NCBI GenBank assembly: GCA_949878745.1
Contig: CATLBH010000007.1
Coordinates: 276-64,275 of the forward strand
Reading direction: 5' to 3'
DNA: 64,000 bases
DNA from: an uncultured Ruminiclostridium sp.
Lineage (GTDB): Bacteria; Bacillota; Clostridia; Oscillospirales; Ruminococcaceae
In this document: positions 1-64,000 of the stretch, in pieces
Layout of the letters: every line of letters begins with the position of its first letter
Numbering within the stretch: position 1 is the stretch's first letter
The notes under the pieces: generated by a model
What the model was told of the DNA's origin: nothing
Seen by the model: the letters and a program-made list of their open reading frames with translations, nothing else
Databases searched by the model: none
Made by a program: the position numbers and the translations under genes

Positions 1-99
1 TCAATAAAGTTAAGTTTCGGTTTAAATGTTTTTATAAATGAAAATTCGGGTCACACCTTTTCAAAAGATGTAACCCGAAAACATTCTGTTAACCGAAAA

Positions 100-1167
100 T
101 CACCTCATACCCAGATACTGTTCAAACTCTCTCCTGTCCTGACATCTGGTTTTGGCCACCTCTTCCGTGACTTTTCCCCCTCTTACCAGCGAAGCGAGGT
201 GCTGATCGAGGGTAAACATTCCGTCCGCCTTTCCCGTCGCTATGGTGTTGGGAATCTGGAATATCTTCCCCTCGCGTATCAGCGCCGACACCGCGTCGGT
301 GCACTTAAGCAGCTCGAGAGCCGCCACTCTTCCTTTTTTATCGGAGGTAGGCACAAGGGTTTGGGAAACAATACCCACCAGCACGTTGCTGAGCTGTGAT
401 CTGATCTGTCCTTGGGAATGGGCGGGGTATACGTCCACAATACGATCCAGCGTTTCCGCCGCTCCGGTGGTGTGCAGGGTCGACAGAACCAAGTGACCCG
501 TTTCGGCGGCGGTTACCGCGGCGTTGATTGTTTCAAAGTCGCGCATTTCTCCCACCAGAATAACGTCCGGGTCCTCGCGGAGGGAGGAGCGCAAAGCCTT
601 TGAAAAGCTCTCCACGTCCACGTTTACCTCGCGCTGTGTAATCATGGACTGTTTATGATTGTGCACGTATTCTATAGGGTCCTCGATAGTGATTATATGA
701 CAGTTTCTCTGACGGTTGATATAATCTATCATCGCCGCCAGCGTGGTGGATTTTCCCGAACCGGTAGGCCCCGTTACCAGAACCATCCCCCTCGGTCTCA
801 GGGCGAATTCTCCCAGAAGCGCGGGAAGTCCCAGATCCTTCAAGGTGGGTATCTCGTTAAGGAGAAGGCGCATTGCCACCGCGTGATAGCCCCGCTGGCG
901 GTAAACGTTGACTCTGTGCCTTTGTCCCGCCGTGGAAACAAAGGAAAAGTCCGCGTCCAGCCCCTGCTGAATGATCTGCTTATGCTTTACCGTGGTGATC
1001 TGGTTGATTACGCTCACTATAAGCGGCTCGGTCATATCGGGGTACTTGGCGAATTTTTTTATATCGCCGTTTATTCGCACTATAGGGGGAAGTCCCACCG
1101 TGAAATGTACGTCCGACGCCTTTATCGCTCTCGCCTCGTCAAGAATTTCGTTGATATCCAGTGCCAT
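100..1167 (-). CDS. pilT: Type IV pilus retraction ATPase PilT
   Basis: Walker A GPTGSGKSTT, TIEDPIE, LREDPDVILVGEMRD, LSTLHT; N-terminal ASDVHF..GLPP typical of PilT; pilus context. Confidence 0.95.
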   Translation of the reverse strand: MALDINEILDEARAIKASDVHFTVGLPPIVRINGDIKKFAKYPDMTEPLIVSVINQITTVKHKQIIQQGLDADFSFVSTAGQRHRVNVYRQRGYHAVAMRLLLNEIPTLKDLGLPALLGEFALRPRGMVLVTGPTGSGKSTTLAAMIDYINRQRNCHIITIEDPIEYVHNHKQSMITQREVNVDVESFSKALRSSLREDPDVILVGEMRDFETINAAVTAAETGHLVLSTLHTTGAAETLDRIVDVYPAHSQGQIRSQLSNVLVGIVSQTLVPTSDKKGRVAALELLKCTDAVSALIREGKIFQIPNTIATGKADGMFTLDQHLASLVRGGKVTEEVAKTRCQDRREFEQYLGMR

Positions 1168-1211
1168 TGTCTTGGTTTCCTTTCCAGTTTTTTAACTTAT
1201 CGGAACACTTT

Positions 1212-1946
1212 TTAAGCTATAAAATTTTTTATTTTTTCGAAGTACATTGCCTGCTCCATTTCAAAAAAATCAATAAGGGGCACAAGCTCTTTTTCCGTCT
1301 GTGCCTTGTGGAGAGCGGAATAGTAAAGAGCCTTATCGTTATCGGTTATTATAACGGGCATTATGTCGCTGTCGAGACACTGTTTTAATATTATCGCCCT
1401 GCCCGTTCTGCCGTTTCCGTCCTGAAACGGGTGGATATGCTCGTATTCGGCGTGGAATTCGGCAATGTCGGCCAGCTGTTTTTCTCCCGAATTATATTTT
1501 AAAATAAGCGCTTCCATTCGGGCGGGGATATTTTTGGGCAGCTCGGTTTCGATATCCGATACCTGATTCGCCCGATTTTTATATTCCCCCACGGGATAAC
1601 CGTTGGCGTAATCCTCAAAAACTCCGATTTTAAGCTGATAATGGAATCGCTTTATCATATCGGAATCCAACGGCTTATCAAGCGATTTCAGAACCTCGTT
1701 GAACATTTTAAAATGTCCCGTCATTTCCTCTATATCCTTCGCCCTGTACACGGCGCGCTCATTTTCGGCGAAAACCGTGCCGGTGTCGAAAAGCATTGCC
1801 GTCTGCTCGCTTGTAAGCGTGCTCCCCTCTATTTTGTTGGAGTTATAGGCCATCAGCTTTTGGGTGAGGGAATATACCCCTTTTCTGTCGCCGGAGGAAA
1901 ACTCCCGCAAAAGGGCGGATTTCAGAGTACGAGTAAGATTTTTCAT
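1212..1946 (-). CDS. Fic family protein (AMPylase-like) with N-terminal inhibitory helix
   Basis: Fic motif HPFQDGNGRTGR; N-terminal SNKIEG matches the (S/T)xxxE(G/N) inhibitory motif. Confidence 0.92.
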   Translation of the reverse strand: MKNLTRTLKSALLREFSSGDRKGVYSLTQKLMAYNSNKIEGSTLTSEQTAMLFDTGTVFAENERAVYRAKDIEEMTGHFKMFNEVLKSLDKPLDSDMIKRFHYQLKIGVFEDYANGYPVGEYKNRANQVSDIETELPKNIPARMEALILKYNSGEKQLADIAEFHAEYEHIHPFQDGNGRTGRAIILKQCLDSDIMPVIITDNDKALYYSALHKAQTEKELVPLIDFFEMEQAMYFEKIKNFIA

Positions 1947-1972
1947 ATATATTTTTCTTTCGCTTTAAAATA

Positions 1973-3694
1973 TTATACGGAATATGTCGCCTTAACCAGC
2001 TCGTCAAGGGAAGTTTCCCCGTTCAGCACCATATCCGTCACATTCTCCCTCAAAAGCTTGGTGCCGTGTTTTCTTGCGAGGTTGGCTATCTGTTCCTGAT
2101 TGGCGTTTTTGGAGATAAGCTCCTTAAGGTCGTTGCCCGCCACTATTATTTCGTGAATGGCAGTACGTCCGTGATAGCCCGTGCCTCCGCACTCGCGGCA
2201 TCCGCCTAATCTGGGCGTATAAATAACCGTCCTTTCGGTTTTTCCCACAAGTCTTAAATCCGCGGGATCATTAAGAATAAGCCTTTCCTTACAGTGGGGG
2301 CAAAGAAGCTTTACCAGTCTCTGAGCCACTACTCCTATCAGAGAGGAAGCCACCATATAAGGCGCGACGCCCATATCCACAAGGCGCATTATTGTACCCG
2401 CCGCGTCGTTGGTATGTAGGGTGGAAAGCACCAGGTGTCCCGTAATGGCGGCGCGGATCGCTATATCGGCGGTTTCGCCGTCGCGTATCTCACCTAACAT
2501 TATAACGTCGGGGTCTTGTCGGAGAATAGAGCGAAGGGCGGCGGCAAAGGTCATGCCCGCCTTTTCGTTTATCTGCACCTGATTTATGCCGTCCATTTTC
2601 TTTTCCACGGGATCCTCTACCGTAACAATGTTGACCGTGGGCTTTGACAGCTCGCCCAATGCGGCGTAAAGGGTGGTGGACTTACCGGAACCGGTAGGCC
2701 CCGTTACCAGCATAACGCCGTGAGGGCACCGGATAATGCTCTTAAACATTTCATAGTTATAATCGGTCATACCCAAGTCGGTAATTTTTCTCGCCTTTTC
2801 GTCGGCGGTGGACAAAAGACGGATAACCACCTTTTCGCCGTAAACGGTGGGAATCGAGCTTACGCGAAGGTCAAGATTGACTCCGTCCACATTGACTCCG
2901 TAGCGGCCGTCAAGGGGGACTCTCTTTTCGGCTATGTTCATGCCCGCCAGAATTTTGATACGGGTAACCAAGGCATTATGCACGTTGGGCTTGACCGACA
3001 TCTGTTCCACCAGATCGCCGTCAAGTCTGAAGCGTATCCTTGTTTTGGCCTTAAAGGGCTCTATATGGATATCCGAGGCGTTTTTTCGGAAAGCGTTTTC
3101 CACAAGGGTGTTCACCAGCTTTACAACGGGGGCGTTGTCTATACGCTCGTCCGAGTTTTCAAGCTCCGCCTGCATAAGCGCTTCGTTGGCGTCATACTCC
3201 TTGTTGATATCGTTCATCATGTCGTTTACGGTATTTTGTGAGTAAGCGCGGTCTATCGCGTCCACAATGGCGGACTTTGTGGCCAGCATAGGGTAAATTT
3301 CCATTCCCGAGGTGATTTTAAGCTCCTCGAAAATATAAAAGTTAACGGGATCGTTGGTGGCAACGTAAAGTCTTCCGCCCTGCATCTTATAACCGATAAC
3401 GGTATTTTTTCTCGCAACGGCTTCGGGTATTTTCTTTACCGCGTCTCTATCTATTTTTGAGGTAACCAGATCAATATAAGGCACCTTAAGCCTTGCGGAC
3501 AGCGCGTGAACCACCTGTGTTTCGCTGACGTATCCGAGCTTCAAAAGGATTTCGCCTATTTTTTCCCCGACAAAATCCGTTTTTTGCTTTACAAGCGCGT
3601 CGTTCAACTGCACATCGGTAATATAGCCCGATTCAACAAGCAGTTGTCCTATGGGTACACTTTTCATGGTATTTAGATTTCCTTTCGCATTCAA
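1973..3694 (-). CDS. pilB: Type IV pilus assembly ATPase PilB (GspE/PulE family)
   Basis: N-terminal MshEN-like IGQLLVESGYIT..QL..AL; ASDIHIEP, GPTGSGKSTT, LRQDPDVIMLGEIRD, CPHC...CREC zinc motif. Confidence 0.95.
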   Translation of the reverse strand: MNAKGNLNTMKSVPIGQLLVESGYITDVQLNDALVKQKTDFVGEKIGEILLKLGYVSETQVVHALSARLKVPYIDLVTSKIDRDAVKKIPEAVARKNTVIGYKMQGGRLYVATNDPVNFYIFEELKITSGMEIYPMLATKSAIVDAIDRAYSQNTVNDMMNDINKEYDANEALMQAELENSDERIDNAPVVKLVNTLVENAFRKNASDIHIEPFKAKTRIRFRLDGDLVEQMSVKPNVHNALVTRIKILAGMNIAEKRVPLDGRYGVNVDGVNLDLRVSSIPTVYGEKVVIRLLSTADEKARKITDLGMTDYNYEMFKSIIRCPHGVMLVTGPTGSGKSTTLYAALGELSKPTVNIVTVEDPVEKKMDGINQVQINEKAGMTFAAALRSILRQDPDVIMLGEIRDGETADIAIRAAITGHLVLSTLHTNDAAGTIMRLVDMGVAPYMVASSLIGVVAQRLVKLLCPHCKERLILNDPADLRLVGKTERTVIYTPRLGGCRECGGTGYHGRTAIHEIIVAGNDLKELISKNANQEQIANLARKHGTKLLRENVTDMVLNGETSLDELVKATYSV

Positions 3695-3716
3695 TTATTA
3701 TGAAATATCCGATAAG

Positions 3717-3995
3717 CTACATTCCAAAGAGCTCGCTGTGTTTGCCCGTTCTGCTCAAATGAAGTATCAGCCTGTTTTTTTGTATCTCATAAACCAAAAG
3801 CCAATCGGGGGTTATATGACATTCTCTGCTGCCCTTATAGCTGCCCTGTAAAGCGTGGTCGCGGTACTTTGGGGGAAGCTTTTCTTCGTTGGCCAGCATT
3901 ATAATAACCTCATCGAGAAGCTCCGTATTGTATCCTCGTTTGGCGGCTCTTTTATAATCCCTTCGGAACATATTGCTGTATTCAACGGTCAGCAT
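3717..3995 (-). CDS. yafQ: Type II toxin, YafQ (RelE superfamily)
   Basis: 92 aa; DHALQG..KGSRECHITPDWLLVY..TGKHSELF; overlaps upstream antitoxin. Confidence 0.88.
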   Translation of the reverse strand: MLTVEYSNMFRRDYKRAAKRGYNTELLDEVIIMLANEEKLPPKYRDHALQGSYKGSRECHITPDWLLVYEIQKNRLILHLSRTGKHSELFGM

Positions 3996-4260
3996 GCAAA
4001 TCCTCCAAAAGCTCCTGTACGTTATTATAAGGCTTGCTTACGCCGATTCCCTTTCTTGCGTCCTCGATGGCCTTTATCGTTTCGTCGTTGGGAATGTTTT
4101 CCTTAATGGGAAAAGGCATTTGCTGCTGTCTGACCGCCTGCTTCAAAAATATTCTTACGGCGGTACTTAAGGACATTCCGAATTCCTCGAAAAGCTCTGT
4201 CGCTTCTTCCTTAAGCTCCTTATCTATTTTCATTGAAAAATTTGTCATTGTACTGCTCAT
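3982..4260 (-). CDS. dinJ: Type II antitoxin, RelB/DinJ family
   Basis: 92 aa; KIDKELKEEATELFEEFGMSLSTAVRIFLKQAVRQQQMPF..PNDETIKAIED; directly upstream of YafQ. Confidence 0.88.
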   Translation of the reverse strand: MSSTMTNFSMKIDKELKEEATELFEEFGMSLSTAVRIFLKQAVRQQQMPFPIKENIPNDETIKAIEDARKGIGVSKPYNNVQELLEDLHADR

Positions 4261-4368
4261 ATTATCCTCCTTTTTTATTATTATTGCATTTTCGTATTGC
4301 CTTTTTCGAAAAAAAATGATAAAATAGTAATATAATTTTATAAAAATCCATCAAAGGCGGTTTAAGCT

Positions 4369-5115
4369 ATGGAAAACTTTTTAAACGCTGCTGCGGCAAT
4401 TTTGTTTTTTATTTTGGGGAGCATTATCGGGAGCTTTCTCAACGTTCTTGTCTATCGCCTGCCCAAAAAGGAATCCATCGTTAAAGGGCGGTCGCACTGT
4501 ACTCACTGCGGCAGGCAGATACGCAACATCGACCTTATCCCCATAATAAGCTATCTTATGCTGGGGGGAAAGTGCCGTTTCTGTAAGAAGCCGATTTCGC
4601 CGCGGTATATGATAGTGGAGCTTCTCACCGCCTGTTCTTATCTGACGGCGTATCTGGCGCTGGGGTATTCGGCGGAGCTTATTTACGCGGTGATATTGTT
4701 TCCCGTGTTGATTATACTCAGTCTCTGGGATTTAAACCATAAGGAGATACCTTATACTTGCAGTATAATAATAGCTGTTTTAGGCATAATTTCAATATTC
4801 ACTCTACCTATCCCTTGGTACGAGCATCTTATAGGAGCGGTTATAGTGTCCCTCCCCTTTGGGGTACTGTGTTTTCTGGGAGCAATGGGGGGCGGCGACG
4901 TTCAGCTGATGGCGGCGGCGGGTCTGCTGTTAGGCTGGAGTATCGTTCCGTCGGCGCTTATCGGTATTATTTTGGGAGCAATTTTCGGGCTGATGGTGAA
5001 AGCGGTCACCAAAAGCAGCGTTATTGTGTTCGGACCGTTTTTGTCGGTGGGGATATTTGTGGGGTTCCTTTGGGGGGAGGGGATTATTAACGCTTATTTG
5101 GGGCTTATAAGGTGA
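4369..5115 (+). CDS. pilD: Prepilin peptidase
   Basis: GSFLNV.VYRLP, RSHCTHC and CRFC zinc motifs, MGGGDVQL aspartate motif, multiple TM segments. Confidence 0.93.
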   Translation: MENFLNAAAAILFFILGSIIGSFLNVLVYRLPKKESIVKGRSHCTHCGRQIRNIDLIPIISYLMLGGKCRFCKKPISPRYMIVELLTACSYLTAYLALGYSAELIYAVILFPVLIILSLWDLNHKEIPYTCSIIIAVLGIISIFTLPIPWYEHLIGAVIVSLPFGVLCFLGAMGGGDVQLMAAAGLLLGWSIVPSALIGIILGAIFGLMVKAVTKSSVIVFGPFLSVGIFVGFLWGEGIINAYLGLIR

Positions 5116-5136
5116 CGGGGTTGGTATAAACAGCTT

Positions 5137-5162
5137 AACGGAGGTTTGCGCCTCCGTTTTTT
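5137..5162 (+). terminator. Rho-independent terminator after pilD
   Basis: AACGGAGG-tttgcg-CCTCCGTT followed by a T run. Confidence 0.75.
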
Positions 5163-5199
5163 GATGTTTTAATATTTGCTTTTATAACAAATATATATT

Positions 5200-6108
5200 T
5201 TATGGATTGAGAAGTTCATCAAAATCAGTTTCTACATAAAGTATTATAACACCGTTTACTGTTCCTTTTGCAGTGTTTAAAGAAAAAGTCCCATCTCCGT
5301 TGTCAGTAAGATTTACATTTTTCGATCTGTTTAGTTCGGCGTTTCCGTTTAAAAGCTTAAATGTCAATTTTTTCTCTTGGTTTACAGGCTCAAATGTCAT
5401 ATTGGCGTAATCATCTTTTGATCCTACTCTTTTAATTATCTGACTTGTTAAAGTAATATATTTTATCCCCGTTACTCCGCTTTCTGCATCAAGACTTCCA
5501 TCAACCGTAATTCCCAAAAGATAACTATTGTTCACTTCACCGGAGGAACCATTGCTGTAAAATTCATCACGAAACACAAGAAAATTGTTAAAATCAGGCC
5601 AATGTAGTCCGCTTATAATATTCCCTCCATCTCGGTTTTGAACAAGCGTTACAACATTGTTGTTGGCAGTTTCCAATCCCCAATTATCCTGATTTACTTT
5701 TTGAATATCCGTAATATCCCCAAAATCATAAAGTCTGTAATCGCCTGGAACGTCTATTAAAGCTCCTATCATTTTTATTTTATCACCGGTTTGCAAATTA
5801 TTTGCATATTCATCGTATTTAGCTCCAAGCTCATTAAATTCATTCCACGCACCACCATCACCATCATCGTGATATGCGAAGATACTTATTTTTTTCGCTT
5901 TTTGAAGCGTTCCCCTTATATATTCGTTTGCGGTATTGCACATAGCATCCATATGCGCGTTTCCTTTTACGGAATTAAGCAGATTATTCACCGGTGCAAG
6001 CATTCCAGTAGCGCAAAGGAGCAGAACCGACGCGACTATCAGTACGACCAATATTTCAACAAGCGTCAAGCCTTTTTTGCTTAAAATACGTTTATAAAAT
6101 ATTTTCAT
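5200..6108 (-). CDS. Prepilin-type minor pilin
   Basis: Class III signal peptide KKG|LTLVEILVV with Glu at +5. Confidence 0.85.
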   Translation of the reverse strand: MKIFYKRILSKKGLTLVEILVVLIVASVLLLCATGMLAPVNNLLNSVKGNAHMDAMCNTANEYIRGTLQKAKKISIFAYHDDGDGGAWNEFNELGAKYDEYANNLQTGDKIKMIGALIDVPGDYRLYDFGDITDIQKVNQDNWGLETANNNVVTLVQNRDGGNIISGLHWPDFNNFLVFRDEFYSNGSSGEVNNSYLLGITVDGSLDAESGVTGIKYITLTSQIIKRVGSKDDYANMTFEPVNQEKKLTFKLLNGNAELNRSKNVNLTDNGDGTFSLNTAKGTVNGVIILYVETDFDELLNP

Positions 6109-6125
6109 ATATACGCTCCTTGCAC

Positions 6126-6902
6126 TTACAGGTTGACGGTAATGGTGTTGCCTGTTCCCGCTCCGTTATTGAAATATTTGTCAAGACTTCCGTAGGCGGC
6201 ATAATCATCGTTGGAAATACTAAAAGTTATAGCCGCGTTAACGGACGCATCACCTGATTCGATTCTAACGGTGTTTGCGTCTATCATAAGCATCTTTCCT
6301 ACGCTGGAACCGCCGAAAAACACATCGTGCCAGCCTGCGGGGAGTACAATTTTAACGGATATCTCTTTCGCACCAGGTTTGGCCGAGTTGTAATCAACTG
6401 TCCAAGTCACCTTTTTTTCACCTGTGCCCGCCGTAACGGATTCGTTTAAGGTAATATTAGCTTTTTCCGCGCCGTATATTTTACCCATACCCGAACCGGG
6501 GGGAGGAGTTGAGGTGCCGCCGCCTTTTTTTATATTATCAAATTTTTCATAGCTTGAAAAATCATACCGAATGGCTCCGATAGAAGCGCCGGAGGAGGAT
6601 TCGTAGCGCTTTTTCGCCGTCACGCTGTCGGTGCCGTCGGCGGGTATCGCTTCGGTGTATACTCCCGCCCCGTCGGGACAGCTGAAAATTATTTCCGAAG
6701 TATAGGCGGCGGTATCCGCGCCGGTTCCCACTATCTTATCCACCTGACGGTCAATATCCTTTTCTATCTTTTGGTTTGCGTTTCTCGAGTTGATTGTAAT
6801 GGTAAGAATGGTCATTAAAAGGAGGGACATTATTGCCAGTACCGCCATGGCCACCACACATTCCACAAGAGTAAAGCCGACCTTGCTTTTTAATTTCTTC
6901 AC
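6126..6902 (-). CDS. Prepilin-type minor pilin
   Basis: Class III signal peptide KVG|FTLVECVVAMAVL with Glu at +5. Confidence 0.87.
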   Translation of the reverse strand: MKKLKSKVGFTLVECVVAMAVLAIMSLLLMTILTITINSRNANQKIEKDIDRQVDKIVGTGADTAAYTSEIIFSCPDGAGVYTEAIPADGTDSVTAKKRYESSSGASIGAIRYDFSSYEKFDNIKKGGGTSTPPPGSGMGKIYGAEKANITLNESVTAGTGEKKVTWTVDYNSAKPGAKEISVKIVLPAGWHDVFFGGSSVGKMLMIDANTVRIESGDASVNAAITFSISNDDYAAYGSLDKYFNNGAGTGNTITVNL

Positions 6903-6917
6903 CGCTTTTTCCTCCTT

Positions 6918-9218
6918 TTATTTATAGCCCAAGGTGCCGAAGCTTTGAAGAGTGCTTCCTGCGGAGCTTCCCCCGTCCACGCCGTTGCTGTTGGCGAAGT
7001 TGATAAGGCGTTTTACTATGTCTGTTTTCTTATAATTGGTTTCTCCGGCGCCTTTGTAATTATCCGCGTAATCATAGGGAGTGGTGAAGGCAAGCATTGC
7101 GGAGGGGTTTTTATAGGTATAGGTTCCCACAATCAGCCCGCCGAAAAACTGAAGTCCCGAATAACCGCCGTTACACAGCAATTCGGAGCAGGGGGCGTAA
7201 ATATACCCGCTGAATCCGCTGGCAATGTTAAAATCAACGTAATTGTTCGTAAAGGTGGAGGTTAATTTATTGCTTGCGTCTCTTGTCTTTCCCGTTGTTA
7301 CCAGAAAAATATTATTATGCGCGTTAGCGCCAATCGTGCCCTGTTTCATTATAGCGGAGTTTAATCCGCCAACGGATACGGTTTCGAGAGCGGGAGTTAT
7401 TTTTGCGGACATGGCGGCGTTATCATAGGAAAAAACCGCTTTTTGTTTTTTTGCCAGATCGTCAACCGATGTTACGGCGGCGTCATCGTACAGATATAAG
7501 GCAAATTCCTCGTGTCCTATAAACTGCTGAGTGTTCATTTTAAAATTAGTGTCCGAGGGCAGGATAAAAATAACGGAATGTGTTCCTCTTATAATTATAT
7601 TTGTGCCGTTGAAACCGTCGTCAAAAAACTTAAAAAGCTTCTTGCCGTTACTGTCGACCATACCGTTACTGTCGAGATAGATATACAAATCCGAGTCTGT
7701 GGCGTCAAATATAACGGTATTGCCGTAAGCGCCTATCCATTTTCCTCCCGAAGGCGGATTTTTTATCGGGGTGATTTTGCAGCTTTTCTTAATGGTAAGT
7801 AAAGTGGCGGTATGATATTTACTGTATTGTTCAACTTTAATGTTATCGTCATTGTAAAAGCCGTAATCTCCGGCCGCATTCCAATTTGTTATAAGACTCG
7901 GGGCGTTCTGCAGGTCAATAACGGGCGCCGTGGCCGAAAGCTTTTTGGTATAATATCCTTCCGCGTCCCAATCCTCATACTTATTGACCTTTGTTCTTGT
8001 GATAATATATTGTGAAACCTCGCTCCAGTCCGAAACGGGAGCGCCGGCCGCTGCGGAAGCGGCAAAAGCAGCGGAAATCTGTGCGGAAACCGTGGAATCC
8101 TTTACGGGAAACGTAAGTGTACTGTCCGAAATGTTTCCGCCGTATTTAAGAGACGCGGCGGAAAAGTGTATTCCGTAGCCGATATTAACGTCCCCGCTTA
8201 CGACAAACGTACCCAATACGCTGTTAACGGAGCCGCCGATATAAAGATTTTGCCCCACATAGAAGGAATCTATCGGCCCGGTGTTGGTGTTTATATAACA
8301 GTTACCCGCCACGAAAAAATTTGTTTTATTAGATGTTCCGATAGTAGCGTCAAGAGTAAGGTCGCCCAAAACATAAACGTTTTTTGAAATAAAGTTTTTG
8401 TCGCAGCCGCTTTTCAGCGCCATATTACCGCGAACATAGATGTTATCTACGTCAACCGTGGAACCGCTTCCGCCGCCTCCGCCAGAAAGAATATAATAAT
8501 TCTCGCCTATAACTATTTCGTTAGGCCCCGTTTTGGCGCCGTAGCCTATTCCGTTGTCAATAAACGTACCGGTGGCGTAAATCGAATTGCGTATATTTGT
8601 GGCTCCGCCGCCGAAATCGGTGTAGTCGTTTTCGAAATAAGCGTCGCTGAATAACATACCGCACTGGAACACGACGTCCTCCGGTCTGTTTCCCGTGCTT
8701 GTCAAAAATCTTGTAAAATAATCGGAGGGGCCGGTAACGATTTCTTTTACCTCCGTTACCGTTACCGTTTCGCCGTTGTAGTCGGATTTGGTGGTGATTT
8801 CAAAAATATGGGAGGTGTTTTCCGGGTTGGACGGAGACGGTATCTGCTTGGTTTTGGTTATGGTAACATTCGCTTCTCCCATATTGTAGTCGGTGAAATC
8901 GATACTGCTGGTAATGTCGGAGGTTCCGCCAACACTCAGCTTCATCATTTTTCCTATAAGCGTATCGGAATAAGCGCTCAGCTCATTCCCGCTTTTCGAT
9001 ATTGCTTCAAGATACCCGTCAATATACTTCGAAACCGTATCACTCACCGACACCGCCGTCTGATAGCTCTGCTCACTGCTGTACCTCACATTAACAGAGC
9101 TTCTCTGATTATTCACTATATAGAAAGTAGCCGACGCCGCAATAATCAGTATCGACATTACAACCACAACAAGGAAAAGTACACTTCCTTTTTTATTCAG
9201 CAGTCTTTTCATCATCAT
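6918..9218 (-). CDS. Large PilX/PilK-like pilin with long C-terminal domain (candidate tip adhesin)
   Basis: KKG|SVLFLVVVV without Glu+5, SxEQSYQTA.S; Gly/Val/Asn-rich solenoid-like middle region. Confidence 0.7.
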   Translation of the reverse strand: MMMKRLLNKKGSVLFLVVVVMSILIIAASATFYIVNNQRSSVNVRYSSEQSYQTAVSVSDTVSKYIDGYLEAISKSGNELSAYSDTLIGKMMKLSVGGTSDITSSIDFTDYNMGEANVTITKTKQIPSPSNPENTSHIFEITTKSDYNGETVTVTEVKEIVTGPSDYFTRFLTSTGNRPEDVVFQCGMLFSDAYFENDYTDFGGGATNIRNSIYATGTFIDNGIGYGAKTGPNEIVIGENYYILSGGGGGSGSTVDVDNIYVRGNMALKSGCDKNFISKNVYVLGDLTLDATIGTSNKTNFFVAGNCYINTNTGPIDSFYVGQNLYIGGSVNSVLGTFVVSGDVNIGYGIHFSAASLKYGGNISDSTLTFPVKDSTVSAQISAAFAASAAAGAPVSDWSEVSQYIITRTKVNKYEDWDAEGYYTKKLSATAPVIDLQNAPSLITNWNAAGDYGFYNDDNIKVEQYSKYHTATLLTIKKSCKITPIKNPPSGGKWIGAYGNTVIFDATDSDLYIYLDSNGMVDSNGKKLFKFFDDGFNGTNIIIRGTHSVIFILPSDTNFKMNTQQFIGHEEFALYLYDDAAVTSVDDLAKKQKAVFSYDNAAMSAKITPALETVSVGGLNSAIMKQGTIGANAHNNIFLVTTGKTRDASNKLTSTFTNNYVDFNIASGFSGYIYAPCSELLCNGGYSGLQFFGGLIVGTYTYKNPSAMLAFTTPYDYADNYKGAGETNYKKTDIVKRLINFANSNGVDGGSSAGSTLQSFGTLGYK

Positions 9219-9296
9219 GCCGTCCTTTCACCGCCCTTCCGGCGGGTTTGCCGCATACGCGGTTCTCTCTTTATTTTCCGTTTTCTCTTGTAGGTA

Positions 9297-10244
9297 TTAA
9301 GCCGCCGGGGCTTCGGTCTGCTCGGCCTGTTCCGTCTGCTCCTGTCCCTCTTCCGCGCTTTCCTCGGCTTGAAGCGCCTTTACACAGTAAAGGGTCATGC
9401 TTATGCTGTAGGTGGATTCGTCCGTATCCTTTACCCTCGTATCGTCGGGGTTGGGCGCGGTTACGGCGGGCTGGGCAAGCACCGGGGTTCCGTTTTCGTC
9501 CATAACGGGGGGAAGGGCGGAATTCTCCTGCTCGGTGACAGCCGGGGCCTTGGTGTAGTTTATCTCGGCGCTGTGAATGTAGGTGGCGCGTTCAAGCTTG
9601 TGAACGTAGTCCAAAAAATCAAGATACTGCTTTCTGGTGCAGGTCACGTCAAAATCGGCGGTTATGGAGCCTACGGTCTGATTTTCACCGGATAGCTTAA
9701 GCCGCATAAGGTCTTTGAGAAGCTTTACGGAAAGCTCCTCGTAAACCTTCAAGAAAGCTTCGTCTTCGATAATGTTCCCCTCTTCGTCATAGTTAAGCTC
9801 GTATTGGCTCCAATCCACGCCGTAGCTTTCCCGGTACCCCGAGTATTCTTTAAGAGGATAAGTTACGAAGGTCTCGACAAAAGTGCTCAAAGATAAAGTG
9901 GAGGTGGTAAACTCGCCGATTGTCAGAGAGTCGGTGTTTATACCGCCGTTTTTCAGTATCTCTCTGAACATTGAGTCCGCCTGATAGGTGGTCATATCGT
10001 CATAGAAATAGTCGGTATAATCCTTTGCGGCGTTAAGAGCGTCTTTAAGCTCCTGATCTATGGTGGATTCTCTGGTTAAGGTGTTGTAAAGCTGATCGCG
10101 GCGGACTTTCGCGTCTTCGAGACTCGCCTTGTTGCCGCTTATTTTCTGGTATTCGGGGACAACCAGCATAAATGCTCCCACAGCCAAAATAACTATGGCT
10201 AAAAATACCGCTAGGATTACCTTTTCCTTATTGCTTAATTTCAT
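9297..10244 (-). CDS. PilO-like type IV pilus alignment protein
   Basis: MKLSNKEKVIL + N-terminal TM + coiled coil; position downstream of pilM/N. Confidence 0.6.
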   Translation of the reverse strand: MKLSNKEKVILAVFLAIVILAVGAFMLVVPEYQKISGNKASLEDAKVRRDQLYNTLTRESTIDQELKDALNAAKDYTDYFYDDMTTYQADSMFREILKNGGINTDSLTIGEFTTSTLSLSTFVETFVTYPLKEYSGYRESYGVDWSQYELNYDEEGNIIEDEAFLKVYEELSVKLLKDLMRLKLSGENQTVGSITADFDVTCTRKQYLDFLDYVHKLERATYIHSAEINYTKAPAVTEQENSALPPVMDENGTPVLAQPAVTAPNPDDTRVKDTDESTYSISMTLYCVKALQAEESAEEGQEQTEQAEQTEAPAA

Positions 10245-11736
10245 ACCCGTTGCCTCCCTTCAAAAGCATAGTCAGGCTGAATGTGTAGGTCATGGGGGAG
10301 TTTTCGTTTTCCGGGTCGTCGTGCGTTCCCTCATAGCCGTTATAGGATATGTTTTCAAAATATCCCTGTTCCACAAGCGCCTTTACATATTCGGAAGGCT
10401 TATTGTCCGCGTCGGCGGTGAAGGTGGCGGATACGTTGTAGCCGTCTATTCTTACGCTTTCCGTTATCATCATTCCCTCAAGCAGGGGTTCTTCGAGCTT
10501 GGCCTTTATATCGCTTATCATGGCGGGCTGAAAATCAAACAAATCTTTGGCGAGCTTTATGTTGTCGCCGTACTGGGTTATGCCAGACAGCCTGTTTATT
10601 TTTTCGTTCAGGACGGTGAGTCTCTCCTGAATTTCGGGAGCGTTTATTTCGGCCTCCACCACGTTTCTTTGAGAGATCAGGTCGTTGTTTTCGGTATTTA
10701 GCAGATAATAGGCTCCCGCCACCGCGGCCGAGGAAAGCAGGATACTGAGCACAAGAATTGCTCCGTACGCTCCGGTGGGCTTTTTCTCTTTTGCGGAGGT
10801 GGATTTCAGAAGGTCTATACGGTCATAGTCGCGCTTTGGCTTAAAATAAGCGGAAACGGCGTTGGCGTATTGGGCGAAGTCAAATTCGCAGAAGGAAACT
10901 ATGTTTCCGGGAGCGTTCAGCGCGTGGCTGGAGGTGTTAAAGGAGGACATGGCGTTGGTAAGGAGAATAAGGTCGGGAATCTGACCGTAGAAGCTTATTT
11001 CCTTTAAGGGCTTGGCGTTGGGACGGCTGTTCAGGAACTGAATCATACGGTAAACGTTGTCGTAGACCGCCTGAACCAAAGCGTCGGGGTCTCCGTTTAT
11101 CTCGTCCGCGTCAATGGACACGCGGCGGGAGAAGGAAAGCCTTCCGTCGTCGTAAAGGTTGATACTGATAAAGTCGTATTCTATCTGCACCATCATCAAA
11201 GGCATCTGGTTGATAAGCTTCTGACTGCTCTCCACCATGCGTGTGATACAGCTTGTGCTGACGTAAAGCGCTTTAAGAGAAAGACCCAGCTGTGAGAAAA
11301 GCCTTATATAGCCGTCCACAAGTCTTTGGGGAACGGCGGTGGCCAACACTCTTATCATGGGGTTTTTGTTCTCGTCCTCAAGCTCTTCCACTATATTAAA
11401 GGATATATTGTAATCGGCGTTGAGATTCATATTGCTTTGAATCATCGTCTCGACCACAAAGGAATTCTTGATGTTCTTGGGGCGGGGGAGAATAAGCTCT
11501 TTGTTGAGGATAAGGCTCGAGCCTATTTCGGCGATCATGTCCTTTTCCTTGATGTCGTTGGTGGTGAAAAAGTCCAGAAGCTCGCCCGCGAGCATGGGAA
11601 CGTCAACGATAAAGCCGTTTTCCACAAGTCCGGTGGGAAGAGTCAGGGTTTCCACCTGAATGACTCTTATTTTGCTCCCCATAAGAGAGCCGCGGACTAT
11701 CTTAATATGATGGTCGGTAAAGTCAAGTGAAAGCAT
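10228..11736 (-). CDS. pilM: PilM-PilN fusion protein
   Basis: Actin-like start LSLDFTDHHIKIV; IDLLK, TM segment and C-terminal PilN-like region ending YTFSLTMLL. Confidence 0.7.
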   Translation of the reverse strand: MLSLDFTDHHIKIVRGSLMGSKIRVIQVETLTLPTGLVENGFIVDVPMLAGELLDFFTTNDIKEKDMIAEIGSSLILNKELILPRPKNIKNSFVVETMIQSNMNLNADYNISFNIVEELEDENKNPMIRVLATAVPQRLVDGYIRLFSQLGLSLKALYVSTSCITRMVESSQKLINQMPLMMVQIEYDFISINLYDDGRLSFSRRVSIDADEINGDPDALVQAVYDNVYRMIQFLNSRPNAKPLKEISFYGQIPDLILLTNAMSSFNTSSHALNAPGNIVSFCEFDFAQYANAVSAYFKPKRDYDRIDLLKSTSAKEKKPTGAYGAILVLSILLSSAAVAGAYYLLNTENNDLISQRNVVEAEINAPEIQERLTVLNEKINRLSGITQYGDNIKLAKDLFDFQPAMISDIKAKLEEPLLEGMMITESVRIDGYNVSATFTADADNKPSEYVKALVEQGYFENISYNGYEGTHDDPENENSPMTYTFSLTMLLKGGNGYEIKQ

Positions 11737-11772
11737 ATGTATTATTCCTTTCGTTTTTTGGAGGAAACTTAA

Positions 11773-12966
11773 TTACGCTATGTTGCCCATCGCCTGATAC
11801 ATCGCGGGATATACCGCCAGAAGTATGGCGCACACGAGAACGCCCATTATAAGTATCATGACCGGCTGAAGCATGGCGGTAAGCCGATCTATGGCGGTAT
11901 CCGCCTCATCGTCGTAATAATCGGCGGTTTTTTCCAGGATATCGTCAAGGGTTCCCGATTCCTCGCCCACCAATACTACCGAAACGAATACGGGGTCGAA
12001 TATTCCCGTTCTTCCGAGAGCGGTGGAAAAGCTTTCGCCCTGTTTTACGTTTTCTATAACGGTTATGAATTCCTCGCTTATATAGCTGTTGCCCAGAACC
12101 TGCTCCGATTTCTGGATACATTCCACCATGGGCATACCGGAGGAAAAGAGGTTGCTCATCGTATGGGCAAAACGGGAGGTATAGATGGTACAGATAAGCT
12201 TTCCCACCTTGGGCATTCTTACCTTCGTTCTGTCCCACCACAGCTTGATTCCCGGCACCTTTTTAAGGAATTTTATTAAAAGCACTATCGCCACTACTAC
12301 GCCTATGTAAATATACGGATAATGCACCATACTGTCGCTTACCGAAAGAAGAAAGGCTGTAAAAGCGGGTATGTCGTCGGGATTGGTGAACATACTCGCG
12401 AAGCTGGGCATAACGAAGGCAAAAAGCGCCACCACTATAACCAACATTATTATACCCAGAATTATGGGATAGCTCATGGCGGATTTTATCTTGTTGTTGG
12501 TTTTGTTTTCTTTATCGTAATGGGCGGAAAGGCGCTTCATTATATGGTCGAGATTACCGCTGCTCTCCCCCGCCGCCACCATGCTGACGAAAAGGTTGGG
12601 AAAGGCGTTGCCTTGTGACACAAGCGCTTCCGAAAAGGACTTTCCTCTTTGTACGTCGTCGTACAGCTCTATCAGAAGCGCCTTTTTCTTCTTGTCCTCC
12701 TGTTGATTTATAAGGATGGACAAGGCTTTTATAAGGCTTATGCCCGAGGTGAGCATTGTGCTTATCTGGCGGGAAAAGAAGGCGAGATCCTTGGTCTTGA
12801 ATTTCACCTTCGCGTCCTGTACCTTTTCAGCTTCCTCGGTAAACGACGAACAGAACAGCCCCTTGTCCCTGAGCTTTTTCACCAACGCGGCCTTGTCCTC
12901 GGCGGTTTCCTTTCCGCGAACGGTTCTTCCGCTTAAGTCGGTGGCGATATACCTGAAAACAGCCAC
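11773..12966 (-). CDS. pilC: Type IV pilus platform protein PilC (T2SS F family); probable GTG start at 12966 (ORF track starts at 12999)
   Basis: LAFFSRQISTMLTSGI, AAGESSGNLD, VGEESGTLD, two T2SSF repeats. Confidence 0.93.
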   Translation of the reverse strand: MAVFRYIATDLSGRTVRGKETAEDKAALVKKLRDKGLFCSSFTEEAEKVQDAKVKFKTKDLAFFSRQISTMLTSGISLIKALSILINQQEDKKKKALLIELYDDVQRGKSFSEALVSQGNAFPNLFVSMVAAGESSGNLDHIMKRLSAHYDKENKTNNKIKSAMSYPIILGIIMLVIVVALFAFVMPSFASMFTNPDDIPAFTAFLLSVSDSMVHYPYIYIGVVVAIVLLIKFLKKVPGIKLWWDRTKVRMPKVGKLICTIYTSRFAHTMSNLFSSGMPMVECIQKSEQVLGNSYISEEFITVIENVKQGESFSTALGRTGIFDPVFVSVVLVGEESGTLDDILEKTADYYDDEADTAIDRLTAMLQPVMILIMGVLVCAILLAVYPAMYQAMGNIA

Positions 12967-13190
12967 TTTTTTGTTCCTGCCTTTCCGTATGATCTGCATA
13001 ACAATTTATGTTAATTATAACATAAAAACATAAATTGTACAATAAAAAACGAAAATTTTTTCACTTGACTTTCTTTTTTTGTTGAAGTTAACAAAAAAAC
13101 GGGTTCATAAATTACACAAAAGGCAAAATCTCAAACCCGCTAATTTGTCATTTTAAAAAATATTTGTAACCGAAAAATCGGAACTTGTTC

Positions 13191-14507
13191 TTATTCGGAA
13201 AGCATAAACATATCGTAAATTACCCTTATCGCTTTTTCAAAATCTTTTTCGTCGATGCCCACGATTATATTAAGCTCACTGGAGCCCTGATCTATCATCT
13301 TGATGTTTATATCGGCGTGGGAAAGAGCGGCAAAGATACGGGTGGCGGTTCCTTTTTTCTCGCGCATATTTCTCCCCACCACCGCCACCAGCGCCATATT
13401 GTTTATTACCTCTATATGGTTGGCGTGGGTTATCTGTGAAATATAGCGGACGGTGTCGGGGTGGCTGTGAAGCTCTTCCGTGCTCACAACTATACTCATG
13501 GTGTCGATTCCGGTGGGGATATGCTCAAATCCAAGACCTTCATTGTCGAGAACCGTAAGAATACGCCTTAAAAAGCCAACTTCGGAATTCATCTCGTCCT
13601 TTTCTATGGAGATAACGCTGAAATGCTTTTTGCCCGCTATGCCAGTTATTATCTTGTGCTCGGTGCCCTCGGGGGCTTCGGGGACAATCATTGTACCCGG
13701 CGCGTCGGGGAGGTTGGTATTTCTTATATTTATGGGTATTCCCGCGGCGCGTACGGGGAAAATGGCGTCCTGATGCATTACCGACGCACCCATATAGGAC
13801 AGCTCGCGAAGCTCCTTATAGGTGATATAGTCTATTATCTCGGGATTTTCCACCACATGGGGATCCGCCGCGAGAAAACCGCTCACGTCGGTCCAGTTTT
13901 CGTATATTTCCGCGTTTATGGCTTTTGCCACCACCGAACCGGTAAAGTCGCTGCCCCCTCTGGAAAAGGTCTGAATGGTGCCGTCGGGCTTTGCGCCGTA
14001 AAATCCCGGAATAACCGCTTCGGAATAACCGCCCAGCACCGAGGACAGACAAGCGTCGGTGAGATCGGGGTCAAATTCACCGCCGGCGGTAAAAAATACG
14101 CATTTCGCCGCGTCAACAAACTGGAAACCCAGATAGTTAGCTAAGATTATACCGTTAAGGTATTCGCCGCGGCTGGCGGCGTAATCCCTTCCCACACGCT
14201 TTCTGAAATTTTCGGTAATTTTTTCGTATTCGTCGTCAAGGCTTATGGTAAGACCCAGATCGCTTATTATCCCGTCAAAGCGGTTGGCGATGGGGAGAAA
14301 CTCCGCCGTGGCGTTTCTTCCCAACCCCACCGAGTCATAGCAGGAATAAAGCATATCCGTAACCTTTATATCCTCGGGGGAGCGTTTTCCCGGAGCGGAG
14401 GGAACAACGTAGCGCCTTTTGCGGTCGCTTCGTATGATCTGAGCCACTTTTCTGAATTGATTTGCGTCGGCAAGGGAGCTGCCGCCGAATTTTACTACTT
14501 TTGCCAT
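13191..14507 (-). CDS. lysC: Aspartate kinase with ACT domains
   Basis: VVKFGGSSLA, TFSRGGSDFTG, ENWTDVSG, DQGSSELNI. Confidence 0.92.
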   Translation of the reverse strand: MAKVVKFGGSSLADANQFRKVAQIIRSDRKRRYVVPSAPGKRSPEDIKVTDMLYSCYDSVGLGRNATAEFLPIANRFDGIISDLGLTISLDDEYEKITENFRKRVGRDYAASRGEYLNGIILANYLGFQFVDAAKCVFFTAGGEFDPDLTDACLSSVLGGYSEAVIPGFYGAKPDGTIQTFSRGGSDFTGSVVAKAINAEIYENWTDVSGFLAADPHVVENPEIIDYITYKELRELSYMGASVMHQDAIFPVRAAGIPINIRNTNLPDAPGTMIVPEAPEGTEHKIITGIAGKKHFSVISIEKDEMNSEVGFLRRILTVLDNEGLGFEHIPTGIDTMSIVVSTEELHSHPDTVRYISQITHANHIEVINNMALVAVVGRNMREKKGTATRIFAALSHADINIKMIDQGSSELNIIVGIDEKDFEKAIRVIYDMFMLSE

Positions 14508-14863
14508 ATTGTCTGCCTTTCTTTGGTTGAGATTTTATGTTTATTATATTATTTGCATATGGGCGGGTTTTTGATATTATATAAATGGTATCCGATTGGC
14601 TTTATCAGTAAACCGATTTTGAAAAAACATTTCTTTCGGATTTTACAATTTCAGTCTATTATAACATATTTTTTTAAAAAATGCAAATTATATTCTAATG
14701 TATAACGGGGATAAAAAACCGACATATCCACTAATAGACTCACAATCCGTGAAAACAGCCTTTGTAAATGATAATGGAGGATATGAGGGAGGAAAATGAA
14801 AATATGTTTGCCGATTTCCATGTGGACAGGATTTTATAGCAACCCAAGAAAATACCGCAATAC

Positions 14864-15021
14864 ATATCGGCAATTCAAATCGCGCATAGCTGCATTGTCC
14901 TACTCGCCGAGCCTTATACTAATCTTTGGTCAGATTATAGACAAAAAAATGTTGACCAAAGATAAGTATTAGACCGCTTTCGTCGCCCGTCTTGCTATGC
15001 GCGATTTGTTTTTGCCGATAT
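14864..15021. repeat. Nested inverted-repeat (REP/MITE-like) element
   Basis: Outer IR caaatcgcgcatagc 14876-14890 / gctatgcgcgatttg 14994-15008, extended by atatcggcaa / ttgccgatat; encloses the 56-bp hairpin at 14915-14970. Confidence 0.75.
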
Positions 15022-15213
15022 ATGTCGCGTTATTTCTTGAACTGATATAGTATTGTGTTAAAACAAAAAGGCGTAAGGGATACAAATAAAATAGCATAAA
15101 GGACATCGGCTTTTTACATAACAGGGATTTTTTAAAAATCGAAAAAACGTATATTCCTCCGAATCATAAGCGGATTTTCCGCGTAAGATATTGACCTGTT
15201 AAGCGCCCAAAAA

Positions 15214-15705
15214 TTATATCCGATTCAGAAATTCCTTCGCTTCCTCCCGGCTTTTAAAAATATAAATATCTTTATCTGAATATTTTTTCAACAAGTCCAT
15301 TACCTTGGGTCTGCTTTGAAAATTATAGTTTTTGATAAACTCAATAAATTCCGCGTCCTCCTCGTCCTCGTTTTCTATCCACGGCATATCGCTTCGGGCT
15401 TTGCCTTTTCTTGCCCTAATACCCCTTAGACAAACTTCAAGGGGATAATCCAAAAAAATAACCGTATCGCACGCCCGCAGCCTTAACTCCATTGTTGAAC
15501 CGTAATTACCGTCAATTATCCACTCGTCCTTTCGAAGCGTTTCTGACAGACGTTCGCGAAAAACGGTTTTCTCTACGGTTGTTCTGTCCGGGTTCCAATA
15601 CATCAAATCCAAATGGAAAAGCGGAATGCCTGTCCTTTTATGCAGTCTTCCGGAAAAAGTGCTTTTACCGCTTCCGGGGCAGCCGATTACTATAATTTTT
15701 TTCAT
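15214..15705 (-). CDS. P-loop kinase, adenylate-kinase-like / DNA topology modulation (FlaR-like) family
   Basis: IIVIGCPGSGKST, LFHLDLMYW, WIIDGNY. Confidence 0.8.
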   Translation of the reverse strand: MKKIIVIGCPGSGKSTFSGRLHKRTGIPLFHLDLMYWNPDRTTVEKTVFRERLSETLRKDEWIIDGNYGSTMELRLRACDTVIFLDYPLEVCLRGIRARKGKARSDMPWIENEDEEDAEFIEFIKNYNFQSRPKVMDLLKKYSDKDIYIFKSREEAKEFLNRI

Positions 15706-15893
15706 ATATTTTTTCCTTAATCCCGATCGGTTTATTTTTTTTTTTTTGTGGGCAATGCCGAAAAAAGGCGGCGGAAAAGCCTGTTTTTATCCATCGGCCG
15801 TTTGTCGGAACCCCTTTACCCCTTTTCGTTAAAAATGCCGAATAAAAATCCCGGTAATTCAAAAATACCCCAAAAATCGCCTCAAAAACAAAA

Positions 15894-15921
15894 GGTTACA
15901 AAACGGTAACAAAACTGTTAC
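15894..15921 (+). promoter_or_regulatory. Three 11-bp-spaced hexamers resembling a WalR/OmpR-family box
   Basis: GGTTAC-AAAAC-GGTAAC-AAAAC-TGTTAC, about 45 bp upstream of the -35 of the G5/3D gene. Confidence 0.5.
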
Positions 15922-15966
15922 AGAAAAAAATTGTTTATTTTGCACAATTTAGCCAATGGCTTTTAT

Positions 15967-15995
15967 TTGACATTTGCCAAAAAATAGAGTATACT
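15967..15995 (+). promoter_or_regulatory. sigmaA promoter of the G5/3D gene
   Basis: TTGACA-17 nt-TATACT. Confidence 0.75.
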
Positions 15996-16028
15996 ATCTC
16001 TTGTGAAAAGAAACTTACAGGAGGATTT

Positions 16029-17303
16029 ATGAAATCTTTATTTCAAACAAAAGTCCTGAAGCTTATTTTAAAAGTTCAGAAAAAGCAGAATATACTTAAA
16101 AATCACGCTGCGGTGAGCCTGCTTCTGGGTTTTGCTTCGGTCAGCGTAATGATTCTTATGACAGGCGCTCTGTATTTCAGGAACGAAGCGCGTATTTACG
16201 ACGGAGGCGAAGTGTTCCGCACTTTTACCATGTATGATACGCTTGAGGAAATTTTAGAGGAGCAAAATATTGAAATAGGCGAATTTGATCGCGTTGATTT
16301 TGGCGGCATAAAGGACGGGGAAGCGGACATTGTTATACACCGCTCGCTTAACATACCCGTGGAAGCGGATAACGATACGATTTTGGTGGAATGCGCCTAT
16401 GACGAATCCGTTAAGGACGTTATAAGCCGCTCGGGGCTCAGAATCAATGATCAGGACGTTATCGAACCCTCTCCCGACACCTCCTGCGCCCGTCTTTCGG
16501 ACGCGGTGAAGGTTCACAGAGGATACCCCGTTTTTATAGCCGTGGACGGAACGGTCATAGAGACCTCCGCATATCGTCAGACGGCGGGTCAGATTCTTGA
16601 AAGAGCGGGAATAAAGCTTGAAGAGGACGATTATATCGACTGTGACAAAAACAAGGTAATGGAAGAAAACGAAACCGTTACCGTTACAAGAGTAAGATAT
16701 CAGGACATTGAAACCTATGAGGTGATACCCTACGGTACCGTCACCGAAAAGAGCAATCTTGTTTCTATGTACACCAGCGAAATCACCCAAAAAGGCGTGA
16801 ACGGAACGCGTACCAATATCAGCAGAGTTAAATTTGTGGACGGCGTGAGAGTAAGCGAAACCGCCGTAAGCTCCGAGGTAACAAAAGAGCCGATTAACGA
16901 GATAGTAAGCACGGGAACGGCTTTGAGAACGCCTTACAGCAAAAAAGACGCCTCTTCTCTTATACTTGAGAACGGCTTACCCGTAAATTACGATTCCGTA
17001 CTTACCGGAAAATCCTGCGCCTACACTGCCCCCATCGGCAGCGGCACGGCAAGCGGCCGAAAGCTCGAAATAGGCACCGTAGCGGTTGACCCCTCCATTA
17101 TCCCCTACGGCTCCGAGCTTTATATAGTAAGCACCGACGGCAGCTATGTCTACGGCTACGCAATTGCCGCGGACACGGGCGACCTTACCCCCAACGGAGT
17201 TCTTGTTGACCTTTATATGGGAAACAGCGAGGATTATTATCCCGTTTCCGTAGAATACGGAGCGAAACAGGTTAATATCTACGTACTCAGCAGGGGCAAC
17301 TGA
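16029..17303 (+). CDS. YabE-like cell-wall protein (DUF348 repeats, G5, 3D domain)
   Basis: N-terminal TM, G5-like QKGVNG..., 3D motifs TVAVDPSIIPYGSEL, AIAADTG, VDLY. Confidence 0.88.
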   Translation: MKSLFQTKVLKLILKVQKKQNILKNHAAVSLLLGFASVSVMILMTGALYFRNEARIYDGGEVFRTFTMYDTLEEILEEQNIEIGEFDRVDFGGIKDGEADIVIHRSLNIPVEADNDTILVECAYDESVKDVISRSGLRINDQDVIEPSPDTSCARLSDAVKVHRGYPVFIAVDGTVIETSAYRQTAGQILERAGIKLEEDDYIDCDKNKVMEENETVTVTRVRYQDIETYEVIPYGTVTEKSNLVSMYTSEITQKGVNGTRTNISRVKFVDGVRVSETAVSSEVTKEPINEIVSTGTALRTPYSKKDASSLILENGLPVNYDSVLTGKSCAYTAPIGSGTASGRKLEIGTVAVDPSIIPYGSELYIVSTDGSYVYGYAIAADTGDLTPNGVLVDLYMGNSEDYYPVSVEYGAKQVNIYVLSRGN

Positions 17304-17307
17304 GGTT

Positions 17308-17363
17308 AATACTAATCTCTGGTCAGATTATAGACAAAAAAATGTTGACCAAAGATTAGTATA
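17308..17363. repeat. Second copy of the 56-bp hairpin element, between convergent genes
   Basis: aatactaatctctggtcagattatagacaaaaaaatgttgaccaaagattagtata; near-identical to 14915-14970. Confidence 0.85.
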
Positions 17364-17415
17364 AGACAGATTTGTAAAAAATACCTTGACGTAATATCGT
17401 TAAGGTATTTTTTTA

Positions 17416-17751
17416 TTATTTCTTTTCCCAAAACTTGATTTTATCCCAAAATATCGCTAAATCGTCTTTGCCGATCAGAAAATTTAACGCCAAAAAAATT
17501 GCCAAGTGCATAATTATAAACAAGGGGAAGCTTAACATAAATTTTTTCTTCCTGGTTTTATGACGGATAAGAAGCATGGTTATGTACATGGCAAGTGCTC
17601 CCCCAAAAAAACCGAATAAAATCAGCGTTTTTTCGGGAACCCGATGACGGGGAGCGGCTTTGGCGGCTATTTTGTCGTAAACCGTTATTATCAAGCCGAT
17701 AACGCTTATAATAAGAAAATATATAAGCTGTATTTTTATTCCTTGGGGCAT
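17416..17751 (-). CDS. DUF1294 family membrane protein
   Basis: YDKIAAK..HRVPEKTL..GGALAM..RHKTRKKKF. Confidence 0.85.
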   Translation of the reverse strand: MPQGIKIQLIYFLIISVIGLIITVYDKIAAKAAPRHRVPEKTLILFGFFGGALAMYITMLLIRHKTRKKKFMLSFPLFIIMHLAIFLALNFLIGKDDLAIFWDKIKFWEKK

Positions 17752-17784
17752 TGGTGTTTCTCCTGTTTACCTTTTGGAGGCCAA

Positions 17785-18036
17785 TCAAAATCGGGATCTG
17801 TTTTTTCTTGTAATCAAAAATATTCCAGACGCGGACATAATAATTCCCGCGATCATTCCTGCAATCGCCGAAGCTTCCCCGATTTTACCGGCAAAGGACA
17901 CCGAGGTGGGTCCGTCGGGTCCTCCGATAACGGCTACCGATACTTGGGAAATCAGGCTTAAAGCCGCCGTTATGATTCCCGTTGCCGTGAGAACGATTCC
18001 TACAACCTTTTTCATATTTTTTAAAGTTCCTTTCAA
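17785..18036 (-). CDS. Small membrane protein with an OadB-like IGGPDGPT motif
   Basis: VAVIGGPDGPTSV between two TM helices; only 83 aa, not a full decarboxylase beta subunit. Confidence 0.6.
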   Translation of the reverse strand: MKGTLKNMKKVVGIVLTATGIITAALSLISQVSVAVIGGPDGPTSVSFAGKIGEASAIAGMIAGIIMSASGIFLITRKNRSRF

Positions 18037-18041
18037 AATTA

Positions 18042-18983
18042 TTACCTCACCATTCCGTTGAGAAAATCAAAGGCCCACATCACAAGCGGAAGCGTACCCG
18101 CCGAAAGCACCGTGGAAACGGCAAATATTTCCCCCGCATATAGGCTGTCCTTGTTAAAGCTTATGGCGAACATGGTGCAGATAGTGGCCACTGGACAGGC
18201 CGCGGCGGCGACTGTCACTCCCATTACCGTTTCGTCAAAGGGGAACGGCAGAAACAGGAGTATTGTCAGCAAAGGGATAACCAAAAGCCTCAGCGCGCTT
18301 ATATAATAAACCTTAAGCTTTTTCAGCGCGCTCAGAAGGTCGGTTTGGGCAATGGTAACCCCCGCCACCAGCATACCCAAGGGAGTAGTCATAGAACCGG
18401 CGTAATCCAAGGTTTGTTTTATCACGTCGGGGAGGGTTATTTGAAGGAAAAACAGAAGAGCGCCCACCGCTATTCCTATTAAAGCGGGGCTTGTTAGAGC
18501 CTTGAGGGTTTGTTTGATACCCGCGCCGCCTTTTATCATTACAAGGCCGTGCGTCCACACCGCTATGTTGAAAAGGGCGTAAAAGGCGGTGAGATAAAAT
18601 ACCCCCTCTTCGCCGTAAAGGCCGTTTATAAGGGGAATACCCATAAAGGCGCAGTTGCTGTATATGGCGGAAAAGCGTTCTATAGCCAGCTTTCCGCTTC
18701 CGTCGTCAACGTATTTTTTCCCTTTGGGAAGGCAGATATAGCCCAGTACCGCCGCGAAAACAATCGCTGCCATACCCAGCAAGGCGGCGTATCCCAATCT
18801 TTGAAGCCGCTCTTCGTTCAGCTCTTGCTGAAACGAAGCCACAAGCAGAGCGGGGGTGGCTACCTTAAGGGCAATATCGGAAATTCCCTTGTTTGTTTCA
18901 TTGCTTATGATTTTTGTTTTCTGACAGACTATGCCCACTCCTATGAGCAGAGCCATTATAACAATCCGCGAAATAATTTCCAT
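18042..18983 (-). CDS. AEC (auxin efflux carrier) family transporter
   Basis: YSNCAFMGIPLI, TPLGMLVAG, ACPVATICTMFA; multi-TM. Confidence 0.88.
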   Translation of the reverse strand: MEIISRIVIMALLIGVGIVCQKTKIISNETNKGISDIALKVATPALLVASFQQELNEERLQRLGYAALLGMAAIVFAAVLGYICLPKGKKYVDDGSGKLAIERFSAIYSNCAFMGIPLINGLYGEEGVFYLTAFYALFNIAVWTHGLVMIKGGAGIKQTLKALTSPALIGIAVGALLFFLQITLPDVIKQTLDYAGSMTTPLGMLVAGVTIAQTDLLSALKKLKVYYISALRLLVIPLLTILLFLPFPFDETVMGVTVAAAACPVATICTMFAISFNKDSLYAGEIFAVSTVLSAGTLPLVMWAFDFLNGMVR

Positions 18984-19756
18984 CAGTCGTAATCTACCAC
19001 ATCAAGCCAGCTGAGCATTACCGCTTTTTCACTTTCCGAAATATTTTTCTCCCCCAGTCCGCAGGCGGCTATAAGAGGCAGCCACTCGTAAACGTACTGT
19101 CTGTCGCAGCCGGACTTCTGACAGAAAAGGGTTATGTAGCGCTCCGCAAGCTCGGTGGATATGAGCGTAAGCTTAAGATAGGTCTTAGCCACATCCGCCC
19201 CCGCGTTCCCTCTGGAGGAAGCGACCCAGTCCAATACCACCACCTTGTCCATTCCGTCGATCACCACGTTTTCGGGGCCGAAATTTCCGTGACAAAGCTT
19301 GCTGTGCTTGGGCATGGACGCCAGCCTGGTCTCCAGCTCATATCTTTTTATGTCGTCGATAAAGGGAAGTCTTTTTATTTCGCGGCTGATCTTATGTTTA
19401 AGCTTAATAATATCCCCAACTACGCGGGAATTTATATTAAGCTGGGTGTCCAGCATAATATTTAAGTAATAATCCTTTTTGGCGGGGTTTTCTTCCATAA
19501 GCTCCTGAACCGTCTGTCCCTCTATGTATTCGGAAAGTATTGCCAGTCGGTCGTCTATCCGCTCCACGCCGTAAATTTGCGGAACTCTTATTCCCTGTTC
19601 CTCCGCTTTTGTCTGGAGCATCGCTTCATAAAAAATCTGAGTGCGGGAGAACGATTTGTCAAAAAGCTTATAGGCTACTCCGTCCAGTTCTATGACCTCT
19701 ATTTTGGAGGTATGGGCAATGGTTTCGCCGTTCTTGCGTAAATCCTGATATTTCAT
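18983..19756 (-). CDS. APH-family phosphotransferase; probable start MKYQ at 19756
   Basis: LCHGNFGPENV (HGD is HGN here), LDW, DVAKT. Confidence 0.75.
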   Translation of the reverse strand: MKYQDLRKNGETIAHTSKIEVIELDGVAYKLFDKSFSRTQIFYEAMLQTKAEEQGIRVPQIYGVERIDDRLAILSEYIEGQTVQELMEENPAKKDYYLNIMLDTQLNINSRVVGDIIKLKHKISREIKRLPFIDDIKRYELETRLASMPKHSKLCHGNFGPENVVIDGMDKVVVLDWVASSRGNAGADVAKTYLKLTLISTELAERYITLFCQKSGCDRQYVYEWLPLIAACGLGEKNISESEKAVMLSWLDVVDYD

Positions 19757-19804
19757 ATTAGCTCCTTTCCTAAAGAACAATATTGTTGATTGTTTATCAA
19801 ATTA

Positions 19805-20938
19805 TTATTCTTCCGCCTTGGTATTCCTGCCCACAAAAAACGAAAGCGCGCCGCCCGCCAAAAGGGCGATCAGTCCTATAAAGGTGTCGGTATTCAAGCC
19901 GAAGCCCTCGGGAAGAATGGCGTACAGCGAGCCGGCGCAAAGCCCCAATATCGCGCTGAACACTATAAGACGATGTTTTTTCAGAAGCAGTCTTATAAGC
20001 TTCGCTCCGAATATCAGCCCCAAAAGCACGCCTATGGCGGTCGGGATCAGAATGGCAAAGTTGAATTCCTTTACCGCGTTTATTACCGTGGCGTAGGTGC
20101 CCAAAAGCACCATTATGAAGGAGCCGCTGACGCCCGGGATTATCATAGCCACCGCCGCGGCAAATGAAGCGAGTATTATTGTGGCAATAAACATGGGCGT
20201 TACGGCGTAGCTGTATTTCGGGGTCAGTATAAACGCGCTTTCCGTCGAGCGAAGCTTAAAGCTTACCGATTCGCCGGGCTTTATTTCGGAGTTTTCAAGT
20301 GGGGTAATTATTTCGTCGCCGGGTTTTCCGAAAAGCTTATCGGTAAAGCCTTTTTTTATATCCGCTTTAACGTTGCCTTCTTCCACGAACCAATCGGTTA
20401 CACCGCTTACATTGTCCATATCCCATTCGTGTTCGATCCACCACTCGGTGACGGTCTGGCCGCCGTTATTGGTAAAAGTTACTTCGTAAACATAGGGGTC
20501 GGCCGTTTCCTTTACCGTTACGGGGGCGGGATCGGCCGAGTTGTTTTCAAGCACCGCCAGCCCGATAACCAAGGCAAGTGCCCCCAAAAAAGGAACGGCG
20601 CAGATCGGCTTAAACTTTTCTTTAAGAGTGGCGTTTCTGATTATAAGCGGTATGCTGCCCAAAATCAATCCGATAAAGAACATATAGGTTTCGGTGGGGA
20701 ATTTTTCAAAAAACCATGTTATAATATTAGAAAATCCCACTATTCCCAGGGCGGCGCCCACGGCGAAGAATAAAAGGAATTTTATATTTTTCTTTATCTC
20801 CTTAAAGTCCAGCGCCAGAGCGCCGCAGACCTTGTCATAACAGCCGAAGGCCACCAGCATGGTTCCCCCGCTCACTCCGGGTATGACGTTGGCCACGCCG
20901 AACACAGCGCCGTATAGTATTCCCAGAAGATTTTTCAT
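19805..20938 (-). CDS. DUF368 family membrane protein with an inserted extracellular domain; probable start MKNLLG
   Basis: Two repeats ANVIPGVSGGT and AMIIPGVSGSF; ~110 aa soluble insert between the halves. Confidence 0.85.
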   Translation of the reverse strand: MKNLLGILYGAVFGVANVIPGVSGGTMLVAFGCYDKVCGALALDFKEIKKNIKFLLFFAVGAALGIVGFSNIITWFFEKFPTETYMFFIGLILGSIPLIIRNATLKEKFKPICAVPFLGALALVIGLAVLENNSADPAPVTVKETADPYVYEVTFTNNGGQTVTEWWIEHEWDMDNVSGVTDWFVEEGNVKADIKKGFTDKLFGKPGDEIITPLENSEIKPGESVSFKLRSTESAFILTPKYSYAVTPMFIATIILASFAAAVAMIIPGVSGSFIMVLLGTYATVINAVKEFNFAILIPTAIGVLLGLIFGAKLIRLLLKKHRLIVFSAILGLCAGSLYAILPEGFGLNTDTFIGLIALLAGGALSFFVGRNTKAEE

Positions 20939-20987
20939 TAAAATTTTTCCTTTCGTTTTTGTTCTTTTATTTTCTATCTTTATGCGG

Positions 20988-21815
20988 TTAAGCTTTATAT
21001 AATGTAACTGAAACCAGTTCAAAGCAATTGTTGAGTCTCGGTATTATCACCTGATTGCCCAAACCCCGGGTTACCGTCATTTTCGTGCTTTTTCTGGTGA
21101 AAACGCCTTCGGTATAGCGGGGGAACAAGCCCTGACCGGGGGAAAACACGCCTTGATGAGTGAAAGGAATTCGGAACTGACCCCCGTGGGCGTGCCCCGA
21201 AAAAACCAGGGAAACGCCGCAGTCGGAATAAAGCTTGAACCGTTCCGGACGATGAGCCAGCAGTAAGGTAAAGGCTTCGTTTTCGGCAAGGGTTTTCAGC
21301 GCCCGCCGCTGGTCTTCCTCTCCGCCGCAAAGATCGGAAAGCCCGATCACCGCGATTTTTTCACCGTCTTTTTCCAAATAGTTTTTTTCGTCGTCCAAGA
21401 CCTTTACGCCGCAACGGATTAGAGCGGGTTTTATTTCGCTTAAATACCTGCCAGTTCTTATCTCGTGATTTCCGTTGGCATAATAGCAGGGAGCTATTTT
21501 CACCGCGCCCTTTACCAGATTTATGGCGTTTTCGGTTTGGTCGGAATCGATAAGATCCCCCGTTATAACTATGATGTGGGGTTTTTCGGCTTTTATGGCG
21601 TTGAGCAGCTTTTCCTGTTTTTCGCCGAAAACGTTGTTATGAAGATCGGAAAGCTGTACTATTCTTAAGCCGTTAAATGGGGCGGGAAGATTTTTATGGG
21701 ATATGACGTAACGAACGGTTTCAAAGCGCAGATTATCGTATATCACAAGAGGGGTTAGAATTCCCGCCGCTACGGCAAAAGCCGTTATAAGGGGTAAGAA
21801 TTTGTATTTTGGCAT
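20988..21815 (-). CDS. Metallophosphoesterase (YkuE-like)
   Basis: SDLH, TGDLID, GNHE, LAHRP, GHAHGGQ. Confidence 0.9.
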   Translation of the reverse strand: MPKYKFLPLITAFAVAAGILTPLVIYDNLRFETVRYVISHKNLPAPFNGLRIVQLSDLHNNVFGEKQEKLLNAIKAEKPHIIVITGDLIDSDQTENAINLVKGAVKIAPCYYANGNHEIRTGRYLSEIKPALIRCGVKVLDDEKNYLEKDGEKIAVIGLSDLCGGEEDQRRALKTLAENEAFTLLLAHRPERFKLYSDCGVSLVFSGHAHGGQFRIPFTHQGVFSPGQGLFPRYTEGVFTRKSTKMTVTRGLGNQVIIPRLNNCFELVSVTLYKA

Positions 21816-21910
21816 ATTTCGTTTAGGTTCCCTTTTTGATTTTTAAATTTTGTTCGGGAAAGGGTATGACATCGGAATAAGCGAAAACTTGAAAAAATTT
21901 TTGAAGCGGC

Positions 21911-24364
21911 TTATTTTACCGAATTGAATTTTTTTACGAATTCCGCCCAGAAGGTGAAAATCAGGGTGATTATCAGCGCGATGAAAAGCACCACCACGTT
22001 TGGAGCCGCAAAGCCAAAGGCGCTGTTAAGATAAGGCACATATATTATAACCAGGGAGCAGAGAAAAATTATTCCCGCCTGAAAGGCCCCCGAAAACCCA
22101 TGTTTTTCCTTGACGGAAGCAAAAAAGGTGTTTTTTCGGGAGGAAAGAGTAAAGCCCTCCAGCATAATCCCCGTGGTCATCATCATAAGAAAGAGAGAAC
22201 GGTGCACCTCCGTTTCAAGATTTAAGGTAAACAGATAAAACAGCACCATTGCCATGGCCAGAGTCGCCCCGAGAATAAGCGCCTTGGGGTAAAAGGTGCT
22301 GTTCACAACGCCCTTTCCGATAAAGCCGCTGGCGGTGAAGTCCGCTTTTATGTCAAAGGTGTTTCCCATAAACATTGACGCGGCCATGGGGAAGATCACC
22401 GCCGACAATAACACCGAGAAAACGGGAGAAAAGACAGCCGTCCCCCCCGCCGCCATTACCGCCGCCGCGAAGAGCGCCAAAGCGAAATGAGCCGCCAGAA
22501 GAAGGGCGAGCGCGCTTTTCAGATTTCTGTGTATCTGCCGGCTTTCCTTTACCGCCTCGGCGATGGCAAGCAGATTGTCGTCGCTCATCAGCATATCGCA
22601 ACTTTCCGCCGCAGAGGGTGAAGCGGTGCTGTGAACGGAAATACCCACATTCGATTCTTCGAGTATTGCCGTATCGTCGGTTTCGGTTCCCACCACCGCC
22701 ACTATTTCGCCCTTCGATTTAAGTAGGTTAACCACTTTAATCCGCTGTTCGGGCGTAACCTTGGCGAAAATTCCCACGTCCTCGATATCGGGGGCAAAAT
22801 CAAGCTCGGAGCCTAGAACGGTTTTGGTGCTCTGAAGCCCAATCTGTTTTCCTATGGCGGCCGCGGTTTCTTTCCCGTCACCGGTAAGCATTATTACTCT
22901 TACTCCCGATTTAACGCAGGATTTCACCGCATAGGGGACGGTATCGCGGGTGGTGTTTTCCAACGCGATGAGTCCTATATATTCATACCTGGCTTCGGAC
23001 AGCTTTTCGGGCGCCTCCTGTCCTTCGGGGAGCACCGTAAAGGCCGCCGCCAGCACCTGGTGCCCCTGTTTGGCGAAGGCCTGTCTTTTCTGCTGAATAT
23101 AGTGAAGCTCGTTGGGGTCAACGGTACATAAAGCCAATATTTCCTCGGGGCTGCCTTTGATGCAGAGCAGTCTTTGACCGTTTATGCGCCAAAGGTTGCC
23201 CGCCATTTTGTTGCTTTCGGAAAAAGCATAAGAGGCTTCCCGTTCGTTTTCAAAAAGCGCCTTTATATCCGTTCCGCTGAAGGTGGAATATAAAAGTATC
23301 GCTTTTTCGGCGGGAACGGTGGGCGCGGGGTCGCAGGCCAGAACGCAGACGTTGTTGAAAAGCTTTCGCTCGTCGGTGAAAATATCCGCCACTTCCATAT
23401 GGTTTTTGGTAATGGTGCCCGATTTTTCCACCAGAACGCAGGTTATGGCGCTTAGCTCCTCCATAGCGGCTATATTTTTTACAAGAGCGTGTCTGCGGTT
23501 AAGCCGTCCCGCTCCGTTGAGATAAAACAGCCGCACAAGCTTATCCGCCTGAGAGGGAATAAAGCACATTCCCACGGATATGGCGGGCAAAGCGATTTTC
23601 ACAAGCACGTCGGTAAGGGTTTTTAATTCCTCCGCCCTCAAAAAGCAGAGAAGCGCCGCCACCGCCGTTTCAAGAAGACCCATTATCAGGATCACGGATA
23701 CGGGAAGCTTGATTTTATTTTCAAAACGCGATGCGGTGCGGGTTTCCTCCCGTTTTACCGCGGCGTCCTCGCCTGTGGCGAATACCCTTGCCACAAGGCT
23801 GCCCGTCATAATTATCGTGTTTTTGTAGATACAGGTGGATTTGGGGAGAGTGCGACTGCTGTCCGCTCCTATTTTCTTTGTAACGGGGGTGGGGTCGCCG
23901 GTGAAAACGGCTTCGTTTACCGTCAGATCCTCCGATTCGAGAAGGTGAGCGTCGGCGGGAACCCTTTCTCCCCCCTGAAGCACTATTATGTCGTCTGGCA
24001 CAAGGAATTCTTTTCGCACCAGGGTCAGTTCCCCGTTTCGTACCGCGCGGAATTTCATACCGCCTAATTTTTTCAGGGTGGTTTCCTTTTCGTAAAGCTT
24101 CATCTGCCATATAACATCACCGACGGTGAGCATAACGGTAAGCAGAAGCATAACAGCTCCCATAACGTACTGCTTCGCCAGAAACAGCAGCGCCACCGAG
24201 ATGATCCATACAAAGAAGCGGGGACAAAGCATGGCTTTTTTAAGGCTGTAGGAGCCTGAGTCCGCGCCGGAATCCTCGTTGCAGCCGTACATCGAAAGCC
24301 GCTTTTCTGCTTCCTCGGAAGTAAGGCCTTTATATTCGGATTTAAAATTCAGGATTTGTGACAT
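21911..24364 (-). CDS. P-type ATPase homologue with degenerate catalytic motifs; probable start MSQ at 24364
   Basis: Fold landmarks VPDDIIVLQGGERVPADAHL, IKGSPE, MLTGD, FAKVTPEQR; DKTGT appears as EKSGT. Confidence 0.8.
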   Translation of the reverse strand: MSQILNFKSEYKGLTSEEAEKRLSMYGCNEDSGADSGSYSLKKAMLCPRFFVWIISVALLFLAKQYVMGAVMLLLTVMLTVGDVIWQMKLYEKETTLKKLGGMKFRAVRNGELTLVRKEFLVPDDIIVLQGGERVPADAHLLESEDLTVNEAVFTGDPTPVTKKIGADSSRTLPKSTCIYKNTIIMTGSLVARVFATGEDAAVKREETRTASRFENKIKLPVSVILIMGLLETAVAALLCFLRAEELKTLTDVLVKIALPAISVGMCFIPSQADKLVRLFYLNGAGRLNRRHALVKNIAAMEELSAITCVLVEKSGTITKNHMEVADIFTDERKLFNNVCVLACDPAPTVPAEKAILLYSTFSGTDIKALFENEREASYAFSESNKMAGNLWRINGQRLLCIKGSPEEILALCTVDPNELHYIQQKRQAFAKQGHQVLAAAFTVLPEGQEAPEKLSEARYEYIGLIALENTTRDTVPYAVKSCVKSGVRVIMLTGDGKETAAAIGKQIGLQSTKTVLGSELDFAPDIEDVGIFAKVTPEQRIKVVNLLKSKGEIVAVVGTETDDTAILEESNVGISVHSTASPSAAESCDMLMSDDNLLAIAEAVKESRQIHRNLKSALALLLAAHFALALFAAAVMAAGGTAVFSPVFSVLLSAVIFPMAASMFMGNTFDIKADFTASGFIGKGVVNSTFYPKALILGATLAMAMVLFYLFTLNLETEVHRSLFLMMMTTGIMLEGFTLSSRKNTFFASVKEKHGFSGAFQAGIIFLCSLVIIYVPYLNSAFGFAAPNVVVLFIALIITLIFTFWAEFVKKFNSVK

Positions 24365-24597
24365 TTTATGTACCTTTCCGTAAGCCGGCGCGGATTGACC
24401 CATTCAATCGTGTTTTTGCGGCGCGTCGGAGCCGAAGAGTATTTTTTCAGTTTTTCTTTATTTATTATATAATAATGGTATAGCGCGTTGGATATATCTC
24501 TTTATATTATTGCACATTTTGGAAAAAAAATCAAGGGGAAAGTTGTAATTTTTGAAATACCGCCTCGGAAAGGCAGCCGCTCCTCGAAAATACGCAA

Positions 24598-24664
24598 ATT
24601 TGACCGGGTTATCCGCGAAAATCGATTTTCATAGAAAATCGGATAATCGCCAACCCGGTCAAAT
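24598..24664. repeat. Long intergenic hairpin (terminator or REP-like)
   Basis: 13-bp IR atttgaccgggtt / aacccggtcaaat with inner atccg/cggat pair and gaaaatcgattttc palindrome. Confidence 0.6.
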
Positions 24665-24707
24665 CAACAGTTATAAACAATATTATGTTAAAAAATGTTA
24701 AATGTTC

Positions 24708-25289
24708 TTATGTCCGAAACCTCATATCACATCTGCTCTCCACATCAAGCTCGGAGAAATACTTTTCCTCCATGGGAATCCACTTTTCCTTAAACACCTC
24801 GGCCTTTTCCGGCCCGTTCCTTTTGATGATCCGCTTAATCTGCTCTTCCTTTTCAACGGAAAGAAAAACCCGCAGGTCGTAATACCCCCAAAGTTCCGGA
24901 TGACAGCTGTAGGAGCCTTCGATAACGCAGGTACCGCTTATTTCGACCGTTATGGGGGCAAGAAGACTCATGCTCCCACAGTCAAAGGGACGATAACTCA
25001 CCTTTTCCGCTCCGCGTCTTAGAGGTTTCAGCACCTCTTCTTCGAAGCGCTCATAATCGATATTTCCACCCGCCGAAAGAAGTCTTTCACGGGTTCGCTG
25101 TTCCGGTCTCAGAAAAAAATCGTCCGTATGAAAAACGGGGCACCCGAGATTGTTTTGCAAGACAGCGCCGAGGGAGGTCTTTCCCGAAGCGCATCTCCCC
25201 TCCACCGCAATAAGCGAGGACTTTCCCCGAAGCCCTTCGGTCGCTCCCGATACCAAAGCCGCAATGTTTTCCAAAGACGTTTTTTTCAC
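24708..25289 (-). CDS. Uridine kinase-like P-loop kinase
   Basis: IAVEGRCASGKT, FHTDDFFL, VIEGSYS. Confidence 0.8.
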   Translation of the reverse strand: MKKTSLENIAALVSGATEGLRGKSSLIAVEGRCASGKTSLGAVLQNNLGCPVFHTDDFFLRPEQRTRERLLSAGGNIDYERFEEEVLKPLRRGAEKVSYRPFDCGSMSLLAPITVEISGTCVIEGSYSCHPELWGYYDLRVFLSVEKEEQIKRIIKRNGPEKAEVFKEKWIPMEEKYFSELDVESRCDMRFRT

Positions 25290-25864
25290 TCCCTGCGCTC
25301 CTTCGCCGTTTTTTTAAAGGGTATTAGTCCCGTTTTGTTAAGGGCGATCATTATCGCGGGGATAAAAACAAGCTGAAGTACTATTCCGGGAATTGCGTTA
25401 AGAAAAGCTCCCGCAAGGAATATTTGAAAAGTGAAGCTTTTTCCTCCAAAGCCCAGTAGAATCATCTGTGCAACGCCCCATACCGCTCTTCCGCATATCA
25501 TGGCGATAAGCAGGGAGCGGTAAAGAGAAAGTACGCAGTGCCATTTCGAGCGATTGTAAAGAAGTCCCGCAATAAGCCCATACGTCATAAGCTCTAGCGC
25601 CATTGTACAGGCGTTGGGATATATGGGCGGCGCTCCGAACAGAAAAGATCGGAAAAGGGGAAGAACAAAGCCCACCGCCGCCCCGTACGGCCAGCCGCAG
25701 ATAAATCCGCACAGAAAAACGGGTATATGCATGGGAAGCAGCATATTTCCGATTGCGGGAATCTGTCCGGTAAAAAAAGGGAGAACTATTCCCACGGCCA
25801 AAAACACCGCAGAAAGGGTAAGGTTTATTATTGATTTTTTCAATTGGCTTCCTCTCCTTAACAA
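25286..25864 (-). CDS. ECF transporter S component
   Basis: LLPMHIPVFLCG..GWPYG, MALELMTYG, PGIVLQL; hydrophobic. Confidence 0.85.
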   Translation of the reverse strand: MLRRGSQLKKSIINLTLSAVFLAVGIVLPFFTGQIPAIGNMLLPMHIPVFLCGFICGWPYGAAVGFVLPLFRSFLFGAPPIYPNACTMALELMTYGLIAGLLYNRSKWHCVLSLYRSLLIAMICGRAVWGVAQMILLGFGGKSFTFQIFLAGAFLNAIPGIVLQLVFIPAIMIALNKTGLIPFKKTAKERRE

Positions 25865-25941
25865 TCCGTCTTATACTATAGACAAAGTGAAATTTGAAAT
25901 AATTTGCAAATAGTGATTTGTGTGCGATTATTAAGCTTTTT

Positions 25942-26817
25942 TCAATCAAGCGATATCAGCTGATACTCCCGACTTCCAAGACCGATTTTTTCCGCGTGCT
26001 CGAGTGTATGAAGCCCGTTTCTGGACTCTATTCTTCCAATAAGCGACTTCCCGTCGGGCGCGGAATAAACCAAGTCGATACAGGCCTGATCCAAAGCGAG
26101 AGGATCGGTGGAAGCCAGAACGCCTATATCCTTCATATCAGGCTCGGCGGGGTGACCGTCGCAGTCACAGTCCACCGAAAGCCTGTTCATAACGTTAACG
26201 TAAACGATTCTGTCCCCCAAGTAATCGGCGACGGATTTTCCCGCTTCCGCCATTGCTTCCAGAAAGGCGTCTTGTTCCCCGTTAAAGAAATCGGCGCGGC
26301 CGGTGCCGCCGCTGTGAATCCAGGCCTTTCCCTTGCCCGAACCGAGTCCTATGGAAATATTCTTGATGGCTCCGCCGAAGCCCGCCATAACGTGCCCTTT
26401 GAAATGCGAAAGAATAAGATAGGAATCATAATCGGGGAAATGCGTCCCCACATAGTTTTCCTTAAGCCTTATTCCGCCCGTTACGGGAAGGGTCATGGAA
26501 CCGTCCTCGTCCTGTATCTGAAAATCCGCTATTTCGGTAAAGCCATGTTCTTTCGCCACCCGATAGTGATCCTCGGTTCTTATTCTGTCTCCCTCATATG
26601 CGGTGTTGCATTCCACGATTGTTCCACTCACAAGCTGTACCAAATCCTTGATAAGCGCGGGGCGGAGGTAGTTGCTGGCGGGAGGCTCTCCCGTGGATAG
26701 CTTTACCGCCGTTTTTCCGAAGCACTTTCTTTCAAGGGCGTTATAAACCGCCGTCAAACCTTCGGGGGTTATGCTTTTTGTCATATAGACCGTTGATTTT
26801 GCGCCGTTGGATTCCAT
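25942..26817 (-). CDS. DUF362 family (Fe-S-associated) protein; probable start MESN
   Basis: VKLSTGE, VECNTAY, SHFKGHVMAGFGGAIKNISIG, DCDCD, DPLALDQAC. Confidence 0.82.
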   Translation of the reverse strand: MESNGAKSTVYMTKSITPEGLTAVYNALERKCFGKTAVKLSTGEPPASNYLRPALIKDLVQLVSGTIVECNTAYEGDRIRTEDHYRVAKEHGFTEIADFQIQDEDGSMTLPVTGGIRLKENYVGTHFPDYDSYLILSHFKGHVMAGFGGAIKNISIGLGSGKGKAWIHSGGTGRADFFNGEQDAFLEAMAEAGKSVADYLGDRIVYVNVMNRLSVDCDCDGHPAEPDMKDIGVLASTDPLALDQACIDLVYSAPDGKSLIGRIESRNGLHTLEHAEKIGLGSREYQLISLD

Positions 26818-27052
26818 ATACGTATTCCGCCTTTCTTTTGGTTTTCGTAATTTACATAAATATAGCATAATAAGGTTTTGATGTCAAGTGAAAATAAAGT
26901 GAAAGGAAAATTTTTATTTTTTATTTTTTTCGCCAAAACTCTTTTTTTTTTCTTATTTTTATGTTATTATATTATTGGTTGTCCAAAAAACCGAAATTCA
27001 GCCGAAAATTTTAAATCGCTGTAATACATACAAAAAAGGAGGACCCGCCGAA

Positions 27053-27511
27053 ATGTCCGATACATATAAAAACGCTCAGGAAGGGGATATTGACGCTTTT
27101 GCGGAAATCTACTCCAAAATATATACAAGACTGTACTATCTTGCCTATCACTCCTTAGCCAACCGCGAGGAAGCCGTACAAGCCGTTAAGTCCGCCGCAG
27201 GCGAGGCCTATTCTTTAATACGTGGCTGCGGCACGGAAGAAGAGTTTAACGGTCTTCTTCTTAAAAAACTTTGCGAGCAAATTATAAGGTATTATCGGGA
27301 GTACAGAAAAAGGCAGCCGGAATACGAAACAAATCCCACCTATATAAAATCGATAATGCGGAAGCTTACGGACGCGGAAAGGTTTTCCGTCGCCGTATGG
27401 GCAATTTTCGGATTTAGCCCTCATGAAATCTCGATGTTTTCCGGCCTTTCCGAAACGGTTGTGACCGCCAAGCTGCGTTCTGCGGGTCAGAAGCTTGAGG
27501 CAATGCTATAA
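27053..27511 (+). CDS. Short ECF-type RNA polymerase sigma factor; probable start MSDT
   Basis: Region 2-like FAEIYSKIYTRLYYLAY..ANREEA..AV; region 4-like GFSPHEIS..GLSETVV..KL; GGAGG RBS. Confidence 0.7.
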   Translation: MSDTYKNAQEGDIDAFAEIYSKIYTRLYYLAYHSLANREEAVQAVKSAAGEAYSLIRGCGTEEEFNGLLLKKLCEQIIRYYREYRKRQPEYETNPTYIKSIMRKLTDAERFSVAVWAIFGFSPHEISMFSGLSETVVTAKLRSAGQKLEAML

Positions 27512-27564
27512 AAACATTCCGTGCATATATTTACTTATTTGCTTATAATTGATCAGGAGAATTT

Positions 27565-30096
27565 ATGGATATAAGAAACATTTTAAACGGATATTTTGAA
27601 AAAACGCCCGTTCCCGACGAACTGTATCCAAGGAACGTACGTAAATTCGTGGTGCCCAATCTTGCCGAAAAAAAAGAAGCCCGAACCGAGGAAAGCGGGG
27701 AACCGGACATTCGCAGCAACAGCGTAGGCGGCGAAAACGCCTCTTATACGGAGGCGCGTTCTTCCCGTCCAGTTTCTTACGAAAAAGCGCCCTCTCAAAA
27801 TACCGAGGAACCATATCGGGAGGTTATAGGTCCCTCGGCGTTTATAAAAATAGTGAGATATCATCGCTTAACAGGCAAGGAATTTCTAAGCCTTTTAGGC
27901 AATTCCAAAATCAGCAATAAAGCCTATCAGGAAATAGAAAGCAATCCCAATCTTACGGTAAAACGATTGATAGAGCTGCTTGAAGAATCCCCCCTTACCT
28001 CCGCCGATTACGAAAAGCTCATTATCGCGGTGCAAAGAATGGCGCAGCTCAAGGCGGAAACCAAGGCTAAGATAAAAGCCGAGCCCAGACGCACGGAAAA
28101 GGTTTCGGAAAAGGTAGGCCACAGCGAAACGCCTTCTGAAGCGGAAAAGACAGTGCCCCCAAAATCATCGAAGGAGACCGATACGGGCTTTTCTTCGGAG
28201 CGGGCACAGAAGGGCTATGTTCCCGTGGCGGTGGACATCCCTTCTGAGGAAAACGGGGATAAGGACGAATACGAAGAGGACGGGGACGGAAGCGGCGAAC
28301 AGGAGGAAAAAGACGACAGGCTCGCTTCGGCGAAATCAAGAATACAGATAAATTTCGGCGACTTCAATTACGAAGACGACGATGAAGAGGATTACGATGA
28401 GGACGGCGAGGACGGACGCGGCAAAAGCTCCAATAACGGAAAAATCACCGCCGCGGCAATAGGAGCGGCGGTTCTTATAGGAATAAGCTTCGGGCTAAGG
28501 TATAAGCTTACCGGTTCATGGCTCCCGTCGGACAGCGTTGTAAAAGAAGAACCCGCGCCGGACGAAACGGGAATTTACAGCGCTCTCAGCTCCCTTCCCG
28601 CCCCCGCTCCCGCCTTCACAGCCAATAACTTATATTCCGCCGGAGGCATGAGAGAAGAAAGCATCGTAAAAGACCCCGTCTGCGGCAGCAAACGGCTGCT
28701 TTACACGGAAAACAACAAGCTGTATATTTATGAACAGATAGGCGGTCAGGTGATACGTCTTGAAACGAGAGACTATAACGAAAACACGCTTTTGGGAATA
28801 ATCGGCGCGGGAGACAAAACGGCGGCAATAAGCACAGGCGTTTCCGAGCCTTATTCTTATACCTATACCGTAACCGAGAAAGACGGAACGGAAACGGTTA
28901 TGACGGGCTCCGTCAAGAGAAAGGAAACCTATCTTGAAATAACCGACGCGTCTTCACCGGAGAAGGTCGCCGCCGAAAACAAGCTCACCCTTTCGGGCAC
29001 GCTTGCCGCCGCTTATTTGCTAGATGGCCGCCTTATCATAGTTACCTATGAGGAAATGGAACAGGACAGCGTCCCGGAGGACAAGGCCACTTTTATGCCT
29101 TACCTTTCGAGAGCGGGAGAAAAAAACTTCTGCTCTCCCGACAATGTGTTTATGTCCTCCCCAACCCACAGAGGCTTCGCCGCCGTTTTCTCGGTTAACC
29201 TCGGAGATACGGAAGTATTTGACATTGCCGCTTCGGCGGGAGGAACGAAACAGCTTATTTCAAAAAACGGATACGAATTGTTTATAGGACAGGGGAGCGA
29301 TCTTATCCGATACGATCTCACGGAGGGCGTCAAAGAGAACGGCTCCTGTGAGATTTCGGGAAAAATAAGCGATTTTTCAGCGATAAGCGTTGACGGGGGT
29401 GAAATAAGAGTCACCTCCTCCGAGGGCGACGCCGCCACTCTTACCGTATTGGACGGGGAATTCGGACTTATCGGTGAAATAAAGAATATCGGCGTGGGCG
29501 AAAGCCTGGCGGGAACCTGTTTTTACGGACAAGAGACCTATATCGTGACCGAAAACGGCGCATGTTACGGAATCGACGGCGAAAACGGCGTAATGTCCGA
29601 AAGTAGCGCCAAGATCACAAACGAGACCATTTATAAATTCAACGACAGCATAGGCATAAAGGTATCCGCCGCCGACAACGGAAGCAAGAGAACCGCTCTT
29701 ATCGTCTCCACGGTAAAGCTCGACGGAAACCTCACCCCTATTTATAATCTGGAGATAAGCTCAAAGACCACGGCGGTGAACGCCCTTGACGAATACCTTT
29801 CAAGCCCCGCCGAGCATAATATACGCGCTATAGGAAGCAACGCGGAAAACGGAACATTGGTTATACCCGTGGAATATTTCGACGGAGTGTCTGAGGTGGA
29901 GCTGTTTGTTATCTGTAGGGTAAACGAGGACGGAACTCTTTCCGTAAACGGAAAGATCATCGAATATGACAGACGGTCAGACAGCATTTTCGCCCAGGTG
30001 GACGGGGATACGGTTATAGCCGTCACAAAGGGGAAAATAATTACTGCCGGAGCGCAGGACGGGAATGTTATGGGATATTTTTTGACGGGAGAATAA
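27565..30096 (+). CDS. Membrane-anchored beta-propeller protein, candidate anti-sigma factor
   Basis: Cytoplasmic N-terminus with acidic linker, single TM (ITAAAIGAAVLIGISFGL), beta-rich C-terminus; directly downstream of the sigma gene. Confidence 0.55.
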   Translation: MDIRNILNGYFEKTPVPDELYPRNVRKFVVPNLAEKKEARTEESGEPDIRSNSVGGENASYTEARSSRPVSYEKAPSQNTEEPYREVIGPSAFIKIVRYHRLTGKEFLSLLGNSKISNKAYQEIESNPNLTVKRLIELLEESPLTSADYEKLIIAVQRMAQLKAETKAKIKAEPRRTEKVSEKVGHSETPSEAEKTVPPKSSKETDTGFSSERAQKGYVPVAVDIPSEENGDKDEYEEDGDGSGEQEEKDDRLASAKSRIQINFGDFNYEDDDEEDYDEDGEDGRGKSSNNGKITAAAIGAAVLIGISFGLRYKLTGSWLPSDSVVKEEPAPDETGIYSALSSLPAPAPAFTANNLYSAGGMREESIVKDPVCGSKRLLYTENNKLYIYEQIGGQVIRLETRDYNENTLLGIIGAGDKTAAISTGVSEPYSYTYTVTEKDGTETVMTGSVKRKETYLEITDASSPEKVAAENKLTLSGTLAAAYLLDGRLIIVTYEEMEQDSVPEDKATFMPYLSRAGEKNFCSPDNVFMSSPTHRGFAAVFSVNLGDTEVFDIAASAGGTKQLISKNGYELFIGQGSDLIRYDLTEGVKENGSCEISGKISDFSAISVDGGEIRVTSSEGDAATLTVLDGEFGLIGEIKNIGVGESLAGTCFYGQETYIVTENGACYGIDGENGVMSESSAKITNETIYKFNDSIGIKVSAADNGSKRTALIVSTVKLDGNLTPIYNLEISSKTTAVNALDEYLSSPAEHNIRAIGSNAENGTLVIPVEYFDGVSEVELFVICRVNEDGTLSVNGKIIEYDRRSDSIFAQVDGDTVIAVTKGKIITAGAQDGNVMGYFLTGE

Positions 30097-30136
30097 GAGC
30101 CTGTCCGCATTTTAAGCAAGTTGCCGTAAATACCGT

Positions 30137-31450
30137 TTATTTAAAGGCACTAACCGTAATCGCCGAATAACACCTGCCGTTTTTTATCTCGCATTTGTAC
30201 CTTCCGTCATATTTTTCCGCAATATCCTGTAAGATTTTCATTCCGTATCCTTTGCTTTCCGAAGGCTTCGGCACGGATTCTTTCCCTTCGCGTACGGAAT
30301 TTTCACAACTCACGGAAATAAAACCGTTTTTCTGTGAAGCGTTTATTTTAATATCGCGCGGCGAATCTTTCGAAATGGCCGAGCATTCGTTCAGAGCGTT
30401 GTCTATAAGGTTGGAAAAAATGCTGCAAAGGTGCATTTTGGAAATACAGCCCGTATCAAAGACGGTCACGCCGCACTTAAAAGCGACCCCGTTCTTTTCC
30501 GCCGCCATTTCCTTTTCGCAGAGAAGGGCGTTGATAACGGGAACCGAACAGTATTCCTTTTCCGATAAGGCATTTATGCTGTTGTCGAGCTCGTTGAAAA
30601 GCTCCGAGGCTTCGTCGGAGCTTCCCGCACTTAAAAGACTTTTTATAACAATGAGCTGGTTTTTGAAATCATGGCGTATTTTGGCGGTTTCCTTCTGTTT
30701 TTCCTCTATCGCGGCATACCGTGTTTCTTCAAGGCGGCGTGTGTAGTCAAGGGTGCTGTATTCTCTTTCAAGCATATTTTTCTTTTCCACGTCCGAAAGG
30801 AAAATTATATAGATTACGCTGGACAGCGCGAGAACCACAAAGTATACCGATGTGATCACAAGAGAGTCCATTCCCCATATATCGAAATCGGAATAGTACC
30901 TTTCCACTTGAAGAAGAAAATACGGAATAAGCTGACCTATCGGAAATATAAGGAAAAGGGGATTGATTTTTTCGGCGCTTTTTTTATTTACTCTGTTCCA
31001 TATTTTTACCATTATGTATTTTACCGGAGCGGCGATAAAGCAAAACGCCACGCAGCACAATACCCGTTCGTATCCGAAATAGGACGGATCAAGCAAATCG
31101 TTACCGCCAAATCCGGCTGCGGTTATGTAAATCAGAAATTCAATCAAGGCGTCAATTATTACTTGATCGATGACTGTGAGAATCACTTTTTTCAGCGGAT
31201 TGCCTTCGCTTAGGAAATAAAAAGGAAGAAAATAGAACAGTATCATCGGCATAAAATTAAACGGAGGGAGTTTTCCGTTTACCCATTGATAATAAAGGCT
31301 GAAGAAGGTTATCGCCGTAGTAACGGACAGATAGATAAGATAGCCCGCCCATTTTTTCACCTTAAGCTTATAACAGCTTGTGTAAGCCCAGAATTTTATG
31401 GTATTTTGCAAAACCATGGCTATAAGACACAAATAAAAATATATTGCCAT
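30137..31450 (-). CDS. GHKL-domain membrane sensor kinase (AgrC/LytTR-type); probable start MAIY
   Basis: KIRHDFKNQL, SIFSNLIDNAL, KGYGMKIL..IAEKYDG; multi-TM N-terminus. Confidence 0.85.
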   Translation of the reverse strand: MAIYFYLCLIAMVLQNTIKFWAYTSCYKLKVKKWAGYLIYLSVTTAITFFSLYYQWVNGKLPPFNFMPMILFYFLPFYFLSEGNPLKKVILTVIDQVIIDALIEFLIYITAAGFGGNDLLDPSYFGYERVLCCVAFCFIAAPVKYIMVKIWNRVNKKSAEKINPLFLIFPIGQLIPYFLLQVERYYSDFDIWGMDSLVITSVYFVVLALSSVIYIIFLSDVEKKNMLEREYSTLDYTRRLEETRYAAIEEKQKETAKIRHDFKNQLIVIKSLLSAGSSDEASELFNELDNSINALSEKEYCSVPVINALLCEKEMAAEKNGVAFKCGVTVFDTGCISKMHLCSIFSNLIDNALNECSAISKDSPRDIKINASQKNGFISVSCENSVREGKESVPKPSESKGYGMKILQDIAEKYDGRYKCEIKNGRCYSAITVSAFK

Positions 31451-31681
31451 TTCAGCGCTCCTTGTTTTTTGTTGCTCCCCCACGCGGTATTTCGCCGAAA
31501 CGAGAGCTAATGAAAGTCCATTATTCATTTTAACATATGATTTTATTTTTTTAATGAATTTTTTGCATTCGTTTTTCGTTTTGCAGAACAGATTTATACG
31601 AGCGCCTGATTTTGGCCGTCACACTTTACAATTCCGTTCAAATATGCTAAAATAAAATAAAAAAGAAAGAAAGGAAATAAA

Positions 31682-31924
31682 ATGGAACAGATTTACGACA
31701 GACTTAACAAGTTATTTAAGGACTTTTTCGACGATGATACCATTGAAATCGACGAAAATACCACGGCGGGAGAAATCGAGGACTGGGACAGCCTTAATCA
31801 TATCACGCTGATTGACACGGTTGAAAGCGAATTCGGATTAAAGTTCACAATGGGAGAGGTCTCCGGTATGAAAAACGTGGGGGAAATGGCCCGTATAATT
31901 AAGGAGAGAGGGAAGAGGATTTAA
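31682..31924 (+). CDS. Acyl carrier protein
   Basis: 80 aa acidic; WDSLNHI phosphopantetheine Ser; VESEFGLKF. Confidence 0.88.
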   Translation: MEQIYDRLNKLFKDFFDDDTIEIDENTTAGEIEDWDSLNHITLIDTVESEFGLKFTMGEVSGMKNVGEMARIIKERGKRI

Positions 31925-31965
31925 CGGCTGCGTCACCGCGTTCCTCTCGTTTTCCTGTTTCAACT

Positions 31966-32009
31966 AAAAAAAGCCGTAATTTCGGAAGCTGCTGAAATTA
32001 CGGCTTTTT
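31966..32009. terminator. Bidirectional terminator between ACP and htpG
   Basis: aaaaaaagccgtaatttc / gaaattacggcttttt IR. Confidence 0.8.
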
Positions 32010-32031
32010 ATTTTATTGACGTAACCTGTTT

Positions 32032-33951
32032 TTATTTTGCCATTACCTTTGAAAGCTCTTCGCTGAAGGCGACAGGGTCTTCTATGGTCATTCCCTCGAT
32101 AAGCATGGCCTGTGTATAAAGCAGATCGGAATAGGTGTTAAGCATTTCCCTGTCGTTGTCAAACAGATACTGAAGCTTATCGAAAATGGGGTGATCGGGG
32201 TTGATTTCCAACACCTTATCGGCTTTCGCCTTATGCTCGGTGGGCATTGAATTGAGCACCTTTTCCATTTCCACGGAAAGAGCACCGTCGCTGGTGATAC
32301 ATACAGGGTGGGATTTCAGCTTTCCCGTGAGCCTTACCGCCGCGACCTTGTCTCCGAGGGCTTCTTTTATGGCGGCGCAAAGCTCCTTGCTGCCGTCGTT
32401 CTTTTCCTTAAGCTCTTTCTTTTCCTCTTCGGTTTCAAGATCAAGGTCGCCGCCCTGAACGGATTTAAACTTCTTTTCTTTATAATCCGCCATCATCTGA
32501 AGGCAGAACTCGTCCACGTTGTCGGTAAGATAAAGTATTTCGTAGCCCTTATCCTTTACGCTTTCGACTATGGGAAGCGCGTCTATTCTTTCAACGCTTT
32601 CTCCCGCCGCATAATAGATGAACTCCTGACCTTCCTTCATTCCCGTTACGTATTCTTCAAGGGTTACGGGCTTTTTATCCTTGCTGGAGGTGAACATAAG
32701 CAGATCCTGAAGCAGTTCTTTGTTCATACCGTAGCCGTTGTATACCCCGAACTTAAGCTGAAGTCCGAAGGCTTTCCAGAATTCCTCGTATTTTTCCCTT
32801 TCGTTGTTGAGCATTTTTTTAAGCTCGTTCTTAATGGTTCTTTCCAGGGATCTTTCGATAAGCTTAAGCTGACGGTCGTGCTGGAGCATTTCACGGCTTA
32901 TGTTGAGAGAAAGGTCTTCGCTGTCCACCAGACCCTTTACAAAGCTAAAGTGATCGGGGAGCAGATCGCCGCACTTGTCCATAATGAGAACACCGTTGGA
33001 ATACAGCTGAAGTCCCTTTTCAAATTCCTTTGAGTAATAGTCGTAGGGAGCCTTTTTGGGGATAAACAGCAATGCGGAATAGGTGGCGTTGCCCTCGGTT
33101 TTGCTGTGTATATGAGTAAGTGGTTCGGTGTAATCGTAGAATTTTTCCTGATAAAAATTCTTGTAATCCTCGTCCTTAAGCTCGCTTTTGTTCTTTTTCC
33201 AGATGGGGATCATACTGTTTAAGGTTTCGTCCTCGGTATGTTCCTCGTATTTTTCCGATTCGGGGGCATCCTCGGGAGCATTTTCCTTGGGGTGTCTGTG
33301 TGTCACCTCCATTTTAATGGGATAACGGATATAGTCGGAGTATTTTTTCACAAGGCTTCTGAGCTTATATTCCTCAAGAAATTCTCCGTAATCCTCGTCC
33401 TCGGTGTCCTCCTTAAGGTAAAGGGTTATCTCGGTGCCGCAGCCGTCTTTTTCGCATTCCTCCACGGTGTAGCCGTCCACGCCCTCGCTGGTCCACATAT
33501 AAGCGGTTTCGGAGCCGTAGGCTTTGGATTTCACGGTAACCTTTCCGGCAACCATAAAGGCGGAGTAGAAGCCTACGCCGAATTGTCCTATAACGGAAAC
33601 GTCCTCGCTGCACGGAGCGTTTTCCTCGGTTTTCATTGCTTCCTTAAATTTAAGGGAGCCGGATTGGGCGATAACGCCCAGATTGTTTTCCAGCTCTTCC
33701 TGGGTCATTCCTATTCCGTTGTCGGTAACGGTAAGAGTGCGGGCTTCCTTATCGGGGGTGAGCCTGATCCGGAAATCGCCTCGGTCGAGTCCGAGATTTT
33801 CGTTTAAAGACTTGAAATAAAGCTTATCCATAGCGTCGCTGGCGTTGGAAATAAGCTCGCGGATAAAAATCTCCTTATGGGTGTAAATGGAGTTGATCAT
33901 CATTTCAAGAAGTCTTTTGGATTCCGCTTTAAAAGCTTTTTTGGTTGACAT
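32032..33951 (-). CDS. htpG: Hsp90 chaperone HtpG
   Basis: [53 protein letters not shown]. Confidence 0.97.
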
Positions 33952-34028
33952 TTTTGCCGCTTCCTTTCGTTTGCTTTTTTATTTAGTATAACTTTGTGGG
34001 ATAAGTATTGTTTCGGGTTCATTTGTAT

Positions 34029-34055
34029 TTAGCACTCTCACCTGTCGAGTGCTAA
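34029..34055. promoter_or_regulatory. CIRCE element (HrcA operator) upstream of htpG
   Basis: Perfect TTAGCACTC-N9-GAGTGCTAA. Confidence 0.95.
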
Positions 34056-34248
34056 AAATATTATATCACTTTTTTTGCTCTTGTCAATGGGAAAATGTGA
34101 AAATTATTTGAAAAATAAACTTTTTTAAGTTTTTTGTACCAAAAGAGTAAAAAAAAAGGCAAAGCGCCGCGGAAAAACCAAGGCAGTGCCCCCAAATTAA
34201 CCGTTAAAAGCAAAAACCGCCGAGGATAAAAACTTCGGCGGGAAAAAA

Positions 34249-35346
34249 TTATTTACTTTTTTCAATGCTTTTCAATATGTCATCGATATCGTAGCGGGAA
34301 TCGTCGCTTTCCTCCTGCAAAAGGCTGTCCAGACGGCTCACCCGCGGCGCAATCTTAGGCGGATTTCTTTTCGGCGCTTCGTAACGTTTCATTTCATCAT
34401 TTTCGGGACGGCGCGGCGGTTCGGGAGGCCTTTGCTGTACGGGAGGCGGCTCGGCTGGACGTCCAAACATATCTCTGGTATCCTCTTCGTCAAAAATAGC
34501 GGGTCGGGAAGCAGGCACAGGCTCATTTCGCGGAACGCTCCGCCGGTGCTGAGGGGCGCTTCGGGGTTGCTCCGCCGGCTCGTCGGCATAGCCCGCCAAA
34601 TGCTTAGCCCTTGTTTCCTTTATCAACCGGTCAATATCTCTTTCGGAAATCGGGATATACTCTTCCTGTTTTGGGGAAGGAGCTTTTCGCGGCGGGGTAA
34701 ACAAGCCCGCTTCCTCCATCAGCCGATCTCTTTCAAATGAAAAGGCGGGTCGTTCTTCGGGCGGCACATACTCACGGCGCGGAAGATAGGTGGGTATCTC
34801 GTCCTGTTTTTTTACGGTTTCAAATTCGGACTGAGCGTCTTTCCGTTTCATCGAGGCTATGATCTCAAGAACTATGAAGGCGGCACAAGGGAGCACCGCA
34901 ATAAGGCAGACCCCGGCCGGGGACATAGCAAAAGAAACAAGCGCGCCAATGATATCGGAATAGTAGATTCCTTTCCCCATAATACGGCTTTGACCAATTG
35001 TCATTTCCTCGTCAAGGTCGTTTTTTACTTTAAAGGTATAGACGCCGTCGTCCAACTTGGCTTCTCTTACCTCTCCTATCCTGATTTCTTCCTCGTCGTC
35101 GGAGAAAATAATGATATTGCCCGGCGCAATATTTTCCGCGTCCTCCTGTTCGGTGATAAGAGCGCTTCCGTTTTTCACCAGCGAAAAGGCGTCGGTTTCT
35201 ACCAGATAAATCCGTCGGGAAAAAAATTTCGGCGCGGTGTCTCCGCTGAAGATCACGGAGGCGGCAAGCAGGAAAATTGCCGTCAAAAGCAAAAGTACGT
35301 CGACGACTATAAATACCGCCGAAAAAATTTTTGAATTTCTTTTTAT
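34249..35346 (-). CDS. Membrane protein with a degenerate SipW-like domain and Pro/Arg/Glu-rich tail; apparent ATA start at 35346
   Basis: TM-domain-TM layout, IAPGNIIIF, IMGK..Y..IIG; open frame back to ATA AAA AGA AAT, 7 nt after GAGGTG. Confidence 0.55.
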   Translation of the reverse strand: MKRNSKIFSAVFIVVDVLLLLTAIFLLAASVIFSGDTAPKFFSRRIYLVETDAFSLVKNGSALITEQEDAENIAPGNIIIFSDDEEEIRIGEVREAKLDDGVYTFKVKNDLDEEMTIGQSRIMGKGIYYSDIIGALVSFAMSPAGVCLIAVLPCAAFIVLEIIASMKRKDAQSEFETVKKQDEIPTYLPRREYVPPEERPAFSFERDRLMEEAGLFTPPRKAPSPKQEEYIPISERDIDRLIKETRAKHLAGYADEPAEQPRSAPQHRRSVPRNEPVPASRPAIFDEEDTRDMFGRPAEPPPVQQRPPEPPRRPENDEMKRYEAPKRNPPKIAPRVSRLDSLLQEESDDSRYDIDDILKSIEKSK

Positions 35347-35363
35347 TTTTATTCACCTCGTTC

Positions 35364-35391
35364 TTGACAATCGCAAAAAAAATGGTATAAT
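35364..35391 (+). promoter_or_regulatory. sigmaA promoter upstream of the tRNA-Thr array
   Basis: TTGACA-16 nt-TATAAT with extended TG. Confidence 0.7.
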
Positions 35392-35494
35392 ATTGTTGTG
35401 GGTTTTGTGGGGAACAATTTGTCGGACAGTGATATTGTACCACAAAATTTGGGTTATTGCAAGAGGAATGTGATTTTTATTTATAATTTAATAT

Positions 35495-35677
35495 GCTGGT
35501 GTAGCTCAGTCGGTAGAGCAGCGCATTCGTAATGCGCAGGTCGCGTGTACTTGATAAGGAGATGCGGCAGCGAACCGCAGGTCTTGCAAAATTTTTACAG
35601 TTCAATGGCGCGGATAGGGTGAACATTTAGTTCCCTATTCCGGAATGGCAGTTCGGTCTGCCGAGAAAATTAAATAT
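35495..35677 (+). repeat. Unit 1: tRNA-Thr(CGT) nt 1-49 plus ~134-nt tail
   Basis: 35495-35543 is identical to the full tRNA; no T-loop or 3' acceptor strand. Confidence 0.9.
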
Positions 35678-35860
35678 GCTGGTGTAGCTCAGTCGGTAGA
35701 GCAGCGCATTCGTAATGCGCAGGTCGGGGGTGCTCGATAAGGAGACGCGGTGGCAGATCGCTAGTCTTGCAAAATTTTTACAGTTCAATGGCGAGAACAT
35801 GGTGAAAATTTAGTCCCCCTATTCCGGAATGGCAGTTCAGTCTGCCGAAAAATTAAATAT
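35678..35860 (+). repeat. Unit 2: tRNA-Thr(CGT) nt 1-54 plus a homologous tail
   Basis: 35678-35731 is identical to the full tRNA; tail aligns with unit 1; period 183 bp. Confidence 0.9.
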
Positions 35861-35936
35861 GCTGGTGTAGCTCAGTCGGTAGAGCAGCGCATTCGTAATG
35901 CGCAGGTCGGGGGTTCGAGTCCGTTCACCAGCTCCA
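35861..35936 (+). tRNA. tRNA-Thr(CGT)
   Basis: GCTGGTG/CACCAGC acceptor, D-arm GCTC/GAGC, GCGCA-TTCGTAA-TGCGC anticodon arm, TTCGAGT T-loop, encoded CCA; T-stem imperfect. Confidence 0.93.
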
Positions 35937-35942
35937 AAACGC

Positions 35943-35977
35943 ATGAACCACTCTAATGTTTTGAGTGGTTCATTTAA
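35943..35977 (+). terminator. Hairpin after tRNA-Thr
   Basis: atgaaccactc / gagtggttcat IR then tta. Confidence 0.6.
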
Positions 35978-36075
35978 TATATTGATGTGTCTATAATGAA
36001 TCGAGAACAATCCCAATACATATATAATGTGCTCTTATGATTCAATGACTTCGTCAAAACTACGAGGAATCAATC

Positions 36076-37362
36076 ATGTCATCAGATAATGCACAGTGTA
36101 ACTACAATTTTATAGATTTATTTGCAGGAGCAGGCGGTTTGTCAGAGGGATTTCTTCAAGCAGGATTTAAACCTGTTGCTCATGTTGAAATGAATGAATT
36201 TGCAGCCAAAACACTTGAAACTAGAAGTGCATACTATTTTTTAAAAAGTACTGATAGACTCAGCATATATAAAAATTATTTGTCTGGCAAAATATCTCGC
36301 GACGAGTTTATAAAACATATTCCTGCTTCAATAATTAAAACTATAATTAATGAAACAATGTCGGATAAAACTTTGCCGGATATTTTTAAGATTATAGATG
36401 GAATAATGAAAATCAAAGGTATCTCTAAAATAGATGTCATCGTGGGCGGTCCTCCCTGTCAAGCGTATTCACTTGTAGGGAGAGCTCAAAGCAGTCATAT
36501 GGATATTCCGATGGAGGAAGACCCGCGTAATTATTTATATAAGTTATATGCAAGGTTCTTAAAACGCTATCAGCCTCGTATGTTCGTTTTTGAGAATGTC
36601 ACGGGAATCGAATCTGCCAATGGCGGAGCAACTTGGAAGAACATTCAGAAATACTTGAAACGTGTTGGATATGAAATTGAGTGCAGAGAACAGAATGCTT
36701 ATACATTTGGCGTTCTCCAAAACAGACGCCGGATGATCATTGTAGGATGGTTAAAGAAAAGCGGTCTGAAATACCCGGATTTTCTTGAAATCAAAACAAA
36801 TGCTATTGTTAATGATCTCTTTGCCGACCTGCCAGAACTGCATCCCGGTGAGAGTTCCAATAAATACGCAAAATCGAAAGCCAGCAGTTATGTAACAGAA
36901 TCAGGAATACGGACAAAGGATGACATTTTAACACTTCACAATTGTCGTCCGAATTTGGAACGCGATATACAGATATACAGACGCGCGGTTGAACTGTGGA
37001 ATGACGGTCATAAACGTCTCAATTATAATGATCTCCCAGACGAATTGAAAACGCATAAGAATAGGCACTCTTTTACGGACAGGTTTAAGGTTGTTGAGGG
37101 GGATGAATCGTGTTGCCACACCATACTGGCGCATCTATCAAAGGATGGACATTATTTTATCCATCCTGACATTGAACAGAACCGTTCCATCACCGTTCGG
37201 GAGGCGGCGAGAATCCAATCCTTCCCAGATAGCTATTTCTTTGAAGGATCGCGCACCTCGCAGTTTGTGCAGATAGGAAATGCTGTACCTCCGATGATGG
37301 CTAAAGGAATTGCGATGGGGATTTTCGAACAGTTGTACAAAGGAGATTCAAATGGGAAGTAA
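36076..37362 (+). CDS. DNA (cytosine-5) methyltransferase
   Basis: DLFAGAGG, GGPPCQ, FENV, QNRRR, REAARIQSFP, QIGNAVPP. Confidence 0.95.
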   Translation: MSSDNAQCNYNFIDLFAGAGGLSEGFLQAGFKPVAHVEMNEFAAKTLETRSAYYFLKSTDRLSIYKNYLSGKISRDEFIKHIPASIIKTIINETMSDKTLPDIFKIIDGIMKIKGISKIDVIVGGPPCQAYSLVGRAQSSHMDIPMEEDPRNYLYKLYARFLKRYQPRMFVFENVTGIESANGGATWKNIQKYLKRVGYEIECREQNAYTFGVLQNRRRMIIVGWLKKSGLKYPDFLEIKTNAIVNDLFADLPELHPGESSNKYAKSKASSYVTESGIRTKDDILTLHNCRPNLERDIQIYRRAVELWNDGHKRLNYNDLPDELKTHKNRHSFTDRFKVVEGDESCCHTILAHLSKDGHYFIHPDIEQNRSITVREAARIQSFPDSYFFEGSRTSQFVQIGNAVPPMMAKGIAMGIFEQLYKGDSNGK

Positions 37363-39970
37363 CCTGCTGCTTGAACAATTCAGCAGATATAAAAAGCTGG
37401 AACTTGAGGTCTCTCCGTTCCACTTCCTTTTGGATGCCAACATAGAGATAAATCCGCATCAGATCAATGCGTTTTGTGCTGCTATTCAAGCATTAAAAAC
37501 CGGCGGAATTATATTGGCAGATGAGGTTGGACTTGGAAAAACCATTGAAGCTGGGCTTGTTCTGAAATATGTGCTTGAATTGGGGGCAAAAAAAGTATTG
37601 ATTGCTCTTCCAGCGTCCTTGCGAAAACAGTGGGAACTAGAACTTGAGGATAAATTCGGCTTAAAGTCAATAATTCTTGACCGGCTTACGGTAGAAAAAG
37701 ATAGCTCTGACTGTCGCAAAAGGCTCACAGATAATAAGTCTGCCAGAATCGTGCTTACTTCTTATGACTACTCATCCAAGCTGATGAAACGGTTCCCAGA
37801 GGTCAAGTGGGATTTCATTATCATTGATGAGGCACACAACCTCAGAAATGTATTTCATGGAACTAAACGGGCAAAGAATTTGTACGAGCTGTCAAAAGGC
37901 ATACCGAAGATTCTGCTGACCGCTACGCCGCTTCAGAATTCGCTGACTGACCTTCACGGACTTGTTTCCTTTATTGACCAGCGAATTTTCGGAAGTGAGA
38001 AAGTTTTCAATAAGCGTTACATCGAATGTCAGGATTACTCCGATTTAAAGCGGGAGTTGTCACCGGTTCTTTATCGAACACTCCGCAAGGATGTAGCTAA
38101 ATATATGAACTTCAAAAAGAGAACCTGCAAAACGGTGGATTTTACCCTTTCGCATGATGAGATAGAGTTGTACCAACGGGTAAACGATTTCTTGAAGCGG
38201 GAACTACTGTATTCTATTCCGACCTCTAACCGTGGGCTAATCATTCTTGTCATCAGAAAACTGCTTGCATCTTCAAGTTTTGCACTGATTGAGACCTTTG
38301 AGATATTGAAGAAGAGACTTGAGAAGTTGTACGAAGGCAGCAGGACAGCAAACGCACAGGAGGGCTTTGATCTCTTCTGGAGCTATGTCGAAGATGAAAT
38401 AGATGAGTCGGGCTTTGAAAAGACCGAGGATGAGGATACTATTGTTCAGAAACAATTCATTCAAGCTGAACTTGATGAGGTAAATATCATCATTGATGTG
38501 GCAAAGCGCATCAAAACGAACGCAAAAATCAACGCACTGAAGACCGCCATACAGATTGCTTTCGACTATCAGCAGGAACAAAGTATACCGCAGAAGGTCG
38601 TGATCTTCACAGAGTCAAAGCGCACCCAGAAGTACATAGCCAATGAACTACGTAAGACGGGATTTGAGGATGAAGATATTCTTCTCTTCAACGGCGATTT
38701 TAACGATGCCATGACAAAGGAGATTTACAGGACATGGCAAGTTAAAAACTTTGGAAAGGTGAACTACGGACGCAGTGTGGAATATAAGCACGCCATTGTG
38801 GACTATTTCCGGAACAATGCAAAAATTCTAATTTGCACGGATGCTGGTTCTGAAGGTTTGAATTTGCAGTTCTGCAGCACGGTCATCAACTATGATCTTC
38901 CGTGGAATCCGATGAAAATTGAGCAACGCATTGGTCGTTGCCATCGCTACGGTCAGGAACATGAGGTGGTCGCTATAAATCTGCTGAACACACAGAATGC
39001 TGCCGATCAGCGAGTTTACGATATTCTTTCAAAAAAGTTTGAGCTGTTTGAGGGTGTCTTTGGAGCATCGGATATTGCACTCGGCGCATTAGAGTCCGGC
39101 TCCAGCTTTGAAAAAATGGTGCTGCAGATTTATCAGACCTGCAACACCACGGGGGAGTTCAAAAAGGCTTTTGATAAACTGGATCGGAAATTGAACGCAA
39201 AACGGGATAAGAAAGCAAGAGAGCTGCGTTCTCTACTGCTTACCGAAAGCAGTAGTGCTAAAGGACAGGCTCTTGAAGAAACAAAAGCAGACATTGCCAA
39301 ATATCTGCGTGATGTGGAATATTGGAATGCCTTTAACGAGCCAGAGGCAGATGGAAGAATTCACTATTGGAAGGTTGATAATTGGGGGGAACAAATTCTT
39401 GGATCGCATGGGGTTCTTTTTATTGGTGCGTTCTGCGACTCCTCAAAGTTGCTGTTTCCTGTACTACTACTTTGCGATGAAAGCGGCGATTACATTGATT
39501 TTGACGAGTCAGATTTGATTCCTGCTCTTGAGAAGATTGACGATATGGATGTGTGTTATTTCACGCCTACCGAATCGGAAATAAAACTGTATCACAATAT
39601 TTATGATAGCCTAAATGCAGAGATGCTAAAAAAGTATCAAGAACAATTGGTGCCTATTAAAGCATACAACAAACGAAAAGTTGAAAATTGGGAGCGCATT
39701 CAAATGGAGCAGCTGATTGTGACATACCAAGATATAGAGGCTGAAATCGGCGTAATAAAAGAACAGGAACGAGCTTCGGATAACTTTTATGAGAAGATAG
39801 ACATACGGAAAAAGATCGTCGAGAAATCCAAGGCACTTGAAGAATTCCAAGCATCTTTTCATGAAAAAAGTGCCGAATTTAAGAACGAAAGCGAACGAGA
39901 AATCGCTGAATTCGATAAACAGTTCGATATCAATCCGATTCTGTGGATTAATATTGTTCTGAAGTTTTAG
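37352..39970 (+). CDS. SNF2-family helicase (DrmD-like); probable start MGSN
   Basis: ILADEVGLGKT, IIDEAH, LTATP, DAGSEGLNLQ, PWNPMKIEQRIGR. Confidence 0.9.
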   Translation: MGSNLLLEQFSRYKKLELEVSPFHFLLDANIEINPHQINAFCAAIQALKTGGIILADEVGLGKTIEAGLVLKYVLELGAKKVLIALPASLRKQWELELEDKFGLKSIILDRLTVEKDSSDCRKRLTDNKSARIVLTSYDYSSKLMKRFPEVKWDFIIIDEAHNLRNVFHGTKRAKNLYELSKGIPKILLTATPLQNSLTDLHGLVSFIDQRIFGSEKVFNKRYIECQDYSDLKRELSPVLYRTLRKDVAKYMNFKKRTCKTVDFTLSHDEIELYQRVNDFLKRELLYSIPTSNRGLIILVIRKLLASSSFALIETFEILKKRLEKLYEGSRTANAQEGFDLFWSYVEDEIDESGFEKTEDEDTIVQKQFIQAELDEVNIIIDVAKRIKTNAKINALKTAIQIAFDYQQEQSIPQKVVIFTESKRTQKYIANELRKTGFEDEDILLFNGDFNDAMTKEIYRTWQVKNFGKVNYGRSVEYKHAIVDYFRNNAKILICTDAGSEGLNLQFCSTVINYDLPWNPMKIEQRIGRCHRYGQEHEVVAINLLNTQNAADQRVYDILSKKFELFEGVFGASDIALGALESGSSFEKMVLQIYQTCNTTGEFKKAFDKLDRKLNAKRDKKARELRSLLLTESSSAKGQALEETKADIAKYLRDVEYWNAFNEPEADGRIHYWKVDNWGEQILGSHGVLFIGAFCDSSKLLFPVLLLCDESGDYIDFDESDLIPALEKIDDMDVCYFTPTESEIKLYHNIYDSLNAEMLKKYQEQLVPIKAYNKRKVENWERIQMEQLIVTYQDIEAEIGVIKEQERASDNFYEKIDIRKKIVEKSKALEEFQASFHEKSAEFKNESEREIAEFDKQFDINPILWINIVLKF

Positions 39971-39981
39971 GAGAGATTATT

Positions 39982-41484
39982 ATGCAGAAGACAGGAAGAT
40001 TGGAATTAACATGGGTTGGCAAATATGATGATAAGGTTGTCGAGCCGAGAATTCTACTGGAGGATAAAAGCAAGTCTTACGGTGATCCAGCAAGTGAAAA
40101 TATGCTTATTCATGGGGATAACTTAATTGCACTGAGAGCGTTAGAAGCTGATTTTTCAGAACGTATTAAGTGCGTATTTATCGATCCTCCATATAACACA
40201 GGAAATGCTTTTGATAAATATGATGACGGATTAGAGCATTCGATATGGTTGGATTTAATGTATCGACGCTTTAACTCGTTATACGCTTTACTAAAACAGG
40301 ACGGAATATTATTTGTAAGCTTGGACGAGCGGGAACATGCTTACGCAAAAGTTTTGTTGGACAGCATTTTTGGAAGAGAAAACTTCATTGGAGATATAAT
40401 CTGGCAAAAACGCAAAGGCGGAGGTAATGATTCACGCTATATAGCACTTGATCATGATTACATTCTTGTTTATGCAAAAGATGCCAGTAAGGAGCAACAC
40501 CCAAAGCAATGGCTTACATCACAATCAGAGGCATATTTAAAGCGATACAAAGAAATCGATGAAAACGGGAAAAGATATTACTGGGATACCGTTGCAAGGA
40601 ACGGATTACAAAGTCCAATACTGGTTTCAATAAAGTGCCCTGATGGTACGATGTTATCCATTAACTCTCAAATGGGTCAGCAAACAATCGAAGAGGGATT
40701 AGAGACAGGGATGGTAAGACTATCTAAATCTAAAAACGGGTGGACACTACATCATCGAGTATATATGAAAGAAGGACAAGTACAGAGATCTATACTCAAT
40801 GATGTTGGAACTAATAAAGACGCAGCCGATGAAATGGAACTTTTATTCGGAAGTAAGAAAGCATTTCCGTACCCCAAGCCAGAAAGTCTGATTGCAAGAC
40901 TTCTTGAACTTGCAACAGAGCAAGGAGATCTTGTCTTGGATTCATTTTTAGGCTCAGGAACTACAGCAGCTGTTGCTCATAAAATGAAACGAAAGTGGAT
41001 TGGAATTGAAATGGGTGATCATGCATACACTCACTGCAAGTTAAGGTTAGATAAGGTTGTTAATGGATCAGATAACTGTGGTGTTACATCAAGCCTGAAT
41101 TGGCAAGGTGGCGGTGGATACCACTTCTATGAATTGGCTCCGAGTCTTCTCGTGAAGAATGACAAGCTGCCGATCTATCAGATCAATCCATCCTACACCT
41201 TTGAGATGCTCTGTGAGGCAATCTGTAAGATTGAGGGATTCCGCTATAAGCCGCAGGATGTGTTCCACGGCTATTCTTCGGAAAAACGTTTTATTCACAT
41301 CACTACTGAGTTCATAAACGCCGGATATATAAAATCGCTGTCCGCGAGGCTTGCCGAAGGTCAGTCTCTTCTGATTTACGGCACAAAGATACAGTCAGAC
41401 ATGGTCTTGCCTGACAACATCGAAGTCAAGAAAATTCCGAAAGATCTTCTTGAAAAATGCGATTTTGAAAGCGAGGTGCAGTAA
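39982..41484 (+). CDS. mod: Type III restriction-modification methyltransferase Mod (beta-class N6-adenine)
   Basis: LIHGDNL, FIDPPYNTG before DSFLGSGTT, YPKPE. Confidence 0.9.
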   Translation: MQKTGRLELTWVGKYDDKVVEPRILLEDKSKSYGDPASENMLIHGDNLIALRALEADFSERIKCVFIDPPYNTGNAFDKYDDGLEHSIWLDLMYRRFNSLYALLKQDGILFVSLDEREHAYAKVLLDSIFGRENFIGDIIWQKRKGGGNDSRYIALDHDYILVYAKDASKEQHPKQWLTSQSEAYLKRYKEIDENGKRYYWDTVARNGLQSPILVSIKCPDGTMLSINSQMGQQTIEEGLETGMVRLSKSKNGWTLHHRVYMKEGQVQRSILNDVGTNKDAADEMELLFGSKKAFPYPKPESLIARLLELATEQGDLVLDSFLGSGTTAAVAHKMKRKWIGIEMGDHAYTHCKLRLDKVVNGSDNCGVTSSLNWQGGGGYHFYELAPSLLVKNDKLPIYQINPSYTFEMLCEAICKIEGFRYKPQDVFHGYSSEKRFIHITTEFINAGYIKSLSARLAEGQSLLIYGTKIQSDMVLPDNIEVKKIPKDLLEKCDFESEVQ

Positions 41485-44136
41485 ATGTCAGAGATAGTAA
41501 ACAATATCAAATATGCAATGAGCCTGAGAACTCCGCAGGAGGAGGCTCTGTCTTACCTCGACGCAATCAGTTCGCATTGTGATTACAAGAAAGACAGCAA
41601 GGATGTTATTGAGGCCGTCGCATCGAAATATTGTGAGAAACAGCGCAAGGTTAAAGCTAGGTTCGACTTCCCGTCCTTCTGCTTTGCTATGGCAACCGGC
41701 ATCGGCAAAACTCGTCTGATGGGAGCCTGTATCTACCATCTGTACAAAAAGAAGGGCTATAAGCACTTCTTCATTCTTGCGCCTGGAAATACGATTTATG
41801 ATAAATTGCGTAAAGAGTCCAATCCGAACCATCCGAAGTACATCTTTAAAGGGCTTGAAGCTGAAATGGGCAGACCGAAGGTGTATGATGGCGAAAATTA
41901 CGATACCTATCCCGTGAAGTTTGAGCAGATGTCTCTCCGTATCGAGAAGACCTCGGAGATTCAGCTTTTCATATTCAATATCGGAAAAATCTTCAACAGC
42001 AAGACTGACACGCAGTTCAATTTCCACAAGTTCAAGGAGACGCTGGGCGCTTCCTTTGCTGATGTACTGGCGCAGTTTGACGATCTCGTAATCTGCATGG
42101 ATGAGGCACATCGCTATTACGCTCCGGCTTCAATGAAGGCAATCAACTATCTGAAGCCCGTCCTCGGATTGGAGTTTACAGCCACGCCGAAGACCACATC
42201 AAACGTAATCTATGCCTATGACCTGGCTCGTGGCGCTGTCGAGGGTTATCTGAAAATTCCTGTCGTGATGGGACGTTCCAACATGGCTGGCTATAACCAG
42301 GACGATATTGAGGAGATGAAAATCCGTGACGGCCTTACGCTCCATGAGCATCGCAAGGCTGTACTTCGCGAGTATTGCAGTGAAAATGACCTTGACTACG
42401 TTAAGCCGATTGTTCTTGTGGCCTGCAAGGATACAGACCACGCAAAGAAAATCCGTGCGCTGATTGACAGTGATGATTTTCAAGGTGGAAAGTATAAGGG
42501 CAAGGTTATAGAAATACATTCAAAGCAGACCGGCGAGGAGTCGGAAGAAAACATCCGTCTTTTGCTCTCTATAGAGAGTGCTTCAAACCCGGTCGAGATT
42601 GTTTTGCACGTTTATAAGCTGAAGGAAGGCTGGGACGTAAATAATCTTTTTACGATCATTCCTCTCAACGCGGCAAAGAGCGATATCCTCGCTATGCAGA
42701 CTATTGGTCGTGGTTTAAGACTTCCGTTCGGAGAACAGACCGGCAACGAAGACTTGAATTCTCTTGATATCGTTGCACATGACCACTACAGAGAACTCGT
42801 GGATGAAATTAAGAGCAATGACATCTTCCGTTATCGTGATCTTGATAAAGCAGCGGTAGAACCGTCGGAATCGGTAGGAGTATCTGCTACCGTAGACGAT
42901 GGTCAGCTTTCTCTGCTGGATTTTGCGATTACCGCATCCGGCGTGAAGTCATTTGCCGAGGTCAGCAATCCGAAGACGCAGCTTGAGATTTATCAGGAAT
43001 ATGTAAAGAACTTTATGGCTGCGCAGAAGAAAGACAAGAACGAAGACCCAGGACAGATGACTCTTTTTGACCTTCATCCTGAAATGTTTTCCGGCGATTC
43101 TACTGAAACTGATACATCTGCAAAGGAACAGCCGCAGGTGCCGTCCGGCGGTAAATCCGGCAAACAGCCTCTTACCAAGGATGAGTTTGTAAAGGCGGTA
43201 ACGGAGTATTCCGCAAAGGCTATCTCTGTACCGAAAATTCTCGTTCAGACCACATCCGAGGTGAAGTTTAGCCGTTTTGAGGTAAAGCGCACCATCGCTG
43301 ACTTTGAGGTGGCTATGGCCAAGATTGAGCGTTTTGATGCTATCAATCAGCAGCTTCTTTCTGTCGTGGATGCGCAGATTCTTGAAGTTAATGATGCCAT
43401 GAATACGCTTGCTTGTATGTTACTCGACTCCATCAGCGAGTTGTCTTATGATGACGCGGATTTTGTTATTGACGTGGTTGAGCAGTATTTAAGTCAGATA
43501 CCCGGTGATGAGGAAAACAAGAGAAGAATCGTTCGGCGCTACGCATCCCTGATTGTGGCTGATATCCGCAAGCAGATTTATGAGCATATGGACAGAAAAA
43601 CGCAGGATGTCCACATCATTCAGAAAGACCTTATTCTGTTCCGTAAGTTCGTAAAGAACGTCAAGGATGACGGAAAGGTCAAGTACGATAAGCCGTTCTC
43701 TGACAAGAGCAATATCAAGAAGTATCTTTTTACCGGCTATAAGAAGTCTTATTACCCGGCGAATGCGTTTGATAGTGATACGGAGCGTCTGTTCTCTATT
43801 ATTTTGGAAGAGGACCCGGATGTTATCCGTTGGATCAAACCGCCGCTTAATCAGCTGGGTTTATTCTGGAAAGCCGGTCAGCAGTATAATCCTGATTTTC
43901 TCGTAGAAACAACTGCCGGAAAATTCATGGTCGAGGTTAAGGCTTTGAATGAAATGACTTCGGAAGAAGTCGTTTCAAAGGCGAGAGAAGGCATAAAGTG
44001 GTGCCGTTTTGCTTCGACAGCAGACCCGGATCATAAGACGTGGGAGTATAAACTGATTTCAGATGACAACATTCATCTCGGAAACACCTGTAAATATACG
44101 CTCAGTACGGCTCATGCCGTGAAGGAGGATGCATAA
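41485..44136 (+). CDS. res: Type III restriction endonuclease Res
   Basis: MATGIGKT, MDEAHRY, LKEGWDV, QTIGRGLR; C-terminal YNPDFLV..MVEVK nuclease motif. Confidence 0.88.
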   Translation: MSEIVNNIKYAMSLRTPQEEALSYLDAISSHCDYKKDSKDVIEAVASKYCEKQRKVKARFDFPSFCFAMATGIGKTRLMGACIYHLYKKKGYKHFFILAPGNTIYDKLRKESNPNHPKYIFKGLEAEMGRPKVYDGENYDTYPVKFEQMSLRIEKTSEIQLFIFNIGKIFNSKTDTQFNFHKFKETLGASFADVLAQFDDLVICMDEAHRYYAPASMKAINYLKPVLGLEFTATPKTTSNVIYAYDLARGAVEGYLKIPVVMGRSNMAGYNQDDIEEMKIRDGLTLHEHRKAVLREYCSENDLDYVKPIVLVACKDTDHAKKIRALIDSDDFQGGKYKGKVIEIHSKQTGEESEENIRLLLSIESASNPVEIVLHVYKLKEGWDVNNLFTIIPLNAAKSDILAMQTIGRGLRLPFGEQTGNEDLNSLDIVAHDHYRELVDEIKSNDIFRYRDLDKAAVEPSESVGVSATVDDGQLSLLDFAITASGVKSFAEVSNPKTQLEIYQEYVKNFMAAQKKDKNEDPGQMTLFDLHPEMFSGDSTETDTSAKEQPQVPSGGKSGKQPLTKDEFVKAVTEYSAKAISVPKILVQTTSEVKFSRFEVKRTIADFEVAMAKIERFDAINQQLLSVVDAQILEVNDAMNTLACMLLDSISELSYDDADFVIDVVEQYLSQIPGDEENKRRIVRRYASLIVADIRKQIYEHMDRKTQDVHIIQKDLILFRKFVKNVKDDGKVKYDKPFSDKSNIKKYLFTGYKKSYYPANAFDSDTERLFSIILEEDPDVIRWIKPPLNQLGLFWKAGQQYNPDFLVETTAGKFMVEVKALNEMTSEEVVSKAREGIKWCRFASTADPDHKTWEYKLISDDNIHLGNTCKYTLSTAHAVKEDA

Positions 44137-47100
44137 TGGCTGACAGATTTAAGTATTCAGAGGTCAGGCAGAAAATCATCGATGCCATAAGAACTGACCT
44201 TATCGGGCCCAGAGAGAAGGAAGAGGTTCTTGAAGAGAATCCTCGCTATGCCTATCTCGTGGGTATGCTTGATATCCAAAACGATGATGAAGATTATTCT
44301 GGTGCCGGAGAGCAGGAAGTCGATGCTGATATGGCATTTGAGGATGGTGAGGACTTTACTGCCGGTGAAGATGATGACAACGAGCCAACTTCCACCACAC
44401 ATTTTCAGCTGCCCTCGTCTATCGGTATTAGTTTCTATATTCAAAGTGATACCGAGAGCATCAACTTGGATGTGACATGGGGAGACTATGTGAAGTCTTC
44501 TGAAAAATATACTGGCAAGGACGAAAAAGAGCATAGCCGTGCCATTTATACACGCCAGCCGATGGAAGAAACGGTTCATGTTCAGTTTAAGGATTTCACA
44601 CGAACGAAGGATTACCAGCTTGTTTGTGATTCCAATGTCCATGTTCACGTGTCCCGCATTCCTCTAAAGGGCGGCTATTCTCTTGTAACGGCGTACGTCA
44701 TTAACAAGAGAAAAAATCCTGCCAACAGTGCGGAAGCCATCATGTTCCAAGTTGAAATCAAGGCATATGCAGAGGATGGCTCTGCTGAGTTTATCGCCGA
44801 GCATATTTGCAGGGAGATACTCGCTTCCGATGAGTTTTATTTTGAACAGCGCCCGATTATGGGACGAGGACGCGGCTGTGCGGCGGTGTGGGATACCCCT
44901 GTCGATGGCAGAACTACATATGTGAAATCAGCGTTTATACCCGAATATGAATTTCCGGGTGTCAGCGCCGCATTGGATGGTTTTGACAGATATTTCTTTT
45001 CTACATTTACCATGTCGGTAAAATCGAAGAAGGCAGAAACCATCGGCAAACTTAATACTCTGGCGGAATCCTACGAAAAGTGGATCAATTCTACGCTTCT
45101 CGGAAACGCAAGGATGAACAATCCTGATTTTAAGGATAAGATCGGTAACAAAGTCATTGACCGTTGCCAAGATGCTCTGAAACGTATACGTGAAGGCATT
45201 AGCATTATCGAGAATGACGACATCTCGTTTGAGGCTTTCTGCTTTATGAACCGTGTAATCTTCTTGCAGAACAGCATCAAAGGATATGCAAAGAAGCACG
45301 GAACTGGAACAGATTGCAATTTCCAGGATTTCATTAATCCGAAGAATCCTGATAATAACTTTGGATGGCGTCCATTCCAGATTGCTTTTATTCTGATGAA
45401 CCTCGCGGGAATCGTTGATCCGAGACATATAGACCGAGAGGTCGTTGACCTGCTATACTTCCCGACTGGCGGTGGTAAGACTGAGGCCTATCTTGGTCTT
45501 ATGGCATTTGTTATTGCCAACAGGCGACTCAGAGCGTCTGATGTAGATAAGTACAATCGGGATGGCGGCGTGACCGTCATGCTTCGATACACCCTCCGCT
45601 TGCTTACCACACAGCAGAGGGACCGTATTACAAAAATGGTGCTTGCGGCAGAAATGATCAGGCGGCAGGCATATCCTCAGTTTGGTAAAGAGCCTATCAG
45701 TATAGGCTTCTGGGTAGGAGGCGGAGTAACGCCTAACAAGTTTGATGAGTTTATTGAAAAGGCTGATAATCCGCAAGCGGCGAGAAGTGCAAGAAACCAT
45801 GTCTATAAACAGCTACTTACTTGCCCGTTCTGCGGAAAGCCTCTCAAAGAAGAGAACTTTAACATTGATACTGACAAGAAGTCCATCGAGATTTTCTGCT
45901 CGGATCGGGATTGCCAGTTCTATAGATACAAAAATGACAGGATACCGATCCCAGTTTATCTTGTCGATGAAGAAATATATGCCAAGTGTCCGACCATCAT
46001 TTTGTCGACCGTTGATAAGTTTGCTCGTCTGCCGTGGGATGTAAATACGAATGCTCTTTTTGGCAGAGTGGACAGAAAGTGCAGCCGTGATGGTTATGTC
46101 GCAATTGGAGCGGAACACGGACGTCATAATAAAACGGCTTCTTTGCCGGCATCCACGATGGTCAACATCAGACCGTTCCTGCCGCCGGAACTGATCATTC
46201 AAGACGAGTTGCATCTTATCACGGGACCTCTTGGTACGGTTTACGGTGCCTATGAAACGATTATCGAAGATATGTGTATTCACGATGGCATCAAGCCGAA
46301 GTATGTCGTTTCAACGGCAACAATCAAAAATGCGGAGGCACAGACCAGATGCCTTTACGCAAGAAAGAATACGACGCAGTTCCCGCCGAACGGTTTTGAA
46401 ATTGGGGACAGTTTCTTTATCAGAGAGATTTCCGTAGATGATGACCCGTTCAGAAAATATGTGGGTGTCTGCGCACCAGGTCAGTCTGTTAAGACGGCTT
46501 TACTTCGCGTTTATGCTATCATTCTGCAGGCTGCCTATACTTACTCCCTGCAAAAGGAGTACAAGGATGTGATTGATCCGTACTATTCTCTGGTCGGGTA
46601 TTTCAACAGTATCCGAGAACTTGGTGGTGCTGTCAGACTTCTGCAAGACGACATTCCAAAGAGGATTTATCGCATCAAGAATAAATACGGCTTGGATAAA
46701 CAGCGGTATCTGAACCACAACGTGGAGATTACTTCCCGTATGTCGTCGTATAAGATACCGGAAAAGCTGAACCAACTTGAAACGACCTGTGCTTCAAAAG
46801 ACTGCCTGGATACGGCTATCGCTACAAATATGATCGCCGTAGGTATGGACGTTGATCGCCTTGGACTGATGGTTGTGACAGGTCAGCCGAAACAGAACTC
46901 GGAATATATCCAGGCAACAAGCCGTATTGGTCGTGCATTCCCTGGACTTGTGGTTACGCTCTACAATGCATATCGTCCTCGTGACTTGTCGCATTACGAG
47001 AATTTTACCGGCTACCATTCGCAGCTTTATCGCTTTGTCGAAGGAACGACGGCGACACCGTTCTCTGCCAGAGCAAGAGACCGTGTCATGCACGCGCTGA

Positions 47101-47459
47101 TAATATCTGCAGTACGGCTTAACTTCCCGAATATGGCTAATAATCCAGATGCGGCGGCCATCGGTTCATTAACTTCAGACCAGCTTGACTCAGTGAAGAA
47201 GCTGATAATCGACCGCCTCAATATCATCAAGCCGTCAGCAAGAGCAGATGCAGAGGAAGAAGTAGAGCGCTTCATTGACTGGTGGAAATTGCAAGCGGCG
47301 CAGACGAAACCGCTGCGGTATTACGTTGTCGGAACTGAACGCTATAACAGGTTGATGAATCCGTATGACCAGCCGCACGATGAGAACGAAAAAGCTACAC
47401 TTCGTTCCATGCGTGAGGTCGAGAGTTCGGCGAATATGTTCTATTACACGGAGGATTGA
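44136..47459 (+). CDS. drmA: DISARM helicase DrmA
   Basis: FPTGGGKTEAY, YTLRLLT.QQ, IQDELHLI.GPLG, AVGMDV.RLGLM, QATSRIGR; followed by DUF1998 and PLD genes. Confidence 0.88.
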   Translation: MADRFKYSEVRQKIIDAIRTDLIGPREKEEVLEENPRYAYLVGMLDIQNDDEDYSGAGEQEVDADMAFEDGEDFTAGEDDDNEPTSTTHFQLPSSIGISFYIQSDTESINLDVTWGDYVKSSEKYTGKDEKEHSRAIYTRQPMEETVHVQFKDFTRTKDYQLVCDSNVHVHVSRIPLKGGYSLVTAYVINKRKNPANSAEAIMFQVEIKAYAEDGSAEFIAEHICREILASDEFYFEQRPIMGRGRGCAAVWDTPVDGRTTYVKSAFIPEYEFPGVSAALDGFDRYFFSTFTMSVKSKKAETIGKLNTLAESYEKWINSTLLGNARMNNPDFKDKIGNKVIDRCQDALKRIREGISIIENDDISFEAFCFMNRVIFLQNSIKGYAKKHGTGTDCNFQDFINPKNPDNNFGWRPFQIAFILMNLAGIVDPRHIDREVVDLLYFPTGGGKTEAYLGLMAFVIANRRLRASDVDKYNRDGGVTVMLRYTLRLLTTQQRDRITKMVLAAEMIRRQAYPQFGKEPISIGFWVGGGVTPNKFDEFIEKADNPQAARSARNHVYKQLLTCPFCGKPLKEENFNIDTDKKSIEIFCSDRDCQFYRYKNDRIPIPVYLVDEEIYAKCPTIILSTVDKFARLPWDVNTNALFGRVDRKCSRDGYVAIGAEHGRHNKTASLPASTMVNIRPFLPPELIIQDELHLITGPLGTVYGAYETIIEDMCIHDGIKPKYVVSTATIKNAEAQTRCLYARKNTTQFPPNGFEIGDSFFIREISVDDDPFRKYVGVCAPGQSVKTALLRVYAIILQAAYTYSLQKEYKDVIDPYYSLVGYFNSIRELGGAVRLLQDDIPKRIYRIKNKYGLDKQRYLNHNVEITSRMSSYKIPEKLNQLETTCASKDCLDTAIATNMIAVGMDVDRLGLMVVTGQPKQNSEYIQATSRIGRAFPGLVVTLYNAYRPRDLSHYENFTGYHSQLYRFVEGTTATPFSARARDRVMHALIISAVRLNFPNMANNPDAAAIGSLTSDQLDSVKKLIIDRLNIIKPSARADAEEEVERFIDWWKLQAAQTKPLRYYVVGTERYNRLMNPYDQPHDENEKATLRSMREVESSANMFYYTED

Positions 47460-47460
47460 C

Positions 47461-49209
47461 ATGGCTTTTGATAATAATAAACTTGGAGAGTTACGTCCAA
47501 ACCAGATCATAACCACCTTTGGTCCCGGCTCGGTAGTCGATGCGGTAAAGGACTCGGTTACGATTCTTGACATCTCCTACTGGAAACAGAAGGGACAAAA
47601 AATAATCGACGGCAGACTTGCATCATATTTAGGTGTCGATTGTTTCTATATGCCCCGGACAAGTTTTTCGGGCGATGTGCCAGTTGTGACCTTTCCGTAC
47701 TGGCACGTATGCTCTAATTTAAAATGCGGAAAGCTGTTTGATGCCAGAAAGTATTTTGATTTAGATAAGTATCTCAAGTATGGCGTCACTTGTCCTGAGT
47801 GTCATCGTCCTGCCTATCCGTCCCGTTTCATCACGATCTGCGAGGACGGTCATATGTCTGACTTCCCTTGGAAGTGGTGGGTGCACAGAGGCGAGTCCGA
47901 TTGCAACGGTACCTTAAAAATGTATTCAACAGGCAACACTTCCACTCTTGCGGATATGTGGGTAGAATGCTCCTGCGGTGCGAAACGCAGTATGAGCGGA
48001 GCAACACAGCGAGATAATTTTGACGGCGTTGCCTGCCCCGGCCATCATCCGTTCAGACCGAATGTGAAAAACCATAAGTGCAACAAGCCCATCATTCCTT
48101 CACAGCGTGGTGCGTCTAATGTTTACTTCGCTGTGAGCCGGAGTGCAATCTCTATTCCGCCGTGGATCAATCCACTGTATAACTTAATCGATGAGCATCT
48201 TCGTGATATCGAGCTTGCAAAGCAACTTATGGGAGATGATGGAATAACCAAAATATATGAAATGTATTTCTCTGCTTATTCGAGGGATGAGTTTGATGAG
48301 GCACTTGAGCGTCGCATGAGCAACATCAAGGAGTTCACTGAAATCAAGCAGATGGAATACAATGCTATTACTCACCACAATGACCCTGCATATGAGTCAA
48401 ACAAGAAGCACTTCAAGGCTGAAGAGGATGCGTTACCCGGATATTTGCAGAAATATTTCAGCCGCATAATCCGAGTGACCAGACTTAGAGAGGTTCGTGT
48501 TCTTCTGGGATTTACAAGAGTCGATGCTCCCGATCCGGATGCAGATGAGCAGCCGAATGTTGTGGCGTTAAGCAAGGGTAAGCAGGAACGCTGGCTACCT
48601 GCGGCGGAAGTAAATGGAGAAGGCATCTTCATAGAGTTTAACAAAGATACGCTTGCGGCGTGGCTCAATTCACCGGCAGTGAAAGGCTTATCAGAAAAGT
48701 ATTCTGACTCCTACAGGGAGTTTTGCGAGTCAAAAGGCTGGACGATTACGGTCGTAAAAAATGCGGTTTATGTTCTTATGCACACCTTTGCTCACTTTAT
48801 GATTAAGCAGATGTCTATGTCATCGGGCTATTCTTCTTCGGCTATTAGAGAAAGAATCTATTTTGGAGATAAAATGGTCGGCATTCTGTTATACACAGGA
48901 AGTTCCGATAAGGAAGGCTCACTTGGTGGTCTGGTTGAACTTGGAAATATCGATCAGATGACGAATCTCATGAGAGACGCTTTCCAAGAGGCTCTTGTTT
49001 GTACGAATGACCCGGAATGCATGAGTAATTTGCCTGCTGGCAAAAACTCAAACGGAGCTGCCTGCCATTCATGCTGCATGATATCTGAAACGGCGTGCGA
49101 GAATGGAAATAGAATGCTTGACCGTGGGCTTGTTGTTCCTATTCCGGGACGCGAGGAATGCTCATATTTTAAGGAATTAGTAGGTGACTTATGCCAGGTG
49201 GAAATCTAA
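47461..49209 (+). CDS. drmB: DISARM DrmB (DUF1998 domain); probable start MAFD at 47461
   Basis: LRPNQIITTFGPGS, PSRF..ICEDGH, MHTFAH, GSLGGLV, C..DP.C...ACHSC....E..C metal motif. Confidence 0.9.
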   Translation: MAFDNNKLGELRPNQIITTFGPGSVVDAVKDSVTILDISYWKQKGQKIIDGRLASYLGVDCFYMPRTSFSGDVPVVTFPYWHVCSNLKCGKLFDARKYFDLDKYLKYGVTCPECHRPAYPSRFITICEDGHMSDFPWKWWVHRGESDCNGTLKMYSTGNTSTLADMWVECSCGAKRSMSGATQRDNFDGVACPGHHPFRPNVKNHKCNKPIIPSQRGASNVYFAVSRSAISIPPWINPLYNLIDEHLRDIELAKQLMGDDGITKIYEMYFSAYSRDEFDEALERRMSNIKEFTEIKQMEYNAITHHNDPAYESNKKHFKAEEDALPGYLQKYFSRIIRVTRLREVRVLLGFTRVDAPDPDADEQPNVVALSKGKQERWLPAAEVNGEGIFIEFNKDTLAAWLNSPAVKGLSEKYSDSYREFCESKGWTITVVKNAVYVLMHTFAHFMIKQMSMSSGYSSSAIRERIYFGDKMVGILLYTGSSDKEGSLGGLVELGNIDQMTNLMRDAFQEALVCTNDPECMSNLPAGKNSNGAACHSCCMISETACENGNRMLDRGLVVPIPGREECSYFKELVGDLCQVEI

Positions 49210-49850
49210 ACAAAGAGATATTCTTGAATACGGTCAAAAGCGATGTGGCAAATGGAACGACTAATGCCGCATCTATGCTAAAGCGAAGCTGCCCGGAATT
49301 ATCCGATGCACATTGTGAGGATATCATAGGAACGGTTCTTGGTGCTATGAATATGTCCGAAGCGGACAAGGTGTCGCTTGTGGTCACAGCACCTCCATCT
49401 TTTTCTATCAATGCGAGAACTACAATGAATGTGGTTCAGTCCATGATAAACGGAGCAGAAAAGAATATCTTGATTACGGGATACTCCTTATCCTCATACT
49501 TTTCAGAATTGGTCGATACAATCGTTCTTAAAAGCCAGCGAGGTGTATTCGTGAAGTTCTTTGTGAATGACATTGATAAGCAGCCAGGATTTGATAAGAT
49601 ACTGCGCTATAAAGGACGATTCCTGAAAATCTATAACTATCACCAGGAAGACGATAAGATGGCCGCGCTTCATGCAAAGGTAATCTCGGTTGATCAGCAA
49701 CAGACGCTAATAACTTCGGCAAACTTATCCTATCATGGGCAGCAAGGAAATATTGAATTTGGTACATTTATAGAATCTTCTAAAATTGCCTATCAAGTTG
49801 ATAATATATTCACAAAACTGCTTTTTGCAAACCTATTTCATGAGGTATAA
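49191..49850 (+). CDS. drmC: DISARM DrmC phospholipase-D-family nuclease
   Basis: HAKVISVD (HKD motif), TSANLS, NIEFG. Confidence 0.85.
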   Translation: MPGGNLNKEIFLNTVKSDVANGTTNAASMLKRSCPELSDAHCEDIIGTVLGAMNMSEADKVSLVVTAPPSFSINARTTMNVVQSMINGAEKNILITGYSLSSYFSELVDTIVLKSQRGVFVKFFVNDIDKQPGFDKILRYKGRFLKIYNYHQEDDKMAALHAKVISVDQQQTLITSANLSYHGQQGNIEFGTFIESSKIAYQVDNIFTKLLFANLFHEV

Positions 49851-49989
49851 TCACATTTATCCCAAATGAGAAATACTGCAAAGGTTAATATCATCATATA
49901 TCCATTTTATTGAATGATTTAAATAATAAGGTATCAGATGCGTACCCCACCTAAAGTACCGAAACGGTAGTCGAGATACAGGAGGATAA

Positions 49990-50787
49990 ATGTCAGACCT
50001 ATTTAATGAAGAAGAAATAACCTTGGACACGCTCAGAGCATACTTCCACGAAAATGACTTCTCTACCCTGCCCGTGAAAGACCCGTCCGAATACACCGAG
50101 AAGCAGCTGAAACTCTATAACAGGGTGCTACGGATCGTGAACGCAGAGTGGAAATCGATCTCGAAGTCATTAGGTCTGACACACCCGCAGGACTGCTACT
50201 CAAAGGATTTCCCTCCCGAACTTATCCGAGACCGTGTTCAGCGAATAATCGCGGATAATGTTGTCAAGCTTTGCAACAATAAAAGAACATTTTGGAAAAT
50301 GCTTTGGCATTTTATTGTTCCGATGTTCTTGAAAAGGAAAAATAGCGATGAAGCGCTACACAATACAACGAACGCGCTTATGCAGACACTGGATATTGAG
50401 GGCTTATCAAAATCCGCGAGGGAGTTTTCGTGTGACGAGGACTTCAACCCGAATAAATCCATAAATTATCCTCGAATGGATCACATCAAAAAATGGAACC
50501 ACACTCGCGCAAAAATGAAAGTCGAATCCTTGGACGAAATATCAGAGCGTTCTCCGAACGGAGAACCGCCGCAGATTCCCGACAAAACAAATATCGAAAC
50601 CGCAGCGGACATACATATCCTTATCAAAAATCTGGTCGACAGCGCCTCCGAACAGGAGCGGGAGATCATCGACTTGCTGTCCGAGGGGTATACCCAAAGC
50701 GAGATCGCTGAACGACTTGGCGTTTCCCAGAGTACGATCTCGCGTAAAATCAAAAAATTCAAGAGTTTCTTATCAGCCGGCGTATGA
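49990..50787 (+). CDS. Protein with a C-terminal sigma70-region-4/LuxR-type HTH, copy 1
   Basis: SEQEREIIDLLSEGYTQSEIAERLGVSQSTISRKIKK; GGAGG RBS. Confidence 0.75.
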   Translation: MSDLFNEEEITLDTLRAYFHENDFSTLPVKDPSEYTEKQLKLYNRVLRIVNAEWKSISKSLGLTHPQDCYSKDFPPELIRDRVQRIIADNVVKLCNNKRTFWKMLWHFIVPMFLKRKNSDEALHNTTNALMQTLDIEGLSKSAREFSCDEDFNPNKSINYPRMDHIKKWNHTRAKMKVESLDEISERSPNGEPPQIPDKTNIETAADIHILIKNLVDSASEQEREIIDLLSEGYTQSEIAERLGVSQSTISRKIKKFKSFLSAGV

Positions 50788-50813
50788 TTTTGCATCGGCT
50801 GATTTCCTGTTTT

Positions 50814-52028
50814 TTACAGCCTGTCGCTCAGGAGAAAATCCGTCAAATGAATGATCTTTACGCCGTTGACATTGCCGCCCGCAAGTTCGTCGAGCGTCAC
50901 TACATACTTCGGGTAGTGATCCTTTATATCCAGAAGATTTCCTATCTCACGATCCGAATCCTCGGGAAGATTGCGGCACACCTGAACATACACCCTCTCA
51001 TCACGCCGTACAGCCACAAAGTCGATCTCCCGTGTGCTGAGCTTTCCGATATACACCTCATACCCTCGTCTCAGCAACTCAAAATAAACTATATTTTCAA
51101 GCATTGAAGCAATTGATTTAGGGTTAAATCCCATTATGCAGTATTTCAGCGACGCGTCGGCGAGGTAGAACTTCTCCTGCGTTTTCAAAACGGACTTTCC
51201 TTGCAGATCATAACGCTGACAGCGGTAGATCACAAACGCCTTTTCCAGCCATTCAAGATAATTGTAAACTGCCTCGACTGAAAGGGAGCGCCCCTCTCCT
51301 TTCAAAAATTTCACGATAGCGTTTGCGGAAAACGACTTTCCGACATTCTCAACAATATATTTTACCACACGATTGAACAGATCAATATTTGTTACATTGT
51401 GTCGTCTGGAAATATCGTTCGTGATTACAGAGGTATAAATTCCCTCTACTATCTGATATGCGGAACGGTCATCAAAATTCCCGAGTGCGACTATCGGGAA
51501 CCCGCCAGTCCGAATATATTCGTTCAGCAGTTCTTTTTCGGAACTCCCGCTTGACTTTTTGAAATCAAGATATTCGGCAAAGGACAGCGTGAACACGGGT
51601 ATCGAAATATATCTTCCGGTCAGATATGTTGAGATCTCGCTTGACATCAGCTTTGAATTTGATCCCGTGACATAAATATCGGTATTCTCGTTTTCGAGCA
51701 GACTGTTTACCGCCTTTTCCCAACCGTCGATCTCCTGAACCTCATCGAGCAAAATATAATACCGGTCTTTGTCGGCCATTTTCTCCTTGATCACATCGTG
51801 CATACCTCTGTCGGTCATATCGTCGTCCACATACTCGGAGGTATACCGTTCAAATATTATGTGATCTTCGGGAATGCCGCTGCTTTTCAGGTCATTGTGC
51901 AGCATTTCTAAAATCGTTGACTTTCCGCAGCGGCGAACGCCCGCCAATATCTTTACTAACGGGATGTCTCTGTACGTTTTCAGCATTTTCATATAATGCG
52001 GTCTGATAATCATATTATCACTCCTCAT
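50814..52028 (-). CDS. AAA_14 ATPase with DUF4143 domain, copy 1
   Basis: GVRRCGKS, LDEVQ, YVTGSN, LTGRY, ENIVY..L, EIDFV..VYVQV. Confidence 0.88.
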   Translation of the reverse strand: MRSDNMIIRPHYMKMLKTYRDIPLVKILAGVRRCGKSTILEMLHNDLKSSGIPEDHIIFERYTSEYVDDDMTDRGMHDVIKEKMADKDRYYILLDEVQEIDGWEKAVNSLLENENTDIYVTGSNSKLMSSEISTYLTGRYISIPVFTLSFAEYLDFKKSSGSSEKELLNEYIRTGGFPIVALGNFDDRSAYQIVEGIYTSVITNDISRRHNVTNIDLFNRVVKYIVENVGKSFSANAIVKFLKGEGRSLSVEAVYNYLEWLEKAFVIYRCQRYDLQGKSVLKTQEKFYLADASLKYCIMGFNPKSIASMLENIVYFELLRRGYEVYIGKLSTREIDFVAVRRDERVYVQVCRNLPEDSDREIGNLLDIKDHYPKYVVTLDELAGGNVNGVKIIHLTDFLLSDRL

Positions 52029-52121
52029 TACATATTATACCCAAAAACTTTTAAAATGTCAATTGTTTTTGCTGAAATTCCCTAAAAACTTATTATAATT
52101 TCAGCTTTTTTAATTTCCCGC

Positions 52122-52185
52122 TTGACTTTTTAAATTAAATGTGATACAATAAAATCAAATCACGATTTACTAAATCTAAATTAGA
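52122..52185 (+). promoter_or_regulatory. sigmaA promoter with downstream palindromic operator
   Basis: TTGACT-17 nt-TACAAT, then aaatcacgattt and atctaaattagat IRs; operator repeated near 56993-57025. Confidence 0.6.
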
Positions 52186-52202
52186 TGTTCAGGAGAGCTG
52201 TT

Positions 52203-53660
52203 ATGTTTATAGGCAGAGAAAGCGAGCTTAACTTTTTAGAGGACAAGTATTCTCAGGCGGGCGGTCAGCTTGTGGTTCTGTACGGCAGACGGCGTGTCGG
52301 AAAAACTGAAACGCTGCGACAGTTTTGCAAGGGCAAACCGCACGTCTTTTTCTCATGCCGTGAGTGTGGTGATATGATGCAGCTTAAAGCGTTTTCCGAA
52401 AAAATGCTGAAAGAGAAAATCCCGGCTGCCGCGTACATTACGGAATTTGCGGATTGGGAAAAGGCGTTTCGTTCGGTATCTGATCTGCCTTACGGAAATC
52501 AAAAGCGTTTGCTTGTGATCGATGAATTCCCGTATATGTGCAGGGGAAATGCCGCTATTCCATCAACGCTGCAAAATCTTTGGGATGAGTTCTTAAAGGA
52601 TGAGAACGTGATGATCATTCTTTGCGGCAGTGCAATGAGCTTCATTGAAAAGGACTTACTTTCAGAGAAAAATCCTCTTTACGGCAGAGCCACGGGAATT
52701 TACAAAATGACCGAAATGGGATTTTATGACGCTATAAAATTCTTTCCGAATTATTCCGATAGAGATAAGGTGCTTGCGTATTCCGTGCTCGGCGGAATAC
52801 CGCATTATTTAAGACAGTTCGACAACAAGCTCTCTCTTGCGGAAAATATTAAAAAAAATATTCTTACAAAGGGCTGTGCGCTATACAGCGAGGTTGAGTT
52901 TCTGCTGCGGCAGGAGCTGCGCGAAACTCCGCTTTATAATTCGGTCATTGAGGCGGTGGCTCTAGGAAACACAAGGTTGAACGACATAAGTATGAAGTCG
53001 CTTATCGAGGATACTTCAAAGACAAGCGTGTATCTGAAAAATCTTATCGAGCTTGGGATCGTGCAGCGTGAGTTTTCCGTGTCCGAAAGCGTTAAGGAAA
53101 AAGCGAACACTAATCGCGGTCTGTACAAACTGACCGATAACTTTTTCCGTTTTTGGTACGCGTTTGTGTTCACGAATTACTCCGAGCTGGAAGCGGGTGA
53201 TGTGGACGGCGTATACAAGTACTCCGTTGAACCAAGTCTGCATGAGTTCGCGGCGGCGGTGTTCGAGGATATTTGCCGTGAGTATGTTCGCGAGCTGCAA
53301 AAAGCGGACGCCTTGCCGTTCCGCTATTCAAAAATCGGTCGCTGGTGGGGCAAGACGACCGTAAGAAATAAGGATTCCGCTCGTCAAGCCGAATCCGAGA
53401 TAGATATTTTAGCAACCTCAAAAGACATGAGCAAATATCTGGTTGGTGAGTGCAAGTTCAAAAATCAACCGTTCAGATACTCTGAGCTTTTGGATACCAA
53501 GGCAAAGCTGATCTCGCAACAGGAGCGCGCGGAGTTTTATTACTATCTCTTCTCCGAATCGGGATTTGACGAGAAAATTGTCGAGGCGGCAAGCTCAGAT
53601 AGCAGAATTACTCTCTGTGATTTAGCGGATATTGTTTCGTGCAAAACTTCTATAAAATAA
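52203..53660 (+). CDS. Archaeal-type ATPase with DUF234 / PD-(D/E)xK C-terminus; probable start MFIG
   Basis: FIGRESEL, YGRRRVGKT, IDEFPY, LCGS, PLYGR, EIDIL..VGECKF. Confidence 0.88.
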   Translation: MFIGRESELNFLEDKYSQAGGQLVVLYGRRRVGKTETLRQFCKGKPHVFFSCRECGDMMQLKAFSEKMLKEKIPAAAYITEFADWEKAFRSVSDLPYGNQKRLLVIDEFPYMCRGNAAIPSTLQNLWDEFLKDENVMIILCGSAMSFIEKDLLSEKNPLYGRATGIYKMTEMGFYDAIKFFPNYSDRDKVLAYSVLGGIPHYLRQFDNKLSLAENIKKNILTKGCALYSEVEFLLRQELRETPLYNSVIEAVALGNTRLNDISMKSLIEDTSKTSVYLKNLIELGIVQREFSVSESVKEKANTNRGLYKLTDNFFRFWYAFVFTNYSELEAGDVDGVYKYSVEPSLHEFAAAVFEDICREYVRELQKADALPFRYSKIGRWWGKTTVRNKDSARQAESEIDILATSKDMSKYLVGECKFKNQPFRYSELLDTKAKLISQQERAEFYYYLFSESGFDEKIVEAASSDSRITLCDLADIVSCKTSIK

Positions 53661-53813
53661 AAGCGAACTTTGTGCAATCCTACAAACTTTAAAAATCCTA
53701 TTTTCGTGTGCATAAAACCATTTCCTTGTGTCGGTAGGTATATAGAGGGCAATCCCGTCGTTATTCGGCGGGATTTTGTTTTTGGAAAATTTATTTGACA
53801 GGAGGACAAGTTA

Positions 53814-54776
53814 TTGAACGAACTAAAAACAGTAAACTGCGAACAGCTGATGACCACACCGCTCAAACCTATTGAATTCTGCGTTGACGGAATGATTTCA
53901 ACAGGACTGTTCATCTTGGCGGGAGCGCCAAAGGTCGGGAAGTCATGGCTGGCACTCGACATGGCTCTTGGTATTGCGAAAGGAGAAAAAGTGCTTGGGC
54001 GGGAAACGAAACAGGGTACGGCACTATACACAATAGCAGATAACATGTCAATTCGAAAATTCATAGAAAAAATGAGTTTGTGGGTAAAAGCTCCAGACGG
54101 TACAAAAATTCCTGTCAACAAAGATACAATAATTGGTCTGGATGATAATAATGATTTTCTGCTTTCCAGAAAGCAAATACTCACATCAAAAATTGCTATA
54201 TTAGAGCAACAAATTGAAAAGCTAAGGAATATGATTTATTATCAATCTCAGCAACCTACTACAGAGACATTGATAGACGCTTTTGATAAAAACTTATCCC
54301 AAATCGCAATTGATGCTAAAGCGGTTACAAATATTCTAAATGAGTTGCTTGAACGCCAGACTGAAGTGCGGAGACAATTGACTGAATTGGTCCAAAACAA
54401 CAACGCTATTCTTGAACAAATGTATTTGGACATTTCCTCATATGGTGCCGAACTTGGTTTAACGAAATATATGTCTTCTGGAAAAGGATTCGTATTTACA
54501 CGAAATCTGAAAGAATTAACAGGTGCAACTCTAATGAAGATGGTTTTTGCATTTAAAATGGCATATATTCGTGCTGTAGATAGAGCGCTCAACATAAAAC
54601 TCCCTTTAATACTTGATTCTCCATCAGGAAAGGAACTTGATCAATATAATATTCAAAAACTTATGGATATTATTAATCGTGATTTCTCAACACATCAAAT
54701 TATTGTTGCTTCAATTTACTACTATAAGTTAAACAATCTTACAACAATAGAGATGAAGCAACGCGTTGTATTATAA
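53814..54776 (+). pseudogene. Chimera: AAA_25 N-terminus fused in frame to the C-terminus of an SMC/ABC-type ATPase
   Basis: First ~72 aa match the 57268 ORF (GAPKVGKS); after ~54029 coiled coil then LTGA, PLILDSP, HQIIVAS. Confidence 0.7.
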
Positions 54777-54834
54777 ATAGCTATATAGTGATTGCATATG
54801 CAAATATATTTCAAATTGCTTGATAGGAGGACAA

Positions 54835-55632
54835 ATGTCAGACCTATTTAATGAAGAAGAAATAACCATGGACAACCTCAGGGAATACTTCCACAACAAC
54901 GACTTCTCTACCCTGCCTGTGAAAGACCCGTCCGAATACACCGAGAAGCAGCTTAAGCTCTACAGCAGAGTGTTGAAAATTGTCAATGCGGAGTGGAGAA
55001 CGATCTCGAAATCGCTTGGTCTGACACACCCGCAGGACTGCTACTCAAAAGACTATCCTCCTGAGCTTATCAGAGATCGGACTCAGCGTATCATTGCGGA
55101 TAATGTTGTTAAACTCTGCGGCGATAAAAGAACTTTTTGGAATATGCTTTGGCACTTTATCGTCCCGATGTTCTTGAAAAGGAAAAATGGCGATGAAGCG
55201 CTACACAATACAACGAACGCGCTTATGCAGACACTGGATATTGAGGGATTATCGAAAACCTCAAAAGAGTTCTCATGTGACGAGGACTTCAACCCGAATA
55301 AATCCGTAAATTATCCTCGTATGGATCATATCAAAAAATGGAAGCACACTCGCGCAAAAGTGAAAGTCGAATCATTGGATGAACTGTCGGAGCATTCTCC
55401 GAACGGAGAACCGCTGCAGATTCCCGACAAAACAAATGTCGAAACCACGGCGGACATACATATCCTTATCGAAAATCTGATCGACAGCACCTCCGAACAG
55501 GAGCGCGAGATCATCAGCCTACTGTCCGAGGGGTACAACCAAAACGAGATCGCGAAGCGGCTCGGCATTTCCCAAAGCACGGTCTCGCGCAAGGTCAAAA
55601 AATTTAAAAGCTTCTTATCAGCCGGCGTATGA
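54835..55632 (+). CDS. sigma70-r4-like HTH protein, copy 2
   Basis: Near-identical to 49990-50787. Confidence 0.75.
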   Translation: MSDLFNEEEITMDNLREYFHNNDFSTLPVKDPSEYTEKQLKLYSRVLKIVNAEWRTISKSLGLTHPQDCYSKDYPPELIRDRTQRIIADNVVKLCGDKRTFWNMLWHFIVPMFLKRKNGDEALHNTTNALMQTLDIEGLSKTSKEFSCDEDFNPNKSVNYPRMDHIKKWKHTRAKVKVESLDELSEHSPNGEPLQIPDKTNVETTADIHILIENLIDSTSEQEREIISLLSEGYNQNEIAKRLGISQSTVSRKVKKFKSFLSAGV

Positions 55633-55659
55633 CTTCTCGTCGGCTGATGTCCTGTTTTT

Positions 55660-56874
55660 TTACAGCTTGTCGCTCAGGAGAAAATCCGACAAATGCACGA
55701 TCTTTACGCCGTTGACATTGCCGCCCGCAAGCTCGTCCAGCGTTACCACATACTTCGGGTAGTGATCTTTTATATCCAAAAGATTTTCTATCTCACGATC
55801 CGAATCCTCGGGAAGATTGCGGCATACCTGAACATACACCCGCTCATCGCGCCGCACTGCAACGAAATCGATCTCCCGTGTATTGTGCTTTCCGATATAC
55901 ACCTCATATCCCCGCCTAAGCAGCTCGAAATAAACTATATTCTCCAGCATTGAAGCAATTGACTTTGGGTTAAATCCCATTATACAGTATTTCAGCGACG
56001 CGTCGGCGAGATAGAATTTTTCCTGCGTTTTCAAAACCGACTTTCCTTGCAGATCATAACGCTGACAGCGGTAGATCACAAACGCCTTTTCCAGCCATTC
56101 AAGATAATTGTAAACTGCCTCGACCGAAAGTGAGCGTCCCTCACCTTTCAAAAATTTCACGATAGCGTTTGCGGAAAACGACTTTCCGACATTCTCAACA
56201 ATATATTTTACCACACGATTGAACAGATCAATATTTGTTACATTGTGCCGCCTGGAAATATCGTTTGTGATTACGGAGGTATAAATTCCCTCTACTATCT
56301 GATATGCGGAACGGTCGTCGAAATTTCCGAGCGCGACTATCGGGAACCCGCCCGTCCGAATATATTCGTTCAGAAGTTCTTTTTCGGAACCCCCGCTTGA
56401 CTTTTTGAAATCAAGATATTCGGCGAACGACAGTGTGAACACGGGTATAGAAATATATCTTCCGGTCAGATATGTTGAGATCTCGCTTGACATCAGCTTT
56501 GAATTCGATCCTGTGACATAAATATCGGTATTCTCATTTTCAAGCAGACTGTTTACCGCCTTTTCCCAGCCGTCGATTTCCTGAACCTCATCAAGCAAAA
56601 TATAATACCGATCTCCGTCGGTCATTTTCTCCCTGATGGCATCGTGCATACCTCTGTCGGTAATATCCTCGTCTATATACTCGGAGGTATACCGTTCAAA
56701 TATTATGTGATCATCGGGAACACCATCTTTTTTCAAGTCGTCGCGCAGCATATCTAAGATCGTTGACTTCCCGCAGCGGCGAACACCCGCCAATATTTTG
56801 ACCAGCGGAACATCTCTGTACGTTTTCAGCATTTTCATATAATGCGGTCGGATAATCATATCATCACTCCTCAT
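55660..56874 (-). CDS. AAA_14/DUF4143 ATPase, copy 2
   Basis: Near-identical to 50814-52028. Confidence 0.88.
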   Translation of the reverse strand: MRSDDMIIRPHYMKMLKTYRDVPLVKILAGVRRCGKSTILDMLRDDLKKDGVPDDHIIFERYTSEYIDEDITDRGMHDAIREKMTDGDRYYILLDEVQEIDGWEKAVNSLLENENTDIYVTGSNSKLMSSEISTYLTGRYISIPVFTLSFAEYLDFKKSSGGSEKELLNEYIRTGGFPIVALGNFDDRSAYQIVEGIYTSVITNDISRRHNVTNIDLFNRVVKYIVENVGKSFSANAIVKFLKGEGRSLSVEAVYNYLEWLEKAFVIYRCQRYDLQGKSVLKTQEKFYLADASLKYCIMGFNPKSIASMLENIVYFELLRRGYEVYIGKHNTREIDFVAVRRDERVYVQVCRNLPEDSDREIENLLDIKDHYPKYVVTLDELAGGNVNGVKIVHLSDFLLSDKL

Positions 56875-57267
56875 TACATATTATAACCAAAAACCTTTAA
56901 ATTGTCAATTGTTTTTGCCGAAATTCCGTAAAAACTTCTCGTCGATTTTACCTTTTTCTTTTCGACTGAATTTCCCGAGTAAATATGATAATATCAAATC
57001 ACGATTTACTAAATCTAAATTAGATATCGAGCAAGGCGGATTATGAACATAGATCGTAAATTTAGAGAGAAACTATGAGTAAATATAAATATATGCAAAA
57101 TTCCTATAATCGCATAACGAATTTTGTGCAATCCTACAAAATTTAAAAATCCTATTTTCGTGTGCATAAAATCTTTTTCTCGTGTCGGTAAGGTTATAGA
57201 GGGCAATCCCGTCGGTCATCGGCGGGATTTTGTTTTCGGAAAATTTATTTGACAGGGGGATAAGTTA

Positions 57268-57705
57268 TTGAACGAACTCAAAACAGTAAACTGCGAACAG
57301 CTGATGACCACACCGCTCAAACCGATTGAATTTTGTGTTGACGGTATGCTCTCAACTGGGCTTTTCATTCTGGCGGGAGCGCCAAAGGTTGGGAAGTCGT
57401 GGCTCGCGCTGGACATGGCACTCGGTATTGCGAAAGGAGAAAAGGTTCTCGGACGGCAAACCAAACGCGGAACCGCTCTCTATCTCTGTTTAGAGGACAG
57501 CTACACAAGAATTCAAAAACGCTTGTTTGATCTGACAAGCGAGCCGAGTGAAAATCTGCACTTTGCTATCATGGCTGGAACGCTCGGAGGCGTTCTGGAA
57601 AAGCAGATCGAAACATTCAGGTCACAGCACACAGACCTTAAAATTATTATCGTCGATACTTTGCAGAAAATCCGTTCAGGCGACGATACAACCACTTTGC
57701 CATAG
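57268..57705 (+). pseudogene. Truncated AAA_25 (RepA-like helicase/ATPase) fragment
   Basis: GAPKVGKS, LYLCLED, IIVDTLQKIR; ends shortly after Walker B at the junction with hsdR sequence. Confidence 0.75.
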
Positions 57706-60494
57706 CCGAAGAGGTAACGGTTATTATGACGCAGGAAAAGCGCCCGGATATCGTTATTTACCTGAACGGTATCGCTGTGGCAGTTATTGAACTGAAAAAG
57801 AGCAGTGTTTCTGTCTCTGCCGGAATCCGTCAGAATCTCACCAACCAGAAGGATGGCTTTATTCAGCCGTTTTTCTCCACGGTGCAGTTCTGCATGGCGG
57901 GCAACGAAACCGAAGGTCTGCGCTACGGCACTCTACTGACAAAGGAAAAGTTCTATCTGGAATGGAAAACCGACGGGTTCCACGACCATGAGGACGAGCG
58001 TTGTGATACAGACATCCGCATTGATGAGGAATGCACCAAGTTCGGCAACAAGCTCCTGAGCCAGCTTTATTCCATGTTTGATAAAGAGCGCTTTATCGAC
58101 CTGATTGAGAACTTCATCGTCTTTGACAAAGGTATCAAAAAGGTCTGCCGTTATAACCAGTACTATGGCATCAAGCGTGCGCAGATGCGGCTTGCAAAGG
58201 ATAAGAGCGGCATCATCTGGCATACACAGGGCAGCGGCAAAACTCTGACTATGGTATGGCTTTCCAAGTGGCTGCTGGCTCACGGCTATGGCGAAAATCC
58301 CCGTGTGCTGATCGTTACCGACCGTGACGAGTTGGACGAGCAAATAGAAAAGACCTTCAAAGGCGTTGATGAGAACATCGCCAGAACGACCAGCGGTCAG
58401 GACCTGATTGACCGTCTGAATGTGTATGACGACTCCCTGATGTGCTCACTCGTTCATAAATTTGGCAAACGAGGCGGTGAAGCGTCCGAGGCTGATTACG
58501 ATAAATTCATCGAAGAAATCATGAAGAGCTTGCCGGAGGGCTTTGAAGCCAAAGGTAAGCTGTATGTATTCGTTGATGAATGCCACAGAACACAATCCGG
58601 TAAACTGCACGGTGCAATGAAAGCAATTATGCCGAAAGCTACCTTTGTTGGCTTTACTGGTACGCCGCTTTTGAAGAAGGATAAGAAAACCAGCATTGAG
58701 GTGTTTGGTCCTTATATCCACGCTTATAAGTATGACGAAGCTGTCCGGGACGGTGTTGTTCTTGACCTTCGCTATGAATACCGGGATATTCCGCAGGATC
58801 TTTCTTCTCAGGACAAGGTCGATTTGTGGTTTGATACCAAGACCAGAGGGCTGTCGCCTCGTGCAAAGGCCAAGCTCAAAGAGAAATGGGCTACCATGCA
58901 AAAAGTTTACAGCTCCCGCTCCCGTCTGGAGAAAATTGCCTGGGATATTATCGAGGACTTTGATCTGAAGCCTCGCCTTATGGACGGTAATGGAAATGGC
59001 ATTCTCGTTGCTGACTCCATTTATTCCGCATGCAAGTATTATGAGATTTTCCAGAGCAAGGGATTCAAGAAATGCGCTATCATCTCTTCCTACACGCCTA
59101 GCGTGGGTGATTTGCGTACCGATACCGTCAGCGATGAAGATGATACTGAAACCTTTGAAAAATATGAGATTTATCTGAAAATGCTAGGACTTGACCCGGA
59201 TAATCTCCCAGAAAAAATCTCTATCCAAAAGCGAGTCGCGGACTTTGAGGAAGAAGCAAAACGCAAATTTGTTGATGAACCCGCAAACATGAAGCTGCTT
59301 ATTGTTGTCGATAAGCTCTTGACCGGATTTGATGCACCTCCTTGCACCTATCTTTATATCGATAAGAGCATGCAGGACCATGGTTTGTTCCAAGCCATAT
59401 GCCGTGTTAACCGTTTGGACAACGACAGCGACAATAAGGACTTCGGGTTTATTGTTGACTACAAGCAACTCTTTGGTGATTTGAAGTTTGCTATGGATAC
59501 TTATACTTCCGGTGCCTTTTCTGGTTACGATGAAGAAGATGTTGCCGGTCTCATTAAAGATCGCAGTAAGGATTCTATTGCCTACTTCAAAGAAACGTAT
59601 GACGAATTGGAAGAATTGTGTGAAGGTGTAGAGGATCCGCGTGAAGACCTTCAATATCTGCATTACTTCTGCGGAGAATCCAGGGCTGACGAGGAAACAC
59701 AAGAAATCTATGCCCGTATGCGTGAAAAGCTCTACCGTCTTGTTAGTAGACTGGTCCGTGCATTTGCAGAAGCAAAACCATATCTTACCGAAGGCTGTAC
59801 TTCTGCGGAAATCAGCGCCTACGAGGATAAGGTGCATTTCTATATCGAACTAAAGCAGGCCATCGGGAATGATAGTGGAGATTTTCTTGATTTCAAGGCA
59901 TATGAACCGGATATGCGCAAACTCATCGACAACTACATATCTGCATCTGAGAGCATAAAAATCGGTGACTTTGATAATCTGACCCTGCTTGACTTTGTTA
60001 AGAACAAAGGCGAAACTCTCGAAAGAGATAATGATACACCGAAGAGTGCCAAGGATGGTGCGGCTGAAGCAATTGAAAATAACATCCGTCGTAAGGTAGT
60101 CGAGAAGGTAACGGTAAATCCGAAATACTATGAAAAGATGTCTGCTATTCTTGACAAACTCATCGAGCAAAGGCAACAAGGCGTTATTGAATACAAAGAG
60201 TTGTTGGCACACTATATTAAGCTCGCTAAAGATGTGGAGCATCCGGAAGAGAATGAAACCTACCCGAAGAGCATTCGTGGCAGTAAGGCACTTCAGGCAC
60301 TATACGACAATGCTTATGAAGATGAGGTACTCGCTATCAAAATTCATAAAGCTGTTCTCAAGAGCAAGTTGAACGGATTCAGAGGCGACTCTGTAAAAGA
60401 GAATAAAATCAAGCGTGAGCTTTTCCGCGTTCTAAAGGATGATACGGAAGTTGAGCGCATTTATAAAATAATTGAAAAGCAGGGGGAGTATTGA
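57690..60494 (+). pseudogene. hsdR: Type I restriction subunit HsdR, 5'-truncated, no hsdM/hsdS
   Basis: NHFAIAEEVTV upstream of the called ATG; RPDIV..NGIAVAVIELK, HTQGSGKT, VDECHR, GFTGTP, KLLTGFDAP, QAICRVNR. Confidence 0.85.
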
Positions 60495-61927
60495 TGCAAA
60501 TAGTTATATCTGGTATCCCGATTGATATTCAAAAAAAGAATATCAAGAATATGCATTTGTACGTCAAGCCCCCGGATGGGCACGTTATTATCTCGGCGCC
60601 TGTGACTATGGATGACAAGGCAATTGAGGTATATGCCCGTACAAATCTCAGCTGGGTAAAAAAACAGATTAAAAGATTTCAAGAGCAGCCGCGCAGCAGC
60701 AAAAGACAGTATGTTTCCGGTGAAACGCTTTATGTCTGGGGAAAGCAGTATTTTATAAAGTTTGTTCCAGACAACAAAAAGAACAGTTTTACCCTGCAGG
60801 GAGATCAGGCCATCCTTTCCATGAGCGCAGAAAGCACAGTAAAGCAGCGAGAGAATTTTATGCGCGAGCAGTTCCGCACTGTGCTCAAGCAGGAAATCGA
60901 GCATCGGCTGCCAAAGTGGGAACATATTACAGATCTGCACTGTGAAGAATGGCAAACAAAATACATGGTTACCCGCTGGGGAACATGCAACACCGAAAAG
61001 AAAAAGCTGTGGTTTAACCTGCAACTTGCGCAGAAGCCAATCGAATGCTTGGATTTTGTTAGTTCAATACGCTTTGGTAATTGGTTTAGTGTTGCAAGAA
61101 AATTTGTTCCAGAAACTTCAGTGTTTGAATTGACCATTCCATATAGGAGCGATGACGATAATCTTAAATTGCTCTGGGAGCGGGTCAGAAACATGGATGA
61201 TACCATCCTGGAACTGATTGCCCGGCAGGGGTATTCCATCACGCTAGATGCGTCCATTTTCGACAATGCAGAGGACGATGAAATTATTCTATGCTTGAAT
61301 TATGATGGGCTGTACGGCATAAACAACATCAATCGTTTCCTTCAAGAAAGCAATCCCAATGACGCAGTTAAATGGGGAATCCAACAGTACAAAATCGGTG
61401 ACCCGATTTTATTCAATGAATCTGACAGATTCGCACCAGTCATTTACAATAATATGAAGGGAAAAATTGTCGGGATAGAAGTTGTTAATCCTGATAATGT
61501 TGCCGGTTACATTCAGTTTGATATAGAACTCACCAAAGTCATAAACGGTATGGATGCTTTGATGCAAGATTTTGAATTATTGGAAAATTCGCAGCGCGGA
61601 AATTCCGTAATTCGCTTCAAAGTATACAAAACAAGAAACACAGATGAAGATGACGAAAGAAGCTCAAGAGCCATTGTGCCGTTCCAAGTAGCATATGCGG
61701 TATCAATCCACAAAGCACAAGGACTGGAGTTTCGGTCTGTCAAAATTGTCATTACTGACGAGGTGGATGAGCTTATTACACATAATATTTTCTACACGGC
61801 GATAACAAGGGCTCAGAGCAGACTAAGAATTTATTGGACGCCGGAAGTGGAAAATAAAGTTCTCACGCGAATCAAGCCGAGAAGCATAAACAAAGATGTT
61901 GGTTTGCTAAGGCAGTACATTCGATAA
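60491..61927 (+). pseudogene. Chimera: M48/YgjP (DUF45) N-terminus fused in frame to a RecD/UvrD-like helicase C-terminus
   Basis: IKNMHL.V.PP, TRWGTCN, PIECLD, then no HExxH; C-terminal half has YAVSIHKAQGLEF and YTAITRA. Confidence 0.72.
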
Positions 61928-62038
61928 CACGAGAGATAGCTTATGCCAAGAAATACAACAATACGGTTGTTCCTTGTGGTGTCAGATGCGTACCACCATC
62001 TAAAGTACCAAAACGGTAGTCGAGATACAGGAGGACAA

Positions 62039-62836
62039 ATGTCAGACCTATTTAATGAAGAAGAAATAACCATGGACAAGCTCAGAGATTACTTCAAAAA
62101 CAATGACTTCTCTACCCTGCCCATAAAAGACCCATCCGAATATAATGAGAAAGAGCTTAAGCTCTACAGCAGGGTGCTGAAACTTGTAAACGCAGAGTGG
62201 AAAACCATAGCCAAATCATTAGGATTAACGCACCCGCAGGACTGCTACTCAAAAGACTATCCTCCTGAACTTATCAGAGATCGGGCTCAGCGTATCATTG
62301 CGGATAATGTTGTTAGACTCTGCAGCAATAAAAGAACGTTTTGGAATATGCTTTGGCACTTTATCGTCCCGATGTTCCTGAAAAGGAAAAATAGCGATGA
62401 AGCGCTACACAATACTACGAACGCGCTTATGCAGACATTGGACATTGAGGGCTTATCGAAATCTGCGAAAGAGTTTTCGTGTGACGAGGACTTCAATCCG
62501 AATAAATCCATAAATTATCCTCGTATGGATCATATCAAAAAATGGAAGCATACCCGCGCAAAAGTGAAGGTCGAATCATTGGATGAAATATCAGTGCGTT
62601 CTCCGAATGGCGAACCGCCGCAGATTCCCGACAAAACAAATGTCGAAACTGCGGCGGACATACATATTCTTATCGAAAATTTGATCAACAGCGCCACCGA
62701 ACAGGAGCGCGAGATCATCAGCCTACTGTCCGAGGGGTACAACCAAACCGAAATAGCAAAGCGGCTTGGCATTTCCCAAAGCACGGTCTCGCGCAAGGTC
62801 AAAAAATTCAAAAGCTTCTTATCAGCCGGCGTATGA
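62039..62836 (+). CDS. sigma70-r4-like HTH protein, copy 3
   Basis: Near-identical to copies 1 and 2; MSDLF start after GGAGG. Confidence 0.75.
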   Translation: MSDLFNEEEITMDKLRDYFKNNDFSTLPIKDPSEYNEKELKLYSRVLKLVNAEWKTIAKSLGLTHPQDCYSKDYPPELIRDRAQRIIADNVVRLCSNKRTFWNMLWHFIVPMFLKRKNSDEALHNTTNALMQTLDIEGLSKSAKEFSCDEDFNPNKSINYPRMDHIKKWKHTRAKVKVESLDEISVRSPNGEPPQIPDKTNVETAADIHILIENLINSATEQEREIISLLSEGYNQTEIAKRLGISQSTVSRKVKKFKSFLSAGV

Positions 62837-62862
62837 CTTCTCGTCGGCTGATTTCCTGTTTT

Positions 62863-64000
62863 TTACAGCCTATCGCTCAAGAGAAAGTCCGACAAATGCA
62901 CGAGCCTTACGCCGTTGACATTGCCACCCGCAAGCTCATCGAGTGTCACCACATACTTCGGGTAATGGTCTTTTATATCAAGAAGATTTCCTATTTCACG
63001 ATCCGAGTCCTCGGGAAGATTGCGGCACACCTGAACATACACACGCTCATCGCGCCGCACCGCAACGAAATCGATCTCCCGTGTGTTGAGCTTTCCAATA
63101 TATACCTCATACCCTCACCTCAGCAGCTCAAAATAAACTATATTCTCAAGCATTGAAGCAATTGACTTTGGGTTAAATCCCATTATGCAATATTTCAGCG
63201 ACGCGTCCGCGAGGTAGAACTTCTCCTGCGTTTTCAAAACGGACTTTCCTTGCAGATCATAACGCTGACAGCGGTAAATCACAAAAGCCTTTTCCAGCCA
63301 TTCAAGATAATTGTAAACCGCCTCGACCGAAAGTGAGCGTCCCTCTCCTTTCAAAAACTTAACGATAGCGTTTGCGGAAAACGACTTCCCGACATTCTCA
63401 ACAATATACTTTACCACACGATTGAACAGATCAATATTTGTTACACTGTGCCGCCTTGAAATATCGTTTGTGATTACGGAAGTATAAATTCCCTCCACTA
63501 TCTGATACGCTGAACGGTCGTCAAAATTTCCGAGCGCGACGATCGGGAACCCGCCCGTCCGAATATATTCGTTCAGAAGTTCTTTTTCGGAACCCCCGCT
63601 TGACTTTTTGAAATCAAGATATTCGGCAAAGGAAAGCGTGAACACGGGTATCGAAATATATCTTCCGGTCAGATATGTTGAGATCTCGCTTGACATCAGC
63701 TTTGAATTCGACCCGGTAACATAAATATCGGTATTCTCGTTTTCGAGCAGACTGTTTACCGCTTTTTCCTAGCCGTCGATCTCCTGAACCTCATCAAGCA
63801 AAATATAATACCTGTCTCCGTCGGTCATTTTCTCCATGATGGCATCGTGCATACCTCTGTCGGTCATGTCCTCGTCTATATACTCGGAGGTATACCGTTC
63901 AAATATTATGTGATCTTCGGGAATGCCGCTGCTTCTCAAATCGTCGCGAAGCATTTCCAAAATCGTCGACTTTCCGCAGCGGCGGACGCCCGCCAATATC
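62863..64000 (-). pseudogene. AAA_14/DUF4143 ATPase copy 3 with two in-frame stops (5' end outside the window)
   Basis: TGG>TAG at 63769-63771 and CGA>TGA at 63115-63117 relative to copy 1. Confidence 0.85.

Follow-up and report, generated by a model that had tools for sequence, protein, structure and literature searches.

Tandem units of tRNA-Thr(CGU) 5' fragments and conserved tails in Ruminococcus-like bacteria behave like small, horizontally exchanged recombination modules

Tandem repeats that carry a piece of a neighbouring tRNA gene are known from the tyrT locus of Escherichia coli, where 178-bp repeats (rttR / rtT RNA, tpr) lie distal to tyrT, each with a fragment of the adjacent tRNA (last ~19 nt), and belong to the tRNA transcript until processing frees them. 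The CIMEs of Streptococcus ICEs and integron cassettes are att-flanked, non-autonomous modules that are mobilised in trans. Work by Williams in 2002 is said to have defined integrase sublocation classes within tRNA genes. The rtT RNA acts in tyrT transcript processing and in the stringent response (bioRxiv 10.1101/2024.07.17.603846). Islands and prophages with tyrosine integrases target tRNA genes (Islander; PMC4383910), and the archaeal island PYG1 of Pyrococcus yayanosii has a partial tRNA copy upstream (PMC9897764).

The locus described here lies in a window of 64,000 nucleotides from the genome of an uncultured Ruminiclostridium sp. (GenBank assembly GCA_949878745.1, contig CATLBH010000007.1). 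The first-pass annotation had reported an array with three starts at an exact 183-bp period, and this was borne out, the starts opening positions 1-49, 1-54 and 1-76 of tRNA-Thr(CGU). Tandem Repeats Finder gave a period of 183, 2.3 copies, 91% matches and 0 indels at 35485-35914. ARAGORN called only the third copy, as tRNA-Thr(cgt) at 35861-35936, which is the sole intact tRNA call in the array and the single tRNA-Thr(CGU) gene of the assembly. The annotated identity of the 5' fragments (heads) with the tRNA was confirmed by BLAST against the genome, with 100% identity for positions 1-49 at 35495-35543 and 1-54 at 35678-35731; ~12 bp before each start are likewise repeated (family D8). The two tails proved homologous yet diverged, as claimed, with 86-87% mutual identity. 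The strong promoter said to point into the array was recovered with a full match, and the scan scored no terminator-like site in the array interior, in agreement with the claim that the units have no internal terminator; no promoter-like site was scored there either. The features of the locus, by coordinate and strand, are the following.

35364..35391, plus: sigma-70-type promoter (TTGACA, 16 nt, TG-TATAAT), 12/12 match
35392..35482, plus: native leader, common to array-free relatives; 82-85% identity to the leaders of G073, G081 and G130
35462-35434, minus: promoter TTGCAA-17-TACAAT in the leader, scored by the scan, serving a divergent 347-aa gene
35483..35543, plus: head 1, 12-bp upstream box AATTTAATAT and tRNA-Thr positions 1-49
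35540..35568, plus: helix Hx of unit 1, GUCGCG (tRNA positions 46-51) with UGCGGC, 17-nt loop
35544..35677, plus: tail 1, long class; 90-92% identity to tails of G077 and L086
35647..35662, plus: hairpin H3 of unit 1, GGCAG-UUCGGU-CUGCC
35678..35731, plus: head 2, tRNA-Thr positions 1-54, its upstream box at the end of tail 1
35732..35860, plus: tail 2, long class; 86% identity to tail 1 and 92% to the third tail of G077
35831..35846, plus: hairpin H3 of unit 2, GGCAG-UUCAGU-CUGCC
35861..35936, plus: intact tRNA-Thr(CGU) with encoded CCA (ARAGORN; Rfam 63.1 bits, two non-canonical pairs)
35945..35979, plus: terminator-like hairpin GAACCACUC / GAGUGGUUC followed by AUUUAAUAU, read from the sequence

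From the promoter, the leader, both units and the tRNA should be transcribed as one transcript. In the array-free relatives G073, G081 and G001 the same promoter and leader stand immediately before the intact tRNA. Head 1 contains the acceptor 5' strand, the D-arm, the anticodon arm (CGU) and the variable loop. Tail 1 then brings a T-arm replacement with conserved GATAAGGAGA, a pseudo-acceptor strand CGGCAGC and CTTGCAAAATTTTTAC, followed by a ~65-nt insert holding two hairpins and a closing box AAATTAAATAT. The T-stem of the intact tRNA is weak (GGGGG/CCGUU, i.e., two G-C, two G.U and one G/G), and the sequence of this tRNA is 100% identical in at least 16 genomes of the genus. The terminator-like hairpin was unscored in the terminator scan, its 9-nt loop exceeding the loop limit. 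The order downstream is array, tRNA, terminator-like hairpin and a dcm-type methylase, and a DISARM-like defence island follows the window tRNA. It is very unlikely that this layout is an artefact of a repeat-rich MAG contig. The assembly is in 108 contigs and several related arrays stop at contig ends, but a 14% difference between the tails excludes a read pile that was collapsed or duplicated, and isolate genomes as well as dozens of independent MAGs show this architecture too.

Like the tyrT repeats, the array consists of ~180-bp tandem units that hold a fragment of the adjacent tRNA. The tyrT repeats, however, follow their tRNA and contain its last ~19 nt, whereas the present array precedes the tRNA and contains its first 48-54 nt; it also differs in having no Rfam rtT match and no conserved peptide frame. 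With the rtT RNA model (RF00391), region 34500-36500 had no match at E up to 10; six related loci, searched at E up to 1, had none either. A search of the array against Rfam at E up to 10 returned tRNA matches only, with no rtT, T-box or other family. A 31-codon frame that starts at an ATG in the anticodon loop and would encode a small peptide in the tail was rejected by inspection: it is open in both units, but 10 of its 31 residues differ and it lacks a ribosome-binding site. Promoters inside the tails were likewise discarded, since scan and inspection gave no candidate with usable spacing. The arrangement is also not that of a type III toxin-antitoxin (ToxI-like) system, as the array precedes a tRNA and not a toxin gene.

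A search of genomes and metagenome contigs with an exact head+tail pattern revealed the same architecture in 35 genome records and 20 metagenome contigs. The check for tail homologues that the first-pass annotation had proposed thus had a positive outcome, at 55 further loci. The genome records include Ruminococcus flavefaciens ATCC 19208, SAb67 and Ruminococcus sp. YRD2003, so the family is present in cultured R. flavefaciens strains. In all, 86 distinct units were obtained, including the two of the window. The arrays have 1-7 units and, in every assembly that extends to the tRNA, stand immediately upstream of it in the same orientation; among gut and rumen Ruminococcus-like bacteria the copy number at the tRNA-Thr locus ranges from 0 to 7. 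Units were found in 15 of the 108 species of the window's genus, with 0 control matches. The tails form one homologous family with a short class (102-121 bp) and a long class (169-185 bp). In the window's genome the only tail copies are the two of the array, and 12 other genomes also hold array copies only. Hence a dispersed miniature repeat (MITE, REP or BOX-like) was rejected, these 13 genomes having no tail copies at unrelated loci. Searches of the literature found no description of such arrays.

Comparison with the relatives showed filled and empty sites. The closest relatives, G073, G081 and G130, share the window's promoter and leader and have 0, 0 and 1 unit after them; their htpG genes are 88, 90 and 90% identical to that of the window; the G130 tail is only 86% identical to the window tail. 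In G077, the tails are 90-92% identical and stand in the same order as in the window, and blastn did not detect the window's htpG, 843-aa gene or leader there. The tails gave no match to the native leader and are unrelated to it. Since close relatives have empty sites, the tails are foreign to the leader, and a distant species has tails of 90-92% identity in the same order, the array is an acquired and exchanged insertion. Between distant genomes, conservation is much higher in the tails than in the leader next to them, and unit similarities do not track genome relatedness. Heads move with the tails, as arrays of YRD2003, L076 and L082 mix three acceptor alleles, recombinant heads included. 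The filled site differs from the empty one by a foreign insert bounded by a direct repeat of the target, as is expected of a mini-element. Taken together, the arrays behave like small, horizontally exchanged recombination modules.

The reading preferred here, tentatively and at somewhat less than an even chance, is that the window holds two non-autonomous, att-like head-tail modules at tRNA-Thr(CGU), moved and resized by recombination within the heads. Each module would comprise a head (12-bp upstream box plus tRNA positions 1-49 or 1-54) and a ~130-bp tail drawn from a locus-specific family, and a crossover inside the head could let it enter, leave or multiply. Precise gain or loss of whole units would follow from a crossover of a head with the tRNA gene, and an intact tRNA would always remain at the right end. 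The catalyst may be the tyrosine integrases of islands that use the tRNA as attB, acting in trans, or RecA acting on the 60-66-bp identical heads, the two being about equally likely; in the integrase case the units would be attP-like mini-elements. The upstream promoter would read through the units, and gene conversion from the selected gene would keep the heads identical while the tails drift. The first-pass annotation had taken unchanged heads beside diverged tails to exclude simple decay of a duplication, an argument that was too strong because gene conversion from the selected functional gene can extend only to the homologous head. Some observations sit less well with head-tail modules: the unit order conserved between the window and G077 speaks against unit-by-unit insertion, and the last G077 head carries the host allele, which a single crossover would not predict.

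The same genome has a second array of this kind. Upstream of tRNA-Pro(CGG) are two 5' fragments (positions 1-38) with ~150-nt tails, the break lying in the anticodon loop; a third tail further upstream is preceded only by the 7-nt TTCGGGA. The tRNA-Pro tails contain the invariant direct repeats TTGACCAC-N6-TTGACCAC and showed no conserved fold. Their family occurs at both tRNA-Pro(CGG) and tRNA-Pro(UGG) in 14 of 108 genomes, and at the two genes the loop base matches the resident anticodon.

Plain local tandem duplication, either of a stretch that begins in the leader and ends in the tRNA or of the whole gene with its spacer, would have copy number change by unequal homologous recombination, heads kept alike by gene conversion and tails decaying neutrally, the apparent exchange between lineages being ordinary recombination at a conserved tRNA. 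The variable copy number, the recombinant heads and the identity of some neighbouring units in G014 are in agreement with it, and the TTCGGGA before the third tRNA-Pro tail is a classic tandem-duplication junction signature. In G075 and G076 a tail-like sequence without a head is the native leader, which likewise fits duplication and counts against head-tail modules, as does the tail start, which is like a T-arm and acceptor strand and could have originated by whole-gene duplication. In the window's clade, however, the local leader is not the source of the tails, and the units thus have an outside origin; moreover, tail conservation of 90-92% is seen between genomes that do not align in the leader or in the tested genes. 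Duplication also does not readily account for one tRNA-Pro tail family at two tRNA-Pro genes with a loop base fitting each anticodon, for the constrained variation in hairpin H3, or for breakpoints at two canonical integrase sublocations at two tRNAs. It is considered unlikely.

The tRNA-Thr(CGU) gene is also a heavily used attB. Tyrosine integrases adjoin it in G068, G075 and G062, and the 3' fragments that delimit the islands at this tRNA begin at position 27/28, 32 or 45, making three att classes. The 45-76 identity block of the islands opens where head and tail of the units meet (positions 48-54). The known islands here carry the 3' part of the tRNA and not the 5' part, which speaks against head-tail modules. 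In the window, the features of a classical tRNA island were not seen: the repeats are 5' parts, no 3' fragment is displaced and no tyrosine integrase adjoins. A profile search for tyrosine integrase (PF00589) gave six matches in the genome and none on the 64-kb contig of the window. The downstream 404-aa ORFs, considered as integrases, turned out to be AAA_14/DUF4143 ATPases. Positions 52-76 have no second copy in the window at up to 3 mismatches, and, as the contig ends inside the downstream island, an attR of that island may lie beyond 64 kb. A phage attP was rejected, as the head+tail pattern had 0 matches in viral contigs and the tail-only pattern gave chance matches with no extended similarity. 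Tails as island arms were discarded as well, since they resemble neither the ends of the islands found at this tRNA nor the window's island, and hairpin inserts in the heads did not match island attR flanks. The first-pass annotation had suggested miniature integrative elements that supply the tRNA 5' end. Foreign DNA against an empty site, exchange between lineages, a boundary of the T-loop class and the tRNA-Pro parallel favour this idea, and against it the searches, viral contig scans included, found no integrase on the contig and no autonomous parent element, circle or attP-bearing phage. The miniature-element reading is ranked first, as a putative explanation.

The units could instead be spare landing pads, the heads being kept as extra anticodon-arm attB cores that spare the single functional tRNA-Thr(CGU) gene from island integration. 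For this earlier suggestion of spare att sites, one natural example was found: on contig C8 of G014 the truncation of a unit falls precisely at position 32, the point of the 32-76 island attR class, and an AAA_14/DUF4143 gene and a zeta-toxin-like gene, both of island type, lie upstream of it. The three att classes and the DISARM-like island after the window tRNA agree with such a use. The example is, however, the only one among 55 loci, and the window's own island lies downstream of the intact tRNA and not in a unit. As integration normally regenerates the tRNA anyway, the benefit is unclear, and use as a site would leave the origin of the units unexplained. Landing pads are improbable.

The tRNA-likeness of the units was evaluated with the Rfam tRNA model (RF00005; threshold 29). 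Head plus tail start scored 36.8 bits for unit 1 and 34.6 bits for unit 2, the T-arm being treated as a local deletion in both alignments; most units checked, including both of the window, are above the threshold at about 30-41 bits. The four arms of a canonical tRNA, T-arm included, are not all present, and the units are tRNA-derived pseudogenes. The first ~30 nt of the tail resemble a diverged T-arm and acceptor 3' strand with correct spacing. The 111-121-bp class pairs this pseudo-acceptor with the head at 91%, the long class at 82%; among 16 long units, 4 have A4 facing C, position 5 is G/G throughout, and a change of head allele is not compensated. A complete tRNA-like cloverleaf in all classes was rejected, as the pseudo-acceptor is missing in the R. 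flavefaciens class and uncompensated for A4 alleles. The idea that the long insert is a decayed second tRNA found no tRNA-model match, and the T-arm-like look of hairpin H3 is an unsupported resemblance.

The structural elements that the first-pass annotation had described in the tails fared unequally. The GGCAG/CTGCC hairpin is real and is kept across the tail family, and the near-palindrome TGCAAAATTTTTACA, called invariant, is kept family-wide as CTTGCAA(A)ATTTTTAC. The perfect palindrome ATTCCGGAAT is not kept, relatives having ATTCCGAAAT, ATTTCTGAAT or GTTCCAAAAC, and the GCGG/YCGC hairpin is possible but competes with a better-supported helix. Across 23 long tails, 98.5% of the cells of helix Hx are paired, with G.U in 56 of 137 cells, so the helix belongs to the plus strand only. 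In H3, 99% of cells are paired; its fifth pair is GU in 9, GC in 8 and AU in 5 sequences, A-U is replaced by G-C in one sequence, and relatives have UUCG-type loops. The consensus fold of the long tails reaches -10.85 on the plus strand versus -0.45 on the minus strand (z = -8.3 vs -0.1), and the short tail classes have no conserved fold on either strand. The proposed check for covariation in the tails had a mixed outcome, with plus-strand wobble or compensatory variation in Hx and H3 of the long tails and none in the short ones. Few changes in the long-tail helices hit both sides of a pair, and most Hx variation consists of transitions opposite G or U.

These data bear on the possibility that the units act as RNA. 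They would then be functional mimics of tRNA-Thr lacking the T-arm, transcribed with the tRNA and unchargeable, in which the D-arm and the CGU anticodon arm are kept. Such mimics might be decoys or sponges for an anticodon nuclease, for ThrRS or for a modification enzyme, or cis-acting leader modules that tune tRNA maturation. The single promoter with no internal terminators is consistent with this, as are the plus-strand fold of the long tails, its G.U-rich and compensated helices and UUCG-type loops, and tails that outconserve the neighbouring leader. The motif AUAARGNGAY is conserved in every tail class, at constant spacing downstream of position 48; the most conserved block is the anticodon arm with the tail start, even where inserts disrupt the D-arm of the unit; a GCUCA/UGAGC variant of the anticodon stem is compensated in more than 10 units; and the whole precursor folds with z = -3.05. 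On the other hand, neither the short tails nor the tRNA-Pro tails have a conserved fold, the pseudo-acceptor is uncompensated and absent in the R. flavefaciens class, and the Hx transitions keep pairing by default. Template switching in a quasi-palindrome can yield the compensated stem variant without selection, and 93 of the 108 species do without units. Mimics acting as RNA are possible, though on the unlikely side.

The earlier suggestion of a tRNA-like RNA or decoy draws limited support from the hairpins, in the long tail class only, and the pseudo-acceptor stem is just partly kept. A more specific form of it, which is doubtful, is that expressed T-arm-less tRNA-Thr(CGU) mimics, with D-arm and anticodon arm retained but unable to take part in translation, are exchanged, copy-variable decoys against attackers or binders of the anticodon arm, e.g., anticodon nucleases of phages or competitors, placed beside a defence-island hotspot, with the tRNA-Pro arrays as a second instance. 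It counts against the preferred head-tail modules that an att arm does not require the plus-strand-specific structure of the long tails; under that reading, the hairpins are best taken as features tolerated or selected in the pre-tRNA leader and are no proof of a trans-acting RNA.

The units have parallels among integrative elements. As in tRNA islands, a tRNA segment bounded at the anticodon loop or T-loop side is duplicated, the intact gene is regenerated and accretion is in tandem; here, however, the 5' and not the 3' part is concerned, and the units measure 0.1-0.2 kb, have no integrase or cargo and form arrays of up to 7. PYG1 shares with the arrays a partial copy that comes first, a complete functional copy that comes last and a position upstream of the functional gene, but it is a single-copy, 21-kb island with its own integrase in an unrelated organism. 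If the units are att modules that lack an integrase and contain the 5' part of a tRNA, no smaller integrative elements would have been described, and island integrases would sustain, within tRNA transcription units, a population of hitchhikers of 0.1-0.2 kb, affecting how tRNA-linked islands are delimited and tRNA 'pseudogenes' annotated. If they are functional T-arm-less mimics, they would form a new class of bacterial tRNA-derived RNA. The family is easily testable either way, given cultured R. flavefaciens strains, 0-7 copies and the tRNA-Pro parallel. With CIMEs and integron cassettes the arrays have in common that short recombination-site modules without their own recombinase are lined up; unlike those, the units have no integron integrase or attC-type symmetry, contain a tRNA head and lie inside a tRNA transcription unit, and their mobility is putative. 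The tRNA-Thr units occasionally carry small cargo, as in one unit of 942 bp (L065) with two small cargo genes.

Tandem Repeats Finder placed the Thr array at 35485-35914 as 2.3 indel-free copies of a 183-bp period with 91% matches, and the repeat also takes in about 12 bp before each tRNA start. Each unit comprises a head (this box and a 5' part of tRNA-Thr(CGU)) and a tail. ARAGORN gave a sole intact call in the array region, and this gene is the only one for Thr with anticodon CGU in the whole 108-contig assembly. The locus is composed as follows:

35364-35391, sigma-70-type promoter, 12/12 match
35495-35543, first upstream copy, 100% identical to the gene over positions 1-49
35544-35677, tail 1
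35678-35731, second upstream copy, 100% identical to the gene over positions 1-54
35732-35860, tail 2
35861-35936, intact tRNA-Thr(CGU)
after the tRNA, terminator-like hairpin, read from the sequence

These results are in agreement with the first-pass annotation, which had described a three-start 183-bp array, heads identical to the tRNA, a strong promoter at 35364 pointing into the array and no terminator between the units. An artefactual origin of the array is hardly credible. The two tails share 86-87% identity. The site scan scored no promoter-like or terminator-like sites within the array; from this, the upstream promoter and the hairpin after the tRNA, we infer that leader, units and tRNA would be co-transcribed. 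The conserved leader motif ATTGTACCACA...TTGCAAG corresponds to a minus-strand promoter (35434-35462, TTGCAA-17-TACAAT with TG) serving a divergent 347-aa gene (34249-35292) without Pfam match. The T-stem of the functional tRNA is weak (35909-35925, GGGGG/CCGUU; two G-C, two G.U and one G/G). The tRNA sequence with this stem recurs at 100% identity in at least 16 genomes of the genus, and regular T-stems occur in the tRNA-Thr alleles of R. flavefaciens and YRD2003.

When the tRNA was searched against 61 same-genus genomes, several species proved to have 5' fragments (1-48 to 1-54) repeated in tandem every 111-183 bp upstream of an intact gene. An exact pattern built on the anticodon arm together with the first conserved motif of the tail matched 35 loci in species-representative genomes and 20 metagenome contigs, and no viral contigs. 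Among the carriers are Ruminococcus flavefaciens ATCC 19208 and SAb67 and Ruminococcus sp. YRD2003, as well as many MAGs from rumen or from rabbit, mouse and human gut that bear the label Ruminiclostridium or Clostridia. At least one unit was present in 15 of the 108 species of the window's genus (reversed control pattern, 0 matches). Arrays contain 1-7 units, and 86 distinct unit sequences were collected, the window's two included. Wherever the contig extends to the tRNA, the array lies directly upstream of it and co-oriented, and tails were never found outside an array in the 13 genomes searched, including the window's own. The tail singled out by the first-pass annotation hence has homologues in genomes and metagenomes, and in those 13 genomes it is confined to the array at tRNA-Thr(CGU).

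All tails contain, in order, AGGUC (positions 44-48), 11 variable bases, AUAARGNGAY, a G-rich stretch, CUURCAAA and an A/U-rich end, AAUUUAAUAU, which abuts the following head. They fall into classes of 102-109 bp (R. flavefaciens type), 111-121 bp and 169-185 bp, the last being the window's type and consisting of the short form with an insert of ∼65 nt. Most units checked, both window units included, score above the Rfam tRNA threshold (at about 30-41 bits); the reason is a strand, 22 nt past position 48, that is able to pair with the 5' strand of the acceptor stem. This pseudo-acceptor pairing with the head reaches 91% in the 111-121 class, is absent in the R. flavefaciens class and stands at 82% in the long class, in which position 5 is G/G throughout and A4 alleles have no compensating change. 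The tail start resembles the 5' half of a T-arm (GUGUGU or GUGGGUUG as against GGGGGUUC). Together, the acceptor-like pairing and the T-arm-like start make it plausible that the units originated from whole-gene duplicates with a remodelled T region. Some units are without positions 1-26 or 1-31, and the D-arm region of some heads is interrupted by stable hairpin modules. These inserts are GC-rich, 13-130 nt long and located after positions 11, 18 or 23 (loci L069, L050, L063, L045, L052, L064, L088, L038, L014 and L015); some show compensatory changes between genomes, and the anticodon arm and tail are intact. At L065:4864-5806, a single 942-bp unit carries two small genes between two partial tails: one ORF, of 121 aa, is glyoxalase/VOC-like, and the other, of roughly 80-115 aa, is Cys-rich. 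GCGG..YGC-AAGTCTTGCAGATTT is present in each of the partial tails.

The consensus fold of 23 distinct long tails scored -10.85 on the plus strand (z = -8.3 vs. column shuffles) and -0.45 on the minus strand. In these tails, tRNA positions 46-51 pair with YGCGGC 17 nt downstream (98.5% paired, 56 of 137 cells G.U), most changes being transitions opposite G or U that keep the pairing by default. A GGCAG/CUGCC hairpin, already noted in the first-pass annotation, is 99% paired; its fifth pair is GU in nine, GC in eight and AU in five cases, one A-U has changed to G-C, and relatives have UUCG-type loops. Both elements are predicted plus-strand structures. No conserved tail fold was found on either strand in the two short classes. 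Taken together, the folds suggest that RNA-level constraint is real for part of the long tails without extending to the whole family. The structured tail proposed earlier finds support in the long class only. Its GCGG/YCGC hairpin can form but competes with the position 46-51 helix and is less well kept, and its palindrome ATTCCGGAAT is not conserved. A role of the units as T-arm-less tRNA mimics would account for the structures of the long tails, for the conservation of the AUAARGNGAY loop and for the anticodon arm being preferentially conserved; however, short tails are unstructured and 86% of the species have no units, and this role is considered rather unlikely. In the minimum-free-energy fold of the whole array with the tRNA (35495-35936), the first head's acceptor strand is paired to the 3' strand of the intact tRNA's acceptor stem. 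A possible consequence is that heads disturb proper folding of the tRNA and that selection acts on tail structure to keep this interference low.

The three closest relatives by htpG identity have the window's upstream gene, promoter and leader in common. Among them, G081 (90%) and G073 (88%) carry no unit, the leader joining the tRNA directly, and G130 (90%) carries one, with a tail 86% identical to tail 1. As the tails show no similarity to the shared leader except in the last ∼12 nt, the units are foreign DNA inserted at the tRNA in this clade. The tails of genome G077 share 90% identity with tail 1 and 92% with tail 2; their order is that of the window, and one extra unit separates them. 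The leader of G077 is nevertheless unalignable to the window's, and blastn detected neither htpG nor an 843-aa gene of the window in that genome. Three acceptor-strand alleles occur side by side, along with recombinant heads, in the arrays of YRD2003 and two metagenome contigs, and YRD2003 has heads that do not match its resident tRNA. Together with the unit-free relatives and the array-only tails, these observations suggest that the unit is an accessory, patchily distributed, locus-specific module exchanged between lineages. Plain duplication followed by gene conversion would agree with the tRNA-like tail start and with the tail-like native leaders of genomes G075 and G076, but is weakened by the foreign nature of the units in the window's clade and by the incongruent similarities, and is unlikely.

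Our tentative preference, somewhat short of an even chance, is for a recombination module. A crossover within the head, by an integrase in trans or by RecA, would insert, delete or multiply units precisely and leave the tRNA intact, which would account for the empty sites, the range of copy number, the mixed alleles and the exchange between lineages. Islands downstream of this tRNA in relatives end in 3' fragments from position 27/28, 32 or 45, with tyrosine integrases adjoining the tRNA or the far repeat, and tRNA-Thr(CGU) is thus much used for attachment. The head/tail boundary (48-54) falls where the 45-76 island class begins. On contig C8 of G014, a unit begins exactly at position 32 with island-type genes before it, and this looks like what a 32-76-class island integrated into a unit would leave. 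The truncated unit (L099:13380-13700; about 172,100 on C8) lies directly upstream of a second intact tRNA-Thr(CGU) and is preceded by an AAA_14/DUF4143 gene and a zeta-toxin-like gene. That units are selected as landing pads is very improbable. Several results speak against a direct link between units and islands. The window's contig has no integrase, searches of viral contigs with head+tail and tail patterns found no parent element, and the tails bear no resemblance to the ends of islands at this tRNA. Downstream of the tRNA, the window contains a DISARM-like operon (36076-49850; dcm-type methylase, SNF2 helicase, N6 methylase, ResIII, helicase, MZB/DUF1998 and PLD genes), followed at 49934-64000 by three diverged HTH/AAA_14-DUF4143 modules and a type I restriction R subunit.

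In form, the E. coli tyrT locus comes closest: downstream of that gene are 178-bp repeats that include the 3' end of the tRNA and give rise to rtT RNA. The Thr array is its mirror image, and no match to the Rfam rtT model was found in it. In mechanism, the nearest analogues are tRNA-targeted islands, including archaeal ones with a partial tRNA copy upstream (PMC9897764), but these are kilobase elements with integrases, unlike the Thr units. No description of such arrays was found in the searchable literature.

Among all 34 tRNA genes of the window's genome, one further case of repeated ends was found, tRNA-Pro(CGG) on contig C24 (C24:124-900; L110/L124). Two 5' fragments (positions 1-38, breaking at the anticodon loop end) precede the gene, with tails of ∼150 nt and periods of 198 and 186 bp, and a third tail further upstream has only TTCGGGA before it. 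The two fragments are mutually identical; positions 5 and 16 set them apart from the gene. Of the 108 genus genomes, 14 have this tail family, which sits directly upstream of tRNA-Pro(CGG) as well as of tRNA-Pro(UGG) (L110-L134; G029, G073, G077, G078, G097, G105, G136, G138, G141 and others). At every occurrence it adjoins TT(C/T)GGGA, whose variable base agrees with the anticodon of the resident gene. The tails have no conserved RNA fold and contain near-invariant direct repeats, GGAAATC twice and TTGACCAC-N6-TTGACCAC. The second of these is also present in three viral contigs, 27 nt before a tRNA-Pro(UGG) in one of them and at a distance of about 110-150 nt from tRNA 3' fragments in the other two (L141:6563-6684; L135; L137), and the repeats look like putative protein-binding (integrase arm-type) sites of an att arm. 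On the other hand, block X upstream of the array resembles the tRNA-Pro terminator, and the TTCGGGA junction is also what plain tandem duplication classically leaves. The locus hence supports both DNA-level models. In the same genome, a tRNA-like sequence at C3:39574-39648 (33 bits on Rfam tRNA, not called by ARAGORN) has a good T-arm and acceptor stem and an aberrant anticodon region, and closely precedes a small zinc-ribbon-like gene.

Follow-up and report, generated by a model that had tools for sequence, protein, structure and literature searches.

Organization of the seven-gene operon

The analyzed window, a 64,000-nucleotide stretch of DNA from an uncultured Ruminiclostridium sp., contained seven co-directional plus-strand genes at 36076-49850 in the order drmMII, drmD, mod, res, drmA, drmB and drmC (Table 1). 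Two gene starts were revised by profile alignments and ribosome-binding sites, and the protein identities were assigned with PADLOC, Pfam and NCBIfam models. Along the operon, drmMII and drmD overlap by 11 nt, drmD and mod are 11 nt apart, mod and res abut with 0 nt between them, res and drmA share 1 nt, drmA and drmB are separated by 1 nt, and drmB and drmC overlap by 19 nt; these recomputed values agree with the tight coupling, by overlaps or gaps of 11 nt or less, that a sequence-only reading of the window had described. No strong plus-strand terminator was found within the seven-gene block. The genes were also interleaved, with drmMII ahead of drmD and drmABC behind res, which argues against two operons that were simply juxtaposed.

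Table 1. Features of the seven-gene operon and its upstream region in the window.
Feature	Coordinates	Strand	Basis
tRNA-Thr(CGT), 140 nt upstream of the operon	35861..35936	+	ARAGORN
Promoter-like site TCGAGA-16-TATAAT, 5' of drmMII	36001..36028	+	Consensus scan only, 10/12 positions
drmMII, C5-cytosine DNA methyltransferase, 428 aa	36076..37362	+	PF00145, PADLOC DrmMII PDLC02649
drmD (DrmD_b type), SNF2 ATPase, 872 aa	37352..39970	+	NF038318, PADLOC PDLC02619
mod, type III beta-class N6/N4 DNA methyltransferase, 500 aa	39982..41484	+	PF01555, PADLOC PDLC03636
Mod target-recognition domain, ~aa 170-297	40490-40872	+	Identity drop between loci
res, type III restriction subunit, 883 aa	41485..44136	+	PF04851, PADLOC PDLC03648
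drmA, 'short' type DISARM helicase, 1107 aa	44136..47459	+	NF038325 DrmAS
drmB, DUF1998/MZB protein, 582 aa	47461..49209	+	NF038324, PF09369, GGAGGA ribosome-binding site before ATG
drmC, PLD-family nuclease, 219 aa	49191..49850	+	PADLOC DrmC PDLC02616, PF13091

All seven ORFs were full length, and the catalytic motifs were intact in 7/7 proteins. DrmMII matched PF00145 at 1.5e-57 and the PADLOC DrmMII model over its full length (564 bits), and it carried the motifs FAGAG, PCQ and ENV, which were conserved in all lineages. DrmD, with GLGKT and DEAH motifs and a helical/coiled-coil tail of ~240 aa, scored 1529 bits with its PADLOC model and 1501 bits with NF038318 DISARM_DrmD_b (cut-off 950), whereas its score with the canonical DrmD model NF038317 was 250 bits against a cut-off of 610. 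Mod matched PF01555 and the PADLOC MTase_III model (478 bits), and its motif order, in which DPPY (aa 68) is followed by the recognition domain and then by FLGSG (aa 322), was that of a type III beta-class enzyme. The res ATG directly abutted the mod stop, as in type III mod-res pairs. Res matched PF04851 and the PADLOC REase_III model (398 bits) and combined an SF2 helicase with a C-terminal PD-(D/E)xK nuclease; its GIGKT, DEAH and PDF...EVK motifs were conserved in all lineages, and it matched EcoP15I Res (4zcf_C), nuclease region included, with weak similarity (32.6 bits).

The DISARM core was contiguous, with DrmA, DrmB and DrmC encoded at 44136-49850. DrmA matched NF038325 (1273 bits) and PF00271 and contained GGGKT and DELH motifs. 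Its alignment with Serratia DrmA (7s9v_A) covered residues 185-1303 of the latter (1060 residues, E 2e-171); because this alignment began at residue 185, the window DrmA lacks the first ~175 aa of the Serratia protein. An acidic stretch at aa 31-90 aligned to the Serratia trigger loop. DrmB matched NF038324 (592 bits) and PF09369, and DrmC matched the PADLOC DrmC model over its full length (320 bits) as well as PF13091, with an HxKxxxxD motif at aa 161.

Conservation and exchange of the cassette

Of the 23 genomes with a DISARM locus of this clade, 21 had the identical gene order; it persisted at DrmA identities as low as 47% and across sub-lineages down to 47-52%. The genomes with this order included 13 of the 14 GTDB species found with DrmA, as well as G091, G580, G511, G971, G982, G875 and G1126, and the sampled loci came mostly from metagenome-assembled genomes. 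In a divergent lineage, all seven proteins were 41-63% identical to those of the window and the overlapping res/drmA junction was kept. The DrmA, DrmD and Res trees each contained one clade (support 99-100) with an inner topology common to all three, so that the genes share common descent and have co-diverged, and the motifs were conserved across lineages diverged to ~50% identity. Chance nesting, which the sequence-only reading had left as an alternative, is refuted by the order in 21 of 23 genomes and by the congruent trees.

Nucleotide homology between cassettes extended from 14-20 nt before the drmMII ATG to the drmC stop, and the flanks were unrelated between loci (serine recombinases, DUF2326, Fic). 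With these boundaries the seven genes are mobile as a unit, and since the homology starts only 14-20 nt 5' of drmMII, the cassette draws its promoter from the local context. tRNA-Thr(CGT) is preceded by a 183-bp tandem array of partial tRNA copies and, as judged from position only, is likely the attachment point of the cassette-bearing island. Within the cassettes, the Mod recognition domain was 5-25% identical between loci whose Mod flanking parts were 70-97% identical, and at least 10 recognition-domain types were present among 14 loci with cassettes otherwise 90-98% identical; exchange is therefore diversifying the specificity of the type III arm. Compared with loci L001 and L003, the window cassette was a mosaic: DrmA, DrmB and Res were 95-99% identical, and DrmMII and DrmD were 87-91% identical.

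SNF2-Mod-Res modules were also found free-standing in at least 12 sampled genomes of Bacillota, so the type III arm is able to work without DrmABC. The same arrangement is present in the window, with drmD-mod-res spacers of 11 nt and 0 nt, and DrmD_b was sister to the SNF2 clade of these modules (tree support 98) and not to canonical class 1 DrmD. This placement indicates that an SNF2-Mod-Res block replaces DrmD and the type IIG-like DrmMI. The sequence-only reading had placed a type III Mod-Res pair in the drmMI slot; the pair is indeed present, but the exchanged unit is larger and includes the SNF2 gene. On Bacillus cereus plasmids, we found the layout DrmA-DrmB-(PLD+SNF2 fusion)-DUF4391-Mod-Res, whose type III genes belong to a third subfamily; this is an independent DISARM/type III architecture. 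We consider it rather probable (about 0.6) that the window locus belongs to a distinct DISARM clade and is one operon that moves horizontally, with an SNF2-assisted type III module in place of class 1 DrmD and DrmMI.

A possible but doubtful alternative is that two autonomous systems lie on one transcript, a DrmD_b-Mod-Res restriction-modification system and a minimal DISARM of DrmMII and DrmABC, without obligatory functional or physical dependence and kept together by additive or synergistic protection and joint mobilisation. The free-standing modules are common, the mosaicism of the window cassette is gene-wise and shows that its parts are exchangeable, and synergistic conserved arrays such as Zorya-Druantia-ARMADA are documented (bioRxiv 2025.09.15.676423). 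The two exceptions to the gene order bear on this alternative in opposite ways. L011 has a secondary, in-frame internal Mod'-'Res deletion scar and has lost mod-res with drmD and drmABC still open; together with L013, which has frameshifts in both mod and res, it shows that the type III arm is dispensable, at least transiently. G1022, on the other hand, lost the internal pair and instead gained, at the operon 5' end, a non-orthologous Mod (PDLC03645) together with a ResIII helicase, which is a re-acquisition of the type III arm. Apart from the L011 scar, every DrmD_b-type DISARM seen had a type III-like pair. Independent systems are also difficult to reconcile with a restriction-modification half that sits within, and splits, the putative DISARM half, with a res/drmA start-stop overlap retained across lineages, and with trees congruent to ~50% identity. 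Additionally, DrmMII and DrmABC alone fit no described functional class because class 2 needs DrmE.

Relation to the published DISARM classes

The PADLOC definitions require DrmMI for DISARM type I and DrmE for type II (PMC9252829). The window locus satisfies neither, as it contains no DrmMI and no DrmE. Models of these two proteins were not among the best matches of any of the seven proteins, the DrmE models had no match in the neighbouring proteins, and single-sequence searches of the rest of the 99%-complete genome returned no homologue of DrmE or DrmMI. The sequence-only reading was thus correct that drmE is absent, since neither the best model matches nor the whole-genome DrmE query returned one. 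Class 1 is characterized by a large N6-adenine methyltransferase (pfam13659, Eco57I/MmeI/PglX-like), and canonical DrmMI proteins are Eco57I/MmeI-type enzymes of 1361-1533 aa that match PF07669 and the PADLOC DrmMI models. In contrast, the only adenine-type methyltransferase of the locus was the 500-aa PF01555 Mod, which had no detectable similarity to canonical DrmMI (E 2.5 in BLASTP against one such protein).

The mixing of class features that had been proposed was confirmed: the class 1 SNF2 protein is present as DrmD_b and the class 2 C5-cytosine methyltransferase as DrmMII, but the combination is not new. DrmD with DrmMII is already known from the class 1 DISARM of Serratia SCBI (bioRxiv 2021.12.28.474362), and Freyarchaeia also join the two (PMC11529989). 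We found no published account of a DISARM operon that includes type III mod and res; the type III arm seems to be the new part of the operon, and the arrangement is apparently undescribed. The seven-gene arrangement is common in gut bacteria and lies outside both published DISARM classes. A distinct subtype, as had been suggested, is supported by the conserved gene order, the mismatch with both PADLOC definitions and the lack of a published description found.

It is very improbable that the locus is a standard class 1 DISARM supplemented by DrmMII, of the Serratia sp. SCBI kind, in which Mod serves as DrmMI and Res is a passenger or chance insertion. Additional drmMII genes are documented in class 1 systems, and the Serratia DrmMI modifies one strand of a non-palindromic site, as Mod would (bioRxiv 2021.12.28.474362); the DISARM models also call DrmD, DrmA, DrmB and DrmC. 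However, this reading is contradicted by the comparisons: Mod is dissimilar to the large Eco57I/MmeI-type DrmMI, DrmD falls under the canonical cut-off and has type III-linked SNF2 proteins as its sister group, DrmA is missing the N-terminal ~175 aa and forms a clade apart from class 1, and Res, with its motifs intact, has been kept in all lineages. That the island is a decaying or non-functional relic, with correctly annotated genes and a system inactive in its host, is hardly credible either: although the cassette lies in an island at tRNA-Thr and the relatives L011, L013, L009 and L074 carry frameshifts, the window has seven full-length ORFs with every catalytic motif intact and tightly coupled junctions, and more than 120 DrmD protein clusters at ≥83% identity in public data indicate an actively spreading cassette.

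Proposed mechanism and comparison with known systems

Type III restriction-modification systems leave an asymmetric site hemimethylated, and their ATP-dependent cleavage needs two inversely oriented unmodified sites. In our preferred reading, a distinct DISARM clade with a type III module, DrmD_b, Mod and Res would form the sensor and marking half, with DrmMII in front and the DrmA-DrmB-DrmC core behind. Host DNA would be marked by both DrmMII (m5C) and Mod (m6A); the latter would modify a single strand of an asymmetric site that the swappable recognition domain determines. Mod-Res would recognise unmarked incoming DNA, and the Res nuclease would cut it in an ATP-dependent manner. DrmD as a putative DNA translocase, DrmAB and the PLD nuclease DrmC may then act on the cut DNA to complete its destruction or to block replication. 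DNA ends or 5' single-stranded overhangs would activate the DrmAB helicase, and methylated DNA would slow it; DrmAB was reported to be activated by 5'-overhang DNA, with its ATPase reduced by methylated DNA (PMC9142583). The intact motifs and co-evolution suggest dual methylation and its coupling to restriction, and we infer Res cleavage, any physical contact and a hand-off from Res to DrmAB.

More tentatively, DISARM of the class 1 kind might be modular, with an exchangeable SNF2 and restriction-modification sensor joined to a constant DrmAB and PLD effector, and Res might make the ends that DrmAB loads on. The restriction-modification part of the sensor would be either DrmMI, of the type IIG/PglX-like kind, or a complete type III Mod-Res from at least three subfamilies. 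If so, Res would supply in the window clade the site-specific nuclease that is missing from DISARM, its two-site cutting of unmodified DNA would start a two-stage process, 'restrict, then unwind and shred', and retargeting would be possible merely by swapping the Mod recognition domain.

We compared the window locus with the class 1 system with DrmMII of Serratia sp. SCBI (DrmAB structure, PDB 7S9V/7S9W; Ofir et al. 2018; Aparicio-Maldonado et al., bioRxiv 2021.12.28.474362). Both contain an SNF2 DrmD, an N6-adenine methyltransferase, DrmMII and DrmABC in one operon. The Serratia system has a type IIG/PglX-like DrmMI of ~1350 aa, whereas the window has a 500-aa beta-class type III Mod and a full Res, a DrmD of the separate DrmD_b family and a 'short' DrmA, without the N-terminal ~175 aa, in a clade separate from class 1 DrmA. 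Most single genes of the Serratia system are dispensable and its action is partly independent of methylation (bioRxiv 2021.12.28.474362), which argues that tight mechanistic coupling is not general among DISARM. Class 2 systems of the Bacillus paralicheniformis type (DrmE-DrmA-DrmB-DrmC-DrmMII) share with the window the DrmMII m5C self-mark and a 'short' DrmA (NF038325), but contain DrmE, and their DrmA is only 34% identical and lies across the midpoint root of the DrmA tree from the window clade. A class 2 DISARM example (L054) was also observed in the same bacterial class.

BREX/ARMADA systems (BrxHII/RapA-like SNF2 and PglX) likewise combine an SNF2 and adenine-methyltransferase module with a YprA-family helicase core (Bell et al., bioRxiv 2025.09.15.676423), but their methyltransferase belongs to another family, Res is absent and the ARMADA helicases lie on a different YprA branch. 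The free-standing SNF2-Mod-Res modules have the same order of SNF2, Mod and Res as the window, with identities of ~43% in the SNF2 core, ~45% in Mod and 31-34% in Res, and differ in lacking DrmMII and DrmABC. Their SNF2 proteins, of 945-990 aa, have a tail of ~310 aa compared with 240 aa in the window DrmD_b, and only a coiled-coil segment of the two tails is detectably related (hhalign 96%). Finally, EcoP15I/EcoP1I (PDB 4ZCF) resemble the window in the abutting mod and res genes, the motif order of Mod, SF2 motifs I and II together with a C-terminal PD-(D/E)xK motif in Res, and a recognition domain that varies between alleles; in contrast to these enzymes, the window pair lies between an SNF2 gene and DrmABC and is co-diverging with both.

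Gene content of the operon

Seven open reading frames occupied 36076-49850 of the + strand, with no space left between neighbours; the starts of two genes were revised from profile alignments, ribosome-binding sites and frame checks. drmMII and drmD overlapped by 11 nt, drmD and mod were separated by 11 nt and mod and res by 0 nt, res and drmA overlapped by 1 nt, drmA and drmB were separated by 1 nt, and drmB and drmC overlapped by 19 nt. The sequence-only reading had described seven tightly coupled co-directional genes here, and this description was confirmed in full because the families were unambiguous, the catalytic signatures were present, and the search of the operon for a convincing + strand terminator or internal repeats found none. 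The operon contained no simple-sequence repeats, and phase variation of mod through such repeats was therefore rejected. The window DrmD scored 250 bits with the canonical DrmD model, below its cut-off of 610, and the window Res matched EcoP15I Res (4zcf_C), including the nuclease region.

Genes of the operon, with family assignments and catalytic signatures
Gene	Coordinates	Strand	Length	Family match	Signatures
drmMII	36076-37362	+	428 aa	PADLOC, 564 bits; PF00145	FAGAG, PCQ, ENV
drmD	37352-39970	+	872 aa	PADLOC PDLC02619, 1529 bits; NCBIfam DISARM_DrmD_b, 1501 bits (cut-off 950)	GLGKT, DEAH
mod	39982-41484	+	500 aa	PADLOC type III MTase, 478 bits; PF01555	DPPY, variable domain, FLGSG (beta-class order usual for type III Mods)
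res	41485-44136	+	883 aa	PADLOC type III REase, 398 bits; PF04851	GIGKT, DEAH, PDF...EVK
drmA	44136-47459	+	1107 aa	NF038325, 1273 bits	GGGKT, DELH
drmB	47461-49209	+	582 aa	NF038324, 592 bits	
drmC	49191-49850	+	219 aa	PADLOC, 320 bits; PLD fold	HxKxxxxD

Conservation and mobility of the seven-gene cassette

A DrmA scan that covered each GTDB species with a single genome revealed 14 loci at 89-98% identity, hosted by Lachnospiraceae, Oscillospiraceae, Erysipelotrichales, Treponema and Spirochaetaceae, and 13 of them carried the seven genes in exactly the order of the window. Whole-genome sampling found 2 of 401 genomes in a phylum sample (DrmD model), 3 of 399 in a class sample (DrmA model) and 7 of 351 in a Lachnospiraceae sample (by Res and by DrmA). 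DrmA identity of the sampled sub-lineages was 86% (G580), 73% (G971 and G982) and 47-52% (G091, G511, G875 and G1126), and the gene order was that of the window in all of these genomes. In the most divergent lineage, the drift from the window was similar for all seven proteins (DrmMII 55%, DrmD 48%, Mod 52%, Res 60%, DrmA 52%, DrmB 59% and DrmC 41% identity), and the start-stop overlap of res and drmA was kept even there. The Mod and Res catalytic motifs were kept in every lineage compared. Maximum-likelihood trees of DrmA, DrmD and Res, obtained by rapid searches from small samples and rooted at the midpoint, each placed the seven-gene loci in one clade (SH-aLRT 99-100), and the inner topology was common to the three trees. 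This tree pattern is the hallmark of a unit whose genes have co-diverged since a single origin. Chance nesting of a restriction-modification system inside a DISARM operon, which would have undone the sequence-only reading, is ruled out by the congruent trees and by the neighbourhood survey, in which the order was conserved down to the lowest of these DrmA identities.

The window and the other cassettes were homologous in nucleotide sequence from 14-20 nt 5' of the drmMII ATG to the drmC stop, with a sole break in the middle of mod. The flanks were unrelated: the neighbours of the window cassette are tRNA-Thr and further genes of defence type, and those of the other loci include large serine recombinases, DUF2326, T5orf172 and Fic proteins. 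Judged by these boundaries, the seven-gene cassette moves as a unit. A DrmD homologue search, whose returned relatives were all at least 83% identical so that distant lineages lay outside its reach, yielded more than 120 clusters (at 90% identity) in public assemblies, and NCBI names some of them 'DISARM system SNF2-like helicase DrmD'. On the 5' side of the window cassette, a 183-bp tandem array with two partial tRNA-Thr copies followed by an intact tRNA-Thr(CGT) was found at 35485-35936, and a perfect sigma-70-like promoter precedes it at 35364-35391. On the 3' side of drmC, 49990-55632 holds two paralogous HTH proteins (265 and 270 aa) together with AAA_14/DUF4143, ATPase_2/DUF234 and AAA_25 genes.

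The window DrmA, DrmB and Res were 95-99% identical to those of three other loci (L001, L003 and L012), and the window DrmMII and DrmD were no more than 87-91% identical to those of any other locus; the window cassette is, by this comparison, a mosaic and a recombinant. At the nucleotide level, a left block (36076-40250: drmMII, drmD and the mod N-terminus) showed 75-81% identity to every other cassette and a right block (40900-49850: mod C-terminus to drmC) showed identity of up to 90%, with the breakpoint between them at the Mod recognition domain.

Exchange, loss and origin of the type III arm

Residues 170-297 of Mod, between motifs IV and I, were 5-25% identical between most loci, in contrast to the rest of the protein, which was 70-97% identical (about 92% over the last 110 residues). 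At least 10 recognition-domain types were present among the 14 loci. Type III systems change specificity by exchanging recognition domains. Such exchange would not persist on a functionless passenger gene; the type III arm is under selection. In one otherwise intact cassette (L006), motif I of mod (5808-7343) reads FLGSA instead of FLGSG, which may be a weakened AdoMet site.

The exceptional locus of the DrmA scan, L011 from Spirochaetaceae, was without mod-res and held a 188-aa ORF instead (L011 4344-4910), whose N-terminus corresponded to Mod residues 1-97 and whose C-terminus corresponded to Res residues 778-883. This fusion ORF stops exactly where drmA starts, as though the translational link to drmA had been retained. 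Its DPPY motif has decayed to GPPY, and drmMII is frameshifted too; L011 carries a secondary in-frame deletion of mod-res. In another locus (L013), mod and res are both frameshifted. The two cases indicate that loss can strike both genes of the arm and leave drmD and drmABC open; as most of the loci derive from metagenome-assembled genomes, assembly errors may account for some of the frameshifts.

A further genome, G1022, had a DrmA of 79% identity nested within the clade and revealed a different outcome. In its locus (L090, G1022:C14, 660-14885), the internal mod-res was absent and a clean 16-nt spacer separated drmD and drmA, and another type III Mod (PADLOC PDLC03645, 695 aa) and a 959-aa ResIII helicase lay directly upstream of drmMII in the same orientation. 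This helicase contained GSGKT, DEAH and a C-terminal PDF motif and matched no PADLOC model at 1e-15. The arrangement is a non-orthologous displacement of the lost type III pair.

Ten further genomes of the phylum sample encoded an SNF2 protein that scored 630-700 bits on the DrmD_b model and was 43% identical over residues 26-620. This protein lay directly upstream of a type III mod in 9 of 9 evaluable genomes; res came next where the contig allowed, and DrmABC was absent from all nine. The Lachnospiraceae contained three additional free-standing SNF2-Mod-Res loci. In the SNF2 tree, the DrmD_b clade was sister (support 98) to the SNF2 proteins of these free-standing modules rather than to the canonical DrmD of class 1, sampled from Microvirga, Oscillatoria and Planktothrix plasmids. 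Likewise, the sister group of the Res clade comprised Res proteins from SNF2-Mod-Res modules and from plain type III systems belonging to the same subfamily. The tails measured about 240 aa in DrmD_b against about 310 aa in the type III-linked SNF2 proteins. BLAST found no similarity between these tails, and the view that they are unrelated was softened by a coiled-coil segment in common (hhalign, 96% probability). One module (L037, G396:C1, 2846-15469) carried two inserted genes: SNF2 and mod are separated by a gene for a 1279-aa protein without family match, and mod and res by one for a PADLOC PDC-S05 candidate (273 aa).

In the canonical class 1 loci compared, DrmD is followed by an Eco57I/MmeI-type DrmMI of 1361-1533 aa. 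The window Mod showed no similarity to canonical DrmMI, and its interpretation as a divergent DrmMI was rejected. Since DrmD_b groups with the type III-linked SNF2 proteins and Mod is unlike DrmMI, the SNF2-Mod-Res module occupies the DrmD-DrmMI place. The sequence-only reading had put a type III pair in the drmMI slot, but the exchanged unit is SNF2-Mod-Res and not the pair alone.

Close DrmA relatives were absent from sequenced plasmids, where the best DrmA was 37% identical. Among the best plasmid relatives, those on at least nine Bacillus cereus plasmids (33% identity; for example L083, NZ_AP022916.1 28632-42365) had the six-gene order DrmA, DrmB, PLD+SNF2 fusion, DUF4391, type III Mod (PDLC03634) and EcoP15I-like Res (PDLC03647, 923 bits), without an m5C methyltransferase. 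The fusion protein is PADLOC 'HKD+Snf2' (PDLC01075), in effect a fusion of DrmC and DrmD. This architecture arose independently, and the window, G1022 and B. cereus loci together present three type III subfamilies joined to DrmAB, PLD and SNF2 in three gene orders. Other DISARM-like loci were also encountered. L054 (G697:C55, 2766-12594) is class 2-like (DrmE, DrmA and DrmB), with a DrmMII that carries a fused Vsr domain (very-short-patch repair endonuclease) and no DrmC homologue detected in that stretch. The Tsukamurella plasmid locus L084 (NZ_LR134452.1) encodes, in order, an m5C MTase, a hypothetical protein, a UvrD helicase, DrmA and DrmB, followed by a DEAD/DEAH helicase, a 1571-aa Eco57I-type methyltransferase and a second DEAD/DEAH helicase.

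Proposed functional integration and comparison with known DISARM systems

The PLD nuclease of DISARM is dispensable and its methyltransferases are needed in part; DISARM is not known to contain a site-specific nuclease. We consider it probable, at roughly 60%, that the seven genes are functionally integrated as one system, because the layout is interleaved, translation is coupled, the genes co-diverge, a type III pair was re-acquired in G1022 and the B. cereus architecture is independent. In such a system, host DNA would carry two marks, from DrmMII and from Mod, and Mod-Res would recognise unmodified asymmetric sites and then cut. DNA ends that are single-stranded or have a 5' overhang stimulate DrmAB, and methylated DNA slows it (PMC9142583); DrmAB, DrmC and the DrmD motor would be next to act on the same DNA. 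Set against these arguments are the free-standing SNF2-Mod-Res modules, the natural losses of the arm in L011 and L013, and the tolerance of Serratia DISARM to single-gene deletions (bioRxiv 2021.12.28.474362). We regard it as rather unlikely that the operon combines two systems that are each autonomous and act in synergy. We give little weight to any other reading.

A widespread natural variant with a complete type III Mod-Res through long divergence offers a direct experimental handle on the cooperation of the DrmAB helicase with a methylation-reading restriction module, and would bear on how DISARM recognises and destroys foreign DNA. The recognition domain of this variant is exchanged repeatedly and a lost pair has a non-orthologous replacement; the B. 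cereus plasmids carry a second architecture of independent origin. Annotation tools at present divide such loci between 'RM type III' and an incomplete or 'other' DISARM, so type III restriction-modification and DISARM counts in gut and rumen genomes are probably distorted.

In the PADLOC definitions, type I needs DrmMI and type II needs DrmE (PMC9252829); the window locus has neither and fits neither published definition, so that the concern that it was already catalogued did not materialise. A full-text search with DISARM gene names and type III restriction, with the supplement of Ofir et al. 2018 outside its scope, found no description of the seven-gene architecture, and a large YprA-family survey mentions merely 'many uncharacterized DISARM-like classes' (bioRxiv 2025.09.15.676423). 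NCBIfam has a DrmD_b family and PADLOC has near-full-length models, which shows that curators have met these genes. Of the distinct hybrid subtype proposed from the sequence, the type III arm is the apparently undescribed part. The mixture of DrmD and DrmMII is not new because class 1 DISARM accompanied by DrmMII was characterised in Serratia sp. SCBI (bioRxiv 2021.12.28.474362) and DISARM with DrmD, DrmE and DrmMII was reported in Freyarchaeia (PMC11529989). The window DrmA belongs to the 'short' NCBIfam family. Compared with Serratia DrmA it is missing the N-terminal ~175 residues, but an acidic stretch that aligns with the trigger loop of the Serratia protein is retained. In the DrmA tree, its clade is distinct from class 1 as well as from class 2 sequences.

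Follow-up and report, generated by a model that had tools for sequence, protein, structure and literature searches.

Several families of integrative elements are known to stack in tandem at one chromosomal site. The SCC and SCCmec elements of staphylococci use large serine recombinases (CcrAB or CcrC) that target the 3' end of rlmH (orfX), carry a helicase-type replication gene upstream of the recombinase, and include tandem stacks at one site as well as recombinase-less pseudo-elements. The CIMEs of streptococcal ICEs and IMEs arise when related elements accrete site-specifically at a single att site and their mobility genes then decay; they keep both attL and attR and can be mobilised in cis. 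Here we analyse a stretch of 64,000 nucleotides from contig CATLBH010000007.1 of an uncultured Ruminiclostridium sp. (the window), and we consider it very probable that three related integrative elements, decayed by deletions, lie stacked in it as fossils at a tRNA-Thr(CGT) gene. Read in this way, the fixed defence island is a record of how such islands are built. It resembles SCC in its large serine recombinase, the helicase-type gene upstream of that recombinase, the tandem stacking and the recombinase-less remnants, but differs in having a tRNA target, a helicase of a family other than Cch, and a recombinase scoring below the CcrB family cut-off. As in CIMEs, related elements have accreted at one att site and later lost their mobility genes; unlike CIMEs, the inner att sites and every attR are gone.

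Tandem accretion itself is already known, both from the ssrA islands of Dehalococcoides with their DsiB/DsiA serine recombinases (McMurdie et al. 2011, PMC3146451) and from the tycheposons of Prochlorococcus (Hackl et al., bioRxiv 10.1101/2020.12.28.424599). In common with the Dehalococcoides islands, we find a large serine (CcrB-like) recombinase, a tRNA-like gene as target, downstream of which islands lie in tandem with direct repeats of the target 3' end to mark them, and a conserved integration module accompanied by variable cargo, some members being decayed or fixed. The Dehalococcoides islands differ in their ssrA target, 20-bp repeat, integration module beside attL, second small recombinase (DsiA) and cargo of mostly reductive dehalogenases (PMC3146451), whereas here the target is tRNA-Thr(CGT), the recombinase lies at the far end, the backbone comprises a sigma-like gene and an AAA_25 gene, the cargo is anti-phage, and a whole replacement tRNA is apparently brought by the element. 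Tycheposons are likewise cargo-bearing, tRNA-targeting integrative elements with replication genes, in which serial integrations push older elements inward and leave degenerate remnants and partial tRNAs. They differ in using mostly tyrosine recombinases (910 of 937), in residing in marine cyanobacteria and in having the partial tRNAs between elements (bioRxiv 10.1101/2020.12.28.424599); here the host is one of the gut Clostridia, the enzyme belongs to the serine recombinases, deletions have taken out the internal att sites, and the remaining partial tRNAs are 5' halves stacked upstream.

Three modules and their cargo

The window contains three copies of a 2.2-kb block (49930-52186, 54825-57025 and 61978 to the window end), all in direct orientation and with conserved gene order. 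These are the three modules that a sequence-only reading had recognised at the tRNA-Thr island as diverged rather than identical, and self-BLASTN bears this out: nucleotide identity is 89.0% between copies 1 and 2 (49980-52186 and 54825-57025, 2209 nt), 91.4% between copies 2 and 3 (54825-56796 and 62029-63999) and 89.3% between copies 1 and 3 (49930-51951 and 61978-64000), and a further block is common to copies 1 and 2 (53640-54028 and 57094-57482, 86.1%). Copy 3 extends to about window position 64088 in the full contig and is cut short immediately beyond the AAA_14 start; 389 nt past the window the contig itself stops, at a repeat boundary common to contig C35. To simplify the presentation, we refer to the three proposed elements as E1, E2 and E3, counting outward from the tRNA (Table 1).

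Table 1. Features of the tRNA-Thr island, in window coordinates.
Feature	Position	Strand	Remarks
Unit 1: tRNA-Thr 5' part	35495..35677	+	49 nt, joined at GGTC to P'-like half-site GTGTACTTGATAAGGAGAT and 129-nt spacer
Unit 2: tRNA-Thr 5' part	35678..35860	+	54 nt, with P'-like half-site and spacer of E1
Intact tRNA-Thr(CGT)	35861..35936	+	ARAGORN
E1 cargo	36076..49850	+	Dcm-like MTase, DrmD, N6 MTase, type III Res, DrmA, DrmB, DrmC
Backbone copy 1, sigma-70/ECF-like HTH	49930..50787; CDS 49990-50787	+	Includes about 60 nt conserved upstream
Second cargo slot, copy 1, AAA_14/DUF4143	50814..52028	-	PADLOC candidate PDC-S01, intact
Second cargo slot, copy 1 only, ATPase_2/DUF234	52185..53660	+	PADLOC candidate PDC-S27
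Leader and AAA_25 codons 1-72	53640..54028	+	Terminator-like hairpin; AAA_25 from 53814; truncated E1 right end
J1	54028..54029		2-nt microhomology (AC)
E2 cargo remnant, PDC-M46B	54029..54776	+	C-terminal half, profile positions 229-476 of 483
Backbone copy 2, sigma-like HTH	54825..55632; CDS 54835-55632	+	
Second cargo slot, copy 2	55660..56874	-	PDC-S01, intact
Leader and AAA_25 codons 1-141	57094..57691	+	ORF 57268-57705; truncated E2 right end
J2	57691..57692		Homology to the G091 element ends at 57691
E3 cargo, HsdR	57726..60494	+	Lacks N-terminal ~130 residues; REase_I profile positions 131-1030 of 1034
Chimeric ORF	60491..61927	+	YgjP-like peptidase residues 1-190 and PDC-S53 helicase tail
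J3	61059-61061		3-nt microhomology (TTA), in the chimeric ORF
Backbone copy 3, sigma-like HTH	61978..62836; CDS 62039-62836	+	Matches G091 element at 99-100% over ~600 nt
Second cargo slot, copy 3	62863..64000	-	PDC-S01 pseudogene, continues beyond window

All three HTH proteins are 265 aa long; that of copy 1 matches TIGR02937 at 51.9 bits (cut-off 42.9), and its best structural matches are sigma factors without exception, yet weak. The AAA_14/DUF4143 genes, which are convergent with the HTH genes, correspond to PDC-S01 (E 6e-150), and in copy 3 the gene has two in-frame stops (TGG>TAG at aa 103 and CGA>TGA at aa 321), at least the downstream one of which is also present in the related locus L027. 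The HTH, AAA_14 and AAA_25 genes had been taken together as the module. The first and last of these stand as backbone, but the AAA_14 gene is not conserved backbone because related elements (L002, L008) lack it, their AAA_25 leader directly abutting the HTH stop; it is cargo of a second slot. An AAA_25 start does follow copies 1 and 2, as had been described, except that in copy 1 the AAA_25 leader is separated from the AAA_14 gene by the PDC-S27 gene. The PDC-S27 gene stands in place of 67 nt of the G091 element, and is found in L034 and L053 too.

The expectation that different defence cargo precedes each copy holds. The E1 cargo ORFs are all intact and encode DISARM plus a type III RM system, with a DrmD_b match of 1500 bits and PADLOC matches for DrmA, DrmB and DrmC; the operon is 98.4% identical in L053. 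In E2, the half of PDC-M46B (ABC/SMC-like) is fused in frame to AAA_25 codons 1-72, and in L059-L062 PDC-M46B is whole (476 aa), with M46A and type III RM upstream and tRNA-Thr at the left. The chimeric ORF of the E3 cargo has its undeleted counterpart in L027-L029, where there are an 857-aa YgjP-like protein and a 903-aa helicase.

The suggestion that intact relatives could be retrieved with their integrase, relaxase and cargo was correct as to cargo and integrase, the latter being a large serine recombinase; no relaxase was seen. Their gene order, read together with attR from L001, L010, L022/L023, L024, L031 and L053, is tRNA-Thr(CGT), cargo, HTH, optional second slot, AAA_25, small ORFs, large serine recombinase and a 32-nt copy of the tRNA 3' end, and a tRNA-Thr lies upstream of cargo and HTH at nine loci. 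The best NCBIfam match of the recombinase is CcrB, at 144 bits and below the cut-off; recombinases with DUF4368 are mostly multi-targeting (PMC10083194), which weighs against the model of integration given below. In L001, the cargo beyond the attR of the first element is that found next to the tRNA in G001 (95-96% aa identity), so that tandem accretion is seen directly in relatives.

Truncated tRNA copies and a model of integration

We propose that the left end of an intact element is made up of a half-site, a spacer and a complete tRNA-Thr gene followed by a terminator hairpin of its own. Variable defence cargo and the sigma-70/ECF-like HTH gene come after it. In some elements a second cargo slot, on the opposite strand, is present next (PDC-S01, PDC-S27 or AAA_21/DUF8370); then come a conserved leader with a terminator-like hairpin, the AAA_25 (RepA/DnaB-like) helicase gene and one or two small ORFs, and at the right end the large serine recombinase with DUF4368 and the right half-site; the roles of the sigma-like and AAA_25 proteins are presumptive. 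The recombinase would cross over at the GT of GGTC (tRNA positions 46-47), inside the tRNA, splitting the resident gene on integration such that its 5' part plus P' would remain upstream as attL, and attR, consisting of P and the 32 final nt of the tRNA, would come to lie beyond the recombinase. The tRNA brought by the element would then take over from the split gene and serve as the next landing site, in which case newer elements would lie nearest the tRNA with older ones pushed outward. E1, with its DISARM/type III RM cargo, would be the newest, E2, which would have carried type III RM and PDC-M46, the second, and E3, with type I RM, the YgjP-like protein and PDC-S53, the oldest.

The pair of truncated tRNA 5' copies at 35495-35860 has the appearance of stacked attL sites. 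In truncated copies the tRNA sequence stops at GGTC(G), the very point at which the attR repeat starts, and in two subfamilies the tails beyond it mirror the cognate arm on the recombinase side (z 3.5-6.7), as against mostly z <2 with the non-cognate arm. Unit 1 looks like the 5' part of the host's original tRNA-Thr and the attL of an older element: its upstream flank is of host type, homologous to the flank of the intact tRNA in G001 (query 1099-2044 to window 34598-35543), and its half-site mirrors the recombinase-side arm of L001, L031 and L053 (z 4.5-6.1). Unit 2 looks like an attL formed by insertion of E1 into the tRNA copy of the preceding element; its tail is 99% identical to the unit beside the same DISARM element in L066, where the host flank differs, whereas the outer units are only 81% alike. 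A tRNA 5' part joined to an arm-mirroring half-site implies that each element brings a replacement tRNA-Thr and lands in the previous copy, and it is E1 that would have brought the intact gene, which would now serve as the landing site (attB), with the crossover GT probably at 35906-35907. The 76-nt allele is identical in all element-bearing loci, and native alleles of element-free relatives differ in the T-arm. As there are two truncated units and three modules, either one unit has been lost or E2 and E3 came together as a composite. A free attP (P-GT-P') was not found in the metagenome contigs.

Classical integration at the tRNA 3' end, with the element supplying only a 32-nt mimic, the tRNA being the host's own and the 5' units belonging to an unrelated small repeat family, is in our view an unlikely alternative. 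It predicts that attR should contain a 32-nt direct repeat of the tRNA 3' end, as is observed, and it accommodates both the E1-adjacent unit of L063, which is unlike that of the window (83%), and the loci without a truncated copy (L001, L021 and L035), for which a model of element-borne tRNA requires secondary loss of units. However, it leaves unexplained the exact coincidence of the truncated ends with the start of the attR repeat, the mirroring of cognate arms in two subfamilies, the host flank on the outermost copy, and the near-identity of the DISARM-adjacent unit in another host context.

Deletion junctions and decay

Serial integration of one element family at the tRNA-Thr followed by deletions, which the sequence-only reading had put forward, is supported by the intact relatives, the accretion seen in L001 and G001, and the deletion endpoints. 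At both J1 and J2 the loss comprises the remainder of AAA_25, the small ORFs, the recombinase, attR and the first part of the cargo that follows. The E1 counterparts L053, L054, L055 and L058 are 95.5-98.4% identical up to 54029, beyond which they carry AAA_25 in full, then o83, the recombinase (543 aa) and attR, whereas homology to the intact type III RM/PDC-M46 cargo of L059-L062 (95.7%; L060 starts with the 3' part of the tRNA-Thr) begins at 54028; as judged from these alignments, the J1 deletion extends from the E1 AAA_25 through o83, recombinase and attR on into the E2 cargo. The J2 deletion extends from the E2 AAA_25 into the E3 type I RM system, with hsdM/hsdS and the first ~130 hsdR codons gone. 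At J3 the window lacks 3,865 bp relative to L027, the E3 counterpart, which is 99.98% identical and has J2 but not J3. Endpoints are mapped for two of the three deletions, with 2-3 nt of microhomology. J3 is seen in this genome alone; independent assemblies also have J2, in four contigs (L027-L030, 99.9-100%), and J1, in L026 with one mismatch in 1252 nt.

These contigs also make it very improbable that modules of different strains or loci were joined by the assembler through a shared repeat. The genome is a draft of 108 contigs, the module contig ends in a repeat, and neither J3 nor 55061-56457, inside module 2, has a near-identical independent contig; but exact identity between any two copies extends over no more than 74-104 nt, short of the 127 nt by which contigs C7 and C35 overlap at their ends, and contigs from other samples carry J1 and the module 2 start (L026), the module 2 end, J2, the E3 cargo and module 3 (L027), and DISARM through module 1 (L053, L057), and thus the links from DISARM to module 1 and from module 2 to module 3.

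Within the fossil stack, no tRNA 3' fragment (attR) is present, nor is there one elsewhere in the genome, and none of this genome's recombinases is more than 34% identical to that of the element family. With family recombinase and attR all gone, the island cannot excise. J3, the nonsense mutations in the copy 3 PDC-S01 and the repeat or IS at the contig end are further decay of E3. DISARM, two PDC-S01 genes, PDC-S27 and the three sigma-like genes are still intact.

That the three sigma-like genes persist under purifying selection despite the destroyed operons beside them could suggest an active platform, in which the module is a working integron- or shufflon-like unit that swaps or switches defence cargo. 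Mosaic identity does show inter-module recombination, and 2.2-kb direct repeats could mediate loss or capture of cargo; outside the HTH stretch given in Table 1, the identity of copy 3 with the G091 element is 73-93%, and AAA_25 types have been reassorted with recombinase types among elements. This lends indirect support to the earlier proposal that shared modules could let cargo be shuffled. A working platform is nonetheless scarcely to be expected where the genome has no cognate recombinase, there are no att sites between modules, the junctions fall at differing intragenic positions with short microhomology and inactivate the adjacent cargo, and copy 3 is decaying.

The likeness of the modules is not due to chance; dS between copies is 0.33-0.67 with dN/dS of 0.06-0.21. 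Doubling of one module twice in this chromosome with later insertion of cargo would account for the direct orientation and shared gene order, but it can be set aside as barely credible given this divergence under purifying selection, the intact single elements with exactly these cargos in other assemblies, and the finding that every copy has a nearer relative in some other genome or sample than among its neighbours in the array.

Gene content and relationships of the three modules

Comparison of the window with itself reveals three direct copies of a block of ~2.2 kb at 89–91% identity, together with a further block common to copies 1 and 2 (86% identity). These copies, or modules, belong to three putative integrative elements at a tRNA-Thr(CGT) gene, of which E1 lies nearest the tRNA and E3 farthest from it. 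The window is positions 276–64275 of contig C7 (CATLBH010000007.1); copy 3 extends to window position ~64088 in C7, which stops 389 nt beyond the window.

Positions of the repeat copies, genes, deletion junctions (J1–J3) and tRNA-derived units, in window numbering
Feature	Position	Remark
Truncated-tRNA units, 183 nt each	35495-35677, 35678-35860	upstream of intact tRNA
T-stem of tRNA-Thr(CGT)	35909-35925	
DISARM operon and type III mod/res pair	36076-49850	E1 cargo
Direct copies 1, 2 and 3	49930/49980-52186, 54825-57025, 61978-64000	
HTH protein, 265 aa, C-terminal sigma-70 region 4-type HTH		one per copy, 3/3
AAA_14/DUF4143 gene		one per copy, convergent with HTH gene
Conserved non-coding stretch and AAA_25 start		copies 1 and 2
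ATPase_2/DUF234 gene (PDC-S27)	52185-53660	additional gene, copy 1
Further common block	53640-54028, 57094-57482	
Leader before AAA_25	53661-53813, 57110-57267	
Fusion ORF, AAA_25 residues 1-72 and PDC-M46B C-terminal half	53814-54776	
J1	54028-54029	
J2	57691-57692	
HsdR without ~130 N-terminal residues	57726-60494	
Fusion ORF, 190 residues of YgjP-like peptidase and PDC-S53 tail	60491-61927	
J3	61059-61061	

The sequence-only reading had proposed three related modules with different cargo before each, and both the self-comparison and the cargo profiles bear this out; the cargo types that it named (DISARM and type III, an SMC/ABC tail, HsdR with a helicase tail) match the gene annotation. Its description of the module itself is right in that HTH, AAA_14 and AAA_25 genes are present, but needs amending in that AAA_14 is not part of the backbone, copy 1 has the extra ATPase_2/DUF234 gene, and the third AAA_14 gene (the PADLOC candidate PDC-S01) contains two in-frame stops, TGG>TAG and CGA>TGA. 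An alternative genetic code for this third gene was rejected, as the TAG and TGA stand at Trp and Arg codons. The DISARM gene set of E1 is complete (drmA, drmB, drmC, drmD and a methyltransferase), with PADLOC matches to DrmA (1098 bits), DrmB and DrmC, an NCBIfam DrmD_b score of 1500 bits against a cut-off of 950, and both N6_N4 MTase and Dcm present. Exact-sequence look-ups of the YgjP/S53 chimera and of PDC-S27 gave no record.

Synonymous divergence between copies is 0.33–0.67, with dN/dS of 0.06–0.21, and each copy has its closest relatives outside the array: L053 for copy 1, L059–L062 for copy 2, and the genome G091 and locus L027 for copy 3. Over ~600 nt of its HTH gene, copy 3 shows 99–100% identity to the G091 element, against 73–93% elsewhere, while copies 1 and 2 attain 97–98% in the middle of PDC-S01. 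Because identity is mosaic in this way, homologous exchange among modules has occurred. The earlier suggestion that the modules could support shuffling of cargo is upheld for past homologous exchange, but not for a cassette system with a resident recombinase and flanking sites; by integron or shufflon criteria, we found no cognate recombinase in the genome and no att sites between modules.

The assembly was checked against independent contigs from other samples, as a substitute for reads. One mismatch in 1252 nt separates the window from L026, which runs across J1 into the start of module 2; L027–L030 span J2, L027 connects modules 2 and 3, and L053 and L057 connect DISARM to module 1; this support applies outside J3 and 55061–56457. 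Pairs of copies share exact matches of at most 104, 74 and 86 nt, shorter than the 127 nt that are identical at the ends of C7 and of C35, another contig of the same genome. This shared end opens an ORF beginning MTKQITLSMINDELAKAKTSKKEF (the C7 end being window 64089 to +389 nt beyond the window), and is probably a multi-copy insertion sequence that cuts copy 3 immediately upstream of the start of PDC-S01 and disrupts the assembly.

An element family with its integration site at tRNA-Thr

Close homologues of the HTH protein are numerous in gut metagenomes and in Clostridia MAGs of mouse, rabbit and other gut origin, and their contexts define one element family. Variable cargo is followed by the HTH gene, sometimes by opposite-strand genes (PDC-S01, PDC-S27, and AAA_21 plus DUF8370, in part of the elements), then by a conserved leader, an AAA_25 helicase gene (364–402 aa), one or two small ORFs (o161 or o101, and o83) and, as the last gene, a large serine recombinase of ~540–580 aa with Resolvase, Recombinase, Zn_ribbon_recom and DUF4368 domains. 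All four domains are found in the L001 recombinase, which also matches the PHROG 95 integrase at E 5e-104. In L002, L008 and similar elements the AAA_25 leader directly follows the HTH stop codon, so that the PDC-S01/PDC-S27 block is a second cargo slot and not backbone. The cargo of relatives is overwhelmingly defence (type I, II, IIG and III RM, GmrSD, Stk2-like kinase, PDC-S50, Hachiman neighbours). The HTH protein scores above the sigma-70 cut-off of NCBIfam TIGR02937 (51.9 vs 42.9 bits, residues 128–261), although Pfam recognises region 4 only; its structural model is weak (pLDDT 63.5), and the best Foldseek matches, at E 0.008 or worse, are all sigma factors. The AAA_25 profile matches are DnaB/RepA-like. 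In an intact element the recombinase would integrate a circular form at the tRNA, AAA_25 would probably replicate the excised circle, and the sigma-like protein and leader would probably control the replication and recombination operon.

Retrieval of intact relatives from public assemblies, proposed earlier as a check, yielded tRNA-Thr, cargo, HTH, AAA_25, recombinase and attR. The expectation of an element with integrase, relaxase and cargo is therefore borne out for the cargo and for the integrase, as a large serine recombinase, but in the intact relatives that we examined no gene for a relaxase was seen. A limited literature search found no published description of a sigma/AAA_25/serine-recombinase family.

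At nine loci, including the window, only cargo separates tRNA-Thr(CGT) from the HTH gene, which lies 0.2–14 kb downstream of it. A full tRNA-Thr is present at the left end in L001, L022/L023 and L024, and a conserved arm followed by the last 32 nt of the tRNA, GGTCGGGGGTTCGAGTCCGTTCACCAGCTCCA, is found after the recombinase in L001, L010, L022/L023, L024, L031 and L053; the window retains left-hand att sites only. Sister elements (L002–L009, L047), whose recombinases are only 36–41% identical, occupy other targets and have no tRNA fragment, so that target specificity follows recombinase type. AAA_25 types, in turn, reassort independently of the recombinase, since L053 and L001 have recombinases that are 97% identical but AAA_25 proteins that are only 46% identical. 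Downstream of attR, L001 continues with a terminator hairpin and two genes, and the same hairpin and genes (95–96% aa) directly follow the intact tRNA in G001, a genome of the window's genus; the contig G014:C16 has the same kind of flank beyond its attR. Tandem accretion is thus visible directly in relatives, in the comparison of L001 with G001.

The ~150-nt leader before AAA_25 exceeds the surrounding genes in conservation, and is also present in L001, L002, L008, L031, L032, L035, L047 and L053, being ~90% identical between elements whose AAA_25 proteins share only 46%. It ends with a terminator-like hairpin, AATCCCGTCG...CGGCGGGATT, and a U-run that precedes the ribosome-binding site by ~30 nt; G014 has a different sequence here that still forms a hairpin. 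An Rfam search of the leader matched no family. The leader may be an attenuator controlling the replication/recombination operon. In L034 (7288–16250) the second cargo slot is enlarged to ~9 kb and holds a PDC-S01 tail fragment, unknown genes, DUF8370, AAA_21, a full PDC-S01 and PDC-S27, which suggests that cargo accumulates also between the HTH gene and AAA_25.

Deletion junctions and the loss of mobility

The E1 operon and module occur in L053, L054, L055 and L058 at 95.5–98.4% identity, gapless up to window base 54029, beyond which the intact relatives continue with a full AAA_25, o83, a 543-aa recombinase and attR. The counterparts of E2 (L059–L062) match the window from base 54028 on at 95.7%, and have upstream an intact 476-aa PDC-M46B, a 334-aa partner and type III RM; L060 starts with the tRNA-Thr 3' part. 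J1 thus joins codon 72 of E1 AAA_25 to codon ~229 of M46B at a 2-nt microhomology (AC), with loss of the E1 recombinase, attR and the front of the E2 cargo. J2 joins codon 141 of E2 AAA_25 to hsdR, its left side being set by the intact G091 element. For J3, L027 is 99.98% identical to window 56457–61061 and then to 61059–63263, and holds between them 3,865 bp absent from the window, with intact genes for an 857-aa YgjP-like protein and a 903-aa helicase; the microhomology here is TTA. We rejected nested insertion of elements into AAA_25, as the breakpoints differ (codon 72 vs 141) and the right-hand sides begin mid-gene in cargos with known intact forms. The proposal of repeated integration at tRNA-Thr followed by deletions is supported by the intact single counterparts of E1 and of the E2 cargo and by the deletion endpoints; the array is real, and its interpretation as stacked elements is supported.

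Other than the intact tRNA-Thr, no tRNA 3' fragment was found inside the island or elsewhere in the genome, and neither the window nor the rest of the genome has a recombinase of the tRNA-Thr clade; for these reasons the array is no longer able to excise. Two candidates for the island's right end were rejected: C5:79283–82362, which is of another family (recombinase only 34% identical to the tRNA-Thr clade) with no tRNA-Thr fragment nearby, and a weak AAA_25-leader match in C10, which is flanked by unrelated genes. The C5 segment is a separate decayed element with an AAA_25 tail (residues 282–399, 83% identical to that of L001), a 193-aa ORF and a 552-aa serine recombinase. Internal deletions with an end in AAA_25 or the recombinase recur in L031, L037, L048, L051 and L010 (in L031 AAA_25 1–188 is fused to recombinase 318–582, and in L051 the HTH to AAA_25), and loss of mobility genes is accordingly a common fate in the family.

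The genome retains in intact form DISARM with type III RM, two genes for PDC-S01, PDC-S27 and three sigma-like genes, while PDC-M46, type I RM and PDC-S53 are disrupted. Decay grows with distance from the tRNA, a gradient that fits stacking with the newest element nearest. SCC composite islands and streptococcal accretion/CIMEs are examples of tandem stacking. That site-specific elements stack in tandem at a tRNA-like gene and then decay is already established: Dehalococcoides ssrA islands have CcrB-like serine recombinases and 20-bp ssrA repeats left behind (PMC3146451), and in tycheposons older elements are pushed into the island and leave remnants (bioRxiv 10.1101/2020.12.28.424599). The window resembles tandem accretion arrays in its three related modules in direct order, each with its own cargo, but differs in having no att copies between them, because J1 and J2 span the expected att positions. 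The locus is a worked example of a defence island built by successive arrivals at a tRNA gene, each bringing a different immune system (DISARM, type I and III RM, several PADLOC candidates), and then frozen, with mobility genes lost via small deletions and decay from the oldest end. As intact and decayed versions coexist in public gut metagenomes, they offer natural before/after pairs for testing PDC-S01, S27, M46 and S53.

Truncated tRNA copies and a model of the attachment site

The two units upstream of the intact tRNA start with its first 49 or 54 nt, and comparable units are present in L038, L040, G014:C16, L063 and L066. The truncated copies stop at GGTC(G), exactly the start of the attR repeat, and the tail after each mirrors the recombinase-side arm. 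The window tail is GTGTACTTGATAAGGAGAT and the reverse complement of the L001 arm GTGCTGTTGATAAGGAGAT; for G014 the tail is GGACTACCGATAAAGCGACG, compared with GGACTTGTTTTAAAGCGACG from its own arm. Against shuffles, tail–arm similarity gives z of 3.5–6.7 for cognate pairs, and mostly z <2 for non-cognate ones. Reconstructed from sequence for two subfamilies, the putative P-GT-P' attP (P being the recombinase-side and P' the left half-site) is a quasi-palindrome with arms of 18–20 nt and an 8-nt centre, its middle being the GT of GGTC at tRNA positions 46–47. A quasi-palindromic layout with a central dinucleotide is typical of serine-integrase attP sites. Two metagenome pattern scans for a free attP gave only a chance match inside an unrelated ORF.

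It is the outermost truncated copy, and not the intact tRNA, that carries the upstream flank of host type (homologous to G001). The DISARM-adjacent unit is 99% identical in L066 despite a different host flank, whereas identity between the outer units is just 81%. All element-bearing loci share one 76-nt tRNA allele, and the native tRNA-Thr(CGT) genes of element-free relatives differ in the T-arm. From the half-site, flank, L066 unit and allele, we infer that the left end of the element consists of P', a spacer and a full tRNA-Thr, and we consider it fairly probable, from these sequence comparisons, that the element carries its own copy of all three. It would insert into the resident tRNA copy, whose 5' part would be left as an attL scar.

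The main rival is the classical model of integration at the tRNA 3' end, against which stand the point at which the truncated copies end, the mirroring of the cognate arm in their tails, the position of the host flank and the near-identity of the DISARM-adjacent unit in another host context. The classical model is favoured by the absence of a truncated-tRNA unit from several element-bearing loci, for which an element-borne tRNA requires secondary loss by recombination between tRNA copies, and by the unit beside E1 in L063, which differs from that of the window. The window's two units for three modules also count against an element-borne tRNA.

On balance we lean towards elements that carry a portable tRNA-Thr(CGT) landing pad, each insertion splitting the resident copy, supplying a new one and leaving a scar of tRNA 5' half and half-site. 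The arrays of half-copies that many gut and rumen Clostridia have at this tRNA would then chronicle successive insertions, and the family would be an open-ended, self-renewing platform for stacking defence, with a DUF4368 recombinase turned site-specific. As DUF4368 recombinases are reported to be mostly multi-targeting (PMC10083194), the tRNA-specific clade is a notable variant. If the att reconstruction holds, it identifies, within a clade that is otherwise known as multi-targeting, a serine integrase specific for a tRNA, and would explain the tandem tRNA half-copies; the value of the finding lies in the complete before-and-after reconstruction together with this likely explanation of half-copy arrays.

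The element-linked tRNA-Thr(CGT) has a weak T-stem (GGGGG/CCGTT, with two G-U pairs and a G-G mismatch). Since the inferred crossover is 5' of both stem halves, recombination between these halves did not create the mismatch. Among the truncated copies upstream of tRNA-Thr in L023 (G014:C16) and L040, some have an insertion of 30–105 nt in the D-arm, after GCTCAGTCG(GTAG), suggestive of another recombination site, distinct from the first, within this tRNA gene.
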